Shown: piece after piece, positions 1-64,000 of the stretch
Numbering within the stretch: the stretch's first letter is position 1
How the letters are laid out: the number at the start of each line of letters is the position of its first letter
NCBI GenBank assembly: GCA_964352215.1
Contig: CAYGRE010000002.1
Location: forward strand, 22,353-86,352
From: an uncultured Bacteroidia bacterium
Lineage (GTDB): Bacteria; Bacteroidota; Bacteroidia; J057; JADKCL01
Direction: 5' to 3'
Length of the DNA stretch: 64,000 nucleotides
The notes under the pieces: model-generated
Database searches by the model: none
Told to the model about the DNA's origin: nothing
What the model saw: only the letters and a program-made list of their open reading frames with translations
Made by a program: the position numbers and the translations under genes

Positions 1-3000
1 TTTGCGCAGCTTGCAGTCTGTGGGGTAGACAGCCATGTTGTCTTGAACGTACTGCCTGCGACTTACACCGAACGTGTCTTCGTCAACAATATTCCGGGTG
101 CTGCTGATACCGCCACCGTTACCCTGGACGGAGCCGACACCAGCCTGGTGACCGTAACCAATAACAACCTCGCTACCTTCCAATTCGACAATGGTAGCTG
201 GGTCACGGTTAAAAATATCAATATTCAGAATACCGCAGCCTCCAATGGTTACGGTGTTATGTTCCGCAACCAATCCGACAACAACACCATCGACAGTTGC
301 CGGATTGAAGTAGCTACCGGAACTACATCCTTGCTTTCCCCTGTTTGTTGGTCTTCCAGTGAAACTTCACCTGCCGGCTCAGGCACGAATGGGGAATTCA
401 ATACTGTATCCAATAACCACCTTGTCAACGGTTACTACGGCGTACGTGTGCAAGGTGATCTTAACAATCACCAAGACGGTAACCGCGTGATTGGAAACAC
501 CTTTGAGGATACCTATTACTACTGCGTCTATGCACAGTACCAGGACTCGCTGGACATTATGAACAATGTGTGTGACTGGACGGGATCCAATATCAATGCC
601 GATGGTATGTATATCCTGGACTCTGAAGGCATCTGGGCTATGGGCAACGACATCAGCGATGCACCTGACTACGGTCTTTACATCTCTGATGGCAACTTTG
701 ACCTTCCTCCAACGCGTCGGATTCGGGTAATCAACAACTTCATCTCGACTTCTACCGACCGTGCCTTGTATTTTGATGATGTCAACAATGTTGATGTCTA
801 CCACAATACCATGTACGGTACCTATGGCTTCTACTACGATGATGTGGACAGTATGAATGTCTACAACAATATCATTGTTGGTAGCACCCTATATGCAGTC
901 TACTCATTGGACGCTTTCACGGTTCAGCCTTCTGTAAGAATCAACTATAACGATTACTGGGGTATCAGTACTACGGCCCTGGCTTACTACGGTGGCACTA
1001 CTTGGCCCAACCTGGCTGCCTGGCAGGCAGCAGTTCCACCATGGAACCAGAATTCAGTTGAAGGCAATCCTGACTTTGCCAACGGCTTGGTCGACATGCA
1101 CGTTCTGGGTCCACTGGTCAATGACATCGGTGACAATACCCTGGGTGTAACCGTGGATATCGACGGAGATGCACGCCCACTGCCTCCTTCTATCAATCCT
1201 GACCTCGGTGCAGACGAATTCTTCCTGCCCCCATTGGACGCTGGTATTACGGCACTGGACGCACCGAACTCTCCTTTGACTCCCGGCCTTCAGAATGTTG
1301 AGGTCACCATCCGCAACTTTGGTACCAATACCCTGACTTCTGCCACGATTGACTGGGAAGTAAATGGTACTCCTCAGACTGGCTTTGCCTGGACTGGTAG
1401 CTTGCCGGTAGGTGCAAGCCAATCCAACGTCAACATTGGTCAGTACAACTTTGCACTGGGTACCACCGACCTGAAGTTCTGGACTACTGGTCCAAACGGC
1501 GGTGTAGACGGTGACAACAGCAACGACACCCTCTTTGCCAGCGGCTGTACCGGACTGAGCGGAACCTATACGGTAGGATCAGGCCAGACCTATCCAGACC
1601 TAAGAGCTGCGTTTGACGATATCGAGCAGTGTGGTGTAGCTGCCGCGGTCATCCTGGATGTTATTCCTGGTACCTATACCGGATCGCTGAATCTCGTTCC
1701 CTTCCCCGGTGCCAGTTCAGTGAATACTGTTACGGTTGACGGTGGAGATACCAGCCTGGTATTGCTCACCCACAGTGGAATTGCTGAACCCACCATCCAC
1801 ATGCAAGATGTTGACTGGGTCACCTTTAAGAACATGACCATTGAGAACCTGGCCACCAGCAATGCTTATGCGGTTCAGTTCTCAGACAGTGCCGACCACA
1901 ACACGATTGACAGTTGTCATGTCCGGGTTGCAGCCAGCACCTCTTCCCTCTTCTCACCCATTTGCTGGTCGAATACCAGGACTTCTCCTGCTGCCAGCGG
2001 TTGGAATGGTAACTACAACACCATTTCGAACAACGTGATCGAGAATGGTTACTACGGTATCCGGGTGCAGGGTGATCTGAACAACCACCAGAGCCTGAAC
2101 CGAATTGTGAACAATGAATTCGTCACTCCTTATTTGTACAATATCTATGCACAATACCAGGATTCTCTCGAAATCATTGGCAACAAAGCAGCTACCACAA
2201 CCAATGTAGGTGGTGATGGCTTCTACCTCCTGGACTTAGAGAACTACATCATCGAGGAAAACGACCTCAGCGATATGGCCGACTGGGCAATGTACATTGC
2301 CGATGGTAATTTTGACTTAACTCCTACCCGTCGTGGTCGAATTGTAAACAATTTCATTTCTTCTACTTCGGATTATGGCCTCTACATTGATGATGTCAAT
2401 GAAACTGACATCTTCCACAACACTTGCTATGGTACCAGAGGTATCTACACCAATGATATCATTGACGTGGACATCCGGAACAATATATTTGTTGGAACTC
2501 AGTACGCATTCTATTCTCTGGACAACTTCGGTACCCTGAGCAACTGCGTCATTGACTACAACGTGTATTTCAAAGACGGTGCGCCCAACCTGGCTTACGG
2601 TGGTGGGGTCAACTATGTGGACCTCCCAAGCTGGCAAGGTGCTTTCGCAGCTTACAACGGTGCTTCTGTTGAAGGAGATCCCGTCTTTGTCAATGGTTCT
2701 ACTGACATGCACGCCATCGGTTCTGCTGCCAATGATGCCGGAGACAACTCGGTTGGTGTTACCATCGACATCGATGGCGATGCCCGTCCACAGTCTCCAT
2801 CAACAACGGTTGATATCGGAGCTGACGAATACACTCCATTGCTGAATGATGCAACCCTGGTTGAATTGATTGAGCCTAACTCAAGCCAGTGTGGCGACAG
2901 TTCCACTGCAGTATCTGTTTCCATCACCAACCTGGGACAGGCTCCTATGACCAACCTGCCTATCACAGTCAATGTGAGCGGAGACATTACCCAGACTTTC

Positions 3001-5022
3001 AATGTCACTTATACCGACACCCTGCAGTTCCTTGAGACTGACACCGTAGTCGTTGGCTTCCTGAATACTTATGCCGGTTATCAGACTGTCAATTTTGATG
3101 GTTATGTTGCCCTGGCCAGTGATCAGAATACCACCAATGATACGGTCAACCCACTGGGTAGTTCACTCTTCATCCCAATAGTTCCGGTTGGTTTTGCAAA
3201 CAGCGGCTGTGGTTCTGATACCTCAGTCCTGGAAGGTTTAGCCTGGCCCAATGCCAGCTATGCCTGGTATGCCAATGCGACCGATACGACTCCAATCGCG
3301 ATCGGTCCTACCTTTACCATTCCTTCCCTTGCGGCTCAGTCGACCTACTTCCTCGGATATGAATCCGGTGCTTCTGACTCAATGACCACTGGCTTCCCCG
3401 GTGGCAATGCTCAAGCTGGTAATATGTTTGACATGACCGCCAACCAGACGACCACCATCAACGGGATCGCTGGCAACTTCAACCCAGGCACCAACACGGT
3501 TGATGTCTGGTACCGGACTGATTCCTATACCAATAGCCCTAACAGTCCTACTGGTTGGATTCAGGTGGTATCTGGCGCAACGGTTGTAAGTCCTGGTAAT
3601 GGTCAGGGAACCCTGATCCCCGGTACTTACAACATCACCATACCTGCGGGTGCCACTTATGGCTTCTTCGTCATCTGTCAAACTGGTGGAGTAGCCTATA
3701 CCAATGGTGTTACTGTTGGTAACCTTTGGGCAACCGATGGTCGTTTGACCATATTCGAAGGTATTGGCCGCGGTGTTCCCGCATTTACCGGTGGCACCTT
3801 CTCACCACGTAACTTCAACGGTACTTTCTACTATGGAAGTGATCCTTGTAGCAACCTGCGTACACCTGTTACCGGTTTCTCTGGAACCGCTGCATCCGTG
3901 AACCTTGGCCCTGACGTGAGCACTTGTGATACCCTCGCATTGCTGGATGCTGGCAATCCTGCTGGAACTTCCAGCTATTCATGGAGCACCAGTGATACCA
4001 CTCAGACCACAGTTGCCCTGGCAACCGGTTCCTACAATGTCACCATTGTGGATACAGTTGGCTGTTCTGCTTCAGATACGGTCAATGTGACACTGAATCC
4101 TCCTCCAACCATTCCGCTGGGAGCCGATACCACCATCTGCTTGGGTGACTCCATTACCCTGGATGCTGGAAACCCCGGTGGTCAGTACCTCTGGTCCAAT
4201 TCCGCAACTACGCAGACCATCACCGTTCCCGGTGGTACCTTCTCTGTAACGGTTGTTGATTCCAATACCTGCCAGAACAGTACAACCATTATTGTCAGCG
4301 AATCCGGTGTTGCTATTGATCTTGGTGCCGATACCACGCTTTGTAATGGTGCTTCTCTGAATCTGGATGCAGGTGCAGGTGGCGTCAGCTATACATGGTT
4401 GCCTAATGGTGATACTACCCAGGCCATCAATGTAAACACTGCCAATACGTACAGCGTCTCCGCGACTGACTCCATTGGTTGTGTTACCACGGACGATATC
4501 ATCGTCAATACCGATGTCACCCCAACCGCAGCCTTTACCTTCCTCGTGACTGGTGCTGGTCTCACTTATGACTTCACTTACACTGGAACCGCAGGTACCA
4601 ACTACGTTTGGGACTTCGGTGACGGTAGCCCGGCCGGCTCTGGTGCCACCCCATCTCATACCTATGCGATGGACGGCAACTATACCGTTTGCCTGACTGC
4701 GGACAATGATTGTGGTCTGGACTCTATCTGCCAGGTACTGAGTGTTGTTGCCATCGACCTCGGATTGCAAGCTGAAACTGTCAGCCTCTTCCCGAATCCG
4801 AACAATGGTCACTTCACCTTGTCCTTCACCAGCTATGACATCACCGACGTTGACGTCGAGATCTTTAGCATGAGAGGCAAGTCTGTCTGGAGAAAAGGCT
4901 ATGAATCTGTCAATGGAACCGTGGAAGAAGATGTTACCCTGAACGATGTCGCCAGCGGCATCTACTTCGTGCGTTTCTCTTCAGCCAATCAGGTTATCAC
5001 ACGCAAGCTAACTGTAGAGTAA
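1..5022 (+). CDS. Large secreted cell-surface protein, truncated at its 5' end by the window edge. It has two tandem parallel beta-helix modules, CARDB/Ig-like domains, a PKD domain and a T9SS type-A C-terminal sorting domain.
   Basis: Frame 1 is open from position 1, and the TTG at 43 is only an ORF-finder start. The ~500-aa module with NNTIDSC(R/H)(I/V)(E/R)VA ... NGYYG(V/I)RVQGDLNNHQ occurs twice (pectate-lyase-like beta-helix). The PKD signature is YVWDFGDGS ... HTY ... GNYTVCLTA. The C-terminus LFPNPNNGHFTLSF ... GIYFVRF ... KLTVE is typical of a Por secretion tail. No N-terminal signal peptide is visible because the N-terminus lies outside the window. Confidence 0.8.
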   Translation, partial: FAQLAVCGVDSHVVLNVLPATYTERVFVNNIPGAADTATVTLDGADTSLVTVTNNNLATFQFDNGSWVTVKNINIQNTAASNGYGVMFRNQSDNNTIDSCRIEVATGTTSLLSPVCWSSSETSPAGSGTNGEFNTVSNNHLVNGYYGVRVQGDLNNHQDGNRVIGNTFEDTYYYCVYAQYQDSLDIMNNVCDWTGSNINADGMYILDSEGIWAMGNDISDAPDYGLYISDGNFDLPPTRRIRVINNFISTSTDRALYFDDVNNVDVYHNTMYGTYGFYYDDVDSMNVYNNIIVGSTLYAVYSLDAFTVQPSVRINYNDYWGISTTALAYYGGTTWPNLAAWQAAVPPWNQNSVEGNPDFANGLVDMHVLGPLVNDIGDNTLGVTVDIDGDARPLPPSINPDLGADEFFLPPLDAGITALDAPNSPLTPGLQNVEVTIRNFGTNTLTSATIDWEVNGTPQTGFAWTGSLPVGASQSNVNIGQYNFALGTTDLKFWTTGPNGGVDGDNSNDTLFASGCTGLSGTYTVGSGQTYPDLRAAFDDIEQCGVAAAVILDVIPGTYTGSLNLVPFPGASSVNTVTVDGGDTSLVLLTHSGIAEPTIHMQDVDWVTFKNMTIENLATSNAYAVQFSDSADHNTIDSCHVRVAASTSSLFSPICWSNTRTSPAASGWNGNYNTISNNVIENGYYGIRVQGDLNNHQSLNRIVNNEFVTPYLYNIYAQYQDSLEIIGNKAATTTNVGGDGFYLLDLENYIIEENDLSDMADWAMYIADGNFDLTPTRRGRIVNNFISSTSDYGLYIDDVNETDIFHNTCYGTRGIYTNDIIDVDIRNNIFVGTQYAFYSLDNFGTLSNCVIDYNVYFKDGAPNLAYGGGVNYVDLPSWQGAFAAYNGASVEGDPVFVNGSTDMHAIGSAANDAGDNSVGVTIDIDGDARPQSPSTTVDIGADEYTPLLNDATLVELIEPNSSQCGDSSTAVSVSITNLGQAPMTNLPITVNVSGDITQTFNVTYTDTLQFLETDTVVVGFLNTYAGYQTVNFDGYVALASDQNTTNDTVNPLGSSLFIPIVPVGFANSGCGSDTSVLEGLAWPNASYAWYANATDTTPIAIGPTFTIPSLAAQSTYFLGYESGASDSMTTGFPGGNAQAGNMFDMTANQTTTINGIAGNFNPGTNTVDVWYRTDSYTNSPNSPTGWIQVVSGATVVSPGNGQGTLIPGTYNITIPAGATYGFFVICQTGGVAYTNGVTVGNLWATDGRLTIFEGIGRGVPAFTGGTFSPRNFNGTFYYGSDPCSNLRTPVTGFSGTAASVNLGPDVSTCDTLALLDAGNPAGTSSYSWSTSDTTQTTVALATGSYNVTIVDTVGCSASDTVNVTLNPPPTIPLGADTTICLGDSITLDAGNPGGQYLWSNSATTQTITVPGGTFSVTVVDSNTCQNSTTIIVSESGVAIDLGADTTLCNGASLNLDAGAGGVSYTWLPNGDTTQAINVNTANTYSVSATDSIGCVTTDDIIVNTDVTPTAAFTFLVTGAGLTYDFTYTGTAGTNYVWDFGDGSPAGSGATPSHTYAMDGNYTVCLTADNDCGLDSICQVLSVVAIDLGLQAETVSLFPNPNNGHFTLSFTSYDITDVDVEIFSMRGKSVWRKGYESVNGTVEEDVTLNDVASGIYFVRFSSANQVITRKLTVE

Positions 5023-5044
5023 AATCTACGTCATTCATAAAATC

Positions 5045-5078
5045 GGTCGTTGCCTTGTGCAGCGACCGGTTTTTTTTT
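5045..5078 (+). terminator. Rho-independent terminator for the upstream T9SS cargo gene.
   Basis: A 9-bp stem ggtcgttgc/gcagcgacc with a 5-nt loop is followed by a run of 9 T, 23 bp after the stop codon at 5022. Confidence 0.7.
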
Positions 5079-5359
5079 GCCCTCGATCTCAACGCGCCTG
5101 CGACTTCAGAAAATATCTATGTCCCGACTTTCTCCATGGATCAGGACGCTCAGGTTTTGCAAATTATCCGGCAACATACCAGCAAGAATGTGATCGAAGT
5201 GGAGGCCAATGGGGTATGGGAGATGGGGGGAAGCGTACGTTGCCTGACCTGGCAACTGACCGGCGCGAATGCCGAAAAAATTATTCTCGGTGCAAGAAAC
5301 GATTAGACCTTTGAATTCGTTGTCTTGGTGATTAATTTAACCGTACCAAATAAAAGACA

Positions 5360-6727
5360 ATGAAATCGCCCACTATTCTAATCATAGACGACGAGGAAGC
5401 CATCCGCAGCACCTTGAAAGACATCCTCGAATACGAGGACTACAAGATCGAAACTGCCGTAGATGGTGAAGACGGGTTAAAAAAGATCATGGCCAAGGAT
5501 TATGACGTCATTCTTTGTGATGTCAAGATGCCTAAGAAAGACGGCCTGGAGGTTTTGGATGAAGCCCTCGCCTTCAATCCGGAGCTGCAATTCATCATGA
5601 TCTCCGGTCACTCGAATATTGATACCGCGGTCGAAGCCACTAAAAAAGGTGCCTACGACTTTATCCAGAAGCCACCAGACCTGAACCGTTTGCTGGTCTC
5701 CATCCGGAACGCTCAGGACAAGACCGAGTTGGTGACGGAGACCCGGATTCTGAAGCGGAAGGTTACCAAGGTCCGTGAGATCACAGGTGACTCTCCCATC
5801 ATTTCCAAAATCAAGGAGACGATTGAACGGGTTGCGCCTACAGATGCACGGGTACTGATCACCGGTTCAAATGGTACCGGTAAAGAATTGGTTGCCCGCT
5901 GGATCCATGAAAAGTCCAGCCGCAACGGTGGCAAGCTGGTGGAAGTCAACTGTGCCGCCATTCCGAGTGAGTTGATCGAATCTGAACTTTTCGGCCATGA
6001 AAAAGGAGCTTTTACCGGTGCCCTGAAGCAGCGCATCGGAAAGTTCGAGCAGGCCAATGGCGGTACGCTCTTCCTGGACGAGATCGGTGACATGAGCCTG
6101 GAGGCCCAGGCCAAAGTGCTGCGGGCCTTGCAGGAGCATAAGATCACCAGGGTAGGTGGAGACAAAGACATCGGAGTCGATGTACGGATCGTTGCCGCAA
6201 CCAACAAAGACCTCCTCTCAGAGATTGAAAACAATAGCTTCCGAGAAGACCTTTACCACCGCCTCAGTGTCATCCTCATCCATGTCCCTTCTCTCAAGGA
6301 ACGCCGGGAAGACATTCCATTGCTGGTAGATCAGTTCCTGAAGGAAATCTGCAATGAATACAAGGTGCCGCTGGTGACCATTACCAAGAAGGCCATGGAG
6401 GAATTGATCAAGCTGGATTGGCGGGGCAATGTCCGGGAACTTCACAATGTGATCGAACGCCTGGTCATTCTGAGCGATGGGGAGATTACCGAAAACGAGG
6501 TACACTCCTTCGCCATCCCACGGAAAACGAAGAAAGTAGAAGAGAGCTTCTTTGACCGCTTCGACAAGTTCCAGGAGTTCAAGGATTTTGCTGAAAAGGA
6601 GTTTATCGACCGTAAGCTCAAGAAGAACGGGTGGAATATCACCAAGACAGCCGAAGAGATTGATATTCAACGCAGTCACCTTTACAACAAGATTGACAAG
6701 TACGGACTTCAGCGGGAGAAAAATTGA
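5360..6727 (+). CDS. Sigma-54-dependent two-component response regulator (NtrC/AtoC family) with receiver, AAA+ sigma-54 activator and Fis-type HTH domains.
   Basis: The receiver domain has the phospho-acceptor Asp in ILCDVKMP. The sigma-54 activator domain has Walker A GSNGTGKELVARWIH, the GAFTGA loop (ESELFGHEKGAFTGA), the GGTLFLDEIGDM Walker B and RVIAATN sensor. The C-terminus carries an HTH. Confidence 0.85.
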   Translation: MKSPTILIIDDEEAIRSTLKDILEYEDYKIETAVDGEDGLKKIMAKDYDVILCDVKMPKKDGLEVLDEALAFNPELQFIMISGHSNIDTAVEATKKGAYDFIQKPPDLNRLLVSIRNAQDKTELVTETRILKRKVTKVREITGDSPIISKIKETIERVAPTDARVLITGSNGTGKELVARWIHEKSSRNGGKLVEVNCAAIPSELIESELFGHEKGAFTGALKQRIGKFEQANGGTLFLDEIGDMSLEAQAKVLRALQEHKITRVGGDKDIGVDVRIVAATNKDLLSEIENNSFREDLYHRLSVILIHVPSLKERREDIPLLVDQFLKEICNEYKVPLVTITKKAMEELIKLDWRGNVRELHNVIERLVILSDGEITENEVHSFAIPRKTKKVEESFFDRFDKFQEFKDFAEKEFIDRKLKKNGWNITKTAEEIDIQRSHLYNKIDKYGLQREKN

Positions 6728-6739
6728 GCCATTTAAGGG

Positions 6740-6771
6740 TTGGTGTAATGCCCGCCATTCACGTAGATTTG
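6740..6771 (+). promoter_or_regulatory. Candidate Bacteroidetes sigma-A-type promoter for lepA (-33 TTG, 21-nt spacer, -7 TAGATTTG).
   Basis: TTG lies at 6740-6742. TAGATTTG (6764-6771) matches the TAnnTTTG -7 consensus exactly, about 40 bp upstream of the lepA ATG. Confidence 0.35.
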
Positions 6772-6810
6772 CAAATTGGGTTTCAGTAATCGCGACCCGG
6801 TTATATCCTT

Positions 6811-8601
6811 ATGAAGAACATCCGTAATTTTTGCATCATCGCACACATCGACCACGGTAAAAGTACCTTGGCTGACCGGCTACTTGAAGCCACCGGGGCC
6901 ATTACTCAGCGTGAGATGATGAACCAGGTGCTCGACGACATGGATTTGGAGCGGGAAAAGGGCATTACGATCAAGAGCCACGCCATCCAAATGGATTATA
7001 TCTATGAAGGCGAGAAGTACACCCTCAACCTGATCGATACCCCTGGCCACGTGGACTTTTCCTACGAAGTTTCCCGGTCGATTGCTGCCTGTGAAGGGGC
7101 ACTTTTGATTGTGGATGCTGCCCAGGGCATTGAAGCCCAGACCATCTCCAACCTTTACCTGGCCATTGAGCATGACCTGGAGATCATCCCGGTGATCAAC
7201 AAGATTGACCTTCCTGGTGCCATGGTGCCAGAGGTTACGGATGAAATCGTGGACCTGATCGGTTGCGATGCCAGTGATGTCATCAAAGCCAGTGCCAAAG
7301 AAGGTATCGGAATTGAAGATATCCTTGAGAACATCATCCTCCGGGTGCCGCCTCCAACCGGCAATCCCGATGGCCCCCTCAAAGCGCTTGTTTTCGACTC
7401 TGTATTCAATTCCTACCGGGGTACGATCGTCTATTTCCGGATTTTCGATGGTATGTTGCGGAAGCGGGACAAGGTGAAGTTCATGGCACTCGGTTCCGAA
7501 TACGAAGCCGATGAGATCGGGGTATTGAAACTCAAGCCGGAAGCACGGGACGTGATTGAAACCGGCAGTGTGGGCTACCTCATCTCGGGAATCAAGAATG
7601 TCAGGGAAGTCAAGGTCGGGGATACTATCACCCATATTGACAATCCTGCTGAAATCGCTATTGACGGCTTTTTAGAGGTAAAACCGATGGTATTTGCCGG
7701 ACTCTACCCGGTAGACACCGACGAGTTTGAAGAACTGCGGTCCTCATTGCATAAGCTCCAGCTCAATGATGCTGCCCTGGTCTTCGAACCAGAGACTTCA
7801 GCCGCACTGGGCTTTGGGTTCCGTACCGGCTTCCTCGGGATGCTCCACATGGAAATCGTGCAGGAGCGCCTGGAACGGGAATTCAATATGACGGTCATCA
7901 CCACCGTACCCAACGTTGGTTTCAAGGCCTACCTGACCAATGGAGAAACTGTGAATGTACAGAATCCAAGTGATTTCCCCGATCCGGCCCGGATGTCTTA
8001 TATGGAAGAGCCGTTTATCAGGGCGCAGATCATCACCCGCTCCGACTTCATCGGTTCGGTTATGAATCTGTGCATGGACAAGCGGGGCTTGTTTGTCAAC
8101 CAGACCTACCTGACCACTGACCGGGTGGAGTTGGTCTTCGAAATGCCGCTTACGGAAGTGGTATTTGACTTTTTTGACCGTTTGAAAACCATTTCTAAGG
8201 GTTACGCTTCCTTCGACTACGAGTTGATCGGATTGCGGGAATCCAAAATGGTGAAACTCGATATATTGGTGAATGGCGAACAGGTCGACGCCCTGAGTGC
8301 GATCATTCACCGGGACCGTGCCTTTGACTGGGGCAAAAAGCTCTGCCTCAAGTTGAAGGAATTGATCCCGCGTCAGCAATTTATGATTGCGCTGCAAGCT
8401 GCGATCGGGGCGAAGATCATCGCCCGGGAAACCATCCGTGCCTTGCGGAAAGATGTTACTGCCAAATGTTATGGTGGTGATATCAGCCGGAAGCGGAAAT
8501 TGCTGGAAAAGCAGAAGAAGGGCAAGAAGCGCATGCGTCAGGTGGGATCGGTGGAGATTCCCCAAAGTGCCTTTATGGCAGTTCTGAGAATCGATGATTG
8601 A
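6811..8601 (+). CDS. lepA: Translation elongation factor 4 (LepA/EF4).
   Basis: The N-terminus [25 protein letters not shown] carries G1, followed by DTPGHVDF (G3) and NKIDL (G4). Length is 596 aa. The conserved C-terminus is ...[15 protein letters not shown]. Confidence 0.95.
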
Positions 8602-9518
8602 CATCCTTTAATTTTATGGTATTACTGGACGGCAAGAAGGTCTCCCAGGAGATCAAAGAAGAGGTTAAAGTCGAAACTGAGGCTATTTTGGCTCAAGGTT
8701 ACCGACCTCCCCACTTGGTGGCCATCATTGTCGGAGACAATCCAGCCAGCCAGACCTATGTGGCGCACAAGATCAAAGCCTGCGACTTTGTTGGTTTTGA
8801 ATCCACGGTGCTCACCTACCCGGCCGACCTCAAAGAATCTTTCCTGCTGCGCAAGCTCCATTCCCTGAACATTGATCCGGACATCGACGGCATTCTGGTC
8901 CAGCTACCCCTTCCCGAACAGATTTCTGAGCACAATGTGATTGAGACCATCTCTCCGGAAAAGGATGTGGATGGATTTCATCCGATTAACAATGGTCGGA
9001 TGGCCAAGAACCTTCCGGCTCCTCTTCCGGCGACTCCTGCCGGTATCCTGGAACTCCTGCACCGTTACGGGATCGATCCCAAGGGGAAACATGTGGTCGT
9101 GGTTGGCAACAGCAATATTGTCGGCTCTCCGGTCAGCACCTTGCTGGCACGGGAAAACGAAATGGGTCGGGCCACGGTGACGACCTGTCATATCCATACG
9201 CATGACCTGGCGTTTCATACGCGGCAGGCAGACATTCTGGTGGTGGCCACCGGGGTCGTCGGCCTGATCAAGGCAGACATGGTCAAGGAGGGTGTGGTGG
9301 TCGTAGATGTGGGGATCAACCGGGTGGATGATGATAGCCGAAAACGGGGTTACCGACTGGTGGGAGATGTAGACTTCGAAGGCGTTGCTGCCAAGGCCAG
9401 TCATATTACGCCCGTTCCGGGCGGGGTAGGTCCGATGACGATTGCCATGTTGCTGAAGAATACCTTGATGCTGTACCGGCAGCATTTGGGAATTACAGCC
9501 AACCAAACCACCAGATAA
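8598..9518 (+). CDS. folD: Bifunctional methylenetetrahydrofolate dehydrogenase / methenyltetrahydrofolate cyclohydrolase (FolD).
   Basis: [15 protein letters not shown] ... [24 protein letters not shown] ... [10 protein letters not shown] ... [14 protein letters not shown] are hallmark FolD motifs. It overlaps the lepA stop by 4 bp. The true start may be the internal Met at 8616 (MVLLDGKK). Confidence 0.9.
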
Positions 9519-10263
9519 AAAACACCACCCAGGTCAGGGCGACCCAGTTGGCCAGAATCACCCAATACGGTTCTATCCGATAGAGTGCACGTACCCTCCG
9601 CAGGTGGAGCAGGATGGGAATTCCGGCTGCTGCGAACAGAGCTATCATGGTCATGTAGAGTGTAAGCAGAATGGATGATAAGGGGATATAAAAATCGAGA
9701 CGAGAGAAGAAAAGCAGACCCTTTATACTCAGCACAGCATCCCAAAGCATGAACAAGGTAAAGGTAGATGCCAGAATAGTGGACAGAATCCAGCCGACTT
9801 TTTTCCTCAGCATCAGCAAAGGCACCGCTGCCAGCAAGATGAGGTAAGGCAAATACATATAGGCTTCAAACCAGCTAAGCTTGTACCCGGTGTCCCAAAG
9901 TATATTTATCAGATATGGAAAGTCAGCATTGCGATACCCCCGGAATAAAATCCAAAAGCTCAGGCCAAGCGCAGAAAGGGCTCCCAATTGACGGTTCTCT
10001 TCGACCTTGCCCAACCAACCTTTAAAGCGGCTCACCAACCTGGAATTCATCCAGTCCCAATTGATCTTCCTGGAAGCAATCGTTGCGACTTCATCCGTTA
10101 AGGCCGCGATCTCCCCCTCAGTCAATTGCCGGCTCTCCAATTCAGCCCGGGCGGCTACAATCGCTTCTGGAAGATAATCTTTCTCCTCCTGAATGATTTG
10201 CAGCAACTTCCGATCGCTGAATTGCTGGTACCGTTCTGAGAAGTTGTTGATGGGGTCTGCCAT
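9493..10263 (-). CDS. Hypothetical polytopic inner-membrane protein.
   Basis: It has about 6 predicted hydrophobic helices. The start was moved to the ATG at 10263 (MADPINNF...) because the ORF-finder extension translates a low-complexity tandem-repeat region. No family could be recognised from the sequence. Confidence 0.5.
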   Translation of the reverse strand: MADPINNFSERYQQFSDRKLLQIIQEEKDYLPEAIVAARAELESRQLTEGEIAALTDEVATIASRKINWDWMNSRLVSRFKGWLGKVEENRQLGALSALGLSFWILFRGYRNADFPYLINILWDTGYKLSWFEAYMYLPYLILLAAVPLLMLRKKVGWILSTILASTFTLFMLWDAVLSIKGLLFFSRLDFYIPLSSILLTLYMTMIALFAAAGIPILLHLRRVRALYRIEPYWVILANWVALTWVVFFIWWFGWL

Positions 10264-10280
10264 AGGATCACCAAATATAC

Positions 10281-10329
10281 TTTTCTTTCCCTTATCTCCT
10301 TTTCTTTCCCTTATCTCCTTTTCTTTCCA
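10281..10329. repeat. 19-bp tandem direct repeat (ttttctttcccttatctcc, 2.6 copies) in a divergent intergenic/promoter region.
   Basis: Two perfect copies at 10281-10299 and 10300-10318 are followed by a partial third. The repeat sits 18-66 nt upstream of the minus-strand start codon at 10263. Confidence 0.8.
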
Positions 10330-10435
10330 CTCCAATCCCGATCTCATTCATTCAATCTGGTTTCCTGGCAATCTCCCCCATTCTGTTTCTTTCCCGACCG
10401 TTGAGTCTTTGTGAATAACCACTCATCCCTTTGAG

Positions 10436-10466
10436 CTTGCAAAGCCCATGCATTAGGTTATTTTTG
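10436..10466 (+). promoter_or_regulatory. Candidate Bacteroidetes promoter for the giant adhesin gene (-33 TTG, 20-nt spacer, -7 TATTTTTG).
   Basis: TTG lies at 10436-10438. TATTTTTG (10459-10466) matches TAnnTTTG, 34 nt upstream of the ATG at 10500. This supports 10500 rather than the TTG at 10431 as the start. Confidence 0.35.
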
Positions 10467-10499
10467 TTAATAGAGGGAGCACGCCCGGACATTAACCCC

Positions 10500-13400
10500 A
10501 TGACCACTCTCAGAATCGAAAATATCTTCCCTCCAGGGCGCACAGGCAGGTGGCTTCTATATCTATTTGCCGGGTGGATAGTTATGGCTTTGCCCCAAGT
10601 GGCGAAAGCGGGCCATGGCGCCGGGGTCGACGTTACCTACGAATGTATCAACAGCTGCACCATCCGGGTACATTTCCGTGCCTTTCGCAGTTGCAATACC
10701 AATATCCAGAACATTTCCCCCGTCAATACCTTTTACATCACTGCCCCTACCAATTGCACGATGCCGGTCCAGACCAGCCCCTGGGTCAATGTATCCAACC
10801 AGGAAGTGACCCCTGTTTGTCCCGGAACCCCCACCCTCTGCAATTCTCCCACGGCCGGGATCAACGGCATCATGGAGCACTACTGGGTCGGGGACTTCGA
10901 TTTCTGCGCCTCCAATTGCAATGCCTATACCCTCAATTGGGGTTTGTGCTGTCGCAACAATACGATCACTTCCATGGCCAGCCCGAATATGACCACCCTC
11001 TATGTCGGCACCACCATCGATCCCCTGGCAACTCCCTGCAACAATTCCCCGGTTTTCAACAACCCTCCCATTCCCTATATCTGCGAAGGCCAGAGCCACA
11101 ATTTTCTCCAACATGCTTCTGACCCGGATGGTGACTCGCTTGCCTATTATCTTGGCCCCTGTCTTTCTGGTCCCAATACACCCGTTCCCTACTTTCCGGG
11201 ATACAGTGCAATATCCCCCCTGGGACCAGATTGGATCGTTCAGATCGACCCCATCAGTGGCCAATTGAGTATTGACCCCCATCCTTTCAGCCCCAATAGC
11301 GGAAGCATCCAGGTAGGAGTGGTATGCATCAATGTCGAGGAATGGCGGAATGGGCAATTGATCGGCACCACAACCCGCGATCTGCAGGTCACGGTAATTC
11401 CTTGTGCCGGCAATGACCAACCGCAGCTTTCCGGAGCAGCCAACCCTTATGGTGCCACCGCCAATGGATTCGTGGTTACAACCTGCCTCGGGGCAAGCCT
11501 TTGCTTCGAAGTCCCCAGCCTCGACCCTGATCCGGGTCAAACCCTGGACCTCTACTGGAATGGAAGCCTGAGCAACCTCGGTGCCACTTTTACCAAACTG
11601 GGCGACCCGGTAGTAATCGATACGATTTCTGGAACCAACCCGGTTGGCGAATTTTGCTGGACCCCTTCCGCAGCCGGGACCTACCAATTTGTGGCGACTG
11701 TGATGGACGACCATTGCCCCCTCCCCGGCTTCAACCAGTACACATTCACGATCATCGTGGAACAAATCGACATCTCGGTTACAGATTCTGCTCTTGGCTG
11801 TGACCGTGCCCTTTTCAATGCCGTCCCCCAAACTGGAAGTGCCCCTTTTACCTACCAGTGGAACCCCTTGAATTTCCCGATCCAAACCGATTCCAGTTTT
11901 ATCCAACAAGTCCCGGGGCCCGGTTCTTACCCCTATACTTTGTCTGTGGTTGACTCGGCAGGATGTATTTTCGAGTATGCGGACACGGCAGTCGTCGTCA
12001 ACAATGTAAATGCTGACCCCGGATTGGGTCAATCGGTCTGTTCCGGGGCTCAGATCATCCTTGGAGGCAGCACTGGTACCAACCCTAACTTCATTTATCA
12101 ATGGTCACCGGCTACCCATCTCAGCGATTCGACAGTTGCACAGCCCCTCCTGACCCCAGTTAACCAATCTGGTCTCTCTGAAAGCCAGACCTTCTATTTA
12201 CTAATAGTGGATACCCTGACAAACTGCTCAGATTCGGATTCGGTGCAGTTACAGGTCAACCCCATTCCCGATGCCAGTTTCTCTATGCCACAGGAAATTT
12301 GTGGCTATGACACCGCACTGATCAATTACACAGGAACCCTCAGCACCTTTGGAACCTTTATCTGGAACTTCGGCAACGGAGCACCGCCTTCTATCGGCCA
12401 GGGGCCCTACCAAATGAACTGGGCCGCGCCTGGGTCCTATGAAGTCAGCCTGGTGGTATCCAGCATGGGCTGTTCCTCCCCTCCCAACCGGGATACGATT
12501 CTGGTGAAGCCCGTTCCGGTAGCCGCTATTGCCAATGTACTGCCCCAATGCTTTGCGGGCCATTCATTTGACCTGCTGAACATTGGCAATTATGACAGTA
12601 CCGCCACCTTCAACTGGGATTTCAGCCAGGGGGCTATCTATGCGACCGATACCACCGAACACCTGGACAGCTTGACGTTTTCCAACCCAGGACAGCACCG
12701 GGTAACTTTACAGATCGAACAGAATGGCTGTTTCGGCAATGTCGACACTGTGCTCTTGGATATTATTCCCGATCCCGATCCGGCTTTTGCCTTCTCCAGT
12801 ACCGGGCAGTGCTTCCCCCTCAATGATTTCCAATTCCAGGCCACCGGACAGAACTCGAGCAATGCGGTTTATAACTGGAGTTTCCAGGATGGAAGCCCTG
12901 GCAGTTCGTCCAGCACCAGCCAAACCGTCAGTTTTATTTCGCAGGGACCGAAAATAGTCACCTTAACGGTGGTGGATAACGGATGCAGCCTGTCCTACTC
13001 GGATACGGTCATGGTATATCCTTCTCCCTTCGTGGATGCTGGTCAGAATGTTTCCTTCTGCGAAGGCAGTGCCGGAGGCTTGATGAATGGCTCCATCGTG
13101 GGTGGACAGGCGCCTTATACCTGGAACTGGTATGTGGGCTCAGGAACGGTACTTACCATTGACAGCCTCAACGATGACGATCCCCAGGTAATGCTGGACA
13201 GTTCTGCCTACTTGTTCGTCCAGGTAATGGACAGCAATGGTTGCAGCAGCAGTCCAGACTCTCTGCTGATCAATATCCTTCCCCGCCCGGTTGCCATGGC
13301 TCCGGACGATACCTCTAGGTGCGCAGGTGCGGCACCCTGTGTAGTTCTGAGCCCCACCGTATCCAATACCGGTGGCCCCTATACCTACACTTGGTCACCG

Positions 13401-15311
13401 GCTACCGGCCTCAATGACAGCACCCTCCTTTATCCCTGTGCCTCCTCCAATATTACCACGACCTACTCCTTTGTAGCTACCGACCAGAGTACGGGCTGCC
13501 GAAGTGATATGGGAGGACTGGATTCAAGTGCCATGGTCACCGTGCATGTGGTCCAGAGTCCGATTGCGGAAGCCGGAAACTCCATCGACCTGTGTACGGG
13601 TGATTCCATTCAACTGAATGGGACCGGCCTGGGTGCCGGCCCCAGCTATACCTACCAGTGGAGTCCCACTTCCGGGATGAGCAACCCCAATATTGGCAAC
13701 CCGGTGGTCAGTCCTGTGATCACGACCCTCTACACGCTGAGCGTGGAATCCAACGGTTGCTCCGGCGTTACAGACACCATGCGGGTGCGGGTACGCGGCC
13801 TTCCGGAGGCCAACGCGGGCAACGATGTACAGATTTGCCTGGGAGAAAGTACCCAGCTCAACGGTACCGCCGGTGGGGGTGATGGTAGTTCTGCTTATAC
13901 CTTCACCTGGAGCAATGGCAATTCGCTGAGCGACCCCCAGATATCCAATCCGGTAGCGACTCCCGATGCCACTACCACCTATTTCCTGACGGCCTACAAT
14001 GAATGGGGATGCGAAAGTCCGCCAGATTCGGTCGCTGTTTTTCTCCACCCCACCCCGATCGCAGAAGCTGGTGATTCCGCCTTTGTCTGTCTCGGAAATG
14101 ATTTCCAGTTCCAGGGATCCTACTATTACGGCCAAACAGATACCGTCACCAATACCAGCCTCATCTATTACAATTGGACGCCGGGTGCGGAACTGAATGA
14201 CCCAACCCTACTCCAACCTACTTTTACCCCGACTGTATCCGGCTGGTACCACCTCCAGGTCAATTATGAAACCTGCCAGACCACTGACTCGGTTTACCTC
14301 ACTGCCATCCCAAATCTGAACGCCTCCGCCCTTGCGGATACCAATACCGTCTGTGCCAGAGATTCTGTCATGCTTCTGGCCAGCGGAGGTTTCTCCGGAC
14401 CTAGCTTTCTCTGGACACCTGCGACCGGTCTGAACGATCCGCACTCAGCTCATCCGATGGCTGCACCGGAGATCACCACCACCTACATGGTCTACCTCGA
14501 AGAATATGGATGCCTGGACAGCACCCAGGTCACGGTGCGCGTTCTCCCCAGGCCCAGAGCTGACTTTGCCCATACCCAGCCCATCGGCTGCCCGGCCCAC
14601 AGCGTCTTCTTCTCCTCTACTTCCCAAAATGCTGACCACCTGATCTGGAACTTCGGGGACGGAAGTCCGCCCCAAAATGTCACCGAATACGAGCATACCT
14701 ACACTCAGGTTGGAAATTACCCGGTCAGCCTGATCGCGCTTGCCAGTGGAGGATGTGCCGATACCGCTGAATTCCTGACCGTACAAGTAACGCCTCCCCC
14801 CAGGATGAACGTCATCGGATTCCCCGATCTCCCGGCCCAGCTTTACCTTCCCGATGCGGAAATCCAATTGAGCGAAAACCATGGCGAGGTCTTGGAATGG
14901 CAATGGGTCTTTGAAAATGGGCAACAGTATGGGGGCAGGTCCATCAATTATTCCTTTGCTTCAGAAGGCACCTATTTTGTCACCCTTCGCGGAGTGGATG
15001 ATAAGGGATGCTGGAATGATACCGTGGTAGGCCCCATTGTCGTTCAATCCCCTGACGTGATCATTTACAATGTATTCAGCCCCAACAACGATGGGATCAA
15101 CGATGTCTTTCTCCCGGTTTACGAAGGGCATCAACCGACCTCCCTTCAAATCTATGACCGATGGGGAGCCCTGCTTTTTGAAAGCCGCAACAAGACCGAA
15201 AGCTGGAAGGGCACCGCATTAAATGGCAAACCAGCACCCGCAGGAGATTATTTTTACCATTTCAGGGCAGGTCAAAAAGATTATTCAGGCTCAGTTACCC
15301 TGGTCCGATAG
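10500..15311 (+). CDS. Giant (about 1600 aa) secreted adhesin-like protein with many tandem Ig/PKD/SprB-like repeat domains and a T9SS type-B ('gliding motility-associated') C-terminal domain.
   Basis: The signal peptide is RWLLYLFAGWIVMALPQVAKA. There are at least 10 repeats with the pattern A(G/N)xDxxxCxGxSxxLxG(S/T)G ... Y(T/Q)WSP(A/T)xGL(S/N)D. PKD-like FIWNFGNG / LIWNFGDGSP segments are present. The C-terminus IIYNVFSPNNDGINDVF ... IYDRWGALLFES ... GDYFYHF matches the CHU_C / TIGR04131 type-B sorting domain. Confidence 0.85.
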   Translation: MTTLRIENIFPPGRTGRWLLYLFAGWIVMALPQVAKAGHGAGVDVTYECINSCTIRVHFRAFRSCNTNIQNISPVNTFYITAPTNCTMPVQTSPWVNVSNQEVTPVCPGTPTLCNSPTAGINGIMEHYWVGDFDFCASNCNAYTLNWGLCCRNNTITSMASPNMTTLYVGTTIDPLATPCNNSPVFNNPPIPYICEGQSHNFLQHASDPDGDSLAYYLGPCLSGPNTPVPYFPGYSAISPLGPDWIVQIDPISGQLSIDPHPFSPNSGSIQVGVVCINVEEWRNGQLIGTTTRDLQVTVIPCAGNDQPQLSGAANPYGATANGFVVTTCLGASLCFEVPSLDPDPGQTLDLYWNGSLSNLGATFTKLGDPVVIDTISGTNPVGEFCWTPSAAGTYQFVATVMDDHCPLPGFNQYTFTIIVEQIDISVTDSALGCDRALFNAVPQTGSAPFTYQWNPLNFPIQTDSSFIQQVPGPGSYPYTLSVVDSAGCIFEYADTAVVVNNVNADPGLGQSVCSGAQIILGGSTGTNPNFIYQWSPATHLSDSTVAQPLLTPVNQSGLSESQTFYLLIVDTLTNCSDSDSVQLQVNPIPDASFSMPQEICGYDTALINYTGTLSTFGTFIWNFGNGAPPSIGQGPYQMNWAAPGSYEVSLVVSSMGCSSPPNRDTILVKPVPVAAIANVLPQCFAGHSFDLLNIGNYDSTATFNWDFSQGAIYATDTTEHLDSLTFSNPGQHRVTLQIEQNGCFGNVDTVLLDIIPDPDPAFAFSSTGQCFPLNDFQFQATGQNSSNAVYNWSFQDGSPGSSSSTSQTVSFISQGPKIVTLTVVDNGCSLSYSDTVMVYPSPFVDAGQNVSFCEGSAGGLMNGSIVGGQAPYTWNWYVGSGTVLTIDSLNDDDPQVMLDSSAYLFVQVMDSNGCSSSPDSLLINILPRPVAMAPDDTSRCAGAAPCVVLSPTVSNTGGPYTYTWSPATGLNDSTLLYPCASSNITTTYSFVATDQSTGCRSDMGGLDSSAMVTVHVVQSPIAEAGNSIDLCTGDSIQLNGTGLGAGPSYTYQWSPTSGMSNPNIGNPVVSPVITTLYTLSVESNGCSGVTDTMRVRVRGLPEANAGNDVQICLGESTQLNGTAGGGDGSSAYTFTWSNGNSLSDPQISNPVATPDATTTYFLTAYNEWGCESPPDSVAVFLHPTPIAEAGDSAFVCLGNDFQFQGSYYYGQTDTVTNTSLIYYNWTPGAELNDPTLLQPTFTPTVSGWYHLQVNYETCQTTDSVYLTAIPNLNASALADTNTVCARDSVMLLASGGFSGPSFLWTPATGLNDPHSAHPMAAPEITTTYMVYLEEYGCLDSTQVTVRVLPRPRADFAHTQPIGCPAHSVFFSSTSQNADHLIWNFGDGSPPQNVTEYEHTYTQVGNYPVSLIALASGGCADTAEFLTVQVTPPPRMNVIGFPDLPAQLYLPDAEIQLSENHGEVLEWQWVFENGQQYGGRSINYSFASEGTYFVTLRGVDDKGCWNDTVVGPIVVQSPDVIIYNVFSPNNDGINDVFLPVYEGHQPTSLQIYDRWGALLFESRNKTESWKGTALNGKPAPAGDYFYHFRAGQKDYSGSVTLVR

Positions 15312-15377
15312 GAGTCATATCAGAAACCACCCCTTTCATTCGTTTCATGAGTAGCTACATTTAATTACTTTTGTCCT

Positions 15378-16049
15378 GTGAAACAATTGTTCATCCTTTG
15401 CTTGGTCGTGTTTATTGCTGGAACTGGTATCCCCACCGTTCAGGCGCAAGCCAATTTCGATATTCAGATTGCAAAATTGCAGTACGAGGGAGGGGGAGAC
15501 TGGTATTCCAACCCAACCTCTGTCCCGAACCTGATTGACTTTGTCAGAACCTCTACCAATATCCAATTGGATCCGGAAGAATACCTGGTCAAGCCCGGTG
15601 GTACGCAAATCTTCCAATACCCCTATGTGTACATGACGGGGCATGGAAACGTGGTCTTCACCGATGAAGAGGCACAAAATCTCCGTTTGTACATGACCGC
15701 TGGTGGATTTCTCCATATTGATGACAACTATGGAATGGATAAGTATATCCGCCGGGAGATGAAAAAGGTATTTCCGGACCTCGAGTTCGTGGAGGTCGAT
15801 TGGGAACACCCCATCTTTCACCAGCAATATGATTTTGACAAAGGGCTCCCCAAAATTCATGAGCACGACAATAAACCCCCTCAGGGCTTTGGCATCTTCT
15901 ATGAAAACAGGTTGGTCTGTTTTTACACTTATGAGAGTGACCTCGGAGATGGTTGGGAAGACACCAATGTCCACAATGATCCCACTGAGGTCCGGGAATC
16001 TGCCCTGAAGATGGGAGCAAACATCATCATCTACGCGCTGAACCACTGA
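15378..16049 (+). CDS. Secreted DUF4159-family protein.
   Basis: It has a signal peptide and a GTG start. The motifs LQYEGGGDWYSNPTS ... HIDDNYGMDKYIRREMKKVFP ... KIHEHDNKPPQGFG ... VCFYTYESDLGDGWED match my recollection of the DUF4159 family. Confidence 0.6.
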   Translation: MKQLFILCLVVFIAGTGIPTVQAQANFDIQIAKLQYEGGGDWYSNPTSVPNLIDFVRTSTNIQLDPEEYLVKPGGTQIFQYPYVYMTGHGNVVFTDEEAQNLRLYMTAGGFLHIDDNYGMDKYIRREMKKVFPDLEFVEVDWEHPIFHQQYDFDKGLPKIHEHDNKPPQGFGIFYENRLVCFYTYESDLGDGWEDTNVHNDPTEVRESALKMGANIIIYALNH

Positions 16050-16053
16050 TCTG

Positions 16054-17931
16054 ATGAAGGCTGAAAGGAGGCAGACATACTTCCTGTGGACCTTTTGGCT
16101 TATTTGGGTGGTCGTCGCGCAGCCCCTTGCTTCCCCCCTTTCCGCTCAAAATACTTCCGGCAACTTTACCCTGCGCAATGGGGTGGAGGCCTTCTATGTT
16201 CAAGACACTTCCCGGCCTTTGCTGGAAGTGGCCCTCTCGGTTCGGGGAGGAGCCAGGATCGACCATCCCGGGGCGGATGGGATCGCAGCCCTTTGGGCCC
16301 GCACCTTTTGGGAGCGGGGAGCGGATTCGCTTCGTTACAGCACTTATGGTAAGGCCCGAGGCATCAGAACGGGCGCCAGGCAGGGCTTAAGCCACTCCCA
16401 GTTTTACCTGCGTATGCTGCCCCACCGCCTCTCCGGTGCGCTGGACCTATTGCGCTTCGCCCTTGAAGACTCCGATTATTCCGGCACCGATCTGAATGGA
16501 GCGCTTCGGGACTTTGCCCTGGACTTGCAGCAAATGGATGGCGATCCATTCGCCTTTCTGGACCAGCAGTTAGGGCAGACCCTCTGGCAGGAACGCTATG
16601 CAGAGATGAACCCATACGGATACTATCCAGACCTCGCCTCTCCCAATCCCAAGACTTTCCGGTCCATCCACCAAGCCTATCTCCACCCTGCCAATGCCCT
16701 CCTTTGTGCAACCGGGCCGCTTCCAGCGGAAACCTTTTTCCAGGTATCAGATTCAATCCTGGGCGGCTGGGAAAATTACGGACCACAACCCTACCTGCCC
16801 CACACCGCTTTTCCAAACCTTACAAAACCAAGCTACGAGGTCTATTTCAATGAGTTGACCAAGATCCCCCAGCTGAAAATGATCTGGCCCCTGGATGGCA
16901 GCTTTCGCGACAGCTCCATCCTATCCCTGTCTGAATGGTTCATTCAATTGGCTCAGTCGCGCCAAAGCCCCTTTTATCAAAATCTGATCCGGGGCAACCT
17001 CGCCAGTAGCTTCCGCTGGGAATACATCCCCACCCGGGGTCCGGGCCAACTCAGTCTGAGCCTTGCCCCGAATCTGGACAGCTTATCCCAATGTCTTGAA
17101 TCCATCTTTGCCGGCATCGCACAAATAATGCAACCCAATCCGGAATGGTTGAATGAAATTGACCTGGCAGGGAGAGGGCTGGAAACCCAACTTGCCCGCA
17201 GAACCGACATTCCCCAAAACCAATTGTTCTACCTCAGCAGACGCTGGGCAGTTGGACTCGACCCGGACCACCCCACATGGAAGCAAATTCCTGAGCAAGC
17301 TGATTTGGCAGCATTTATTGAGCGCTTTCTTTTCAGAAAACCACATGTTGCCGGTCTCCTGCTCAACAGCAGAATGGCTGGAAGAAAGAACTTCGAAGCG
17401 CTGTTCGTTCCCCCAAGCGGTTTCACAATTGCCCCGGAAGTGGTGGCGAATGCTGATGCTTCAGGAAATGGTTCCGTCAATTCCGATACGTCAGGTATAG
17501 CCATTGCCGATTCCCTGGGCTCCGATTCAGCCAATGCCGATTCCCTTCCCCCCGCTCCCAGTTACCCCTGGCTGGCCGAAATCAAGATTTATTTCAATCC
17601 CTCTTCCTTTGACCCGGACAGTATCTCCCTCCTGGGACTAGAGAAGGTCAGCCAATTGATGCTGGAGGTAGACAGTCTGCGCCTATTCGTAAATGGATAC
17701 GCCGATGGGCAAGGTGATGGTGTCTACAATTATCTGTTGTCTATCCAACGTTCAGAATCCGTAAAGCAAATCCTCAGTAACCGATTGGGAATTCCTGAAG
17801 AGCGACTTATCGTCCGTGGATACGGCGAGGCGTTTGCAGAATTTCCCGATGATACGCCCGAACACCGGGCCAAAAACCGAAGGGTGACTTTTGAACTGGT
17901 TCCCAAAGACTTCGTGCCAAATGATTTCTAA
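16054..17931 (+). CDS. Secreted M16 (pitrilysin/insulinase)-like protein, probably non-catalytic, fused to a C-terminal OmpA-like peptidoglycan-binding domain.
   Basis: It has a signal peptide and M16-like N-terminal and C-terminal halves without an HxxEH zinc motif. The C-terminus LFVNGYADGQGDGVYNYLLSIQRSESVKQIL ... RGYGEAFAEFPDDTPEHRAKNRRVTFELV is a typical OmpA_C-like domain. Confidence 0.5.
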   Translation: MKAERRQTYFLWTFWLIWVVVAQPLASPLSAQNTSGNFTLRNGVEAFYVQDTSRPLLEVALSVRGGARIDHPGADGIAALWARTFWERGADSLRYSTYGKARGIRTGARQGLSHSQFYLRMLPHRLSGALDLLRFALEDSDYSGTDLNGALRDFALDLQQMDGDPFAFLDQQLGQTLWQERYAEMNPYGYYPDLASPNPKTFRSIHQAYLHPANALLCATGPLPAETFFQVSDSILGGWENYGPQPYLPHTAFPNLTKPSYEVYFNELTKIPQLKMIWPLDGSFRDSSILSLSEWFIQLAQSRQSPFYQNLIRGNLASSFRWEYIPTRGPGQLSLSLAPNLDSLSQCLESIFAGIAQIMQPNPEWLNEIDLAGRGLETQLARRTDIPQNQLFYLSRRWAVGLDPDHPTWKQIPEQADLAAFIERFLFRKPHVAGLLLNSRMAGRKNFEALFVPPSGFTIAPEVVANADASGNGSVNSDTSGIAIADSLGSDSANADSLPPAPSYPWLAEIKIYFNPSSFDPDSISLLGLEKVSQLMLEVDSLRLFVNGYADGQGDGVYNYLLSIQRSESVKQILSNRLGIPEERLIVRGYGEAFAEFPDDTPEHRAKNRRVTFELVPKDFVPNDF

Positions 17932-17941
17932 ATGGAAATAC

Positions 17942-19273
17942 ATGCTTGGCCTGTTGGTGGCCACTTTTCTTCTGGGTTGCCCTCCACGATCCCAGGAGGC
18001 CACCTTTGCCGGGGAAAAATGGATCCCGACCACTTATGATTATGCCGGTATTCGGGTGATTCAGACCCAGACGCCCCACGCTCCGGTGGAAATCCGCCTC
18101 GTCTATTGTGGAGATCCTTCGTGGTATACCGGCACGGGACCCTTGATGAATCAACTTGCCCTTTCCACCCTCATCAGAGGCGGCACTTCTGATTTGGAAC
18201 CGGAGGCCTTTTCCAATCAGGTGGACACAGAAAAGGCGGGACTTTCTTACGGGGTCGGCGATGGTTATGGTTGGATTGGATTGTCCTGTCTTGAGGACCG
18301 TATCCGACCTGCATGGAAACTCTTTGCCGCATGTGCGTCCCAACCGGGATTCGATGAAGCCACCTTCTCGTCTGAGATCAGGGAGATCACACAGAATTCA
18401 GAGGTTTGGAGCAAATTACCCATTCACGGCCTGGCCCAACTGGTCCTTTCCAAGGGGTTTGGACCACTCCCTTTTAAAACTGGTACGGTTTTGGCAACGG
18501 AGGAGGTAGCACCCACTGCTGAGACCGCTCTTCAATGGTACCGGAACACCTTGCTGGGCAAAGGTCGCCTGGCCCTGGTCGTGACTGGCCCGGTGGATGC
18601 TGAACTGGTTGCCGACCTCCTCCTACAAGGATTGACTGACCTCAGTTCTCTTTCCTGGGAGGATTGGGAGGGATTGCAACCGGCACCGACTGCTCCGGGC
18701 ATACACCTGGAGAAAAGCCCGGAAGACAAGGAGGCCATCGCCCTTCACCTGCCTTTGGTAGATGCAAAGGGGGAAGCTTATGCGCGGAACGCGGTGGAAG
18801 AAGCTGCATTCCTGATCTTTGGGCAACTACTTGCTGAACGGCTGGAAAGGTTGTTCACCGACGACCCGCAAGCGAAAAGAAACATCCGTTATGACCTGTC
18901 CCGTGGGACGAGACCGGGTGCCTGGCTCATGCTGGATGGCATTCAGGTGATGCCGCGGGCGGAATTGATCATGTCCGAACTGCGCAGGTTCTACCAGGAG
19001 GGCGCCCGGGAAGGCGAAGTATTACGCGCCAGGCGGGTCCTGCTCAATGACCAACTGAGTGCCCTGCAATCGAATCGGCAACGGGCTGATCTCTGGACCC
19101 GGGAAATTGGCCAGGGAAGCTTCCAACGCTGGGGGCAGCTTGTCAACCTCATCCAGGTCGTACCGGAAAAAGCAGTCATTCAGGTAGGGCAGACTGCCCT
19201 CGATAATCTGTCGTGGTTTTACTACGGAGTTCCCAGCCGATTGGATCGGAACTCCCTGGGAAGACTAAACTGA
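17942..19273 (+). CDS. Lipoprotein, M16 peptidase-like (inactive-domain type).
   Basis: The start was set at MLGLLVATFLLGC (lipobox LLGC), which removes the overlap with the upstream gene. Overall similarity to M16 non-catalytic domains is weak, and there is no HxxEH motif. Confidence 0.4.
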   Translation: MLGLLVATFLLGCPPRSQEATFAGEKWIPTTYDYAGIRVIQTQTPHAPVEIRLVYCGDPSWYTGTGPLMNQLALSTLIRGGTSDLEPEAFSNQVDTEKAGLSYGVGDGYGWIGLSCLEDRIRPAWKLFAACASQPGFDEATFSSEIREITQNSEVWSKLPIHGLAQLVLSKGFGPLPFKTGTVLATEEVAPTAETALQWYRNTLLGKGRLALVVTGPVDAELVADLLLQGLTDLSSLSWEDWEGLQPAPTAPGIHLEKSPEDKEAIALHLPLVDAKGEAYARNAVEEAAFLIFGQLLAERLERLFTDDPQAKRNIRYDLSRGTRPGAWLMLDGIQVMPRAELIMSELRRFYQEGAREGEVLRARRVLLNDQLSALQSNRQRADLWTREIGQGSFQRWGQLVNLIQVVPEKAVIQVGQTALDNLSWFYYGVPSRLDRNSLGRLN

Positions 19274-19355
19274 CTTGAATTATACGGTCCAGCCCTTCTC
19301 TTTCTCTTCCGTTTTTCGGAATTTTATAACTGGTAATCAAATTCATACTTTATTT

Positions 19356-19814
19356 ATGTCGATCAGTAAATCAATAATTCTTTCTGCCTTTGTTTTCATC
19401 GCTTCATTTGGATTCAGTCAGTTACAAGCCCAGACCGGGCAACGTGGAACCATAATTGTAAAAGTCCTCGCATTCCGGAACACGAATGGAAATCTCGAAC
19501 TGACTTTGTACAACCAGGAAAAAGGCTTTCCCAGAGACCTCGACACCTCCGTAGAGACCAAAAGGGTGAAAGTCGTCAACCGGGATGTATGTGAAATCCG
19601 TTTTCCCGATTTGCCCTATGGCAGCTATGCCATTGCCGGCCTCCACGATGAAAACTACAATGAAGACATGGATTACAACTGGATCGGCATGCCCAAAGAA
19701 GGTTATTGTTTTTCCAACGATGCCAAGCCAGTCCTCTCAGCCCCCTCTTACAAATCGACAAAGTTCAGCCTGAATCAGAAGCAAAAAATCGTTTATATTA
19801 CGATGCAGTATTGA
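19356..19814 (+). CDS. Secreted DUF2141-family protein.
   Basis: The signal peptide is MSISKSIILSAFVFIASFGFSQLQAQ. The motif HDENYNEDMDYNWIGMPKEGYCFSND resembles the conserved DUF2141 core (DENxNGKxDxxxxGxPKEGxGFSN). Confidence 0.55.
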   Translation: MSISKSIILSAFVFIASFGFSQLQAQTGQRGTIIVKVLAFRNTNGNLELTLYNQEKGFPRDLDTSVETKRVKVVNRDVCEIRFPDLPYGSYAIAGLHDENYNEDMDYNWIGMPKEGYCFSNDAKPVLSAPSYKSTKFSLNQKQKIVYITMQY

Positions 19815-19828
19815 TGCACGGCTTCTAA

Positions 19829-20362
19829 ATGTATTCTACCAATCAGCTCATACTCCTTTTCATGATATTGTTGCTTCTCGGAGCATGCTCACCCGACATG
19901 TCCACCCGTGAGCCACTTCTCACCCAGATCGCTTTACTGGAATCGGTTGAGCGGTCTCAACAATTACAGGAGCGTATTCAGGACCAGGTGAACTTAGGGA
20001 GCCAATACCTGGCAGCCATTGAAGACACTGCCAATCAGAACCGGGTCATGATTCTCAAACTGGATACTGTCTTTCAGATTCGATACAGGAAGAAAATGGA
20101 GGAGTGGACGCTGTGCTCTGAAAAAGGGCTCAGGATTTCCCGTCGTTTTCAGCAAAGGGTTCAGGACCGGCATTCGAAATTACAGGCATCGTCCTGGGAA
20201 GAATCACTTGGAGACCGGACAGGATTTGAACAGGAAGCATCTCAATTCGAAGCAAGAATCAAAGAAACCGAGGCGGTGATCGTGCAAAGGGCTCAGGAAC
20301 TCAGACAACTGTCTAACAGTATGGATACCATTCCAGTACCAAAACTGCCACTACCCATATAA
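19829..20362 (+). CDS. Hypothetical lipoprotein with a coiled-coil region.
   Basis: The signal and lipobox are LLLLGACSP. The rest is Gln/Glu-rich and helical. Confidence 0.45.
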   Translation: MYSTNQLILLFMILLLLGACSPDMSTREPLLTQIALLESVERSQQLQERIQDQVNLGSQYLAAIEDTANQNRVMILKLDTVFQIRYRKKMEEWTLCSEKGLRISRRFQQRVQDRHSKLQASSWEESLGDRTGFEQEASQFEARIKETEAVIVQRAQELRQLSNSMDTIPVPKLPLPI

Positions 20363-20435
20363 AGGAATTCAGAGTTGGGACTTAAAATTTGGTTACTTTT
20401 GACAATCAAGGCTAGGAAGATCAGGTAAATATAAC

Positions 20436-20999
20436 ATGCAGAAAAAATACCTCATTGCTCTCATTTTAGTATTGTCATGCTCAGCCTTTGTAACAGGTTG
20501 TGAGAAAGTCAGTTCCCGTGAGGATCTTGAAAAGATTCAAACCCTGGAAAAAAAGGCTGACAAAGAGCGTGAAAGGCTTCTGAGTGGAGAGGCGGACACC
20601 TCGCTGATCGGAGAATTGGGGCGTGCCTATATTGCCTATGCCGACAATTATCCCCAGGCAACCGAAACCCCTGAATTCCTTTTCAGAGCCGGAGAGCTTT
20701 TCTCCAATGATCTTGGCAGCATGGACCGGGCAATTGCCACTTTCAAGCGCAATTACCAGGAATATCCGGATCACGAAACTGCGGCCAATGCCCTGTTCCT
20801 GATCGCCTACCTTTACCACAATGTGATGCAAAACCTGGTCCAGGCTGAGAAATATTATACTGAGTTTCTGGAAAAATACCCCGATCACAAGATGAGCCAA
20901 ACTGCACAGTTTGAACTCAGCCACTTAGGCAAAAGTCCCGAGGAAGTATTCAGGGAATTTATTCAGCCTGATCCTGCCCCTTCCGACAGCATCCAGTAA
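20436..20999 (+). CDS. TPR-repeat lipoprotein.
   Basis: The lipobox is FVTGCEK. It contains TPR-like helical repeats (AYIAYADNYPQA, ATFKRNYQEYPDHETAANALFLIAYLYHN). Confidence 0.5.
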   Translation: MQKKYLIALILVLSCSAFVTGCEKVSSREDLEKIQTLEKKADKERERLLSGEADTSLIGELGRAYIAYADNYPQATETPEFLFRAGELFSNDLGSMDRAIATFKRNYQEYPDHETAANALFLIAYLYHNVMQNLVQAEKYYTEFLEKYPDHKMSQTAQFELSHLGKSPEEVFREFIQPDPAPSDSIQ

Positions 21000-21045
21000 G
21001 TTCTGGAGGTCACCGCTTCAAAGCTTCAGACTCCATGCTTAAGTC

Positions 21046-21900
21046 TTACACCACTGCTTTCAAGGAGATGTCAAGGCTGTGCACCGAATGGGTCAGAGCT
21101 CCCATGGAAAGGAAATCTACACCTGACTCGGCCTTTTCCCGAATCGTTTCATAATTGATATTGCCAGAGGCTTCGGTCTCATACTTCCCTCCTATCAGGG
21201 CCACTGCCTCTTTCATCTCAGCCGAAGACATATTGTCCAGCATGATCCGGTGAATCCCTCCTACCCTCAAGACCTCCTTTACTTCCTCCAGGTTCCGGGT
21301 CTCGACTTCGATGCGCAAATCCAGCCCCTTTTCCTTCAGGTAAGTATGCACCCGGCGAATGGCTGCCTCGATCCCTCCGGCATAGTCATGGTGGTTGTCC
21401 TTGATCATGATCATATCATACAGGCCCATGCGGTGGTTTTCTCCCCCACCGATCTTCACCGCCCATTTCTCAATATGACGCACCAAAGGGGTCGTCTTGC
21501 GGGTATCGAGCAGTTTGCAGTCCAGCCCGTCCAAACGGGAAACCATCTTCGCAGTGAGGGTTGCAATCCCACTCATCCGCTGCATAAAGTTCAGCACCAA
21601 CCGCTCGGAGGTCAGGATAGACCGGGCCCTCCCCTCTACATAGAGTGCCACATCACCGTACTTAACCGGGCTTCCGTCCTCAATCAGGACTTCCACTTTC
21701 AAATCCGGATCAAAATGGTGGAATATCTTCTCTGCCAGGGCAATTCCGGCGATGATCCCATCATCCTTGATGAGGCAACGTGCCCGCCGTTGTGCGTCCG
21801 GTCCAATGGTAGACAGTGAGGTATGGTCACCATCACGTACATCTTCAAGAAAGGCAGCCGCAATGATGCGTTCAGTCTCTGGGTGATTCAAGAAATCCAT
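21046..21900 (-). CDS. nadC: Nicotinate-nucleotide pyrophosphorylase (carboxylating), i.e. quinolinate phosphoribosyltransferase.
   Basis: It is 284 aa and has the conserved QPRTase motifs (DVTS-like DGDHTSL, IKDNH, GGGENHRMGLYD, and the C-terminal TIM-barrel segment MLDNMS ... VDFLSMGALTHS). Confidence 0.9.
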   Translation of the reverse strand: MDFLNHPETERIIAAAFLEDVRDGDHTSLSTIGPDAQRRARCLIKDDGIIAGIALAEKIFHHFDPDLKVEVLIEDGSPVKYGDVALYVEGRARSILTSERLVLNFMQRMSGIATLTAKMVSRLDGLDCKLLDTRKTTPLVRHIEKWAVKIGGGENHRMGLYDMIMIKDNHHDYAGGIEAAIRRVHTYLKEKGLDLRIEVETRNLEEVKEVLRVGGIHRIMLDNMSSAEMKEAVALIGGKYETEASGNINYETIREKAESGVDFLSMGALTHSVHSLDISLKAVV

Positions 21901-21946
21901 TCCGCAAAGATAATAAAAGGGTCCGCAGCCTAAAGTATAGTTGAAG

Positions 21947-22065
21947 AACTTAATTAAGGAATTCCGCTAATTAAGTTTTTGGGCCAAAACTTAATTAACT
22001 ACCTTTGCTAGTAAAGAAAATGGCCAAATACTTAATTAGTGACTCCCACTAATTAAGCTTTGGCC
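21947..22065. promoter_or_regulatory. Cluster of perfect palindromes, candidate operator sites, upstream of the fic gene.
   Basis: There is a 31-bp palindrome aacttaatta-aggaattccgc-taattaagtt (21947-21977), a half-site acttaattaac (21989-21999), and a 45-bp palindrome tggccaaatacttaattagtg-actcc-cactaattaagctttggcc (22021-22065). Confidence 0.6.
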
Positions 22066-22116
22066 CTCTTTCTTTATCAAAGTAGAGGACATCAAAGGAA
22101 TTGATCCGGAGCAGCC

Positions 22117-23241
22117 ATGAAAAATTTCAAAGCAGGAGCCTATATCAACCAAGGAAGCTACAAGAGCTTCCAACCTGAGAAGATCAATCGTCAATGGCGT
22201 ATCGATGATGTAGAACTCATCACCTTGCTTGGAGTTGCAGAAAGGGCCTTGGGGAGACTGGACATGTATTCAGAGTACATTCCCAATATCGATCTCTGCA
22301 TCCGCATGCACGTTGCCAAAGAGGCCACCCAGTCCAGTAAAATAGAGGGTACCAAGACCAATATCGAAGAAGCTTTCCTGACCAAGGAGGACATCAATCG
22401 GGAAAACAGGGATGATTGGGAAGAGGTACAAAACTACATCGAAGCACTGAACTCGGCGATCAACAGCCTGGAAAAACTTCCCTTTTCATCCAGATTGATC
22501 AGGCAAACCCACCAGATACTGCTCCAGGGAGTCAGAGGAACCCAAAAGCTACCGGGGGAGTTTCGAAAAAGCCAAAACTGGATCGGTGGTGCAAGCATCA
22601 ATGATGCGCGATTTGTACCTCCCACCCACAATTCCATCCATGAACTCATGGGGGATCTGGAGAAGTTTGCCCATGACACTGATAACTTCTTTCCCAAATT
22701 GCTCAAGATCGCATTGATCCATTATCAATTTGAGACGATTCACCCCTTCCTGGATGGCAATGGTCGGGTTGGGCGGTTGATGATTACGTTGTTTCTCGTG
22801 GAAAATAATATCCTGAAAAAGCCGGTATTGTACCTCTCCGATTTCTTTGAGCGGAACCGGAGCTTGTACTATGACAATCTGACCCTGGTAAGAGAAAAGA
22901 ACGACCTGATTCAGTGGTGTAAATTCTTCCTGGTGGGCATCATTGAAACCGCAGAGAAAAGTTCCGCCACTTTTGATGGAATCCTGAAGCTGCAAAAAGA
23001 GGTTGAAGGGAAGATCCAGGCACTCGGAAGCCGCTCCGTCAATGCCCAATTGGTACTCGATTATCTGTTTCAAAATCCGGCGGTGGATGCTGCCAAGGTA
23101 AAAGAGTTGACCGGGCTCTCTTCTCCCTCAGTTTACAAACTGATCGGGGATCTGGAAGAAGCCAGAATCCTTGCCGAAGTGACAGGGGCAAAGAGGGGAA
23201 AGCTCTACTTCTTTGACGACTATATCAATCTGTTCCGATAA
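22117..23241 (+). CDS. Fic-family protein (AMPylation/Fido domain) with a C-terminal winged-helix domain.
   Basis: The canonical Fic motif HPFLDGNGRVGRLM is present, embedded in a typical roughly 370-aa Fic architecture. Confidence 0.9.
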   Translation: MKNFKAGAYINQGSYKSFQPEKINRQWRIDDVELITLLGVAERALGRLDMYSEYIPNIDLCIRMHVAKEATQSSKIEGTKTNIEEAFLTKEDINRENRDDWEEVQNYIEALNSAINSLEKLPFSSRLIRQTHQILLQGVRGTQKLPGEFRKSQNWIGGASINDARFVPPTHNSIHELMGDLEKFAHDTDNFFPKLLKIALIHYQFETIHPFLDGNGRVGRLMITLFLVENNILKKPVLYLSDFFERNRSLYYDNLTLVREKNDLIQWCKFFLVGIIETAEKSSATFDGILKLQKEVEGKIQALGSRSVNAQLVLDYLFQNPAVDAAKVKELTGLSSPSVYKLIGDLEEARILAEVTGAKRGKLYFFDDYINLFR

Positions 23242-23275
23242 TAAAAAAAGGGGCAAGATGCTATGTCCTTGCCCC
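23241..23275 (-). terminator. Rho-independent terminator, read on the minus strand, serving the 23319-23732 gene. It may also act weakly in both directions.
   Basis: An 8-bp stem ggggcaag/cttgcccc is followed on the minus strand by a run of about 9 T (the plus strand has an A-run before the stem). Confidence 0.6.
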
Positions 23276-23318
23276 CTAACCTTACCCGGTTATCGCTGTG
23301 GTGGTTTATATATGAGTA

Positions 23319-23732
23319 TCAGTTCTCAAATCTTATCTGAGTGATCAGGAACTTATCCCCGAATTTCTTCAGGAAGACCGTGGTATCAAATTCACCTTTC
23401 CCAGTGGTCAGTAGTCCTGTGGAATAATGGGTGATCCCGGACTGTCCTGAATGATTCAAGGTGAAATCTTTTACGCCTTGATCGGCAAAGAAGTCCTTGA
23501 TGACAAACGTGGCTTGCTTGTCTGAGAAGGATTCGTCCGAAGCAGGCACGGTAACGTCCACTGATGTATTGAAATATGTACTCAATGTGGCAGCATCTCC
23601 AGCCTTGATGGCCTTGCTGATCGCAGCCAATTCCGCCTTAGGTTGCTGGGCCTGGGCCTGCACTTCGGTACTTATGCCCAAAAAGAGGACGAGACCGAGG
23701 ATGAGCGCTGAGATATATGTAAATTTTTTCAT
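23319..23732 (-). CDS. Small secreted hypothetical protein, possibly DUF4783-like.
   Basis: The start was set at MKKFTYISALILGLVLFLGIST (signal peptide). It is about 137 aa. The DUF4783 assignment is a weak recollection. Confidence 0.45.
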   Translation of the reverse strand: MKKFTYISALILGLVLFLGISTEVQAQAQQPKAELAAISKAIKAGDAATLSTYFNTSVDVTVPASDESFSDKQATFVIKDFFADQGVKDFTLNHSGQSGITHYSTGLLTTGKGEFDTTVFLKKFGDKFLITQIRFEN

Positions 23733-23929
23733 GGTGTCTACGATTGTTTTGCCTGTACCACTGCACAGACCGTGCCAGAAACTAAAGCTAGCCAAAAAAC
23801 CTGTTTAGCTCAAACCCAATGCTGAAGAGGGCGGTTTGTGATCCCCCAATGCCCAGCAAAAATCTCCATTCCAAACACCTGTCGGATATAATAGACGGAG
23901 ATGGAGTGTTTTCAATCCGGTAGCAATTC

Positions 23930-24025
23930 CCTGGTGCTTGATCAACTTGAAAGTCAATTGCCGGGCGTGTCCCACCGGGTCTCCCAAGCCTAGTGCTTGA
24001 TCAACTTGAAAGTCAATTGCCGGGC
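23930..24025. repeat. 33-37 bp direct repeat with 59-bp period that duplicates the last 11 codons of the M43 protease gene.
   Basis: gtgcttgatcaacttgaaagtcaattgccgggc occurs at 23934-23966 and again at 23993-24025. The second copy encodes the C-terminal ARQLTFKLIKH. Confidence 0.9.
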
Positions 24026-26488
24026 TGGAGAAACAATCCTCAAGAAGTACATGCCGGCGGGGACCTTGCCCATGTCAAAAGCCCTCACCCCCGCTACCTC
24101 TGAGCTTGTCTCCTGAAATCCGAACACTTCTTTTCCAGTGATATCCACCAGCATCAGGCTTGAGGTCTCCCAATCAATGGAACCACTGATGTAAGTCATG
24201 TCCACGAAGGGATTGGGGAATACCCTGACCGGCTCCTCCTGGACACTGACCCTGACCTGGTTGGACAAATGCAATCCTCCGTTGATGTCCCGGGCAAGGA
24301 CCCGGTAAGTCTGCCAGCCACTCCCCGGATTCGTATCCGAAAAAGCAAGGGCAGGATTTCGGTTTCCGGTAACCTGGACTTCACCTAAAGCCTGATACTC
24401 CTGACCAACTAATTTTTGTATTTCAAACCGCTCAGTGGGTACATCGGCTGCATAGGACCAACTCAATTCGATTGCCCCTTCGCCGGCAACTCCTTCCAAC
24501 TGGAAGTCCTGGACTCCCAGAGGACTGGTGGCATTGAGGTTGATATTGTCCACGTAGAGGACATTTCCCCAACCCGGAATATTTCTGAATGCCAACATCA
24601 CGCTGGGAGCTCCATTGAGTCCGGCCGCGGTAAGGCTGACGGTTTCGGTTCGCCATTGGGCCGCACTGGGGATAAAAAGTGAGGTATTGTCTGGGGCTGT
24701 CGCCAGCGTGGTGCCGGTCTTGGAGAAAACCTGGGTCCAGGTGGCGCCACAATCGGTGGAGTAGTAGACTTCCAGCCCATCGAAATTGCCCGCGTTGTAC
24801 CGGGCGTAAGCGACATCAAAGGAAAGCAGGATACTGGTCTGACCCGTAAAATCGAGGATATTGGTCCGCAATTCATCTACGGTTCCGATCTCGTTCCGGT
24901 TGAAGTTGTCAAACAGCATAGAGGCTGAGCTGGCTCCGAAACCACCTACGGCAGTGTTGCGCTCCCAGGTATAATCCGCGTCGGGATTGTAAAGGCTGAA
25001 ATTCGAGGGTGGAAAAGTTCCACCCTCGAATCCTTCGAACAAGGGGTAGGTGTTGAAGGCAGCGTTGTAATCAAATTCGATGCAGGTGCCATCGTTTTCA
25101 GCGTACCCATCTACCGCCCCATTGGGGAGTGAGGTATAGGCGAAAAGCAGGTGGGTTCCCAGAGGGGTAGCCACTGGATTGAGGGTAACGGTTTGGGTGG
25201 CACCAGGTGCCAGGTTTCCTACCCAGGCGAAGGTCTGTACCAGCGTACTGTTGAGCTCCAGTTGAATATTGCAACTGGTCAGGTTGGCAGTACCAGTATT
25301 GGAAAGGACCACTTCCGGGGTAAAGGGAGAGGCACAGATATCGTCTACCGGGTAGTTGATGGCTGTTATTCCAGCGTCATTGGGCGAAAATGGAATGAGC
25401 GCGGGTGAGGTCAGCAGGCTGGCCCGTCCGGCAAGGATGGAGGCATGCATCCGGTCACCTTGACCGACGGTAAAGGCTTCCCAGCACCCTGCCGTATAGT
25501 CCATATAATTCTCAAGGTCATCCGTCTGGTCTCCGAGGCCACCGTTGGCGACCGGACGGAATGGATTGTTGATACTCAGATCTGCTTCATCTGCATTGCA
25601 GGCATTCGAAGGAGCGACACAGGTTCCACCACTGTAACCGGGACTCGTCTTAGGTGGGGTGTCACAAACACCGTCTCCGTCAACGGTACAGTCATTGTTG
25701 ACACAACCTCCCTGGAAGGTATGCCGCACACCAAAATAATGGCCACCTTCATGGGCGACCAGGCCGGACCAATAGGAACCAGCGCGAAAGACCGCTCCAT
25801 CGTAATTCTGACCATGGGCAGAGGGGTAATAAGCAAAGCCTCCCACCCCGTTGCCAGCGGGGCAACTCCCCGCATCACAGATCGTCTCAACGACAAAGAG
25901 GTTGAAGTAATCAGTGGAAGGCCAGCCAAAGGCGATCTGGGTATTGTCGGTCCCGTAAACGTTTTCGGCATTGATATCATCGGAGTGGCGAATGATCCCA
26001 TTGGTAGGATTGCCGGATGGATCCCGAAAAGCCAGTACCAATTCAATATTGACATCCACGCCGCTGTAAGGATTGTTGAAAGTCAATCCCGAATTGTGGC
26101 GTAATCGATCGTTCAACAGGTTAATCGAGTTGATGACATCCGCATCGGTCAGGTTGGCCCCGGTTCCCAAAGCACTGGTGGTATAATGGCAGAGATGGAC
26201 CACGACCGGAACCCGGAAGGTTGTACTGGCTCCCACACAGGCAGTTGAACTCCTGGCTTGGTTAAGTTCCACCCCTTGAAGCATCATTTCCCGGACCTTC
26301 TTATCGAGCGCCTTCTGGGTCGCCTCAAAGGCGGGATCATTCATCCGGGCTTCGTGAAGTTCTTCGGTTCCACAGCCTCCTGGACGCGTGATCTCAGGTG
26401 ATTGTCCATAAACGGCTGGGTGGACGAGCATCAAGGGAACAAGGATCAAAAAATAAAGCAGGAGGTCGAGTTTCCAGGACTGTTTCAT
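23990..26488 (-). CDS. Secreted zinc metalloprotease of the M43 (cytophagalysin/pappalysin-like) family with a T9SS type-A C-terminal sorting domain.
   Basis: The start was set at MKQSWKLDLLLYFLILVPLMLVHPAVYGQ (signal peptide). The zinc site is VAHEGGHYFGVRHTF (HExxHxxGxxH). The C-terminus VFPNPFVDMTYISG ... AGMYFLRIVS ... KLIKH is a Por secretion tail. Confidence 0.8.
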   Translation of the reverse strand: MKQSWKLDLLLYFLILVPLMLVHPAVYGQSPEITRPGGCGTEELHEARMNDPAFEATQKALDKKVREMMLQGVELNQARSSTACVGASTTFRVPVVVHLCHYTTSALGTGANLTDADVINSINLLNDRLRHNSGLTFNNPYSGVDVNIELVLAFRDPSGNPTNGIIRHSDDINAENVYGTDNTQIAFGWPSTDYFNLFVVETICDAGSCPAGNGVGGFAYYPSAHGQNYDGAVFRAGSYWSGLVAHEGGHYFGVRHTFQGGCVNNDCTVDGDGVCDTPPKTSPGYSGGTCVAPSNACNADEADLSINNPFRPVANGGLGDQTDDLENYMDYTAGCWEAFTVGQGDRMHASILAGRASLLTSPALIPFSPNDAGITAINYPVDDICASPFTPEVVLSNTGTANLTSCNIQLELNSTLVQTFAWVGNLAPGATQTVTLNPVATPLGTHLLFAYTSLPNGAVDGYAENDGTCIEFDYNAAFNTYPLFEGFEGGTFPPSNFSLYNPDADYTWERNTAVGGFGASSASMLFDNFNRNEIGTVDELRTNILDFTGQTSILLSFDVAYARYNAGNFDGLEVYYSTDCGATWTQVFSKTGTTLATAPDNTSLFIPSAAQWRTETVSLTAAGLNGAPSVMLAFRNIPGWGNVLYVDNINLNATSPLGVQDFQLEGVAGEGAIELSWSYAADVPTERFEIQKLVGQEYQALGEVQVTGNRNPALAFSDTNPGSGWQTYRVLARDINGGLHLSNQVRVSVQEEPVRVFPNPFVDMTYISGSIDWETSSLMLVDITGKEVFGFQETSSEVAGVRAFDMGKVPAGMYFLRIVSPARQLTFKLIKH

Positions 26489-26564
26489 AAATCGGGTTAA
26501 TGAAAAGGTTGGTCGTTGATTGATGGCACAATATATGAAATTCAATTCTGAAACCTCAATTGGA

Positions 26565-27194
26565 TCAGCTTTGTCGTCCAGAAAAGGCGACAACGCGCTT
26601 ATGGATAACTGCCAACCAAAAGCCAACCGTAAAACTCATGGCCACCGAGCCCCATTCTGCCCAGGACCATTTGGCATCGCTTTGCAAGTAAATGATGTCC
26701 AGGGCAGCAGAAAGGATACAGAAAAATATGAGGATCTTGTCGATCCGGGGGTGCCGGAAGGCCACGTAGACTCCGAGCAGCATCAGGACCACATCCAGAC
26801 CGAAGTAAATTCCTCCCAAAATTTTATGGGTTAAATGGTGGTCTCCGTTAAAGACAGCAATCCCGAACAGACAGGCAGAAGCGGTGTACCCCAGCGTGGT
26901 CATCAGGGAAACTCCACGGTCCAGATTGCGGTCACCCGTTTTCCAGATATAAAGAGAGCGGTAAAAACCCAGCATCAGGATGGCTGATCCAGCAGTACCA
27001 AGGAAAGAATAGATATAGCCATTGGGGTTCCAGGTGGGCCGGCCCAGGCGGCTGATATTATTGGAAACAATGCTGTATTCGTGGTCGTACTGAAGCCAGG
27101 CCAGGTACAGAAAGGTGTACAGTACAACTGCAGCCAGAAAGATCACATAGGGAGAGGTGAAAAACTTCTTCACACCATAACTTCTAAATGCCAT
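26565..27194 (-). CDS. Hypothetical integral membrane protein.
   Basis: It has about 5-6 hydrophobic helices. There is no recognisable catalytic motif. Confidence 0.5.
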   Translation of the reverse strand: MAFRSYGVKKFFTSPYVIFLAAVVLYTFLYLAWLQYDHEYSIVSNNISRLGRPTWNPNGYIYSFLGTAGSAILMLGFYRSLYIWKTGDRNLDRGVSLMTTLGYTASACLFGIAVFNGDHHLTHKILGGIYFGLDVVLMLLGVYVAFRHPRIDKILIFFCILSAALDIIYLQSDAKWSWAEWGSVAMSFTVGFWLAVIHKRVVAFSGRQS

Positions 27195-27231
27195 CAGGCA
27201 ATACCAGGTTCAGTGAAGCCGGGAGACGTTC

Positions 27232-27852
27232 TTATTTCAGGCGGATATCTTCGTGGTCATTCACCCAATCGTCATCCTCTTTACCCAACCTGAGCCGGAT
27301 CACCAACCCTACGGTCAGGGTATGGGCGGTCAAACCACCAATGGTGTACTTGTATTCAGCAAAAGGGCCCAATTGTTCGGGAAACAGGTGAAAACCACCT
27401 CCGATATTGACTCCAAAAATACCTTCTTTGAGGGGGTCCGTGGTAGGCTCACCATCCACAACCACCCCATCTTCCAACAGGTATTCATTGGTCAGATTGA
27501 GACCTACCAATGGGTAGAGGGTAGCCACCTTTCCCAGGTGAATATCAATGTGGGCATTGAGGTCAAGCGTCCAGAGACGGCGACGGGAAAACTCCGTGAC
27601 ATTGTCTCCATCAGAATCTCCTTCATAAACGAGGGGCTTGAAGTAGGAAAACTCAGGACCGATGGACAACCACTTAGGAAATTGATAAGCAACCCTAAAT
27701 GAGATCCCTTCCAATCCTTCTTCCTGAAGCAATGCGAGGCGCTCTTCGTTTCGGAAAGTGATCCCAGGTGCCACCAGAATCGACTGGGCCTGCGCAACTC
27801 CGAATCCTACAAGAAAAGCGGTTAATACCAGTGTGAGTAGTTGTCTCTTCAT
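27232..27852 (-). CDS. Small outer-membrane beta-barrel (porin-family, OmpW/OmpA-TM-like) protein.
   Basis: The signal peptide is MKRQLLTLVLTAFLVGFGVAQAQ. The rest shows the alternating amphipathic beta-strand pattern with aromatic girdle residues. Confidence 0.6.
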   Translation of the reverse strand: MKRQLLTLVLTAFLVGFGVAQAQSILVAPGITFRNEERLALLQEEGLEGISFRVAYQFPKWLSIGPEFSYFKPLVYEGDSDGDNVTEFSRRRLWTLDLNAHIDIHLGKVATLYPLVGLNLTNEYLLEDGVVVDGEPTTDPLKEGIFGVNIGGGFHLFPEQLGPFAEYKYTIGGLTAHTLTVGLVIRLRLGKEDDDWVNDHEDIRLK

Positions 27853-27859
27853 TTCATCG

Positions 27860-29497
27860 TCAATCTAACTGCAATATACCTGCATAAGAAATCCCTGTCA
27901 ACCTGTGAATATCCCAATTCCAGGTGGTTAAGTCATCGGCATTGAATTTATTGACATCATTATAGCCACAAGCCCTTGCAATGACCCTAATGAGGTCATT
28001 GGAGGCGGTAAGAAAATTGTACAGTTGGCGTGAACTTTTGAGAATTTCCAGGCGGGCACGAAGGTGATCTTTCATAGTAGCAATGCCTACGGGGCAATTA
28101 TTGGTATTACAGGCCCGCATCCCGAGGCAGCCAATGGCTTGCAGTGCTGAGTTAGAAACCGCAATTGCATCTGCCCCCAACATCAGGGCTTTGGCAAAAT
28201 CAGCCGGGGTCCGGAGGCCTCCGGTCACCACCAGGCTCACACCTTTGGCCCCGACCTTGTCGAGGTGACGTCTGGCCCGCGCCAAGGCCGGAATGGTCGG
28301 AACATTGATATTGTCCCGCAATATGGTCGGTGCAGCCCCGGTTCCCCCTCCCCGACCATCAAGAATGATATAATCCGCACCTGCTTCCAAAGCAAAGTCG
28401 ATGTCTGCTTCCACCCGGCTGGCAGCCAGTTTAAAGCCCACCGGAATCCCCCCGGTCAAGGTCCTTACCTCCTGGGCAAAGGCGGCAAAATCTGCAGGCG
28501 TACGGAATTCCTCAAAGGTAGCCGGACTGATCGCAGCCTCTCCTTCGGGAAGATTGCGGACCTTCGCGATTTCGCCAACAACCTTTTCCGCAGGCAAATG
28601 CCCTCCGGTTCCCGTCTTTGCTCCCTGCCCGCCTTTAAAATGAAAAGCCTGGGCCTTCTTCACTTTGTCCCAACTAAAGCCAAACTTTGCCGAAGCCAAC
28701 TCATAAAAATAGCGGCTATTGTTCTCCTGTTCTTCCGGCAACATCCCCCCTTCCCCTGAACAAATCCCTGTTCCAGCCATTTCAGCTCCCTTGGACAGCG
28801 AAATCTTTGCTTCCCGGCTCAGGGCGCCAAAAGACATATCAGAAACGAAGATCGGCATCTCCAGTTCCAAGGGCCGCGCTGCATTCGGACCAATCACCAC
28901 CTTGGTATGGACCTCCTCATGATCCAACAATGGACGCCGCGCCAATTGCGCCGGCAGGAATTGAATATTTTCCCACTTGGGAAGGGTATTCCGGTCGACC
29001 CCCATCGCAGCGGAAGGTCCGTGATGACCGGTCTTGCTGAGACCATTTCGGGCCAGATCCTGAATGTACCGGGTATGGGGCTCGGTATCTTCAGGATGGG
29101 TGTCTGCATAGTCGCCAAGGTACTGGTCCCGGTCAAAGGGCTGCGGATGGGCAACATGAAAAGCACGGATTTCAGCAGCATCTACATACAGACCTCCCTC
29201 ATGCACTCCCCCCTTGAACTTGTGCAAGGCCTCATCATTGTTGTATTCAGAGACACCCGTATCGTAGCGATAATCCCAGTGGTGAACCCCGCACATCAGA
29301 TTGTGCCCATCTATATAACCATCGGACAACAAGGCCCCCCGGTGGTGACAACGACCGTACAATACCGAGACATCCTCTCCAAAACGGACGATGACGAGGT
29401 CGACATTTTCAACCAGGGCATGAGCGGGAGCGAGGTCCTCCAGCGTTGTCCAATCAGCAATCTTCTGAGGTTCAGCCAGTTTCGAATACGGGGTCAT
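27860..29497 (-). CDS. Rieske [2Fe-2S] domain fused to an FMN-binding glutamate-synthase-like (GltB domain-2 family) oxidoreductase.
   Basis: The N-terminus has the Rieske ligands GRCHHRGALLS ... LMCGVHHWDY (CxH ... CxxH). The C-terminal 440 aa match the glutamate synthase FMN/Fe-S TIM-barrel (ALSREAKISL ... SGEGG ... GGTGAAP ... VVTGGLRTPADFAKALMLGADA). Confidence 0.8.
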   Translation of the reverse strand: MTPYSKLAEPQKIADWTTLEDLAPAHALVENVDLVIVRFGEDVSVLYGRCHHRGALLSDGYIDGHNLMCGVHHWDYRYDTGVSEYNNDEALHKFKGGVHEGGLYVDAAEIRAFHVAHPQPFDRDQYLGDYADTHPEDTEPHTRYIQDLARNGLSKTGHHGPSAAMGVDRNTLPKWENIQFLPAQLARRPLLDHEEVHTKVVIGPNAARPLELEMPIFVSDMSFGALSREAKISLSKGAEMAGTGICSGEGGMLPEEQENNSRYFYELASAKFGFSWDKVKKAQAFHFKGGQGAKTGTGGHLPAEKVVGEIAKVRNLPEGEAAISPATFEEFRTPADFAAFAQEVRTLTGGIPVGFKLAASRVEADIDFALEAGADYIILDGRGGGTGAAPTILRDNINVPTIPALARARRHLDKVGAKGVSLVVTGGLRTPADFAKALMLGADAIAVSNSALQAIGCLGMRACNTNNCPVGIATMKDHLRARLEILKSSRQLYNFLTASNDLIRVIARACGYNDVNKFNADDLTTWNWDIHRLTGISYAGILQLD

Positions 29498-29857
29498 AAA
29501 GGAGAGAAGTATTTTAATGAAAATGATAGTAATACTATAACCTTGCGGAGTATTCCTACGTAAGTATAATCAAACACAAAGAACACCAATTTAGTGAATA
29601 TGATATAAACCGCTACCCAAAACACAAGCCCAACTCGCTAACCGTCCAGAGTCTGACCTCTGGACGGACAACAAACCCAGCAGCGAACATTTAACCAACC
29701 AACTTACTTACCCCACGAAACAATGATCCGGACCGGGTATTCAATCCCGGCTCCGGTTCTGAGTTACTCTTACCTGAATTCTTACCATCGTCATTGTGAA
29801 ATGATTTTTTTCCCACAGGGAATGAATCTATTTTTGTGCCAATGCGGCATTAGACCC

Positions 29858-30643
29858 ATGCAAGAACTTTTCGACTTATCCATCGCCCCTGAAAATCTGT
29901 TTCCCACCATTCTGCTGACTTTTGTCGCAGTCTACTGGGTGATTTTCATTGTCGGATTGCTGGACTTCAGCTTTCTGGACTTCGATCTGGACAAAGACCT
30001 GGGTGTCGAAGTAGATTTTGATGGAAGCGTCGGAGCCCATGTGGACGGTGACCTCGGCGCAGGTGTCGGAGCCTATGTCGACGGCGACCTCGGCGCAAGC
30101 GTCGGAGGCGACGTGGATGGAGATGCCGACCTCGGCAAAGATGTCTCCTCCCACGGGAAAAACATCTCAGGCCCCGGCAAAGATGTCGGTATTGGCACCA
30201 AAATCCTTTGGTTCCTCAACCTGGGTGATGTCCCCTTCATGGCCTTTATGACCTTCTTCGCCCTCTTCTTCTGGGCTGGCTGTATATTGGGGCACCATTA
30301 TCTGAGCAAGGACAGCCTCCTGCTTTCGATCCTGGTCACCCTTGGCAGCATCGTCATAGCCGCATTGCTTACCAAAGCCATCACCCAACCTTTCCGCAAG
30401 TTTTTCCGGTCCCTGAACCAGGCCGAGAAACCACTGGTCCTCACCGGCCAGATTTGCACCATGGAAACAGGAGCCGCCGGGGATCGTCTGGGCCAGGCCT
30501 ATGTCAGCCTGGAAGACAAACATCTGCTGATCAATGTAAAATCCGATAGTGGAGACCGCATTGACAAAGGGGTACAGTGTCTTATCCTCGCGAAAAGCGA
30601 CGACGGTGACTATTACTTTATACAACCATTTGACTTAGAATAA
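29858..30643 (+). CDS. YqiJ/NfeD-like membrane protein: 3 transmembrane helices, an acidic Asp/Gly-rich repeat loop and a C-terminal NfeD-type OB-fold. It is the first gene of the flotillin cluster.
   Basis: The start was set at the ATG at 29858 (MQELFDL...), which is preceded by TATTTTTG at 29829-36. The TM helices are ILLTFVAVYWVIFIVGLL, FMAFMTFFALFFWAGCILG and LLLSILVTLGSIVIAALL. The C-terminal beta-rich segment is LVLTGQICTMETGAAGDRLGQAYVSLEDKHLLINVKSD ... CLILAKSDDGDYYFIQP. It sits immediately upstream of a flotillin gene, like E. coli yqiJ-yqiK and B. subtilis nfeD-floT. Confidence 0.6.
   Translation: MQELFDLSIAPENLFPTILLTFVAVYWVIFIVGLLDFSFLDFDLDKDLGVEVDFDGSVGAHVDGDLGAGVGAYVDGDLGASVGGDVDGDADLGKDVSSHGKNISGPGKDVGIGTKILWFLNLGDVPFMAFMTFFALFFWAGCILGHHYLSKDSLLLSILVTLGSIVIAALLTKAITQPFRKFFRSLNQAEKPLVLTGQICTMETGAAGDRLGQAYVSLEDKHLLINVKSDSGDRIDKGVQCLILAKSDDGDYYFIQPFDLE
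30029..30136. repeat. 36-bp tandem repeat (3 copies) inside the yqiJ-like CDS, encoding (V)G(A)xVDGDLGA.
   Basis: The copies are gtcggagcccatgtggacggtgacctcggcgcaggt, gtcggagcctatgtcgacggcgacctcggcgcaagc and a degenerate third. The unit is in frame (36 = 12 codons). Confidence 0.8.
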
Positions 30644-30805
30644 ATGCGCACACTGATGTTCGGAATGGGAACCGGAGAAATCATGTTGATCATATTGGTC
30701 CTCATTGTCATGCTGGTCGTCATCCCCATGATTCTCGTCGTCATCCTACGGCTGACCGGCAAGCACAAGGACCCAGATGACCGCTATCCCGGACATCGAT
30801 CTTAA
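30644..30805 (+). CDS. Unannotated 53-aa single-pass membrane micro-protein whose start overlaps the upstream stop (TAAATG).
   Basis: It falls below the 60-aa ORF-track cutoff. The translation is MRTLMFGMGTGEIMLIILVLIVMLVVIPMILVVILRLTGKHKDPDDRYPGHRS, a strongly hydrophobic 25-aa core with a charged C-terminus. The ATG directly abuts the TAA of the upstream gene. It lies between the nfeD-like and flotillin genes on the same strand. Confidence 0.45.
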   Translation: MRTLMFGMGTGEIMLIILVLIVMLVVIPMILVVILRLTGKHKDPDDRYPGHRS

Positions 30806-30910
30806 TAACAAACCCGTGCAGATTTCCTGATGAAATCGTAAATTATCGACCGAAATCATCTAGTACGGAATTTACCAGAATATTTAACCATTGCACTTTA
30901 ATCATCCGAA

Positions 30911-33091
30911 ATGCTCAACTCACAACTATTCATTGGAGCGGTGTTTGACAATGTGATCACCTTCGTGATCATCGGCATCGCAGTCGCTATTGTCCTTTCT
31001 CTGGCCCTTGTACTCTCCTGGTACAAGAAAGTCCCTCAAGGAAAGGCCCTGGTCCGAACCGGAATCGGTGGGATCAAGATATCCTTCAATGGCATGATCG
31101 TCATCCCGGTTGCCCACAAGATGGAGATGATGGACATCTCTCTTAAGAAAGTAGAGATTGGCCGTACTGGCAAGGACGGTCTGATCTGTAAAGACAATAT
31201 GCGGGCCGATATCAAGGTGGCCTTTTTCGTCCGGGTCAATCCGGAAAAAGAAGCAGTTGGAAGGGTGGCTCAGACCATCGGGGTATCCAGAGGCTCGGCG
31301 GAAGGAACGCTGACCCAACTGTTTGAAGCAAAATTCTCCGAAGCACTCAAGTCTGTCGGTAAACGCTTCAACTTTGTGGAGCTCTATGACAACCGGGAAT
31401 CCTTTCGGGAGGAGATCATCAATATGATTGGCACCAACCTCAACGGCTATATTCTGGACGATGCCGCCATTGACTACCTGGAGCAAACCCCGATTGAATT
31501 CCTTCAGGATGACAATATCCTTGATTCCGAAGGTATCAAGAAGATCACCGACCTCACCGCGATCCAGCACATTGCTGCCAACAAGATCCGCAATGAAGAG
31601 AAGAAGGTCATCACCCAGCAGGATGTTGAAGCCCAGGAAGCCATCCTGGAGCTGAACCGCCAACTCGTGGAAAAGGAGCAAATCCAGCAGCGGGAAATTG
31701 CTTCCATCACGGCCCGGGAAGAAGCCGAAACCAAGAAGATCCAGGCTGAAGAATTACTGCGCTCTGAGCAAGCCCGCATCCAGACCGAAGAAGAGGTCGC
31801 TATCGCGGAGCAAAACAAGCAGCGTCAGGTCATTGTGGCTCAAAAGTCCAAAGAGAAGACCGAAGCAGTGGAAACCGAGCGCGTCACCAAAGAGCGTGAA
31901 CTGGAGATCAATGAACGGGAGCGGGTGGTCACCCTGGCCCAGATCGAGAAAGAGAAGTCGGTCGAGGAAGAAAAGAAGAATATCCAGGAAGTGATCCGGG
32001 AACGGGTCATTGTGGAAAAGGCCACCGTGGTGGAAGAAGAGAAGATTAAAGACACCCGTGAATTTGCCACCGCTGACCGTTCCAAAAAAGTTGCACTGAC
32101 CAAGGCGGAAGAAACTTCCGGCCAGGAGAAGATCATGGCTGTGATCAAAGCAGAAGCAGATAAGGAAGCGGCTCAGATTGAAGCCCTGCGGAAGATCATC
32201 GAAGCGGAGGCCGCCCTGAAAGCATCTGAGCTGGATGCGGAAGCCATCAAGAGACGTGCTGAGGCCCGGGCCGCCGAAGAAGCTGCCGTCGGTGTCTCTG
32301 AAGCACAGGTCATCGAAGCCAAAGCTATTGCCAGCCAGCGCAAAGGTGAAGCCGATGCCAAAATCATTGAACTTCGGGCCAGTGCCGAAGCCAAAGAGAT
32401 CGAACTGAAAGCGGCGGCCAATGAGCAGGCCGGACTCAAAGAAGCCAACGTGCTTGAACAAACTGCCCTGGCCGCAGCCAAAGGCAAGACCGCCAATGCG
32501 GAGGCGACCGAGCGCGAAGGCCTGGCCGAAGCCCTTACCATCGAGAGCAAGCTGATTGCGGAAGCAAAAGGTATCGAGAAGAAAGCCGATGCGATGAAGA
32601 AGCTCGACGGAGTGGGCAAAGACCACGAAGAGTTCCGCCTCAGGTTGCAGAAAGACAAAGAAGTCGAGTTGGCTCAGATCGGGATCATGGCCGAGATCGC
32701 AGGTGCCCAGGCAACTGTGCTCAGCGAGGCCCTCAAGTCCGCCAATATCGACATCGTAGGTGGCGAAGCCGTATTCTTTGACAAACTGATGAATGCAGTG
32801 ACCCAGGCCAAGACCATTGATGGGCTGGTCAACAAGAGCAGCGTCCTCAGCGATCTGAAGAACAACCTACTCGACGGGGAGGATGGCAATGTGATCGACA
32901 AGGTCAAAGGACTGGTCCAGCAAATTGGGCTGAAGTCCGATGACATCAAGAACCTGAGTATTGCAGCCCTGCTGTTGAAAATGAACGATGCAACCGACGA
33001 CAACAGTGTCAAAGGGGTGATCAACCGCCTCATGAACGCTGCGTGGCAGACAGGCATCGCCGACAAATCAGCAGGTTTGCTCGGACTGTAA
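30911..33091 (+). CDS. Flotillin-family protein (SPFH/band 7 domain, YqiK/FloT-like) with a long Ala/Glu/Lys-rich coiled-coil C-terminus.
   Basis: An N-terminal TM helix (VITFVIIGIAVAIVLSLALVLSWY) is followed by the SPFH domain (KKVPQGKALVRTGIGG ... RADIKVAFFVRV), then about 400 aa of EA-repeat coiled coil (KAEADKEAAQIEALRKIIEAEA ...). Confidence 0.85.
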   Translation: MLNSQLFIGAVFDNVITFVIIGIAVAIVLSLALVLSWYKKVPQGKALVRTGIGGIKISFNGMIVIPVAHKMEMMDISLKKVEIGRTGKDGLICKDNMRADIKVAFFVRVNPEKEAVGRVAQTIGVSRGSAEGTLTQLFEAKFSEALKSVGKRFNFVELYDNRESFREEIINMIGTNLNGYILDDAAIDYLEQTPIEFLQDDNILDSEGIKKITDLTAIQHIAANKIRNEEKKVITQQDVEAQEAILELNRQLVEKEQIQQREIASITAREEAETKKIQAEELLRSEQARIQTEEEVAIAEQNKQRQVIVAQKSKEKTEAVETERVTKERELEINERERVVTLAQIEKEKSVEEEKKNIQEVIRERVIVEKATVVEEEKIKDTREFATADRSKKVALTKAEETSGQEKIMAVIKAEADKEAAQIEALRKIIEAEAALKASELDAEAIKRRAEARAAEEAAVGVSEAQVIEAKAIASQRKGEADAKIIELRASAEAKEIELKAAANEQAGLKEANVLEQTALAAAKGKTANAEATEREGLAEALTIESKLIAEAKGIEKKADAMKKLDGVGKDHEEFRLRLQKDKEVELAQIGIMAEIAGAQATVLSEALKSANIDIVGGEAVFFDKLMNAVTQAKTIDGLVNKSSVLSDLKNNLLDGEDGNVIDKVKGLVQQIGLKSDDIKNLSIAALLLKMNDATDDNSVKGVINRLMNAAWQTGIADKSAGLLGL

Positions 33092-33112
33092 GAACAGTTT
33101 CAGAATTTCACA

Positions 33113-36100
33113 GTGGAAAATACCAATAACATACAACTCGAAGGCGGGGCCTACGAGATCATCCGCAACCGCCTCCTGACCCACGGCACCGAGCTGCGCC
33201 AAAGACTTGGCCAGCTCGATGAAGCCCGCCGGGAGGTGTTCGGATCGATCTCCACCGAACTTCTGGCCACCGACCGGATATCAACTGAAAACAATTGCAT
33301 CGCCAGAGACATCGTCTCTATCGGAGGCAAGTCCATCTTCGGATACAATGTCCAGTTGGGCTTGCGGACCGAGATGCATCTCAAAGATGTCTTTGCAGTA
33401 TTTCACTACAAGGACCAACGCTACCACGAGGACAGCCTGGACTTCATCCGGCATCCACGGTTTGAAGAGGATTTTACCAACCTCTACAAATATTACCGTC
33501 ATACCGTCTTCTCGAAGTTCGCGGTCATCGGTCCACACCTCTATATGGTGTTTCAGATCGGTAAAAGCGTCACCGACATCAAAGCCTTTAAGTTCCTCAT
33601 CACCCCGGAGCAGACCCTCCAATTTGTTGACAGTCGCTCCGAGGCAGAGGTCAGGTATCCCGAACAGCACGAATTCAAATGGGTACGTGCCCACCGGGAC
33701 ATGCACCGGACAGGTCAATTCCCCCATGTATCCATCATGGACAAGGTGTTCGTGGAGACCATGGGCGGAAGCCTGACCATCAAGGTCGAGGACAATACCG
33801 ACTCCGGGCTGGGAATTTACACCGAGGACGTCGACCATAAGGAGCAGTCTCTGGACGACGCGGAAATGTTCTATGCAGATCTGGGCAATATCCTTGTTCT
33901 GAAAATCCGCCCCTTTCAGGAAAAGGATTTTCGCTACATCGCCTACAACGAAAAGATGCAGGAAGCCCGGAGGATTGATACATTGGCGCACAGCTGTGTT
34001 CTCCTCCCCGATAGCCACGGCATCATTTTCGCCAATGGCTATTACCTCCAGACCGGTGAGTACAAGATTTTCCAGACCGGCCTCACCGATCTGCATTTCG
34101 AAAAGCGGATTTCAAGCCCCAATGGTGAAGATTACCTCTATGTATTCTTCAACCAGGACACAGGCTCCTACGTCCTGCTCAGTTACAACCTGATCGCTCA
34201 GAAGGTCGAAGCCCCCATCATCTGCAATGGATTTGCCCTCTTTGAAAATGGCGAGTTGACCTATTTCCGGGCCGAAGTCGAACCGACCAAGCACCACGCC
34301 ATCCAGATCTGGCAGACCCCTTATGTGGGCCTCAATTTCCGACTTCCGGTTTCTGAGGACAACAAGCTGTATAAGATTGGCAACAAGGACATCGTCCGGG
34401 CCATGGCCGAGTGTACCGAGATCCTCACCATTCTCAACAAAGAGGACACCTACGGTGGGCTCTACATCGACCTGGTCAAGCTGAGCGGCAATGTGCTGGA
34501 CAGCTATTACTGGATCGCAGACAAAGACACCTTCCAACTCAACGAACCGCTGAAAGAAATCAGGGAGTCAGCGGAGGGGGCCATTGAAGAGTTTGAGAAA
34601 GTAACCAGGGTACGGAGACACACCCGCGACGAAATGGAACGGGTCAGCCAGGCCGCCGACCACCTCGTCCGCGAGATCAAGCGCTCCATCTTCGAGAATG
34701 TCAACCAATTCGTAAAGATGCTGGCCGACCTCCGCAAGATGCGGGGCGAAGTCATCTCCCTGAAAGAATTGCGGTATGTCGATCTGGAACTCGTGGACCG
34801 CCTGGCAACGGACCTGTCCGAAGAAACCGAACGCCTGTCCCGCAAATGCGTGGAATTCCTACTGCGCGAGGGTGCACTCGCCCCCTACCAGGACAAAGTC
34901 ACCGAAGTCCACGGCGAGATCGACAGCGTCAAAACCGCCGCCGAAGCGGCCCAGGTAGAATTGAAGATCGAGGAGGTCGCCTCTGAACTGGAACTGCTGA
35001 TCGAGATCGTCTCCAATCTCAAGATTGACGATGCCACTCAGACGGCCCGCATCATCGACAGCATCTCGAATATATTCGCCGAGCTCAACCAGGTCCGGGC
35101 CGCCTTGCGCCGCCACAAAAAAGAACTGATGAGCACCGAGGCGGTGGCCGAGTTCAGCGCCCAGCTCAAACTGGTCGGCCAGGCGGTGGTCAACTACCTC
35201 GATGTCTCCGACACCCCTCAGAAATGCGATGAGTACGTCACCAAACTCATGGTACAGGTCGAGGAACTTGAAGGAAAGTTCTCCGAGTACGATGAATTCA
35301 TTGACCAACTCACCGAGAAGCGGGAAGAGATCTACAATGCTTTCGAAGCCCGGAAATTGTCTCTGACCGAAGCGCGTAACAAGCGGGCCTCGGCCCTCTT
35401 CAAGAGCGCAGAACGCATCCTCTCCGGCATCCGCAACCGGGTGGCCCAGTTCGGGGAAGTCACTGAGATCAATGGCTATTTCGCCTCCGACCTGATGATC
35501 GACAAGGTCCGGGACATCGTTGAGAAACTGATGGAGCTGGATGACAATGTCAAGTCCGAAGACCTGCAATCCCGGCTCAAGACCATCCGCGAGGATGCGG
35601 TGCGCCAACTCAGGGACCGCAAAGACCTCTTTGTCGATGGCAAGAATATCATCCAGTTGGGCAAGCATAAGTTTTCAGTCAACGTCCAACCGCTGGACCT
35701 GACCATTGTCCCCAAGGACGACGACCAATACTTCCACCTGAGTGGCACCAATTTTTTTGAGCGCATCCGCAACGAAGACTTCGAAGCCACCCGACCGATC
35801 TGGAAGCAAGAGCTCGTTTCCGAAAGCGAGGAAGTCTACCGGGCCGAATTTCTGGCTTATGCATTCTTCAAAGAAATGGTCGGGGACAGGAAGGGCCTTG
35901 ATGCCTTTGCAAATGCCCCCGAAGCGGAGCAATTGGAGCAACTCCATACCTATATGGGGCCCCGCTACCAGGAGGGCTATGCCAAGGGAGTCCACGACCA
36001 GGATGCCTACGCAATCCTGAACGCATTGCTGACCCTCCATTCCGACATCGGACTGCAACGGTACGCCCCTTCCGTACGGGCCTGTGCCATGCTCTGGTGG

Positions 36101-37996
36101 GAAACCTTCGTTAGCAAATCCGACAAAGCCCTTCTGCAACACCGGCTCAAAGGTGCGGGTTCAGTCCTGAAAGTATTTCCGGATTCCAAAGAATTTGGCG
36201 ACCTGGAAGCAGACATTTCCGAGCTCATCCATCAATTTCAGGAAGCAACCGGCCTCTTTGCCGCGGTATCCCAGTGCCTGGCTGCCGAGTATTTATTTGC
36301 CGAATTGACGCAAAACGACCGCTTTCTCGCTTCCGGCCCGGCCCAGCAGTTGCACCGGGATTTGAACGCATTTCTGAGCCGCAAGTCCTCGGTCAAGACC
36401 TTCCAGGAATCGCTCCGGCAATTGGAAGAGGTACCCGAAGACCGCTATTCGCTGATCTGCAGCTGGCTGACCGCTTATGTAGAAATGGAAGGCAAACCGG
36501 AGGCAGTGGATTATGTCCAGGAAGCCGCAGTGATTCAGTTCCTCGGCGATCAGGACCATTTCCGCACCGTTCCCGGCTCCGTCCATACTGAACTGAAAGG
36601 CCTGCGGGGAGACCATCCTGCCCTGGGAGAAAAAGGCCATTACCGTCTCAACTACAACCACTTCATGGCCCGGCTGGGCAATTACCACCGGGAGACCGTT
36701 CCCAAATTTCACCAATACCACCAGCTCAAGCACAAACTCACCGAAGAGTTCCGGTCTGAGCTCCGCCTCAGTGAGTTCAAACCAAGGGTATTGTCCAGTT
36801 TCGTCCGCAACAAACTGATCGACGAGGTCTATTTGCCCCTGTTCGGCAACAACCTGGCCAAGCAGATCGGCACGGTCGGCGACGACAAGCGCACCGACCG
36901 GATGGGGATGTTGCTCCTCATCTCGCCGCCGGGATACGGTAAGACGACCCTGATGGAATACATCGCCAACCGTCTCGGGCTGATCTTCATGAAGATCAAT
37001 GGCCCCGCGATCGGACACTCGGTGACCGCTCTCGATCCGGAAGAAGCCCCCAATGCTGCTGCCCGCGAGGAACTGCAAAAGCTGAACCTGGCATTGGAGA
37101 TGGGAGACAATATCATGCTCTACATCGACGATATTCAGCACTGTCACCCTGAGTTCCTGCAAAAATTCATCTCACTCTGTGATGCGCAGCGCAAGATCGA
37201 AGGGGTGTACAAGGGCCGTTCCCAGACCTATGACCTGCGCGGCAAACGCGTCTGTGTGGTCATGGCGGGCAATCCTTATACCGAATCCGGCACCAAGTTT
37301 CAGGTACCGGACATGCTGGCCAACCGCGCCGATACCTACAACCTGGGGGATATCATTGGGGAAACGGATACCTACTTCAAATTGTCTCTGGTCGAGAACT
37401 GTCTCACCAGCAACAATGCCTTGCAAAAGATAGCCCAGCGCTCCCACAAGGATGTTTATACCTTCCTGAAAATCGCAGAGACTGACAAACAGGAGGGGCT
37501 GGATTTCGAAGGGAATTATACCCCGGAAGAAGTTTCAGAAATCGTGGCAGTCTTGAAAAAGTTGATGGTGGTGCGGGATGTAATCCTGACCGTCAACCAG
37601 GAATACATCCGCAGTGCTGGGATGGGTGATGAGTTCCGTACGGAACCGGCTTTCAAACTCCAGGGTTCTTACCGGGACATGAACAAGCTGGCAGAGAAGC
37701 TTATCCCCATCATGAACGACCGGGAGTTGAAAGCCATGCTGCTCACCCACTACGAAAGCGAATCTCAAACCCTCACCTCTGGTGCGGAGGCGAATTTGCT
37801 CAAGTTCAAGCAAATGGTGGGTTGGATGACCGAGGAGGAGCAAGCCCGCTGGAACGATATCAAGGCGACTTTTATGAAGAAGCAGAGCCTTCTGGGCATC
37901 GATGCCGGCGACAAATTCGGCCAGGTGATTGCCCAATTGGGGAGTCTGGTGGATGGGATTGAAGGGATGCGAAAAGCAGTGGAAGGACAGAAGTAA
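33113..37996 (+). CDS. Giant (1627 aa) protein with an N-terminal domain of unknown fold, a central roughly 600-aa coiled coil and a C-terminal AAA_5 (MoxR/dynein-related) ATPase domain. It is probably co-operonic with the flotillin gene 22 bp upstream.
   Basis: Walker A is LLLISPPGYGKTTLMEY, Walker B is IMLYIDDIQHCHPEFL, sensor-1 is VCVVMAGNPY, and the Arg finger region is VPDMLANRADTYNL. This order matches AAA_5. Residues roughly 480-1100 have a heptad-rich helical composition. No match to a characterised family could be recalled. Confidence 0.6.
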   Translation: MENTNNIQLEGGAYEIIRNRLLTHGTELRQRLGQLDEARREVFGSISTELLATDRISTENNCIARDIVSIGGKSIFGYNVQLGLRTEMHLKDVFAVFHYKDQRYHEDSLDFIRHPRFEEDFTNLYKYYRHTVFSKFAVIGPHLYMVFQIGKSVTDIKAFKFLITPEQTLQFVDSRSEAEVRYPEQHEFKWVRAHRDMHRTGQFPHVSIMDKVFVETMGGSLTIKVEDNTDSGLGIYTEDVDHKEQSLDDAEMFYADLGNILVLKIRPFQEKDFRYIAYNEKMQEARRIDTLAHSCVLLPDSHGIIFANGYYLQTGEYKIFQTGLTDLHFEKRISSPNGEDYLYVFFNQDTGSYVLLSYNLIAQKVEAPIICNGFALFENGELTYFRAEVEPTKHHAIQIWQTPYVGLNFRLPVSEDNKLYKIGNKDIVRAMAECTEILTILNKEDTYGGLYIDLVKLSGNVLDSYYWIADKDTFQLNEPLKEIRESAEGAIEEFEKVTRVRRHTRDEMERVSQAADHLVREIKRSIFENVNQFVKMLADLRKMRGEVISLKELRYVDLELVDRLATDLSEETERLSRKCVEFLLREGALAPYQDKVTEVHGEIDSVKTAAEAAQVELKIEEVASELELLIEIVSNLKIDDATQTARIIDSISNIFAELNQVRAALRRHKKELMSTEAVAEFSAQLKLVGQAVVNYLDVSDTPQKCDEYVTKLMVQVEELEGKFSEYDEFIDQLTEKREEIYNAFEARKLSLTEARNKRASALFKSAERILSGIRNRVAQFGEVTEINGYFASDLMIDKVRDIVEKLMELDDNVKSEDLQSRLKTIREDAVRQLRDRKDLFVDGKNIIQLGKHKFSVNVQPLDLTIVPKDDDQYFHLSGTNFFERIRNEDFEATRPIWKQELVSESEEVYRAEFLAYAFFKEMVGDRKGLDAFANAPEAEQLEQLHTYMGPRYQEGYAKGVHDQDAYAILNALLTLHSDIGLQRYAPSVRACAMLWWETFVSKSDKALLQHRLKGAGSVLKVFPDSKEFGDLEADISELIHQFQEATGLFAAVSQCLAAEYLFAELTQNDRFLASGPAQQLHRDLNAFLSRKSSVKTFQESLRQLEEVPEDRYSLICSWLTAYVEMEGKPEAVDYVQEAAVIQFLGDQDHFRTVPGSVHTELKGLRGDHPALGEKGHYRLNYNHFMARLGNYHRETVPKFHQYHQLKHKLTEEFRSELRLSEFKPRVLSSFVRNKLIDEVYLPLFGNNLAKQIGTVGDDKRTDRMGMLLLISPPGYGKTTLMEYIANRLGLIFMKINGPAIGHSVTALDPEEAPNAAAREELQKLNLALEMGDNIMLYIDDIQHCHPEFLQKFISLCDAQRKIEGVYKGRSQTYDLRGKRVCVVMAGNPYTESGTKFQVPDMLANRADTYNLGDIIGETDTYFKLSLVENCLTSNNALQKIAQRSHKDVYTFLKIAETDKQEGLDFEGNYTPEEVSEIVAVLKKLMVVRDVILTVNQEYIRSAGMGDEFRTEPAFKLQGSYRDMNKLAEKLIPIMNDRELKAMLLTHYESESQTLTSGAEANLLKFKQMVGWMTEEEQARWNDIKATFMKKQSLLGIDAGDKFGQVIAQLGSLVDGIEGMRKAVEGQK

Positions 37997-38074
37997 TCTG
38001 TATCTTTGCAGCAATAAGCATCTGTAGCACCGAGCATCTGCAGCACAAGAATTTCGAAGCATAAGAAGCGCACC

Positions 38075-38809
38075 ATGTCCGATTCTTCATATTTGATCAG
38101 TGACCCGGTTGTATTGCACAACGCCCTGATTGATGCCCATTCCAAGGCGGATGGGTTAAGGTACAGAGCCTTGTGCGACCAGAATTCAAACTTGATTCAC
38201 AAGCACTTCCCAGCCTGGATGGTGATTCCCTACGCCATCAAGAACGATGAAAACGCGGTGAATGTCTATTCGGCTGCGATTGTGAATGTCGCGGTCCACT
38301 TTGCCATGAAGGGCGATACGCGCCTCATGGACCTGATCAACGGTATCGGAGACGATCCTTCTGTAAAATGGGACGAGGCATTCCACCAGTTCGAGGACCT
38401 GATGAAGAAGTTTGACTTCGCCGCTGCCCGTGACTTGTTGCTCGAGGTGGCATCGGAAATGCGGGAGCTGTCCGGGCCGGCCATTGACTACCGTATACCC
38501 TACGTCCACGAACGCCTGACCTGGTTGTTTTTTCTTTCCGGGGACATGGAATCGGCCGAATTGTACGGACGGGCGGCGCTGATGGGATTCAGAAAGACGA
38601 AAAATACCGAAGGGATATTGACAATCACCCGGCGCCTCGCAGACATCTTCAAAGCAGCGGGCGAATGGGAAAAGTCCCGGCAATGGATCATCCGATTTAC
38701 CAATATCCTACTGCAAAATGGCCGTCAGGAGAATGCAGAGGCAGTTCGCAGGTTACATGGGATTGAGCCCCTGGGAGAAGTGATTCCCCTTTCTGCTTCC
38801 GAAGATTGA
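38075..38809 (+). CDS. Hypothetical protein, possibly helical-repeat or TPR-like, probably the last gene of the flotillin/ATPase cluster.
   Basis: It is on the same strand, 79 bp after the giant ATPase. It has no signal peptide and no recognisable motif. Confidence 0.4.
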   Translation: MSDSSYLISDPVVLHNALIDAHSKADGLRYRALCDQNSNLIHKHFPAWMVIPYAIKNDENAVNVYSAAIVNVAVHFAMKGDTRLMDLINGIGDDPSVKWDEAFHQFEDLMKKFDFAAARDLLLEVASEMRELSGPAIDYRIPYVHERLTWLFFLSGDMESAELYGRAALMGFRKTKNTEGILTITRRLADIFKAAGEWEKSRQWIIRFTNILLQNGRQENAEAVRRLHGIEPLGEVIPLSASED

Positions 38810-38882
38810 CACAAAGAATACATCTTGATTTGCGTGGGAAAATTTCCGATATTCGTAGGTAAGCCAATAAAATTTCTGAGCC

Positions 38883-39098
38883 ATGTTATACGCAGACAAT
38901 AAAGAGAATAAGCCCAAGAAAACCCCTGCTGGTCGCGTCAACACTCCTGAGGACGCCCAAGGGCCTTCATTTGCTCCCCCGGAACTCTTCAAAGACGACG
39001 AAGACAAAGAGGATGAAATGGAGGATCATGGTGGACTTTCCGCTACGGAAAAAGAGAAGAAGAAAGCACTCGAGAAGAAGGAAAGAAAGGGACTTTAA
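38883..39098 (+). CDS. Small, highly charged hypothetical protein (71 aa).
   Basis: This is an ORF only. Its composition is KEKKKALEKKERK and it contains the motif GPSFAPPELF seen in neighbouring leader-like ORFs. Its coding status is uncertain. Confidence 0.25.
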   Translation: MLYADNKENKPKKTPAGRVNTPEDAQGPSFAPPELFKDDEDKEDEMEDHGGLSATEKEKKKALEKKERKGL

Positions 39099-39152
39099 GT
39101 CTCAACCCTGTCTTTTGTGCCCCAATTTGTCGAGTAAATAACCCCATCCATC

Positions 39153-39986
39153 ATGTTTGAGCCAACGCATCAAAACACGAATCAGAGTTCGCACGAAAAC
39201 GAAGGCAATGTCCTTCAGGCCAAGTCTGCGTCTCCCCCGGCATTTTCAATTGCCGCATCACCAATGCAGCAGACGTCTGATGCTTCTGGTGGTTGCTCGC
39301 TTTGTGAACCTATGCAATTGACTGCGCTGAGCAGTTTTCCTGAAGGCACGAGCGAAGAGCAGATGATGGGCGGTGGCAATAACAAGGATGGGCAACCCGT
39401 ACAACGCAAAGCAGACAACAGTGCTGGTGGCAGTGGCGGCGATTCGCCTATGCAACTCACCGCTGCTGGTTCAGGTCCACTTCAGCTTAGAGGTGGCGCG
39501 ACCGTGGGAACCCTTTGCGTCAAAACCAACGTAGTAAATGAAGGTTTGACAGCCGGGCATGCCTGGCTCTCCTATACACCTGTCAGTGGTGGAGAAGAAA
39601 CTTATGGCACCTGGGGTAACCGCACCCCAATCGGACTGCACAGAAATATCGAAGTAGGTATGGGGGGCAAAGCAACCCGTTGCACCGAGATCGATGCTAC
39701 GGACAAAGCCAACCTGGACTCCTTCGCCTCCTCCAACAACGATTGGGGTTTGTTCAACAACTGCTCTTCCTTCGCAGCACGCGGCTGGCTGGCCGTAACC
39801 GGTGAACACCTCAACTACACTTCCGCTGGCATCCCTAATCCGAGCAAGCTCGGTGAAAGCATCATCGCGGCTGGTGGAACCCTCTCACCCTCTGGTACGG
39901 GAGGCTCAAGTGACAGCTCAGGAAGCTCTTATGGAAGCAGCTCTGCCAACAGCTCTGTAACCAGCTCCTACAATTCCTCCATGTAA
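39153..39986 (+). CDS. Putative polymorphic-toxin or eCIS-type effector-like protein: a leader region without signal peptide carrying QRK/PMQL motifs, a central putative His ... Cys hydrolase-like domain, and a Ser/Gly-rich C-terminal tail.
   Basis: There is no signal peptide. The N-terminal 110 aa are low-complexity, with SPPAFSIAASPMQQ, EPMQLTA, PVQRKADNSAGGSGG and SPMQLTAAG, resembling the xxQRK leader regions found N-terminal to DUF4157/eCIS cargo. The central GHAWLSYTP ... TYGTWGN ... NNCSSFAARGW gives a conserved His ... Cys order reminiscent of permuted papain-like (LRAT/NlpC) folds. The tail is SGTGGSSDSSGSSYGSSSANSS. Confidence 0.4.
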   Translation: MFEPTHQNTNQSSHENEGNVLQAKSASPPAFSIAASPMQQTSDASGGCSLCEPMQLTALSSFPEGTSEEQMMGGGNNKDGQPVQRKADNSAGGSGGDSPMQLTAAGSGPLQLRGGATVGTLCVKTNVVNEGLTAGHAWLSYTPVSGGEETYGTWGNRTPIGLHRNIEVGMGGKATRCTEIDATDKANLDSFASSNNDWGLFNNCSSFAARGWLAVTGEHLNYTSAGIPNPSKLGESIIAAGGTLSPSGTGGSSDSSGSSYGSSSANSSVTSSYNSSM

Positions 39987-40031
39987 TTCCGGTATTTCTC
40001 CGAAGTACCTGACGCAATAACACAGATCACA

Positions 40032-40538
40032 ATGTCTGTTTTCAAAGACTTGATCCCGCACCGTTTGCTCTATGAAGTAAACAAGCACATCGATCAAAAC
40101 AACCTCCAGGATGCTACCAGTCAGCTGGTCTCCCTATTGGAAGCTTTCCCCTACTTTGCCCCCGGATACAATGTTCTGGGTTACCTCTATGCCAATCAGT
40201 TCAGTGATCCGCGCAATGCCATTCCATGCTATGAAAAAGCACTGGAAACCGACCCCAACTATCCCCCTACCTATTTCAACTTTATCGTCACCCTCAATGC
40301 GGTCGAACAACATGGCAGAGTGCCTGAAATCGCAGAAAAAGCGCTTCAGGTAAAGGGGGTTGATCCGGGTAAAATTTATTACGGGCTGGGAATGAGCAAG
40401 GAACTTGTCCGGGAATATGCTGCTGCCAAAATGGATTACCTGAAAGCGATCAGACATTCAGTGGTAGACGTTGAGATCAATGAATACCGCAAAGCAGTGC
40501 AACGCTGTGATCTGAAATTGTCCATCCCCGCATCGTAA
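40032..40538 (+). CDS. TPR-repeat protein, a candidate immunity or partner protein for the upstream toxin-like gene.
   Basis: The TPR-like segments are YNVLGYLYANQFSDPRNAIPCYEKALETDPNY and IYYGLGMSKELVREYAAAKMDYLKAI. It lies 46 bp downstream of the toxin-like gene on the same strand. Confidence 0.4.
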   Translation: MSVFKDLIPHRLLYEVNKHIDQNNLQDATSQLVSLLEAFPYFAPGYNVLGYLYANQFSDPRNAIPCYEKALETDPNYPPTYFNFIVTLNAVEQHGRVPEIAEKALQVKGVDPGKIYYGLGMSKELVREYAAAKMDYLKAIRHSVVDVEINEYRKAVQRCDLKLSIPAS

Positions 40539-40660
40539 ACCTTAGGCTAATTTACTTCGTATTCAAAAGTTGAAAACCTTCCTTACCTGAGGTTGGTGGA
40601 CTTCCTATCCCGAAATGGGAAATATACGTACCTTTAGATGAACTCATTTTCGAATAATAA

Positions 40661-41023
40661 ATGTTACTGATGCTGTTATTATCATTCCTTGGATCTCGTG
40701 GTGTCACCTTTGCGGAGATGGCTCCTCCACCTCAGTTGACATTGACAGAACATAGCCTCAGTCTTCAGGTCTCTAATTCCAGAGAGCATTCCTCCCTGGT
40801 CATTACCAAAATCGAGTTTTCCAGAGATGAAGATTGCGTGATCCTAAAAGGATGGCAAAAACTTGCTCCTGTGAGTAAACACGATGGCCACTTCGAAGAG
40901 CCATTCGAAAACCTCGACCTTACCTATGAGACAGCTTCTCAGGTCAAGTACTATTGGGAAGATCCTAATGGGAACCGCACCCAAATAGAACTGGAACCAC
41001 AAACCGCAGCTCCTGAGGAATAA
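40661..41023 (+). CDS. Small secreted hypothetical protein.
   Basis: It has a hydrophobic N-terminus, MLLMLLLSFLGSRGVTFA. This is an ORF only. Confidence 0.35.
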   Translation: MLLMLLLSFLGSRGVTFAEMAPPPQLTLTEHSLSLQVSNSREHSSLVITKIEFSRDEDCVILKGWQKLAPVSKHDGHFEEPFENLDLTYETASQVKYYWEDPNGNRTQIELEPQTAAPEE

Positions 41024-41226
41024 TACCCACTTGCTCATCATCGGTAATCCCTTCCGATTAGGTCCTTGGCTATGAGCTCTCTTCCTACCATCGCATTGGT
41101 CTGGGAAAATAAATCATTCATCGAATCTGCGGGCCTGGCCTGAGGGGAAAGTAGTACTTATGTACTGAACAATGAGTAATTCATAATCTTCCAACAGAAT
41201 ACCGAAACAAGCTTTAGAATACCAGA

Positions 41227-41254
41227 AGGCCGCCGAAAGGCGGTCTCTTTTTTT
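41227..41254 (+). terminator. Isolated Rho-independent terminator that may end a small RNA or a long 3' UTR.
   Basis: The stem-loop ggccgcc-gaaa-ggcggtc is followed by TCTTTTTTT. It lies about 200 bp downstream of the nearest plus-strand CDS. Confidence 0.5.
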
Positions 41255-41805
41255 GGGGTTGACCTCGCATTTGAGAAGCGGATTTTGGTGCAACTGCCAA
41301 TCAGGAAGGGAGGCAGACATTTGAGAAAGCTGAAAGGAGTGCGGGCTTTGGCTGCATCTGATACAAGCGGGATGCTGGTCGAGCCACCCCCAATCACCAC
41401 AAAATAGACGCTGGTTAAGCGCAATCGGAGATTGGGGAACTTGACTAGAGAAACAGCAGAAACCAGGAAAGGGTTTCTTCTGTGGAATTACCTGACGATT
41501 TCTGAGGGATTTGATTTTTGCGGGGAAATGATGAAGGTCCGGATGCTCAAACCTGAGCGTCCGGACCTTCAAGGTTCGAGCATCCGTACCTCCAACCTTG
41601 ACAGTTAGGAGGGAACAGGTATTCTACTTGAGACCTGAATATCCGAGCCTGCCGAGGGCCGACCTATTAGGGTCCGGCCCCTCAGATTTGACACTCTTGA
41701 CCCTCATAGGTCGAAGCTTGAGCCCGGCAAATTTGAGGGTAGGGAGGGGAAAGGGTTTATGCTGCCAACACGGGCCTGCCTGGCAAATGACCATCTTCCT
41801 TTATG

Positions 41806-41930
41806 GTCGGGACCCTCTCCCCGAGCCGGTTTCGACCCGGAAAAGAGACGGTCGGGACCCTCTCTCTGTGACGGTTTGGACCCGGAAAAGAGAGGGTCCG
41901 GACCCTCTCTCCTTGAGGCTTGTTCGCCGC
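41806..41930. repeat. 45-bp tandem repeat (about 2.6 units), each unit containing the perfect palindrome gagagggtccggaccctctc.
   Basis: The units are ggtcgggaccctctccccgagccggtttcgacccggaaaagagac, ggtcgggaccctctctctgtgacggtttggacccggaaaagagag and a partial third. Confidence 0.8.
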
Positions 41931-41978
41931 ATCAATGACGGTCCCAACCGTAAAGGTTTGACACTCTTGCTTGTCAAT

Positions 41979-42022
41979 GGGAGACACTTCCGACCCTCAT
42001 TGGAGACACTCCCGACCCTCAT
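41979..42022. repeat. 22-bp direct repeat x2 (gagacacttccgaccctcattg / gagacactcccgaccctcattg).
   Basis: Two adjacent copies differ at one position. Confidence 0.8.
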
Positions 42023-42469
42023 TGATTCGGCATGTTTTTCTCAAATTGCTTTCTAATTCGCTTGCAATTACTGGATGCTGTTGGATACTTGATACCCTGC
42101 AAGGAGTTTGCTGCCACATGAGTGTAATCTCGGTGGTCTTGCTACTACTATGACCGAGCAATGTTTGAATAAATCAAAGATCGGTTCCTGCCCCAAACAA
42201 ATAGGTAGCAAAAGCGGGCTGCCATTCCATAAAATAGCTTCTTAGATCCGGCAGGATCGTCTTACTCAGAAGAGTATAGCGATCACCAGCAAAGCGACCT
42301 GAGAACGGTCTTAACACTTATCAAAAGTAACTTGAGACACCAGCTATAGACCTTCTCGAGTAACAGAGCTGGTAACTAAGAAGCACTGAATCTGATACCA
42401 AGGCAGGTATCTTAAAGTGGTCGAAAAAGGGGATAAATATAGTAATGCTGGAATCAAAAATCTTGAACC

Positions 42470-43099
42470 CTACTTACCATAATTGTCCTGAAGCCCCTCC
42501 CCCCGGAGAATTTTCTCCCGGCATTTTTCAATCCTTGCCAACCGGGTTTGGGATTGCTTCGCAGCGGAAAAATAGAGGATATAGCCTCTCTGCCGCCCAG
42601 GTGTCAATCCCTCAAAGGCGGCTTTCAAATCCGGATCACCCTCCAATGTCTCCAGTAATTCTTCAGGAACAGGCTCAGGGTTCTTCTCAAATTTTACTTT
42701 TTGCCCCGCCTTTTCCAAATCCACCGCCTCATGCACATACGCTTTCAATATGTCTTCCATCTCCAGGATGTCGCTGACCTGGGTAAACCGGGCCTGGCGG
42801 ACAGCCTGAGAATTCTCCCCCGGGGCGACCAATATCTGGTTTGGGTCTTTCATCAGAGCACCTTTAAAGAAAGCAATCACCGCATATTCCTTAAAAGCCG
42901 TCACCAAAAGGACATTCTTATTCTGAAAGGTGTAACAGGGCTGCGACCATTTGAATTCTTCCGTCAATCCATAAGCGAGCACGATCCTTCTCAAATGCTG
43001 CAACTCCTCTGACCAGGTATGGACTTTGCATTGCGGCGTTCGGTACAAGGAACAGCGTCCGCAACCTTCTGATAAATAAATGTCCACTTTGGGATTCAT
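42470..43099 (-). CDS. YdhG/DUF1801-like N-terminal domain plus YdeI/OmpD-associated family C-terminal domain protein.
   Basis: The start was set at MNPKVDIYLSEGCGRCSLYRTPQCKVHTW (typical DUF1801/YdhG N-terminus). The C-terminus GRQRGYILYFSAAKQSQTRLARIEKCREKILRGEG matches the YdeI/OmpD-associated domain. Confidence 0.6.
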   Translation of the reverse strand: MNPKVDIYLSEGCGRCSLYRTPQCKVHTWSEELQHLRRIVLAYGLTEEFKWSQPCYTFQNKNVLLVTAFKEYAVIAFFKGALMKDPNQILVAPGENSQAVRQARFTQVSDILEMEDILKAYVHEAVDLEKAGQKVKFEKNPEPVPEELLETLEGDPDLKAAFEGLTPGRQRGYILYFSAAKQSQTRLARIEKCREKILRGEGLQDNYGK

Positions 43100-43288
43100 G
43101 CTGGTATCTATTATTAAGTAAAGGTCGCCGATGAATGCTCTTGTTTGGGTCCCAAAGTTAACCAATTGGTTTCATTGCCGGGGTTTGAAATTCTTTGTCT
43201 TTTGGGTTTGAATGACAGAAAAAGTGTATATTGCAAATAGCATTTGGACTATCCAGCCAGCACACCTCATAGATACAACCAACTCAAG

Positions 43289-43649
43289 ATGGAAAAGACG
43301 GCCGAACAATCACATGCCTTGGACCAACAAAGTGAGCACAGCCCGGGAAGATCAATGTCTCCCCCTCCTTTCCAACTCCAAGCCAATTCAGAAGATTCTG
43401 GTGAAAAATCGGAAGAGAATTGACCACATGCAATTCACAGCATCAGCTCTTGATATGAAAGTAGGGACAGAGTTCGGTGCCATTTCCTGGGGCTATCAAT
43501 ATGATGAGACCAAAGAAATCTATACTGAAGAAACCCCGCAGCTTCAAGATGCAAAATCGGATAGAATGCAGGGTCGGGACCGTGCAGTAGGCGTTTGGAA
43601 TAAGGATGTTGCCCAAGGGGATATCGACAAGGTACCGGTTTCAGAATGA
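43289..43649 (+). pseudogene. Probable frameshifted paralog of the effector leader region (first frame 43289-43423, continuing in another frame to 43649).
   Basis: The first frame reads MEKTAEQSHALDQQSEHSPGRSMSPPPFQLQANSEDSGEKSEEN*. The continuing frame reads ...DHMQFTASALDMKVG.... Together these mirror SPPAFSIAASPMQQ ... EPMQLTALS of the 39153 protein but are split across two reading frames. Confidence 0.35.
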
Positions 43650-43650
43650 T

Positions 43651-44274
43651 ATGCTCAGAGGATTTCCAGTCCTGGTATTCATCTTCGGCACCTTCTTAAC
43701 TATTGGATGCTGTCAAAATGGTCAATTGGCCAACGATGGGGAAAATATGTCACAGAAAAATATCAATGAGATCGCGGAAATCCTGAAAGGCATGCTTGAA
43801 GAGTCCCACCAGTGCTATACCATTGGCTGTTTTGATGAAACTGAGCGGCTTCGTGGATTGGTGAAGGACTTCGAGAAGCCATGGCAATACTTTCAGCCCA
43901 TTGAAAGTTTTTTCCTCTTTGAGGCCACTCCTGACCTCATTGAATCCGCTGACCGGTCAGTTCTTGCCGCATCCTATAGTAGTGCATTGATGAAATTAAC
44001 CTCTAATTGGTGGGGCCCTCCCGGAAGTCCGGATGGTGCCGCTGCCGACCACCTGCTTGCAATCCCTAATATCACTTCGGACCTCATGCCTCTGCTAAAG
44101 GTCCAAACCCCACTTTCATATCACGGCAGTGAGATCTCCACCATGAATGAAATGTTCGGATGGACGGTGGCAGACCTGGCAGGAGGATTCATCGCTGAGT
44201 TGAGAGGGGAAGCTTATCCCTTCCGCGAAGAATTGGATGTGCGTATTCTCTATCAAAAAGGGCTTCTTGAATAA
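43651..44274 (+). CDS. Hypothetical lipoprotein.
   Basis: The start was set at MLRGFPVLVFIFGTFLTIGCCQN (lipobox). There are no recognisable domains. It may belong with the disrupted upstream ORFs. Confidence 0.4.
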   Translation: MLRGFPVLVFIFGTFLTIGCCQNGQLANDGENMSQKNINEIAEILKGMLEESHQCYTIGCFDETERLRGLVKDFEKPWQYFQPIESFFLFEATPDLIESADRSVLAASYSSALMKLTSNWWGPPGSPDGAAADHLLAIPNITSDLMPLLKVQTPLSYHGSEISTMNEMFGWTVADLAGGFIAELRGEAYPFREELDVRILYQKGLLE

Positions 44275-44436
44275 GCATGGTCCAGCCTTGGATCATGTCT
44301 AAAAGTAATTGGGTTTGGCTCGTGTGAAGGTCCAGACCAGTCCGGCAGAACATCATCAACAGAAACACAAATATGCCATAGGAGCCCTGGAAGAGGGTTT
44401 TGGTTCATAATCCGCGTGTACAGGGGTGACAGCACG

Positions 44437-45032
44437 CGGGTCCAGACCTGCGGGTTCACGGGTTCAGACCCTCGGATTCGAGGGGCCAGACCTGTGGATT
44501 CGCGGGTTCAGACCCGTAGATTCGAGGGTCAAGACCCGTAGATTCGCGGGTTCAAACCCGTAGATTCGCGGGTCCAAACCCGTAGATTCGAGGGTTCAAA
44601 CCCGTAGATTCGAGGGTCCAGACCCGTAGATTCACGGGTTCAAACCCTCGGATTCGCGGGTTCATACCTGTGGACTCAAGGGTTCAGACCCGTAGATTCG
44701 CGGGTCCAGACCCTCGGATTCGCGGGTCCAAACCCTCGGATTCGCGGGTTCAGACCCGTAGATTCGCGGGTTCAAACCCGTAGATTCACGGGTTCAAACC
44801 CTCGGATTCACGGGTCCAGACCCGTAGATTCACGGGTTCAAACCCTCGGATTCGCGGGTCCAGACCCGTAGATTCACGGGTCCAAACCCTCGGATTCACG
44901 GGTCCAAACCCTCGGATTCACGGGTCCAGACCCGTAGATTCACGGGTCCAAACCCTCGGATTCACGGGTCAAGACCCGTAGATTCGCAGGTCCAGACCTG
45001 CGGCTTCGCAGGTTCAAACCCGTAGATTTCGG
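44437..45032. repeat. Minisatellite of about 27 tandem copies of a 22-bp unit (consensus cgggtYcaRacccgtagattcg) between convergent genes. Each unit is self-complementary (gacccg-N8-cgggtc).
   Basis: The units are directly adjacent, with no spacers. Variation is confined to about 4 positions (gcgggt/acgggt/agggt; tt/tc; cag/caa; ccgtag/cctcgg). There are stop codons in all frames. Confidence 0.9.
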
Positions 45033-45200
45033 ACTTTTTGCCTCACCTGAAGCAGCCCAAGATTCGCGAATTGAGTCCATAAAACGTCTGCAAACAGCAC
45101 CTGAAATCTTCTTCTGATCGGGATAGAACTCGTCATGCCAAGGGCGAAGCCCCCAACCGAGGAGAGATAATGATCGGGGCTTTATGCGATGGGGAACGAA

Positions 45201-48137
45201 CTACCGCACAATCAAGCGTTCGACCTTCCTGGCTCCTCCACCCGCAGTGACTTGCAGCAAGTACTGCCCGGCCGGAAGCGACCCGAGGTCGAGCATGACA
45301 CCAGCGCGTGCTTCGACTTCGTCGATGCTCCGTTCCAGCATGGTCTGGCCGACCAGGTTCATGACCTCAATCCTGGCCCCGCCGCTGAGTTCTCCATCCA
45401 AACGGAGCTCAGTATAATCTCCGGCTGGATTGGGAGCCAGTTCGACCAGCAATTGGTCATCCGGGCTGATGATCGCGGCGACGGTATTGGAGTAAGAAGA
45501 AACTCCATTCAGATCGACCTGAAGGAGACGGTATTCGTAGAGGATACCGGGACGGGCATTGCCATCGAGATAGCCATAAGAGACTTGTTGGGTCGTTTCG
45601 CCTTTGGAAGCGACAAATCCAATCCTGGTGAAGGCATCTTCGTAAGCGGCACGGCGCTGCACTTCAAACCCCCGGTTGTCTTCTTCCATGCTGACTTCCC
45701 AGTCGACCGCGATGTCGCGGGAACCGGCGGTGGCAGACAGGTGGACCCATTCCACCGGAAATGCGGTGCAGAAGGGAGGCATGTCAAAGGCTTCATTGCC
45801 ATCAGAACGGTTGTTGGAACTGCCCTGACTGGCAGAGAAACCCATGCCGCGCTTGGCGAAGGCTTCCCAAATGAGACAGGTATGGATGCCGCCAAAGTTG
45901 GCAGAATCGGCCTGGATAATGGCGTCGCGGCCATCCTCCATCCCAGGATCGCAATTCAGGAAAGCCATCCCGTCGATAACGAGGCGCATGGCGATGTTAT
46001 TGCCACCGGTCCCAGCTTCGAGATCGGGATCAAAACCATAGACGTCGATCAGGGACCAGGTCATTTCCCAGATCATATTGCACCAGAGAAAACCGATGCC
46101 GTGGGGCCTGGAAATGGCGCCGGTATTGGCAATGTCCCCGTAAGTAAAAGGGTTAATGGCCATATTGGTGGAATAGGGAGCCGGGCGAATGCCATTGCCG
46201 GAAACCGGCTGGGAAATGGCAAAAGTGCCTATTCCCCGGGCATCACTACCGGCATCACCTGGCTCAATGGTCATGATCAGACCGAGCCAGTCGCTCCAGC
46301 CTTCGCCCATCTGTTCCTGATTGCCGAGGCAACTGGTATTGTTCCCACCTCCGACCAAACGGTTGGAAACGCCGTGCCCGTACTCATGGGCGATGATGCC
46401 ATTGTCCAGGTCACCGTCTTTGTCTACCGCCCCCCCGGAACCGGATAGGCTGACGTTAACGCCAGAGCCGAGCTCGGCCCGGATGATTGCACAGTCCGCC
46501 TGGCTGATCATCACAGAAGGGATGGTGATGGCACCATTGTTGCCGCCCATGGCAAATGGAGCCCCACCGACATTGTTACAGACAATGCAAGCGACGGCTC
46601 CTACATTCTGGGCATTGATTACTTTGTCGACAAAATTGCAATTGCCCCGGTCGACGAGGGCGATATTCCCATTGACCGCGGCCCCGTTGTTGAGCGCATT
46701 GCAGCCTTCGGTGGGCGCACCAGAACCGTCGTTGACGAGGACCAGGTTGCCAGTGATCGGGGTGGTCGGCAGTGCCGGGCCAAAGCCCGCTTCTACTGCA
46801 TTGTAAGCTCCGGCGATATTTCCGGGGCTGTTGACGTCAAAATTGGTGGTTGCCTGACCGGTCCAGAGGAACATCTGCATCCGGGGATTTTGCCCATCGG
46901 GAGGGGTGCCAAAATTAGCATTGTTGATGCCACTGCCATCCTGACAATCAGCATTAACATAATCCGATCCTGCGCCCCCGTTGCCATAGTTATTTTCCTG
47001 AAAATTTCCACCCAACTCGTCAAACCCATACAGGTAAAAGACGTCGTGGATCCGGTTGTTCCAGAAGAAGAGATTGGTCAATGCAGCATCGAGGTAAGTA
47101 TTGGGCTGCAGGTTCAGGTTGATGGGGAAGTTGAAATCGAGGCTGGGACCACCGTCGGCCATCGCACCAGTCCCGTTGTTGCCGTTCTGGTCTTCCTGGG
47201 CCCGGACATTGTTGCCGCGGGTGGTCGTGTATTCTGCACCGGGTACGCCATCGTCGTCGTGCCAACCAAAAGGCGAGGCGGTCAGGTTCCAGGGGTTGGA
47301 AACGATGGTTCGGTTACCGTGGTTGGGGCTTTCCAACGGATCGGCGTAGACGTTGTATGAGTTTGGGGGAGGGGCCGCAGCGGGCAAGGGAGTGGGTGCG
47401 AAGTCGTGCAATTGCAGGGCAGCGCCATCAGAAAGGTGCTCCACTACACAATCTTCATCTCCCTCATGGGGTCCAAAATTGCAGGTCGTCATCCAGTCAA
47501 ATTCGCTCAGTACCCGGCCATTCAATGCATCGATCCGCAAGCTCCACCAGTGGGAGCCATCCTCGGTGAGGATGCTGAGGTCCCAGCAAAGGCGCAGTTG
47601 CTGCCCATCCTTTTCGACGTACATCAGGCGAACCGGGATATCTTCCTGGGAAACACCGCCATTGCTCAGGAGTCCTTGCTGGTCATCTCCTTCGGGACGC
47701 TGGATAAATCTCAGGTCCTGGGGTGTCCCCAGGTTGTAGACAGAAGCAGCCGCCAGGACAGCATCCGTAGCACTCAGAGTTGGAACGGTGGTATTGACCC
47801 GGCGGGCGATATCTGGCAAACAGGCTACTCCCATGCTGAGTACCCGTCCCTGGTCATTGATATTCACATTGACATTGGCCTGAAAGATACCAATCCCGCG
47901 ATATGCCTGACGAAAGTAGACGTGAGAGACGCCATTGAGCCGGGAAGTATAGTTGTCGGTTACGATCATGTCGTCCACGTCCTGTGGAGTCAATTCGTAA
48001 CTGGCAGCCTTGTCCTTCAGGTGATTGAGGGCGATTTGCACAGGGGATTGGGCGGTTAAGATGCCTCCCGTGCATAAAAAAATAATGGCGCTCAGCCAGA
48101 AAGCGGCTTTATGCAGTGATTGAAAAATACGTTCCAT
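45201..48137 (-). CDS. Secreted M36 (fungalysin-like) zinc metalloprotease with an FTP-like propeptide, a PA-like insert and a T9SS type-A C-terminal sorting domain.
   Basis: The signal peptide is MERIFQSLHKAAFWLSAIIFLCTGGILTAQS. The zinc motif IIAHEYGHGVSNRLVGGG corresponds to fungalysin HEYTHGLSNRLTGG. The C-terminus VELAPNPAGDYTELRL ... AGQYLLQVTAGGG ... RLIVR is a Por tail. Confidence 0.8.
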   Translation of the reverse strand: MERIFQSLHKAAFWLSAIIFLCTGGILTAQSPVQIALNHLKDKAASYELTPQDVDDMIVTDNYTSRLNGVSHVYFRQAYRGIGIFQANVNVNINDQGRVLSMGVACLPDIARRVNTTVPTLSATDAVLAAASVYNLGTPQDLRFIQRPEGDDQQGLLSNGGVSQEDIPVRLMYVEKDGQQLRLCWDLSILTEDGSHWWSLRIDALNGRVLSEFDWMTTCNFGPHEGDEDCVVEHLSDGAALQLHDFAPTPLPAAAPPPNSYNVYADPLESPNHGNRTIVSNPWNLTASPFGWHDDDGVPGAEYTTTRGNNVRAQEDQNGNNGTGAMADGGPSLDFNFPINLNLQPNTYLDAALTNLFFWNNRIHDVFYLYGFDELGGNFQENNYGNGGAGSDYVNADCQDGSGINNANFGTPPDGQNPRMQMFLWTGQATTNFDVNSPGNIAGAYNAVEAGFGPALPTTPITGNLVLVNDGSGAPTEGCNALNNGAAVNGNIALVDRGNCNFVDKVINAQNVGAVACIVCNNVGGAPFAMGGNNGAITIPSVMISQADCAIIRAELGSGVNVSLSGSGGAVDKDGDLDNGIIAHEYGHGVSNRLVGGGNNTSCLGNQEQMGEGWSDWLGLIMTIEPGDAGSDARGIGTFAISQPVSGNGIRPAPYSTNMAINPFTYGDIANTGAISRPHGIGFLWCNMIWEMTWSLIDVYGFDPDLEAGTGGNNIAMRLVIDGMAFLNCDPGMEDGRDAIIQADSANFGGIHTCLIWEAFAKRGMGFSASQGSSNNRSDGNEAFDMPPFCTAFPVEWVHLSATAGSRDIAVDWEVSMEEDNRGFEVQRRAAYEDAFTRIGFVASKGETTQQVSYGYLDGNARPGILYEYRLLQVDLNGVSSYSNTVAAIISPDDQLLVELAPNPAGDYTELRLDGELSGGARIEVMNLVGQTMLERSIDEVEARAGVMLDLGSLPAGQYLLQVTAGGGARKVERLIVR

Positions 48138-48302
48138 GATCCAAAAGTTCTTTTTCCCTGAGCTTCAATAAGGAATTTACAGCGTTGTAACAATATACGC
48201 ATTTTTTGTTGTTATCCCCCAAGGAGAGGCCTACCCCACCAAATTCCCCCCTGTTTCTTATCCATATTTATTTAGAACTTACCCCCGCAATCTACCGCCA
48301 CT

Positions 48303-50678
48303 ATGAATCGATACGTCCTTCTGCTTTCACTTCTCCTGCTTGCCGGTCTCCTGCCCGCGCAAAATGTCACCCTCAGTGGATACATCCAGGACCTCGAAAC
48401 CGGGGAGCCGCTGATCGGAGCTTCGGTATTTGATACCAGGTCCCAAAAAGGCGCTATCAGCAACGAATATGGCTTTTACAGCCTGACTTTGCCTGCCGAC
48501 AGTGTCATTCTTCGCACTTCCTATGTCGGCTACCAGGCTATGGAGTTCCGCCTCAAGGTCACCGCCAACCAGCAATTCATGATCAATATGAAGGCTTCGC
48601 TGGTGCTCGATGCGGTGGAGATTTCTGCAAGTGACCTGGAGCGGATTGAGGAGCAAACCCAGATGAGTGCGATTGATATTTCGATGGACAAGGTGAAGGC
48701 ACTACCGGTATTTCTGGGAGAAAAAGACGTATTGAAGACAATTCAGTTACTTCCCGGGGTGCAATCCGGGAGCGAAGGTGCGAGTGGGATTTATGTGCGG
48801 GGCGGTGGCCAAGACCAAAATCTGATCCTCCTGGATGGGGTACCGATCTACAATGCTTCCCACCTGTTTGGCTTTTTCTCAGTCTTCAATGCAGACGCCA
48901 TCAACAGTGCCAAGTTGATCAAGGGTGGATTCCCAGCCCGGTATGGGGGTCGATTGTCCTCGGTGATCGACATCCGCATGAAGGAAGGGAATATGAAAGA
49001 GCTTCATGCGGAGGGCAGCATCGGGGTTGTTTCTTCTAAGCTGACCATCGAAGGGCCGATTGTGAAAGACAAAACCTCATTCATTGTCTCCGGACGGAGA
49101 ACCTACCTCGACCTGCTGGCCCGGCCCCTGATCAAGCTCTCCCAAAGAAACAACGAGGAGCAGATCGACGGGGGCTACTACTTCTGGGACTTCAACGCGA
49201 AGGTCAACCATAAATTCTCAGAAAGCAGCCGCCTCTTTGCCAGTGGCTATTTCGGACAGGATCGGTTTTTTGCCAGCATCGAAGACCGGTTTTCCTTTGG
49301 CGGCGAAAGCAACGAGGAAACGGAAAGCAACAACCTTCGCTGGGGCAATGCGATCATGGCTCTCCGTTGGAACAAGATCATCGGCCCCAAATTATTTGTC
49401 AATGTCACCGGAACCTACAGCCAGTATAAATTTGACATTGGTTTTGACTCAGAAGCAAAAGTTACCCGGCCCGATACTTCCTTCACGGAAAACTTCGGCT
49501 TTTCTTACCTCTCCGGAATCAGGGATTGGACGGGAAAGGTCGATTTTGATTACCACCCTTCCGCCAACCACGCGGTCAAATTTGGGGGTGGCAACACCTA
49601 CCATACCTTCACCCCCGGGGTCAACCAATTCACAGCCACCGAGCTGAACACCACTCCGATCGACACCACCTTTGGATCGGCCCAGCAATTCGCCCATGAA
49701 CACTGGGTTTATATAGAGGATGATTGGAAGGTTTCTTCCCGGTTCAAAGTCAATGCAGGGCTTCATTTCTCGGGTTTTCTGGCAAAGGACAAATGGTATT
49801 CCAGCCTTCAGCCCAGAGTTTCGGCCCGCTTCCTGCTGGATGACAAATCTTCCCTCAAAGCTTCTTATGCCCGGATGACCCAATTTCTCCACCTCCTGAC
49901 CAACCCATCTATCGGCCTGCCTACGGATCTCTGGGTTCCGGTAACCGACCAGGTGGCACCTCAGCAGTCTCACCAGGTTGCGATTGGTTACGCGCGGAGC
50001 TTGCCGGAGGGATTCCAGATTACGGTAGAGGGGTACTACAAGCAAATGACTGGCCTGATTGATTACAAAGAAGGGACCAGTTTCTTAGGGACAGGGCAGG
50101 ATTGGCAGGAAAAAGTCGTTTTTGGCAAGGGGAATAGCTATGGAGGTGAGATCCTGCTCGAGCGAAAATTCGGCAAGACCAGCGGCTGGATTGGCTACAC
50201 CCTCAGCTGGACCAACCGCCAATTTGACGACCTGAACTTTGGCGAACCCTTCCCCTATATCTTCGACCGCCGCCACGATGTAGGCCTCGCGGTTACCCAT
50301 AAGTTCAACGAACGGGTTGATGTAGGCCTGGTTTGGGTCTATGGTACCGGCAATGCCCTTACTTTGGGGCAGGAGCGCTACCTCGGCATTAACAGTACGG
50401 GGACCAACAGTATTTTTGGAGGCTTGCAGGAACTGGAGTTTATCGGTCAACGCAACAATTACCGAATGCCTTCCTACCACCGGCTGGACCTGGGGGTCAA
50501 CCTTCACAAGCAGAAGAAGAAATTCAAACGGACCTGGAGTTTTGGTGTCTACAATGCCTATTCCCGGCAAAACCCTTTCTTCCTCTACTTCGGTTTTGAC
50601 AACGCTAACCAGCGGAAGTTGTACCAGATCAGCTTGTTCCCCCTTATTCCCAGCGTTTCTTACGGCTTCAAATTTTGA
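48303..50678 (+). CDS. TonB-dependent outer-membrane receptor with an N-terminal carboxypeptidase-regulatory-like domain.
   Basis: It has a signal peptide, a CarboxypepD_reg-like segment (VTLSGYIQDLETGEPLIGASVFD), a plug (VLKTIQLLPGVQS ... GIYVRGGGQDQNLILLDGVPIYN) and a beta-barrel ending in the C-terminal YGFKF. Confidence 0.85.
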   Translation: MNRYVLLLSLLLLAGLLPAQNVTLSGYIQDLETGEPLIGASVFDTRSQKGAISNEYGFYSLTLPADSVILRTSYVGYQAMEFRLKVTANQQFMINMKASLVLDAVEISASDLERIEEQTQMSAIDISMDKVKALPVFLGEKDVLKTIQLLPGVQSGSEGASGIYVRGGGQDQNLILLDGVPIYNASHLFGFFSVFNADAINSAKLIKGGFPARYGGRLSSVIDIRMKEGNMKELHAEGSIGVVSSKLTIEGPIVKDKTSFIVSGRRTYLDLLARPLIKLSQRNNEEQIDGGYYFWDFNAKVNHKFSESSRLFASGYFGQDRFFASIEDRFSFGGESNEETESNNLRWGNAIMALRWNKIIGPKLFVNVTGTYSQYKFDIGFDSEAKVTRPDTSFTENFGFSYLSGIRDWTGKVDFDYHPSANHAVKFGGGNTYHTFTPGVNQFTATELNTTPIDTTFGSAQQFAHEHWVYIEDDWKVSSRFKVNAGLHFSGFLAKDKWYSSLQPRVSARFLLDDKSSLKASYARMTQFLHLLTNPSIGLPTDLWVPVTDQVAPQQSHQVAIGYARSLPEGFQITVEGYYKQMTGLIDYKEGTSFLGTGQDWQEKVVFGKGNSYGGEILLERKFGKTSGWIGYTLSWTNRQFDDLNFGEPFPYIFDRRHDVGLAVTHKFNERVDVGLVWVYGTGNALTLGQERYLGINSTGTNSIFGGLQELEFIGQRNNYRMPSYHRLDLGVNLHKQKKKFKRTWSFGVYNAYSRQNPFFLYFGFDNANQRKLYQISLFPLIPSVSYGFKF

Positions 50679-50689
50679 TCTCCCCCACC

Positions 50690-51604
50690 ATGAAATATAT
50701 CCTCCTGTTTTCCCTCACCCTGCTTTCCCTGACCACCCTCACGACCCTGCAAAGTTGTGAAAAGGAAATCCCATTTGATGCGGAAGTCTCGGAACCCAAA
50801 TTGGTGCTCAACAGTCTGTTCACCTCCGACTCGGTCTGGCGGGTGCATGTCAGCCGGAGCCTCAGCGTGCTGGATACCGGCCAATTGGACCCGGTCACGG
50901 ATGCGATGCTCACCATCAGCGATGGTTCAGGTAATCCGGTTGCCACCCTGCAACACCTGGGGATAGGTCTGTACGAAAGCAGTACGGCCATGCCAAGCCC
51001 TGACCAGAGTTACCGCATCGATGCCAGCGCTCCCGGTTATGAACCCGTCTATGCCGTTGATGAGATTCCCGGCACGGTCCAGATCATCAGTCTGGATACA
51101 TTCTACCGCTATGACCCTGACAGCAACCTGACCATTGATTTCGAACTCACCTTCGCCGACCCTACCGGAGCGCGGAATTTTTATATGGTTGATTTGCTGG
51201 CGTCCTATACTTATGTCTTTGGTACGGACACCATATTCGATTCCTACCCGGCTTATGTGCAATGTACCGATCCCAATATTGAAACGGACAATGGATTCTC
51301 CGGCCTCGGGTTTGAGAATTACTATGAATACATCCTCCTGAAAGACCTTGCCTTTGACGGGCAAAACTATACGCTGAGGTTCACAGTCGAAGATTTGTTC
51401 AGAGATCCTTTCGCGGAGAGCCGGCTGACCTTAAGTCTGGTGACCAGCAGCGAGGCCTTTTTCAATTACCGCAGGTCTTACAGTGCCTTTCGCAATACCC
51501 AGGGCGACCCGTTTGCCCAACCAGTGCAGGTCTATTCGAATGTTGAGGGGGGACATGGGATTTTTGCCGGGGGAGCCCGGCAGGTCTGGGAGATTGAATA
51601 TTAA
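50690..51604 (+). CDS. DUF4249-like lipoprotein, the usual partner found immediately downstream of CarboxypepD_reg TonB-dependent receptors.
   Basis: The start is at MKYILLFSLTLLSLTTLTTLQSC (lipobox). It overlaps or abuts the receptor stop. The family assignment rests on context plus size and composition. Confidence 0.5.
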   Translation: MKYILLFSLTLLSLTTLTTLQSCEKEIPFDAEVSEPKLVLNSLFTSDSVWRVHVSRSLSVLDTGQLDPVTDAMLTISDGSGNPVATLQHLGIGLYESSTAMPSPDQSYRIDASAPGYEPVYAVDEIPGTVQIISLDTFYRYDPDSNLTIDFELTFADPTGARNFYMVDLLASYTYVFGTDTIFDSYPAYVQCTDPNIETDNGFSGLGFENYYEYILLKDLAFDGQNYTLRFTVEDLFRDPFAESRLTLSLVTSSEAFFNYRRSYSAFRNTQGDPFAQPVQVYSNVEGGHGIFAGGARQVWEIEY

Positions 51605-51617
51605 ATAGATGGAGAGC

Positions 51618-52085
51618 TTAAATCTTTTCAAAAACTTTGATCCAGGTATCCCCATTGTCATCTACCATACGAATGACGTGTCTATCTTTATTCATTTCGA
51701 GGATATCCCAGGTTGAAATGCAGTCTGAAGTGCAGTCGCGGGTTTCGTCATTAACTGTAAGTGTTAAGGTTGTAAAGGTAATTTGAGTTCCTTTTTCATG
51801 GATTCGAAAGAGAAATGTGCTCCCACCGGCAACTACTCCTCCCAACCCCAGATCCAAGGAAAAATCTTGTAATCCTGTACAATCAGCATTTTTCACATTG
51901 CACTTATTGTAAATTTGAGTTAGGACCAGAATCCCACCCGTATCTTGCTCCTCCCCATTAATCGTGGTGGATGTCTGAGACCAACTCCCATCACCAAGCC
52001 ATTCAACATACTTTTGATCCTTGGAGCAGCTGGTAAAAAGTACTGTTAGCAAAAGGAGGGTTCCTACATGTCTGAAGCTAGCCAT
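51618..52085 (-). CDS. Hypothetical lipoprotein (lipocalin-like size).
   Basis: The lipobox is VLFTSCSKD. It is 155 aa and Cys-rich. Confidence 0.45.
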   Translation of the reverse strand: MASFRHVGTLLLLTVLFTSCSKDQKYVEWLGDGSWSQTSTTINGEEQDTGGILVLTQIYNKCNVKNADCTGLQDFSLDLGLGGVVAGGSTFLFRIHEKGTQITFTTLTLTVNDETRDCTSDCISTWDILEMNKDRHVIRMVDDNGDTWIKVFEKI

Positions 52086-52271
52086 GTTTTAAAAATAGGG
52101 AATACCCTGTGGTGGTCCAATTTGAATGAAGTATAACTCAACCTCGCAGAAAAGATAAACGACATATTTGCCAGCATAAAAACCATTCGGGAATTGGATT
52201 TAGGCTTTCCAAGGTTTCCCCTTGTTCCCTTAGCAGGAACACTCGATATTCCATCTGACAAGACCAACACT

Positions 52272-53507
52272 ATGAAAAACCTAAAAACCCTTCTACTCTT
52301 CCTCGGAATATCCATTTCGTTTTCCACTTCCCAAGCGCAATTTCAAATTTGCAATTCATCTACCAACCAAGACCTTCATGATGTCTACTTCGTAGATGCC
52401 AACCTCGGGATTGCGGTTGGGGATTCCGGTGTGATCGTCAGAAGTACAGATGGGGGCTTGAATTGGGTCACTATCATGTCTGAGGACACGGTCTCATTCA
52501 GGAAGGTCCGGTTTTTTGATGGGTTTAATGGGATGGCCATCGGTTCTGACCTCTACAAAACCAGCGATGCCGGATTGACCTGGGTCCCGGTTGCGAGCCT
52601 CAATACGGATCACTTTGACATCGCGGTTCTGGATTCAACTACCTGCCTGGTTACGGGTTACCCCAATTCCCTTCTCCGGTCTACGGATAAGGGGGCAACC
52701 TTTGGGATTCTAATGGGCCCTACTTCACCAAGCTATGAATATGGTCTTCTCAGCTTCGTAGATGAAAACATCGGTTATGCCTGTGGCTACGGAGGAGGCG
52801 ATACCAGAATCACAAGGAAGACCATAGATGGTGGGGTTTCATGGGTAGTAGTCATGGATTCCGCCAATGGAGGAAACCCGACGGTGATGGAAGCCATGTA
52901 CTTTGTCTCTGAAAATACCGGATTCAAAGGTGGGTGGTACAATGCGCATCTGCAAAAGACGGTTGATGGGGCCAATCATTGGGATTGGGTTACTTACCAA
53001 GACTCGACCCAATACCTTCAAATCCTCGACTTCCACATTGAAGCCAACCAACCTGGTGCTTACTATGCCTCAGGCTGGTATGGTGAACTATCCAAATCAA
53101 CCGATGGTGGGGACACCTGGTTCAACCTGAACTCCGGGCTTTCAAATACGACTTCTCTTTACGGGATTTTCTTTTTGGATGAAGAGACGGGATGGGCAGT
53201 GGGCAGTTACGGGAGTATTATCAAGACTACCACCGGTGGGGTAATTTTGGGCATGGAAGAGGTAGTTTCTGATTTGGCATCCAGGATCACGATTTCCCCC
53301 AACCCATCAACTGACATCATCCATCTGAGCTATCCGAATGACCTTGAAGTGATTTCCATTAGGGTCATTGATGCCCATGGAAGGAATTTGCGTTCAGGAT
53401 CCAGTGGTGAAAAAGCAATTGACCTGACCGGGCTCTCCGCTGGTATCTATTTCATAGAATTAGTTACGGATCAAGGTCGCTGGGTCAGGCAAGTTGTCAA
53501 AAATTGA
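52272..53507 (+). CDS. Secreted Ycf48/BNR-like beta-propeller protein with a T9SS type-A C-terminal sorting domain.
   Basis: The start is at MKNLKTLLLFLGISISFSTSQA. It has repeated BNR-like S-x-D-x-G-x-T/W motifs (RSTDGGLNW, KTSDAGLTW, RSTDKGATF, KTIDGGVSW, KSTDGGDTW). The C-terminus ITISPNPSTDIIHLSY ... AGIYFIELV ... VVKN is a Por tail. Confidence 0.75.
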   Translation: MKNLKTLLLFLGISISFSTSQAQFQICNSSTNQDLHDVYFVDANLGIAVGDSGVIVRSTDGGLNWVTIMSEDTVSFRKVRFFDGFNGMAIGSDLYKTSDAGLTWVPVASLNTDHFDIAVLDSTTCLVTGYPNSLLRSTDKGATFGILMGPTSPSYEYGLLSFVDENIGYACGYGGGDTRITRKTIDGGVSWVVVMDSANGGNPTVMEAMYFVSENTGFKGGWYNAHLQKTVDGANHWDWVTYQDSTQYLQILDFHIEANQPGAYYASGWYGELSKSTDGGDTWFNLNSGLSNTTSLYGIFFLDEETGWAVGSYGSIIKTTTGGVILGMEEVVSDLASRITISPNPSTDIIHLSYPNDLEVISIRVIDAHGRNLRSGSSGEKAIDLTGLSAGIYFIELVTDQGRWVRQVVKN

Positions 53508-53510
53508 GAT

Positions 53511-54194
53511 TCAAAAGGATTTATTCTTGAAGATGGCCGAGGAGAGAAGCATCAGCCCGACCGTAATCACAGCCCCGATCAGCAGAGACCAGAGCATCGA
53601 ATTGTCCAGTCCAAACATGGTTGGCAGGGCAGGAAGCAGAGGCAGGTTTCCACCCACGAACAAGATCAAGAGGACTCCGAGCAGGATAGAATCGGCCAAT
53701 ACGCCAACTAAAATGCCAGTCGCGGCAAAGGCGCCTACGATTCCTACGCTCATCACAAAGGACTCCAGGGTTTTTTCGATGATAAAGCTGGAAGGTGGAT
53801 TGCCGGCAATGGTGTCGACCAGGATACCGGTAAAGAGGGCGATGATACAGGCCAGTATCACGCAGAGAAAGACGGAGAGGAATTTAGACCAAAGGAGGTC
53901 GCTACGCCGGATGGGGCGGATTACGAAGATTTCGTAGACCTTGGCATTCTTCTCATTGATGATGTTCACCGTGAGCATGATCGCGGTGATCTGCGCCCCG
54001 AGGTTGGACACGATGTAGCCAATGAAGATGGTCATGGGAACTTCCTGACCGGGCATCATCTCGGTCATTTGGCCACCTATCAGAAAATATACGAGGATTC
54101 CGATCAGGGGAAGCAGTACCCAAAGGGCGATCATAACCCCTGATTTATAGAACCCGTTCAGTTCGTCGCGGAAAAGGAGGGTGAAGTTTTTCAT
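53511..54194 (-). CDS. ABC-2 family transporter permease.
   Basis: It has 6 TM helices. It overlaps the upstream ATPase gene by 4 bp. Confidence 0.65.
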   Translation of the reverse strand: MKNFTLLFRDELNGFYKSGVMIALWVLLPLIGILVYFLIGGQMTEMMPGQEVPMTIFIGYIVSNLGAQITAIMLTVNIINEKNAKVYEIFVIRPIRRSDLLWSKFLSVFLCVILACIIALFTGILVDTIAGNPPSSFIIEKTLESFVMSVGIVGAFAATGILVGVLADSILLGVLLILFVGGNLPLLPALPTMFGLDNSMLWSLLIGAVITVGLMLLSSAIFKNKSF

Positions 54195-55135
54195 TTTTTG
54201 CCCAGGAATCTCATGTACAACAAATCCAAGCTTGGAGGGATGTTACCAGCCTTGCGGATCTTACCGCCATTGGCCAGGGTCTGGGTGATGACCTGGTGGA
54301 TGAGTTCGTCGGTATTGTCATCGGGAAAGAAGACAATCTTGTATTGCGACTCAGTGACTTTCTGCATCGGCCTTGTCCCGGCGATCTCGTTCAGATACCC
54401 CATTGATCCCGGGATCTGAGAAAACTCGACCACCAACTCATTGGGGATACCAATATGCCGTTTGAGGTCTTCAAGGGAGCCTTTTACCCGCAGGTGACCT
54501 TCGCTGATCAGGCCCATCCGGTCGGCTACGTCCTGCACATCGCTCAGGATATGCGAGGAAAAGATCACGGTGGTGCCCTGGTTTCGGATATCGCGGATCA
54601 CGTCTTTGAGGAGGAGGCGACTCGAGGGATCAAGGCCGGAAAGTGGCTCGTCCAGCACCAGCAATTTGGGTTTGTGCAGGAGGGCCTGGATAAATCCAAC
54701 CTTCTGCATCATCCCCCCTGACAATTGCCGTACTTTATATTTACCCCAGCCCCCGAGACCGAAGCGTTCCAGCCATTCCGGGATCACCTTGTCCAGTTCT
54801 GAATTTTCCATTCCGGAGAGGAGCCCGAAGGTGCGCAAGGCATTGTCAACGGTTCGCCAACGCTGGAAGGACACGCCCTGGGGAAGGTAGCCGATCAACT
54901 GGTGAACCTTGTTCCTGTCTTGGGGAAGATTGAAACCACCTACGCGGAGATTCCCTTCAAACTTGTTGATCAAGCCAACCAGAACCTTCATCGTGGTGGT
55001 CTTGCCGGCGCCGTTGGGACCGATATAACCAAATATCTCTCCTTCCCTCAGATTGAGAGTAAGGTTGATCAAACCTTTGTTCCCAAAGTAGGTCTTGGAG
55101 ACATTTTCAAAGGAGACGAGGGCGTTTTTATCCAT
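54191..55135 (-). CDS. ABC transporter ATP-binding protein.
   Basis: Walker A is GPNGAGKTTTMKVL, the signature is LSGGMMQKV, and Walker B is LLVLDEPLSGLD. Confidence 0.9.
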   Translation of the reverse strand: MDKNALVSFENVSKTYFGNKGLINLTLNLREGEIFGYIGPNGAGKTTTMKVLVGLINKFEGNLRVGGFNLPQDRNKVHQLIGYLPQGVSFQRWRTVDNALRTFGLLSGMENSELDKVIPEWLERFGLGGWGKYKVRQLSGGMMQKVGFIQALLHKPKLLVLDEPLSGLDPSSRLLLKDVIRDIRNQGTTVIFSSHILSDVQDVADRMGLISEGHLRVKGSLEDLKRHIGIPNELVVEFSQIPGSMGYLNEIAGTRPMQKVTESQYKIVFFPDDNTDELIHQVITQTLANGGKIRKAGNIPPSLDLLYMRFLGKK

Positions 55136-55298
55136 AGTCAGATACTTCTTGGTACCTCAATTGCTCGAAAATAATCCTATTGTGTGGCAAAAGCCAGAGA
55201 ATAGGGCTTCCAATACGTGAATTCGCAAGATTTATACCGTTCGGAGGTGTGGGTGCCGGCCTAAGATGTCGATGCCGGACCAGCTCGTGTGGGCCGGC

Positions 55299-55649
55299 TT
55301 AAGATTCAGCTTCAGCAAAGACTTCATCCATGAACTCAAATGCCTTTCGCAGTTCCGGAATGACGATTGTCCCACCTACCAGAGTAGCGATTTCAAAAGT
55401 CTCGATCAGCTCTTTTTCGGTGGCTCCGGCTTCGATACAACTCTCGATGTGGTACTTGATGCAGTCCCCACAACGGAGGACCATGGAAGAGACGAGGCCC
55501 AGCAATTCTTTGGTTTTGACATCGAGTGCACCTGCTTTGTAGGTATTGGTGTCGAGGTTGTACATCCGCTTGATGATCTTCGAGTCCGCTGAGAGGATGC
55601 GCTCGTTCATCTTGGTGCGGTAGGCGTGAAATTCTTCTAGTTGTGACAT
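55299..55649 (-). CDS. Carboxymuconolactone decarboxylase-family (AhpD-like) protein.
   Basis: The CxxxH motif RCGDCIKYHIESC is embedded in an AhpD-like helical fold. It is 116 aa. Confidence 0.7.
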   Translation of the reverse strand: MSQLEEFHAYRTKMNERILSADSKIIKRMYNLDTNTYKAGALDVKTKELLGLVSSMVLRCGDCIKYHIESCIEAGATEKELIETFEIATLVGGTIVIPELRKAFEFMDEVFAEAES

Positions 55650-55658
55650 GGGTGTTGT

Positions 55659-57593
55659 TTAATTATAAGCCTCCAGTGCCTGCAGGTCTTCCCGGAAACT
55701 CCCACTCAGGATGGGGAATCTACACCAGGTCTTGGGGTCCAGGTTGGCGTCGTCCAGGTGAAAACTGGGTGCATAACGTTCCCGCTTCCACTGGTTCCTG
55801 CTCCAAAGGGTGAAGAATTTATTGATATATCCTTTGAGGACTTCATCTGAACGTACGCCTCGCAGGGTCTTGAAAACCTCCACCGGACTTTTGTAATCCC
55901 GGATCGCGGCCTTTTCAATCATGTCCAGGATGGGATAAGGCATCAAATCTCCTTCATCGGTCTGCTCTTCTTCCGCCGGCCGCAGTTCGGCACTCGGCTG
56001 CAGGTTGTTGACGTATTTCAAGCCTTCTATGCCCAACTCCTGCTCGGCGTAACGGAGCCATTTCAGCAAAAATGCCTTGTCAATTCCACCAAGAGGAGCA
56101 ATTCCACCTGAGGTATCCCCATCCATGGTGGCATATCCGACTGCGGCTTCACTCCGGTTGCTGGTGGTGACCAGCAAAGCCCGGCGAATATTTGCGATCA
56201 TCCAGATACCGGGGGAACGCAGCCGCGCCTGGATATTTTGCAGGGCGAGGTCATCCTGCTCCCAGGTGAGGTCCCGCTCGAGGCTTGCCTCGATCATCCC
56301 GGTGTACTGATCGTAGAGGGGCTGGACATTCCAGTTGTACCAGGTGGCACCGAGGTCCCTGGCGAGTTCGCGGGCACTCTCGAGGGTGCCATCCGAGCTG
56401 TTGTCGGTCCCCTGGTAGACACAGGTGAGGAGTCGAGAGGTAAGGGTGTCGAGGTCGCCCAGGTCCATATAGTGGAGGCGCTTGCGCAAACCTTCATCTC
56501 CCAGTTCTTTGCGGGCGAGGCGGAAAGATTCATAAATCAAAGCGGCACAACAAGAGGAGTCCGCCCCTCCGCTGAGAGAAACGACAAAGCCCCGGCTGTA
56601 ACTCTTGCGCATATAGTCAAAAAGGCCAAGGGCGACCGCCTGGTGAAACTCTGCCTCTTTGCTGATGAATTCAGGTACATGGGTCCGGTCCTTGAAATAA
56701 TCGGGATCGTTGGCTTCGGGGATATTCCATGATCCTTTGATTACGTCCTTTGGAAAGGAAGGCTCAAAATTGAAGGACTTCTTTTTCTGGCGGCGGATGG
56801 CCTGGACGTCCAGTACGGCCGAACTGACTACTGCATCCTGGAAAGAGAATCGTTCGCCGCGGGCGAGGAGTTGACCGCCGGAAGCGATGAGGACTTCGCC
56901 GTCGAAGATGAGGCGACCGGATTCATTGCCGAGGAGATTGGAGTAGACGTAGGCGCAGAAGAATCCGCGGGTGGTTTCGGTCACGAGCTTTTCCCTGACC
57001 CTGGATTTGCCGAAGGCGAAGTGGGAAGCACTGGGGTTGAGAATGATGTCTACATTGTTGAGGTAGTGGTCCTGGGCAGGACGCACACCATTCCAGGCGT
57101 CTTCGCAGATTTCAAACCCGATGCGCAGGCCGTCGATCTCAAAGATCAGGTCGCCGAAGGGATAGGGAGTACCGTCGAATTCATAGGTATGGAGCAGGTT
57201 GTCGGGCCAGGTCTTGAACCAGCGCGGCTCGTAGTGGACCCCATCACCGGCCAGTTCCTGCTTGGCGACAAAGCCCAGGATCTTCTGGTTCTGGATCAGA
57301 CAGGAGACATTGTAGAGGCAGTTCTCGACCAGCATGGGCAGGCCGACGGAAACGATGATGTCCTGACATTCCTTCGCGATGCGCCGGAGTCCGTTCAGGC
57401 TATGCTTGAGTACGTAGTCACTGAAAAAAGTATCTTCACAGCCGTAGCCGCAAATAGACAATTCCGGGAGGCAGAGGAGGGAGACATCCTGGGAACGGGC
57501 TTCGCGGATGGCCGCAATAAGGTTTTGTAAGTTGTTTTCCCAATCGAGCGGTGTCTGGTTGACCGCTGCTCCAGCGACTTTGATGTATTTCAT
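55659..57593 (-). CDS. nadE: Glutamine-dependent NAD+ synthetase (N-terminal CN-hydrolase domain plus C-terminal NAD synthase domain).
   Basis: The nitrilase-type domain has the catalytic EK ... C region (SLLCLPELSICGY). The PP-loop SGGADSS is present (VVSLSGGADSSCCAALIY). It is 644 aa. Confidence 0.9.
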   Translation of the reverse strand: MKYIKVAGAAVNQTPLDWENNLQNLIAAIREARSQDVSLLCLPELSICGYGCEDTFFSDYVLKHSLNGLRRIAKECQDIIVSVGLPMLVENCLYNVSCLIQNQKILGFVAKQELAGDGVHYEPRWFKTWPDNLLHTYEFDGTPYPFGDLIFEIDGLRIGFEICEDAWNGVRPAQDHYLNNVDIILNPSASHFAFGKSRVREKLVTETTRGFFCAYVYSNLLGNESGRLIFDGEVLIASGGQLLARGERFSFQDAVVSSAVLDVQAIRRQKKKSFNFEPSFPKDVIKGSWNIPEANDPDYFKDRTHVPEFISKEAEFHQAVALGLFDYMRKSYSRGFVVSLSGGADSSCCAALIYESFRLARKELGDEGLRKRLHYMDLGDLDTLTSRLLTCVYQGTDNSSDGTLESARELARDLGATWYNWNVQPLYDQYTGMIEASLERDLTWEQDDLALQNIQARLRSPGIWMIANIRRALLVTTSNRSEAAVGYATMDGDTSGGIAPLGGIDKAFLLKWLRYAEQELGIEGLKYVNNLQPSAELRPAEEEQTDEGDLMPYPILDMIEKAAIRDYKSPVEVFKTLRGVRSDEVLKGYINKFFTLWSRNQWKRERYAPSFHLDDANLDPKTWCRFPILSGSFREDLQALEAYN

Positions 57594-57669
57594 GCGGATG
57601 GCGTTTCCGCAAAGATAATCGTTTTCAAGTACCCTGATGGGTCTTTTCCCCTGGATCCTTCTTTTCCAC

Positions 57670-59124
57670 CTATTCGGTCATTTCTCCCTGACCCTTCATC
57701 TCCGAAGAACCTTTTTCTCCGGTCGGCCAACGCTTTGGTTTCATCTGAATGATGTATCCGGTCATGAGCATCAAAGGCAGCCAGATGGCGTTCTCGGTGC
57801 TGAGGTCGTTGAAAAAACCGTGCACGATCCAGGTTCCCAGCGCAAAGGCAATGCAGGCCCCATATACCCGTCCTAAAATTTCGTATTTAATCAGACGGTA
57901 CAGAACGACCATAACCCAGACAATATAGCCGATGAACATCAGGGTAGCGGGCAGACCTCTCTCCGCGAGGCGGGTGAGGTATTCTGAATGAGCACCCCCA
58001 TTCCAGCCGTACCAATAGCTGATTTGCTCCACTTCTTCCATGCTTTCCAACTTAAACTTGAACCGTTTGTCAAAGCGGCCAGGCTGTATACCCAGGAAAG
58101 GACTGTCTGCAAACAAGCGGAAGGCCATTTTCCAACGGATAATCCTTTCCCGGTTGGAGAAGTTGTACTCGGTATCGACGATGGATTTCAATTGCTCCAC
58201 CCCACTGTCCTTGCGCAATGCCTCCTCCTGCCTCTCCGAATCGTAGGTCCAATAAATTAAGGTGACCATTCCCACCACCAGAAACCCTGCGATCGCGAGC
58301 CGCTGTCTGGTCTTTTGGCTCAAATACCAGGCGAAAAAGACAATTCCTCCTGCGAGTCCGACCCAGGCACCCCGGGATTGGAACCAGATGATGCCAAAGA
58401 GAAAGAAGCCTGCTATTCCCCAACCCAGCCACCGCAACCAATCCCGGCGGCTCCATCCGATCCATATCATAAACGGCAGACCGATCGAGAGGGCTGCAGA
58501 AAAGTAATTGGCATTTTCAAAGAAGGGAATGGGCGCTCCTTTGCCTCCATGGGGACTGAAGAGCAAACTGTAGACCAATACGATCCAGAGTCCACAGGAA
58601 AATACAACCATCCATTCCAGGGCCAGTAGTTTCTGCTGTTTGTGACGGATCAGCCAAGCAAAAATACCTATGGCAATCACCATCTCATTGAGAATGGGCC
58701 AAATGGCATCATTGTGAAACCGCTGAAAAAAGAGAGAGGCGTATCCCATCACGAAGTACAAAATCAGCAGGATATGGTTTTGCCCTGAAAAGTTCCCATA
58801 GGGCCCTCGCCAGTATTTGGGGGTGATTTTTGCGATGAGCCACACCCCGACAAAAACTCCAGTTGCAACAACCGTAATTGCGTAGTCCTCATATCCATCG
58901 GGATAATTGATTTTCAATGCCATCATCCCTGCTAGCATCAGGCCAGCCCATTGATTCTCCTGGATAATCAGCAGCGCCAGAAATATAAAAAACGCCAGCC
59001 CGGTGACCGCCCCGATCCCCACACTAAAATGGTCATCGAAAGAAGGGACAATAACAGTTCCAATCCCGGCTATTGCACCAGCAACAACGATCCACCAATT
59101 GGTACGGGCGCGTTCAAACAGCAT
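57670..59124 (-). CDS. O-antigen ligase/polymerase-family (Wzy_C) polytopic membrane protein.
   Basis: It has about 12 TM helices and the Wzy_C hallmark FQSRGAWVGLAGG. Confidence 0.6.
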   Translation of the reverse strand: MLFERARTNWWIVVAGAIAGIGTVIVPSFDDHFSVGIGAVTGLAFFIFLALLIIQENQWAGLMLAGMMALKINYPDGYEDYAITVVATGVFVGVWLIAKITPKYWRGPYGNFSGQNHILLILYFVMGYASLFFQRFHNDAIWPILNEMVIAIGIFAWLIRHKQQKLLALEWMVVFSCGLWIVLVYSLLFSPHGGKGAPIPFFENANYFSAALSIGLPFMIWIGWSRRDWLRWLGWGIAGFFLFGIIWFQSRGAWVGLAGGIVFFAWYLSQKTRQRLAIAGFLVVGMVTLIYWTYDSERQEEALRKDSGVEQLKSIVDTEYNFSNRERIIRWKMAFRLFADSPFLGIQPGRFDKRFKFKLESMEEVEQISYWYGWNGGAHSEYLTRLAERGLPATLMFIGYIVWVMVVLYRLIKYEILGRVYGACIAFALGTWIVHGFFNDLSTENAIWLPLMLMTGYIIQMKPKRWPTGEKGSSEMKGQGEMTE

Positions 59125-59125
59125 G

Positions 59126-60004
59126 TCAGTTCGGGGTGAGGATTTCGCGTATGTTCTTTCGGATATTCATGGCCATCCCATCCGTGTCGAGGTCGTTGGC
59201 GTCATACCCAAAAGGGTCTTCGATCTCTTCCCCAATCAGTTCCAGCCCGGTCAGTACATAGGCGGTAAACATGACCATGGGAATGGTCCAATAATGCAGG
59301 GAGTTGATGATACTGAAGGGGAGGGACAGCAAATAGAAAATGATCACTTTCTTGACGTACATGCTGTAAGAAAAGGGAATGGGAGTTTTTCGGATGCGTT
59401 CACAGGCTCCCAATACATCCACCATTGCAGACACATCTTCGTTGAGTACACGGTATTGGTCCCCATTGATGAGGCGGTCCCGGAGCATCTTGTTCATACG
59501 GTCCTGCATACTCCCGGCCAGGGCATTGGGGATATGGCCGACTTTCGTCACCTTCTCCCGGTAGGGCATGTCCTCCAGGTCCAATTCTTCCAATTCAACG
59601 CCTTCCCGCAGGTGCTCTTTGAGGGCAAAATAGAAGTTGGAAATGGTTTTGCTGAAAAATCGGCGGGCTTCCAGGTCTTCTTCGGGAAGCATCGAATGGA
59701 GCTTTAGGGCCAGGTTGCGGGAATGGTTGGTCAGGGCTCCAAACTGTTTCCGTCCTTCCCACCAGCGGTCATAAGCAGTATTGGTTCGGAAAACCAGTAC
59801 CAATCCGAGGACAATTCCTACATAGGCATGGATGTTCACACCGGGGGGGACACTGAGTTCAACAATCCCTTCGAGGAAGAGATAACACAGCCCACCGGCA
59901 ATGGCCCCCACCACCAATAATGTGGGTAATATATTGCGCATCAGGCTGGACTTGTGGAAGTTGAAGACCAGTCTGGCCCAGCTCTTAGGATTGTAGTCGA
60001 TCAT
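59126..60004 (-). CDS. Bestrophin-family (YneE/UPF0187) putative anion channel.
   Basis: The hallmark RTNTAYDRWWEGRKQFG is present, with 4 TM helices and a length of 292 aa. Confidence 0.75.
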   Translation of the reverse strand: MIDYNPKSWARLVFNFHKSSLMRNILPTLLVVGAIAGGLCYLFLEGIVELSVPPGVNIHAYVGIVLGLVLVFRTNTAYDRWWEGRKQFGALTNHSRNLALKLHSMLPEEDLEARRFFSKTISNFYFALKEHLREGVELEELDLEDMPYREKVTKVGHIPNALAGSMQDRMNKMLRDRLINGDQYRVLNEDVSAMVDVLGACERIRKTPIPFSYSMYVKKVIIFYLLSLPFSIINSLHYWTIPMVMFTAYVLTGLELIGEEIEDPFGYDANDLDTDGMAMNIRKNIREILTPN

Positions 60005-60218
60005 AAATCAAATTTCATCAAAAATATCCAATGTCCAATTTGGACCAAATCCTTACCTGCGGATACACTTTTCCACGTACCCTGTGCAAAAGTAAATTGC
60101 TATTGTGTCAGATCGATATCTTATCTTATTGTCATTGGATTCTGAAATGTTTAGATCAGCGGGACGCCCCGCTACTCATTGGATTATTTAGTATTGGTAT
60201 TGTTTTTATAGGATTAAG

Positions 60219-60854
60219 ATGAAATCAACAGGTTCTGGTTTAATGCAACCGCTTGTAGTTTTGGCGGTATTGTGCACCCTTGTTTTGCCCTTAAATGCTC
60301 AAAATTCCGGTCCCTTCTGTGCGAACCGGATATTCACCAGCAGCGAAAATGGAAGTACCAATACCTGGTACGAACCCGGTTTGGCCCGCTGCGACGATGA
60401 CGCTTCCTTTGCGACGACGGATCTTCTGAACAATGGACAGATCTCTTCATATATTATTTTTGAAAATTTTGGCCTTTCAGTGCCCCAGGAGGCGACCGTT
60501 GAAGGGATCGAAGTGGTGGTGATCCGTCGGAGCCACCAAGCGGCTCGTCTTTCGGACAGGAGTGTGCGTTTGATCAGGAACGGCCGTCTGGTCGGTCAGG
60601 ATCAGCGCTCCTCCGAACCCTGGGAGGAAAACTGGGAGGCGGTGTACTATGGAGGCGAAGACCAAACCTGGGGCAGTGCATGGGTTCCTACCTTGGTCAA
60701 TAGTTCGCAGTTTGGGGTGGCTATTTCAGTAGAACAGTTAGGAGGTAGCTCCCGTGCTGAGATCGACGAAGTATTGATCACGGTGTATTATTCTGAAGAT
60801 GGTGCAGTCGGCGCCAGTCATATTCAGCGCACCTGTCTGCCCGCACCCTATTAA
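60219..60854 (+). CDS. Secreted hypothetical protein.
   Basis: The signal peptide is LVVLAVLCTLVLPLNAQ. No recognisable domain was found. Confidence 0.4.
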   Translation: MKSTGSGLMQPLVVLAVLCTLVLPLNAQNSGPFCANRIFTSSENGSTNTWYEPGLARCDDDASFATTDLLNNGQISSYIIFENFGLSVPQEATVEGIEVVVIRRSHQAARLSDRSVRLIRNGRLVGQDQRSSEPWEENWEAVYYGGEDQTWGSAWVPTLVNSSQFGVAISVEQLGGSSRAEIDEVLITVYYSEDGAVGASHIQRTCLPAPY

Positions 60855-60881
60855 ATCACCCGGTTCTCCGTAAATTGCTGC

Positions 60882-61847
60882 ATGGTGACGTTCCCCGATC
60901 CCATGCGGATATTTTCTCAATCGCAGTCCTTTGAGGCCCTTTCTGAAGAGGTCTGGCAATTCCAATTGGCACATAACCCTGTCATCCACCGGTTTTGTCA
61001 ACTCCTCGGAACAGCGCATCAGACCTTCGTACCGATCCAGTTCTTCAAACAATATGAGATGGTCACGGCTGGCCCCTGGGAGGCCGAGGCAGTTTTCCGC
61101 AGCAGTGGAACCACCGGACAGCAGCCCAGTCAGCATTTTGTACGTGACCTCAGCCTCTACCATGCCTCTCACCTGAATGCTTTCCGCCATTTCTACGGCA
61201 CCGGTGAACGTTCGATTTTCGCCCTATTACCGAATTACCTGGAGCGGGGAGATTCCTCTCTGGTGCGAATGGTTCAGGATTGGATCACTGAGATGGGCTT
61301 GCCCGGTAGTGGCTTCTACCTCTATGACCTCGACGCCTTGCAGCAGGCTCTGGTTGAGGCATTGGAGCGTGGGGAGCGTATCCTGCTAATCGGTGTAAGC
61401 TTTGCCCTGCTCGACTTTGTGGAGCAAAATCAGATCGCCCTCCCTCCTGATGCGATTGTCATGGAAACGGGTGGTATGAAGGGGCGCCGCAAGGAAATGG
61501 TGCGGGAGGAATTGCATGGTATTCTGCGGGAAGGTCTGGGGGTGACGCAAATCCATTCTGAGTATGGGATGACCGAATTGCTGAGCCAGGCGTATGCCAG
61601 GGGCGGAAGCCGGTTCCGCTGTCCTCCCTGGATGAAGGTGGTGATCACCGATCCTTACATTCCCGGCCGGGAGGCTGCCCTGGGACGCACCGGCCGCATC
61701 AATGTGATCGACCTTGCCAATGTCTATTCCTCTGCATTTATTCAGACTGAAGACCTGGGCCGGGCGCATCCAGATGGCAGTTTTGAAGTATTGGGCCGCA
61801 TGGACCATGCGGAGTTGCGGGGTTGCAACCTGATGGTGGCGGATTAA
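60882..61847 (+). CDS. LuxE/PaaK-family acyl-protein synthetase-like 'acyl transferase'.
   Basis: RSSGTTGQQPS (AMP-binding-like SSGTTG loop), METGGMKGRRKEM and the overall ~320-aa architecture are typical of Bacteroidetes LuxE-like proteins. Confidence 0.55.
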   Translation: MVTFPDPMRIFSQSQSFEALSEEVWQFQLAHNPVIHRFCQLLGTAHQTFVPIQFFKQYEMVTAGPWEAEAVFRSSGTTGQQPSQHFVRDLSLYHASHLNAFRHFYGTGERSIFALLPNYLERGDSSLVRMVQDWITEMGLPGSGFYLYDLDALQQALVEALERGERILLIGVSFALLDFVEQNQIALPPDAIVMETGGMKGRRKEMVREELHGILREGLGVTQIHSEYGMTELLSQAYARGGSRFRCPPWMKVVITDPYIPGREAALGRTGRINVIDLANVYSSAFIQTEDLGRAHPDGSFEVLGRMDHAELRGCNLMVAD

Positions 61848-61901
61848 AACCAGAAATGGGTAGATAAACCCGGCGGGTAAACCGGAGCTTCACCCAGGGT
61901 A

Positions 61902-63152
61902 TCAAATCCCGGAATCATCACGGCTGTTCTCATCCCGCTCCTGTTGCTCCTGCATCTCCTTCTGCTCCTGCGCTTCCTTTTCTGTCATCAGCGGTAACCG
62001 CTTGTAGGGTTTGGTGCGGTCAAACAAGTAACGCATGGTATGGTAGGTCTTGTAGATTTCCCCGCCAACGTCCTGGGCTACTTTGAGCATCTTAACATTG
62101 AAGTCCCCAATCCAGACCATTTCCATGTGGTTCCAGAAATTCACCGGGTGGATCTTGAGGCTGGCAGCATGGATTATGCCTCCATCTACCCCTTTCCCTT
62201 GTTGACTGGGCACAACCCCAAATACAATTCCATAACACTTGCTGGATACCCGGCGCTTGATTCTGAAAAAGGTCTTGACCTTCTGAATCAAGCCAAACTT
62301 TCCATTGAAGTCTTTGAAGATCTGGTTCATGTCGGGGATCATGATGAAGAAGGCGATGGGCTCATTCTTATAATAGCCAAACCAAGCCAATTCGGGAGCC
62401 AGGATCGGCTTCAATGATTTGAACAACTTCATGGCCTGTTCCCGGCGCATCTTCTTGAAGTTGGCATGACCGCCCCAGGCATTGTTGTATATATGAAGAA
62501 AGTCTTCGCCAAACTTGACCAGGTCTTTCTTGCGGTAGTGTTCAAAATGGTAATCTCCCTCCTCCATCAGCCGGTTGTACTTCACGGTAAACTTTTCCTG
62601 AACGGGGTCGAGGATATTGCGCTGCAGGACAAACTGCTTGAAGTACATCTGCCACCCATAGTTCTCGAACAACTTCACATAGTAGGGTGGATTGTAATTC
62701 ATTTGGTAAACCGGCTCATAGAAGCCTTCTACCAGGAGTCCCCACCAGGCATTCCGGTCCCCAAAATTGATGGGACCATCCATAGCCTCCATCCCTTTGT
62801 TGCTTAACCATTTTTTACAGACATTGAACAGGTAATTGGCTGCCTCCTGGTCATCAATGCATTCAAAGAAGCCCATTCCACCAGTGGGTTGTTCTTCAGT
62901 ATGAGAAGTGCGTTCATTGATAAATGCTGCAACTCTCCCAATCGTTTCCCCGGTGCTGCTGCGCAGTACCCACCTAATGGCTTTCCCATGGCGCCAAAAC
63001 TTATTTTTGGCTGGGTCAAATACAAATTCGATGTCCTTGTCCAGGGGGCGAATGAAATTGGGGTCATCTTTGTGCAGCCGCGAAGGCAAATCCAAAAAGT
63101 CCCTTACCCGTTGTTTATCGTCGCGCTTGACTTCTATTAACTTCATATCCAT
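61902..63152 (-). CDS. GNAT-family N-acyltransferase-like protein.
   Basis: The acetyl-CoA pyrophosphate-binding motif SQQGKGVDGGII (Q/RxxGxG/A) is present. The start was chosen at MDMKLIEVK, although 63158 and 63146 are alternative start codons. Confidence 0.45.
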   Translation of the reverse strand: MDMKLIEVKRDDKQRVRDFLDLPSRLHKDDPNFIRPLDKDIEFVFDPAKNKFWRHGKAIRWVLRSSTGETIGRVAAFINERTSHTEEQPTGGMGFFECIDDQEAANYLFNVCKKWLSNKGMEAMDGPINFGDRNAWWGLLVEGFYEPVYQMNYNPPYYVKLFENYGWQMYFKQFVLQRNILDPVQEKFTVKYNRLMEEGDYHFEHYRKKDLVKFGEDFLHIYNNAWGGHANFKKMRREQAMKLFKSLKPILAPELAWFGYYKNEPIAFFIMIPDMNQIFKDFNGKFGLIQKVKTFFRIKRRVSSKCYGIVFGVVPSQQGKGVDGGIIHAASLKIHPVNFWNHMEMVWIGDFNVKMLKVAQDVGGEIYKTYHTMRYLFDRTKPYKRLPLMTEKEAQEQKEMQEQQERDENSRDDSGI

Positions 63153-63198
63153 AATCATTCCTGACACAAAATTGAATAAGGAGGATTGAAAAGGCAAA

Positions 63199-64000
63199 TC
63201 ATTTTCCGACGTTCATGCTTTCCTGGTTGGCTTGGACAGTCTCGGCGAATAGTTGCCGCATCGGTTTGCCGATTCTTTTACTTTCCACCCAAAACTGCAC
63301 TTCACTCAGTCCCAGGAGTGGGATTCCCCCAGAGGATTGCTCAATCAGTCCCTGAATTTCCTTCTGAAGCTCTTCGAGGGCCTGAAGCTTTCTTTCCCTC
63401 TCAGGGAGACTCATCAGTTTTTCCAGGCATTTGATCACGGCAGACTCAAACTCCCAGAGCCGGGGGCTCTTTTTAAAATACCGCTTGCCGGAACGAGCCA
63501 GGTATTCGTTGAGTTGGAAATTACCCAGTTCAAATTGGAGAATAACCTGGAGTACCCTGGCAAAATCCAGAATATCCGTACGGACCTTGCGGGTTGGGAA
63601 GTTCAAAATACGCAGTACATAGGGATAGGCCTTTTGCGGTTCACCAGCAAAAAACTGCATCACGGCAAAGTTGTGCAAAAAGGGGAGTTGGTGGGCATCT
63701 TTCAGTTTGCGCTGGTTGGCTTCCATCCAGGATTCTATTTCCGGGATCAGGGAACTTGCAAGTTCAAAATTGGCAGTATTCAAAGCCAGGTTGAACCGGT
63801 TGTGGTAGATCAACCGTTGAAAGTGGATGGCATGCTTCTCCCCCAACAGATTAAAATCCGGTATCATCTCCAGATAAAGATGGGCTTCTTCCACTGTAAT
63901 GGGACTGGTAAAGATTGCTATCTGAAAATTATAACAAATTCGCATGAAGAGTTGAGGCTTTTCGCTGAGCCACTCCGGGTTTTGAGACCAGTCACTGATA
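63199..64000 (-). CDS. Hypothetical protein whose N-terminal part lies beyond the window end.
   Basis: The minus-strand frame stays open through position 64000 (...ISDWSQNPEWLSEKPQLFMRICYN...). The product is helical with no recognisable family. Confidence 0.4.
   Translation of the reverse strand, partial: ISDWSQNPEWLSEKPQLFMRICYNFQIAIFTSPITVEEAHLYLEMIPDFNLLGEKHAIHFQRLIYHNRFNLALNTANFELASSLIPEIESWMEANQRKLKDAHQLPFLHNFAVMQFFAGEPQKAYPYVLRILNFPTRKVRTDILDFARVLQVILQFELGNFQLNEYLARSGKRYFKKSPRLWEFESAVIKCLEKLMSLPERERKLQALEELQKEIQGLIEQSSGGIPLLGLSEVQFWVESKRIGKPMRQLFAETVQANQESMNVGK

What the first reader, a model, noticed from the sequence alone, without database searches (positions are those of the whole stretch)
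44437..45032. About 27 tandem 22-bp hairpin units between convergent genes, forming a minisatellite rather than a CRISPR array
A roughly 600-bp array of directly abutting 22-bp units (cgggtYcaRacccgtagattcg) lies between the 3' ends of the 43651-44274 gene and the M36 protease gene. Each unit is a small palindrome (gacccg N8 cgggtc), so either transcript would fold into a ladder of about 27 hairpins. Variation is restricted to four positions with two states each, giving a combinatorial 'barcode' pattern. There are no spacers and no cas genes, so it is not a CRISPR. It could act as a bidirectional transcription barrier, or as a recombination or slippage hotspot (the copy number is likely variable). 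It could also be a protein-binding array.
Basis: seen in the sequence. Interest (0 to 1): 0.6.

Follow-up and report, generated by a model that had tools for sequence, protein, structure and literature searches.

The report
Orphan 22-bp hairpin minisatellite
A real, non-coding array of 27 head-to-tail copies of a 22-bp mini-palindrome sits between two convergent genes of an uncultured Bacteroidota bacterium; it is a lineage-specific hairpin minisatellite of a known general kind, not a CRISPR, an RNA gene or a plasmid-type binding array.

Summary
Tandem Repeats Finder gives 27.0 copies of a 22-bp unit at 44435-45028, with 80% matches and no indels. The array is non-coding and lies between the 3' ends of a 207-aa lipoprotein gene and a T9SS M36 protease gene. 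No spacers, cas genes or Rfam family were found. The hairpin rests on invariant GGGT/ACCC bases, and the variable positions show no compensatory coupling. The predicted fold is nested long hairpins, not a ladder.

The unit was not found as an array in genome, metagenome, viral, plasmid or phage collections. Three related genomes lack it. In two of them the M36 gene ends in a classical hairpin-plus-T-run terminator. Here the array marks the M36-side edge of a ~6.1-kb lineage-specific insertion. A degenerate mini-array of the same unit lies inverted 2.5 kb away.

Best reading: a young minisatellite made by tandem amplification of a REP-like palindrome. If it does anything, it probably acts as a structured 3' barrier for M36 transcripts. 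The closest analogue is the 23-nt BrickBuilt minisatellite of Porphyromonas gingivalis, but there is no sequence homology and no terminal inverted repeats. It is a new member of a known kind, of low to moderate interest.

The parts
44435..45028 (+). Main array: 27 abutting 22-bp units. Each has a 14-bp palindromic core, CGGGTY-CA-RACCCG, and an 8-bp linker with a conserved GATTC.
   Evidence: TRF; unit table; alignment A1 with invariant C1 G5 G6 A10 A12 C13 C14 G19 T22; 24 pattern matches against 0.01 expected.
41805..41940 (-). Degenerate mini-array of the same unit family in inverted orientation. It has about 5 cores (GGGTCCNRACC) at 22-23 bp spacing, seen as a 45-bp period x 2.4. It contains a perfect 22-nt palindrome, AGAGAGGGTCCGGACCCTCTCT, at 41889-41910.
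   Evidence: TRF rows; inverted pairs I1 and I3-I5; reverse-complement local alignment scores 37, against direct 25 and shuffles 16.4 +/- 2.7 with a maximum of 26; it is also the best non-array hit of the unit profile.
44275..44298 (+). 10-bp stem hairpin immediately after the stop codon of the 207-aa gene.
   Evidence: Fold of 44268-44345.
44381..44401 (+). 8-bp hairpin with a U-rich 3' arm followed by GGUU, just upstream of the array. It is a weak, terminator-like element for the + strand gene.
   Evidence: Fold of 44340-44440. It was not called by the strict terminator scan.
45029..45200 (-). 172-nt spacer between the M36 stop codon and the array. It has no hairpin-plus-T-run terminator, so M36 transcripts are expected to run into the array.
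   Evidence: Terminator scan finds nothing between 44275 and 45200. Folds are not better than shuffles, z -0.09 and +1.13. Orthologous loci L040 and L041 have clear hairpin + T-run terminators at this position.
43651..44274 (+). Flanking gene (context only): a 207-aa predicted lipoprotein with no family hit. It forms a conserved pair with the upstream 111-aa ORF.
   Evidence: The single homologue, P0128, lies on contig L035, which has no array.
45201..48137 (-). Flanking gene (context only): a T9SS-secreted M36 fungalysin-type metalloprotease.
   Evidence: Pfam Peptidase_M36 8e-136, plus PA, FTP and Por_Secre_tail; orthologues found.

Best explanation
The feature is a lineage-specific, non-coding hairpin minisatellite. 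A 22-bp unit was amplified head-to-tail, probably first as a 44-45-bp dimer, by replication slippage or unequal recombination. The unit carries a short REP-like GC-rich palindrome, GGGTYCARACCC, and a conserved GATTC linker. Amplification took place inside recently acquired DNA at a gene-insertion hotspot just downstream of the M36 protease gene. No dedicated protein or RNA machinery needs to be invoked.

Its most likely consequence is structural. M36 transcripts have lost the classical terminator seen in relatives, so they run into a 600-nt stretch that folds into very stable hairpins. That stretch would stall or terminate RNA polymerase and protect the 3' end from exonucleases, as shown for REP elements. 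It would also insulate the convergent lipoprotein operon from read-through.

At the DNA level the array should be prone to copy-number change, and it breaks short-read assembly graphs.

Shown here: the anatomy, non-coding status, lineage restriction, position at the insertion edge, lack of covariation, and lack of a canonical M36 terminator. Inferred: the amplification mechanism, the terminator or mRNA-stabiliser role, and the instability.
For: - The array is real, in strict 22-bp phase and without indels.
- It is non-coding. Stop codons occur in all frames and the longest internal ORF is 46 aa.
- No Rfam family matches at gathering thresholds. The relaxed search gives only sub-threshold hits to eukaryotic miRNA-precursor hairpin models, which reflect generic hairpins.
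- The hairpin is carried by invariant bases. 86% of cells are paired against at most 50% in slid controls, but covariation equals the shuffle expectation (0.213 against 0.225 +/- 0.032). Pair 3-16 is broken in half of the distinct units. This fits an amplified DNA palindrome rather than an RNA under structural selection.
- The edge units (1, 3, 26) and unit 11 are the most divergent. Lag-2 unit identity is raised, 0.842 against 0.809 +/- 0.015, P = 0.018, matching the 45-bp period of the sister mini-array. Both are typical minisatellite signatures.
- The exact unit pattern gives only singleton chance hits in 185,579 species genomes, JGI metagenomes and IMG/VR. There is no match in plasmids or phages.
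- Relatives with 81%, 67% and 66% M36 identity have no array and no unit.
- Synteny places the array at the M36-proximal edge of a ~6.1-kb block (39.1-45.2 kb) that L040 and L041 lack. All four genomes carry different cargo at this site. GC drops to 0.456 at 42-44 kb.
- L040 and L041 have a hairpin + T-run terminator after M36. The window has none before the array.
- Folding is extreme, z -21 and -18.
- Precedent exists. REPs lie mainly 3' of genes and between convergent ORFs, are often reiterated in tandem, and are credited with mRNA stabilisation, termination and gyrase binding (PMC3733652). [quoted passage not shown]
Against: - There are no expression or 3'-end data, so the terminator or stabiliser role is pure inference.
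- The units lack a U-tract after the stem, so they are not canonical intrinsic terminators.
- Fifteen of 22 positions are invariant or nearly so across 27 copies, including the unpaired GATTC linker. This could reflect sequence-specific selection, such as a binding protein, rather than youth or homogenisation.
- There is no run-length clustering of variants and no raised lag-1 identity, which simple slippage would predict.
- Only ~69 kb of the source genome could be inspected, so a dispersed family elsewhere is not excluded.
- The full 27-unit length rests on one assembly.
Confidence: 0.55

Rival explanations
1. The array is derived from a mobile element. It would be the internal minisatellite of a BrickBuilt-like MITE, or a tandem cluster of REP units spread by a RAYT-type transposase, with further copies elsewhere in the genome.
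For: - A second, degenerate array of the same unit lies 2.5 kb away in the opposite orientation.
- The array lies in a lineage-specific insertion.
- BrickBuilt has 23-nt units, 1 to 22.8 copies, an intergenic position, frequent T9SS-CTD or protease neighbours and long stem-loops.
- 14 of 27 units carry GTAG at the foot of the stem, and 4 more carry GYGG. REP tags are known to degenerate to GYRG or GTGG.
- REPs with 5-bp stems occur as tandem clusters in Thauera.
Against: - There is no terminal inverted repeat between the array flanks. The best reverse-complement match scores 14, against a shuffle mean of 16.
- The flanks share no leader or tail with the flanks of the mini-array.
- The unit has no similarity to the BrickBuilt unit AGAYCATARTATCCTCTCRTRTG.
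- No transposase or RAYT is present among the window ORFs scanned.
- No solitary units occur in ~69 kb.
- The GTAG overlaps the stem and sits 3' of the hairpin, which by my recollection is the mirror image of canonical REPs. It is replaced by TCGG in 9 units.
- Head-to-tail REP arrangements are rare.
- GTAG REPs were not reported in Bacteroidetes.
Confidence: 0.2
2. The array is a protein-binding platform on DNA. A dimeric protein would bind each GGGT-N4-ACCC core, spaced every two helical turns. This resembles plasmid centromeres (sopC, parC), iterons, or gyrase/NAP-binding BIMEs. The result would be a nucleoprotein filament acting as an insulator, a topological barrier or a segregation site.
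For: - The 22-bp phase is strict with zero indels over 594 bp.
- The half-sites GGGT and ACC are invariant, and the linker GATTC is conserved although it is not needed for the hairpin.
- The same core recurs at the same 22-23-bp spacing at 41805-41940.
- The variable positions show no pairing constraint.
- The position between convergent genes is where positive supercoils accumulate and where E. coli BIMEs bind gyrase (own knowledge).
Against: - No ParA/B/R/M, Rep, HTH or other DNA-binding gene was detected next to either array.
- The context is chromosomal housekeeping: lepA, folD, nadC, nadE.
- There are no matches in 72,556 plasmids or 50,697 phages.
- There are no isolated operator-like sites elsewhere in the window.
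- The array is absent from close relatives, so it has no conserved role.
Confidence: 0.12
3. The two inverted arrays are the ends of a foldback-type composite element, or of an invertible or excisable cassette (41805-45028). The cassette would carry the DUF1801 gene and the 111-aa and 207-aa gene pair.
For: - The arrays are in inverted orientation and bracket 3 genes.
- An independent unitig, L034, spans exactly from inside the left array to inside the right array.
- The region has low GC.
Against: - The insertion relative to the relatives runs from 39.1 to 45.2 kb and does not coincide with 41805-45028.
- No recombinase or transposase is present.
- No target-site duplication or second copy was seen.
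- The only homologous gene pair elsewhere (L035) has no arrays.
- The left array is short and degenerate.
- The unitig breaks can be explained by repeated 31-mers.
Confidence: 0.05
4. The array encodes a structured non-coding RNA or a long dsRNA hairpin with its own function, such as a protein sponge or an RNase III substrate.
For: - Predicted stability is extreme on both strands.
- G-U-compatible changes occur at pairs 2-17, 4-15 and 8-11 on the + strand.
- A mirror arrangement pairs CGAGGG units 3, 5, 8 and 9 with CCCTCG units 19, 17, 14 and 13 about one axis. The WC+GU statistic gives P = 0.0145.
Against: - Covariation is no better than shuffles.
- The mirror coincidence is not significant: P = 0.07 for the motif test and 0.25 for Watson-Crick pairs only.
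- No promoter-like site is adjacent.
- No Rfam family matches.
- There is no conservation in any relative.
Confidence: 0.04
5. The array, or its length, is an assembly artefact of a short-read metagenome-assembled genome.
For: - The source appears to be an uncultured-organism contig.
- Logan k=31 unitigs break in the array.
- 59 distinct 31-mers are repeated within it.
Against: - The first 90 bp of the array and its flank are reproduced at 100% identity in an independent assembly.
- No 55-mer is repeated, so standard k=55-127 assembly resolves the unit order.
- The pattern of 20 distinct unit variants is not what a collapsed or expanded repeat looks like.
Confidence: 0.04

Closest known systems
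BrickBuilt minisatellite/MITE of Porphyromonas gingivalis (Klein et al. 2015, PMC4596501)
   Same: - It is in the phylum Bacteroidota.
- It has tandem 23-nt units without spacers, with 1 to 22.8 copies.
- It is strictly intergenic, and stop codons prevent translation.
- It has imperfect units with both conserved and variable positions.
[quoted passage not shown]
- It is often next to T9SS-CTD and protease genes and is species-restricted.
- It breaks draft assemblies.
   Different: - There is no sequence similarity (AGAYCATARTATCCTCTCRTRTG against CGCGGGTCCAGACCCGTAGATT).
- The unit here has a GC-rich 14-bp palindromic core.
- No leader or tail segments and no IS5-like terminal inverted repeats were found.
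- Only two loci are seen in ~69 kb, whereas BrickBuilt has 19 copies per 2.3-Mb genome.
- No promoter activity is known for the array here.
REP elements and their tandem clusters (BIMEs; GTAG/CGTC-tagged REP super-families, Di Nocera et al. 2013, PMC3733652)
   Same: - They are short GC-rich imperfect palindromes with 5-13-bp stems.
- They are extragenic, preferentially 3' of genes and between convergent ORFs.
- They are frequently clustered or reiterated in tandem.
- G-T pairs are frequent in the stems.
- Their proposed roles are mRNA 3'-end stabilisation, termination and gyrase binding.
- A GTAG or GYRG motif sits at the foot of the stem in 18 of 27 units here.
   Different: - REPs are dispersed in tens to thousands of copies. 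Here no solitary copy occurs in ~69 kb.
- REP clusters are mostly head-to-head or tail-to-tail, and head-to-tail arrangements are rare. This array is purely head-to-tail at a fixed 22-bp period.
- The GTAG overlaps the stem and lies 3' of the hairpin.
- No RAYT gene is in the window.
- GTAG REPs have not been described in Bacteroidetes.
Plasmid/phage centromere and iteron arrays (F sopC 12 x 43 bp with an internal inverted repeat; pSK41 parC 20-bp tandem repeats; lambda ori iterons) - from my own knowledge
   Same: They are tandem direct repeats of about 20-43 bp. Each unit contains a dyad-symmetric core, and spacing is a whole number of helical turns.
   Different: - Those arrays lie next to par or rep genes on plasmids or phages and usually have 4-12 copies.
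- Here there are no par or rep genes and the context is chromosomal.
- There are 27 copies, and there are no plasmid or phage matches.
CRISPR arrays
   Same: Both have short, partly palindromic direct repeats at regular spacing. CRISPR finders are likely to flag this locus.
   Different: There are no spacers at all, the unit is only 22 bp, the units are degenerate, and the window has no cas genes and no leader.

Membership tests
CRISPR array | Repeats separated by unique spacers of similar length | tested here: not met
   Units abut at an exact 22-bp period with no intervening sequence.
CRISPR array | cas genes nearby (or elsewhere in the genome) | tested here: not met
   No Cas family appears among about 45 window ORFs scanned with Pfam, NCBIfam and PADLOC. 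The rest of the genome could not be tested.
REP / BIME (GTAG-tagged palindromic repeats) | Short (20-40 bp) imperfect GC-rich palindrome in extragenic DNA, usually 3' of genes | tested here: met
   The stem has 6 bp and the loop 4 nt, -8.6 kcal/mol. 86% of cells are paired. The array lies between convergent 3' ends.
REP / BIME (GTAG-tagged palindromic repeats) | Many dispersed copies across the genome | tested here: not met
   A profile search finds no significant copy outside the two neighbouring arrays in the 64-kb window or in 4.6 kb of extra sequence. The whole genome was not available.
REP / BIME (GTAG-tagged palindromic repeats) | Conserved terminal GTAG (or CGTC) tag that is not base-paired | tested here: inconclusive
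   Positions 16-19 read GTAG in 14 units, GYGG in 4 and TCGG in 9. G16 and T17 are part of the stem, and the tag lies 3' of the hairpin.
REP / BIME (GTAG-tagged palindromic repeats) | Associated RAYT (Y1 transposase) gene | not testable with these tools
   None is in the window.
BrickBuilt-type MITE with internal minisatellite | Spacer-less tandem 22-23-nt units in an intergenic position | tested here: met
   compared with PMC4596501.
BrickBuilt-type MITE with internal minisatellite | Leader and tail segments ending in IS5-like terminal inverted repeats (GAGACCTTTGCA) | tested here: not met
   The best inverted match between the flanks scores 14, below the shuffle mean of 16.3. The flanks show no similarity to those of the second array.
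BrickBuilt-type MITE with internal minisatellite | Sequence homology of the unit | tested here: not met
   The published consensus AGAYCATARTATCCTCTCRTRTG is unrelated to CGCGGGTCCAGACCCGTAGATT.
Centromere (sopC/parC) or iteron array | Adjacent partition or replication-initiator genes on a plasmid or phage replicon | tested here: not met
   The neighbours are a DUF1801 protein, a 111-aa protein, a lipoprotein and an M36 protease. The window is chromosomal. There is no plasmid or phage similarity.
Intrinsic (rho-independent) terminator | GC-rich hairpin followed directly by a U-tract | tested here: not met
   The hairpins are present, but no terminator-like site was called between 44275 and 45200. 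The units are followed by AGAUUC. This lowers 'is a canonical terminator', not 'acts as a transcription or exonuclease barrier'.
Any Rfam RNA family | Covariance-model score at or above the gathering threshold | tested here: not met
   There are 0 hits at gathering thresholds. The relaxed search gives only miRNA-precursor models at 21-35 bits against thresholds of 65-100.

The most novel reading that the evidence does not exclude
The array and its inverted sister mini-array are not passive. They could be the ends of a bacterial 'foldback'-type mobile or invertible cassette. Alternatively they could be a binding platform for an unknown protein that marks or creates the gene-insertion hotspot downstream of the M36 gene. 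In that case the invariant GGGT-N4-ACCC core plus GATTC would be a recognition site. Either reading would define a new class of tandem-palindrome boundary element in Bacteroidota.
Probability: 0.07. Interest if true: 0.7.

Novelty: new member of a known kind. Interest (0 to 1): 0.25.

Why it matters
The value is mostly practical.
- The locus will be called a false CRISPR, and it breaks short-read assembly graphs.
- It is a ready-made VNTR marker for tracking strains of this uncultured Bacteroidota lineage.
- It adds a second, unrelated example after BrickBuilt of a ~22-bp hairpin minisatellite next to a T9SS protease gene in Bacteroidota. This hints that such arrays arise repeatedly in 3' intergenic DNA.
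- The M36 gene appears to have swapped a classical terminator for a 600-nt hairpin array. This gives a clean natural test of whether such arrays terminate transcription or stabilise mRNA.

If the array proved to be a protein-bound boundary of an insertion hotspot, it would matter more.

Tried and rejected
- **Exact degenerate unit pattern** in genome contigs, metagenome contigs and viral contigs: only 32 singleton chance matches, no arrays.
- **blastn 'distant'** of the array against plasmids and phages: no match.
- **Source contig look-ups** by exact protein: the NCBI contig itself could not be fetched. Only Logan unitigs were returned.
- **Gene linkage.** The 207-aa neighbour has a single homologue, whose contig has no array, so the array is not tied to that gene.
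- **Terminal inverted repeats, or shared leader and tail**, around the two arrays: none above shuffle level.
- **Long-range mirror symmetry or compensatory pairing** across the array: suggestive by eye (units 3, 5, 8, 9 against 19, 17, 14, 13), but P = 0.07 to 0.25, and 0.0145 only when G-U pairs are counted. Rejected as evidence.
- **Intra-unit covariation:** none beyond shuffles.
- **Restriction or methylation-site idea** (GANTC in every unit): GANTC is not avoided elsewhere, 201 observed against 247 expected. Dropped.
- **Resemblance of GGGTTCAAACCC to a tRNA T-arm:** no tRNA or tmRNA is in the window. Treated as coincidence.
- **Defence-system link** to the nearby DUF3686 giant ATPase cluster: no meaningful PADLOC hits.
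- **PDB sequence searches** of neighbouring small proteins for DNA-binding folds: nothing. One query had wrong coordinates.
- **Bacteroidota-type or sigma-70 promoter** next to the array: none convincing.
Full report
**1. Is it there?**

Yes. Tandem Repeats Finder reports a single array at 44435-45028 with period 22, 27.0 copies, 80% matches, no indels and score 586. Cutting the sequence every 22 bp from 44435 gives 27 units in perfect register. A degenerate unit pattern matches 24 times against 0.01 expected from dinucleotide shuffles, and every match lies inside the array. The consensus is CGCGGGTCCAGACCCGTAGATT. Nine columns are invariant (C1, G5, G6, A10, A12, C13, C14, G19, T22) and five more are at least 90% conserved.

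- Positions 2, 3, 8, 11, 16, 17 and 18 are highly polymorphic.
- Positions 4, 15 and a few others vary occasionally.
- There are 20 distinct unit sequences among the 27.
- Four 3'-half types occur: CCCGTAG x14, CCCTCGG x9, CCTGCGG x2 and CCTGTGG x2.

The array is non-coding. The longest ORF touching it is 68 aa, and ORFs internal to it are at most 46 aa. A 22-bp period shifts the reading frame at every unit, and the units contain TAG and TGA.

**2. Is it an assembly artefact?**

Probably not. An independent Logan unitig from run ERR3534965 is 100% identical to window 41882-44524. That span includes the left flank and the first four units. The unitig stops where two alternative continuations exist in the array. 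The longest exact repeat inside the array is 50 bp, and no 55-mer recurs. The unit order can therefore be resolved by ordinary k>=55 assembly of 150-nt reads. The total length of 27 units is not independently confirmed.

**3. Surroundings**

The array lies between convergent genes.
- Upstream on the + strand is a 207-aa predicted lipoprotein (43651-44274). It is preceded by a 111-aa ORF, and neither has a family hit.
- On the - strand is a 978-aa M36 fungalysin protease with PA, FTP and T9SS sorting domains (45201-48137).

The window is ordinary chromosome of an uncultured Bacteroidota bacterium. It carries lepA, folD, nadC, nadE, TonB-dependent receptors and many T9SS substrates. No transposase, integrase, par, rep or cas gene was found among the ORFs scanned. 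No tRNA and no Rfam family at gathering thresholds are present in the window. A relaxed Rfam search of 41000-45400 returns only far sub-threshold hits to eukaryotic miRNA-precursor models, which are generic long hairpins.

**4. A second, related locus**

A degenerate array lies 2.5 kb to the left, at 41805-41940. TRF reports it as a 45-bp period x 2.4. It carries the same GGGTCCNRACC core every 22-23 bp, but on the opposite strand.
- The reverse-complement local alignment to the main array scores 37 (29 of 36 identical).
- The direct orientation scores 25.
- Shuffles give 16.4 +/- 2.7, with a maximum of 26.

It contains a perfect 22-nt palindrome at 41889-41910. It sits in an ~870-bp non-coding stretch rich in related small palindromes. 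A profile of the unit finds no other significant copy in the 64-kb window, and this locus is its best non-array hit. The profile also finds nothing in 4.6 kb of further sequence from the same genome or in ~63 kb from three relatives.

**5. Distribution**

The degenerate 20-nt unit pattern gives only single, scattered chance matches: 10 in genome contigs, 20 in metagenome contigs and 2 in IMG/VR. Each has exactly one core. blastn against 72,556 plasmids and 50,697 phages finds nothing.

The closest available relatives have M36 orthologues at 81%, 67% and 66% identity (L033, L040, L041). None has a tandem array.

Synteny mapping gives the following picture.
- In L040 and L041 the genes homologous to window 38075-38809 and 38883-39098 lie downstream of M36. 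In L041 they lie directly downstream.
- In the window a ~6.1-kb block (39.1-45.2 kb) is interposed. It carries a 277-aa ORF, a TPR protein, small ORFs, the repeat-rich non-coding stretch, a DUF1801 gene, the 111-aa and 207-aa pair, and the array.
- L033 and L040 each carry different cargo at the same site.

The array therefore marks the M36-proximal edge of lineage-specific DNA at an insertion hotspot. GC falls to 0.456 at 42-44 kb, against about 0.51 overall.

**6. Structure**

One unit folds into a 6-bp stem with a 4-nt loop, -8.6 kcal/mol. Any unit can pair with any other, so longer stretches fold into nested long hairpins rather than a ladder.
- The whole + strand gives -391 kcal/mol, z = -21.
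- The - strand gives -361.5 kcal/mol, z = -18.

Counting pairs over the 27 units gives 86% of cells paired, against at most 50% in slid controls. The covariation score (0.213) equals the shuffle expectation (0.225 +/- 0.032). Pair 3-16 is broken in half of the distinct units. The hairpin thus rests on invariant GGGT/ACCC, and the variable positions are not coupled.

An apparent mirror symmetry pairs CGAGGG units 3, 5, 8 and 9 with CCCTCG units 19, 17, 14 and 13 about one axis. It is not significant: P = 0.07 for the motif test, 0.25 for Watson-Crick pairs only, and 0.0145 when G-U pairs are counted.

Unit identity is slightly raised at lag 2 (0.842 against 0.809 +/- 0.015, P = 0.018) but not at lag 1. 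This echoes the 45-bp period of the sister locus and suggests amplification of a two-unit block.

**7. Transcription context**

The + strand gene has a 10-bp hairpin directly after its stop codon (44275-44298). It also has a second hairpin with a U-rich 3' arm at 44381-44401, before the array.

The M36 gene has no hairpin-plus-T-run site in the 172 nt between its stop codon and the array. Its orthologues in L040 and L041 have textbook terminators at that position. M36 transcripts are therefore expected to enter the array. This step is inference, because no expression data are available.

**8. Most likely explanation**

The feature is a young, lineage-specific hairpin minisatellite. It was produced by tandem amplification (slippage or unequal recombination) of a REP-like palindromic unit within recently acquired DNA. 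If it has an effect, it most likely acts as a structured 3' barrier for M36 transcripts. That barrier could cause termination or stalling, protect the 3' end from exonucleases, and insulate the convergent operon. It is also likely to be a locus prone to copy-number change.

I give about 0.85 to the identity statement and about 0.35 to the functional one. The combined confidence is 0.55.

Two observations argue against a purely neutral reading. The unpaired GATTC linker is strongly conserved, and the 22-bp phase is exact. Both would also fit a protein-binding platform (rival, 0.12). However, no candidate binding gene, no replicon context and no isolated sites support that rival.

**9. Comparison with known systems**

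- **BrickBuilt minisatellite of P. gingivalis.** This is the nearest analogue. It has 23-nt spacer-less units and up to 22.8 copies, and it is intergenic. [quoted passage not shown] It is enriched next to T9SS-CTD and protease genes and causes assembly gaps (PMC4596501). Membership fails on unit homology and on the defining leader and tail with IS5-like terminal inverted repeats.
- **REP/BIME elements.** These share the small GC-rich palindrome, the preference for 3' and convergent positions, tandem clustering and even a GTAG-like foot (PMC3733652). The array fails the dispersed-copy criterion in the sequence available. It is purely head-to-tail, and no RAYT gene is in view.
- **Centromere and iteron arrays.** These share only the geometry.
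- **CRISPR.** This is excluded by the absence of spacers and of cas genes.

**10. Verdict**

The feature is real and was described essentially correctly. It is a new, apparently orphan member of the known class of bacterial intergenic hairpin minisatellites and REP-like clusters. Interest is low to moderate (0.25).

The most novel reading not excluded is that the inverted array pair forms a foldback-type cassette, or that the array is a protein-marked boundary of an insertion hotspot. I give this a probability of about 0.07.

Noticed in passing
window 41534-42040: An ~870-bp non-coding stretch is packed with short related palindromes and repeats. These are: the inverted repeat GAAGGTCCGGA-N16-TCCGGACCTTC (41534-41571); a 45-bp x 2.4 array (41805-41912); a perfect 22-nt palindrome (41889-41910); a 22-bp x 2 repeat (41977-42020); and TTTGACACTCTTG, which occurs twice (about 41687 and 41957). 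Only the 41805-41940 part was tied to the main array. The rest is unexplained.
   Followed up: partly
window 27860-37996: A ~10-kb block is absent from relatives L040 and L041. It encodes a Rieske/glutamate-synthase-like protein, a 306-aa protein, a 726-aa protein and a 1627-aa DUF3686/DUF7902/AAA+ ATPase. It could be an uncharacterised defence or repair module. The only PADLOC hits are weak (LmuB-like, 5e-6).
   Followed up: partly
window 22117-23241: A Fic/DOC-family gene sits between nadC and a DUF4783 gene. Those two genes are adjacent in relatives L040 and L041, so this is another small lineage-specific insertion.
   Followed up: no
window 10280-10328: A perfect 19-bp x 2.6 tandem repeat (CTTTTCTTTCCCTTATCTC) overlaps the 5' end of the - strand ORF 9493-10347, about 100 bp upstream of the 1626-aa T9SS (CHU_C) protein gene. 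It could be a variable promoter-region repeat.
   Followed up: no
window 30025-30107 and 23930-24025: A 36-bp x 2.3 repeat lies inside ORF 29723-30643 and is in-frame (12 aa). A 37-nt direct repeat (97% identical, 59 bp apart) spans the 3' end of the M43 peptidase gene.
   Followed up: no
L040 12941-13030; L041 12990-13030: The M36 orthologues in two relatives end with strong hairpin + T-run terminators. The window's M36 gene has none. The terminator seems to have been displaced by the insertion that carries the array.
   Followed up: yes
L034 (window 41882-44524), L039 (starts at window 46982): Logan k=31 unitigs of the same organism break inside both arrays and also inside the M36 gene at 46982. 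The break in M36 is unexplained and may reflect strain variation or coverage.
   Followed up: no
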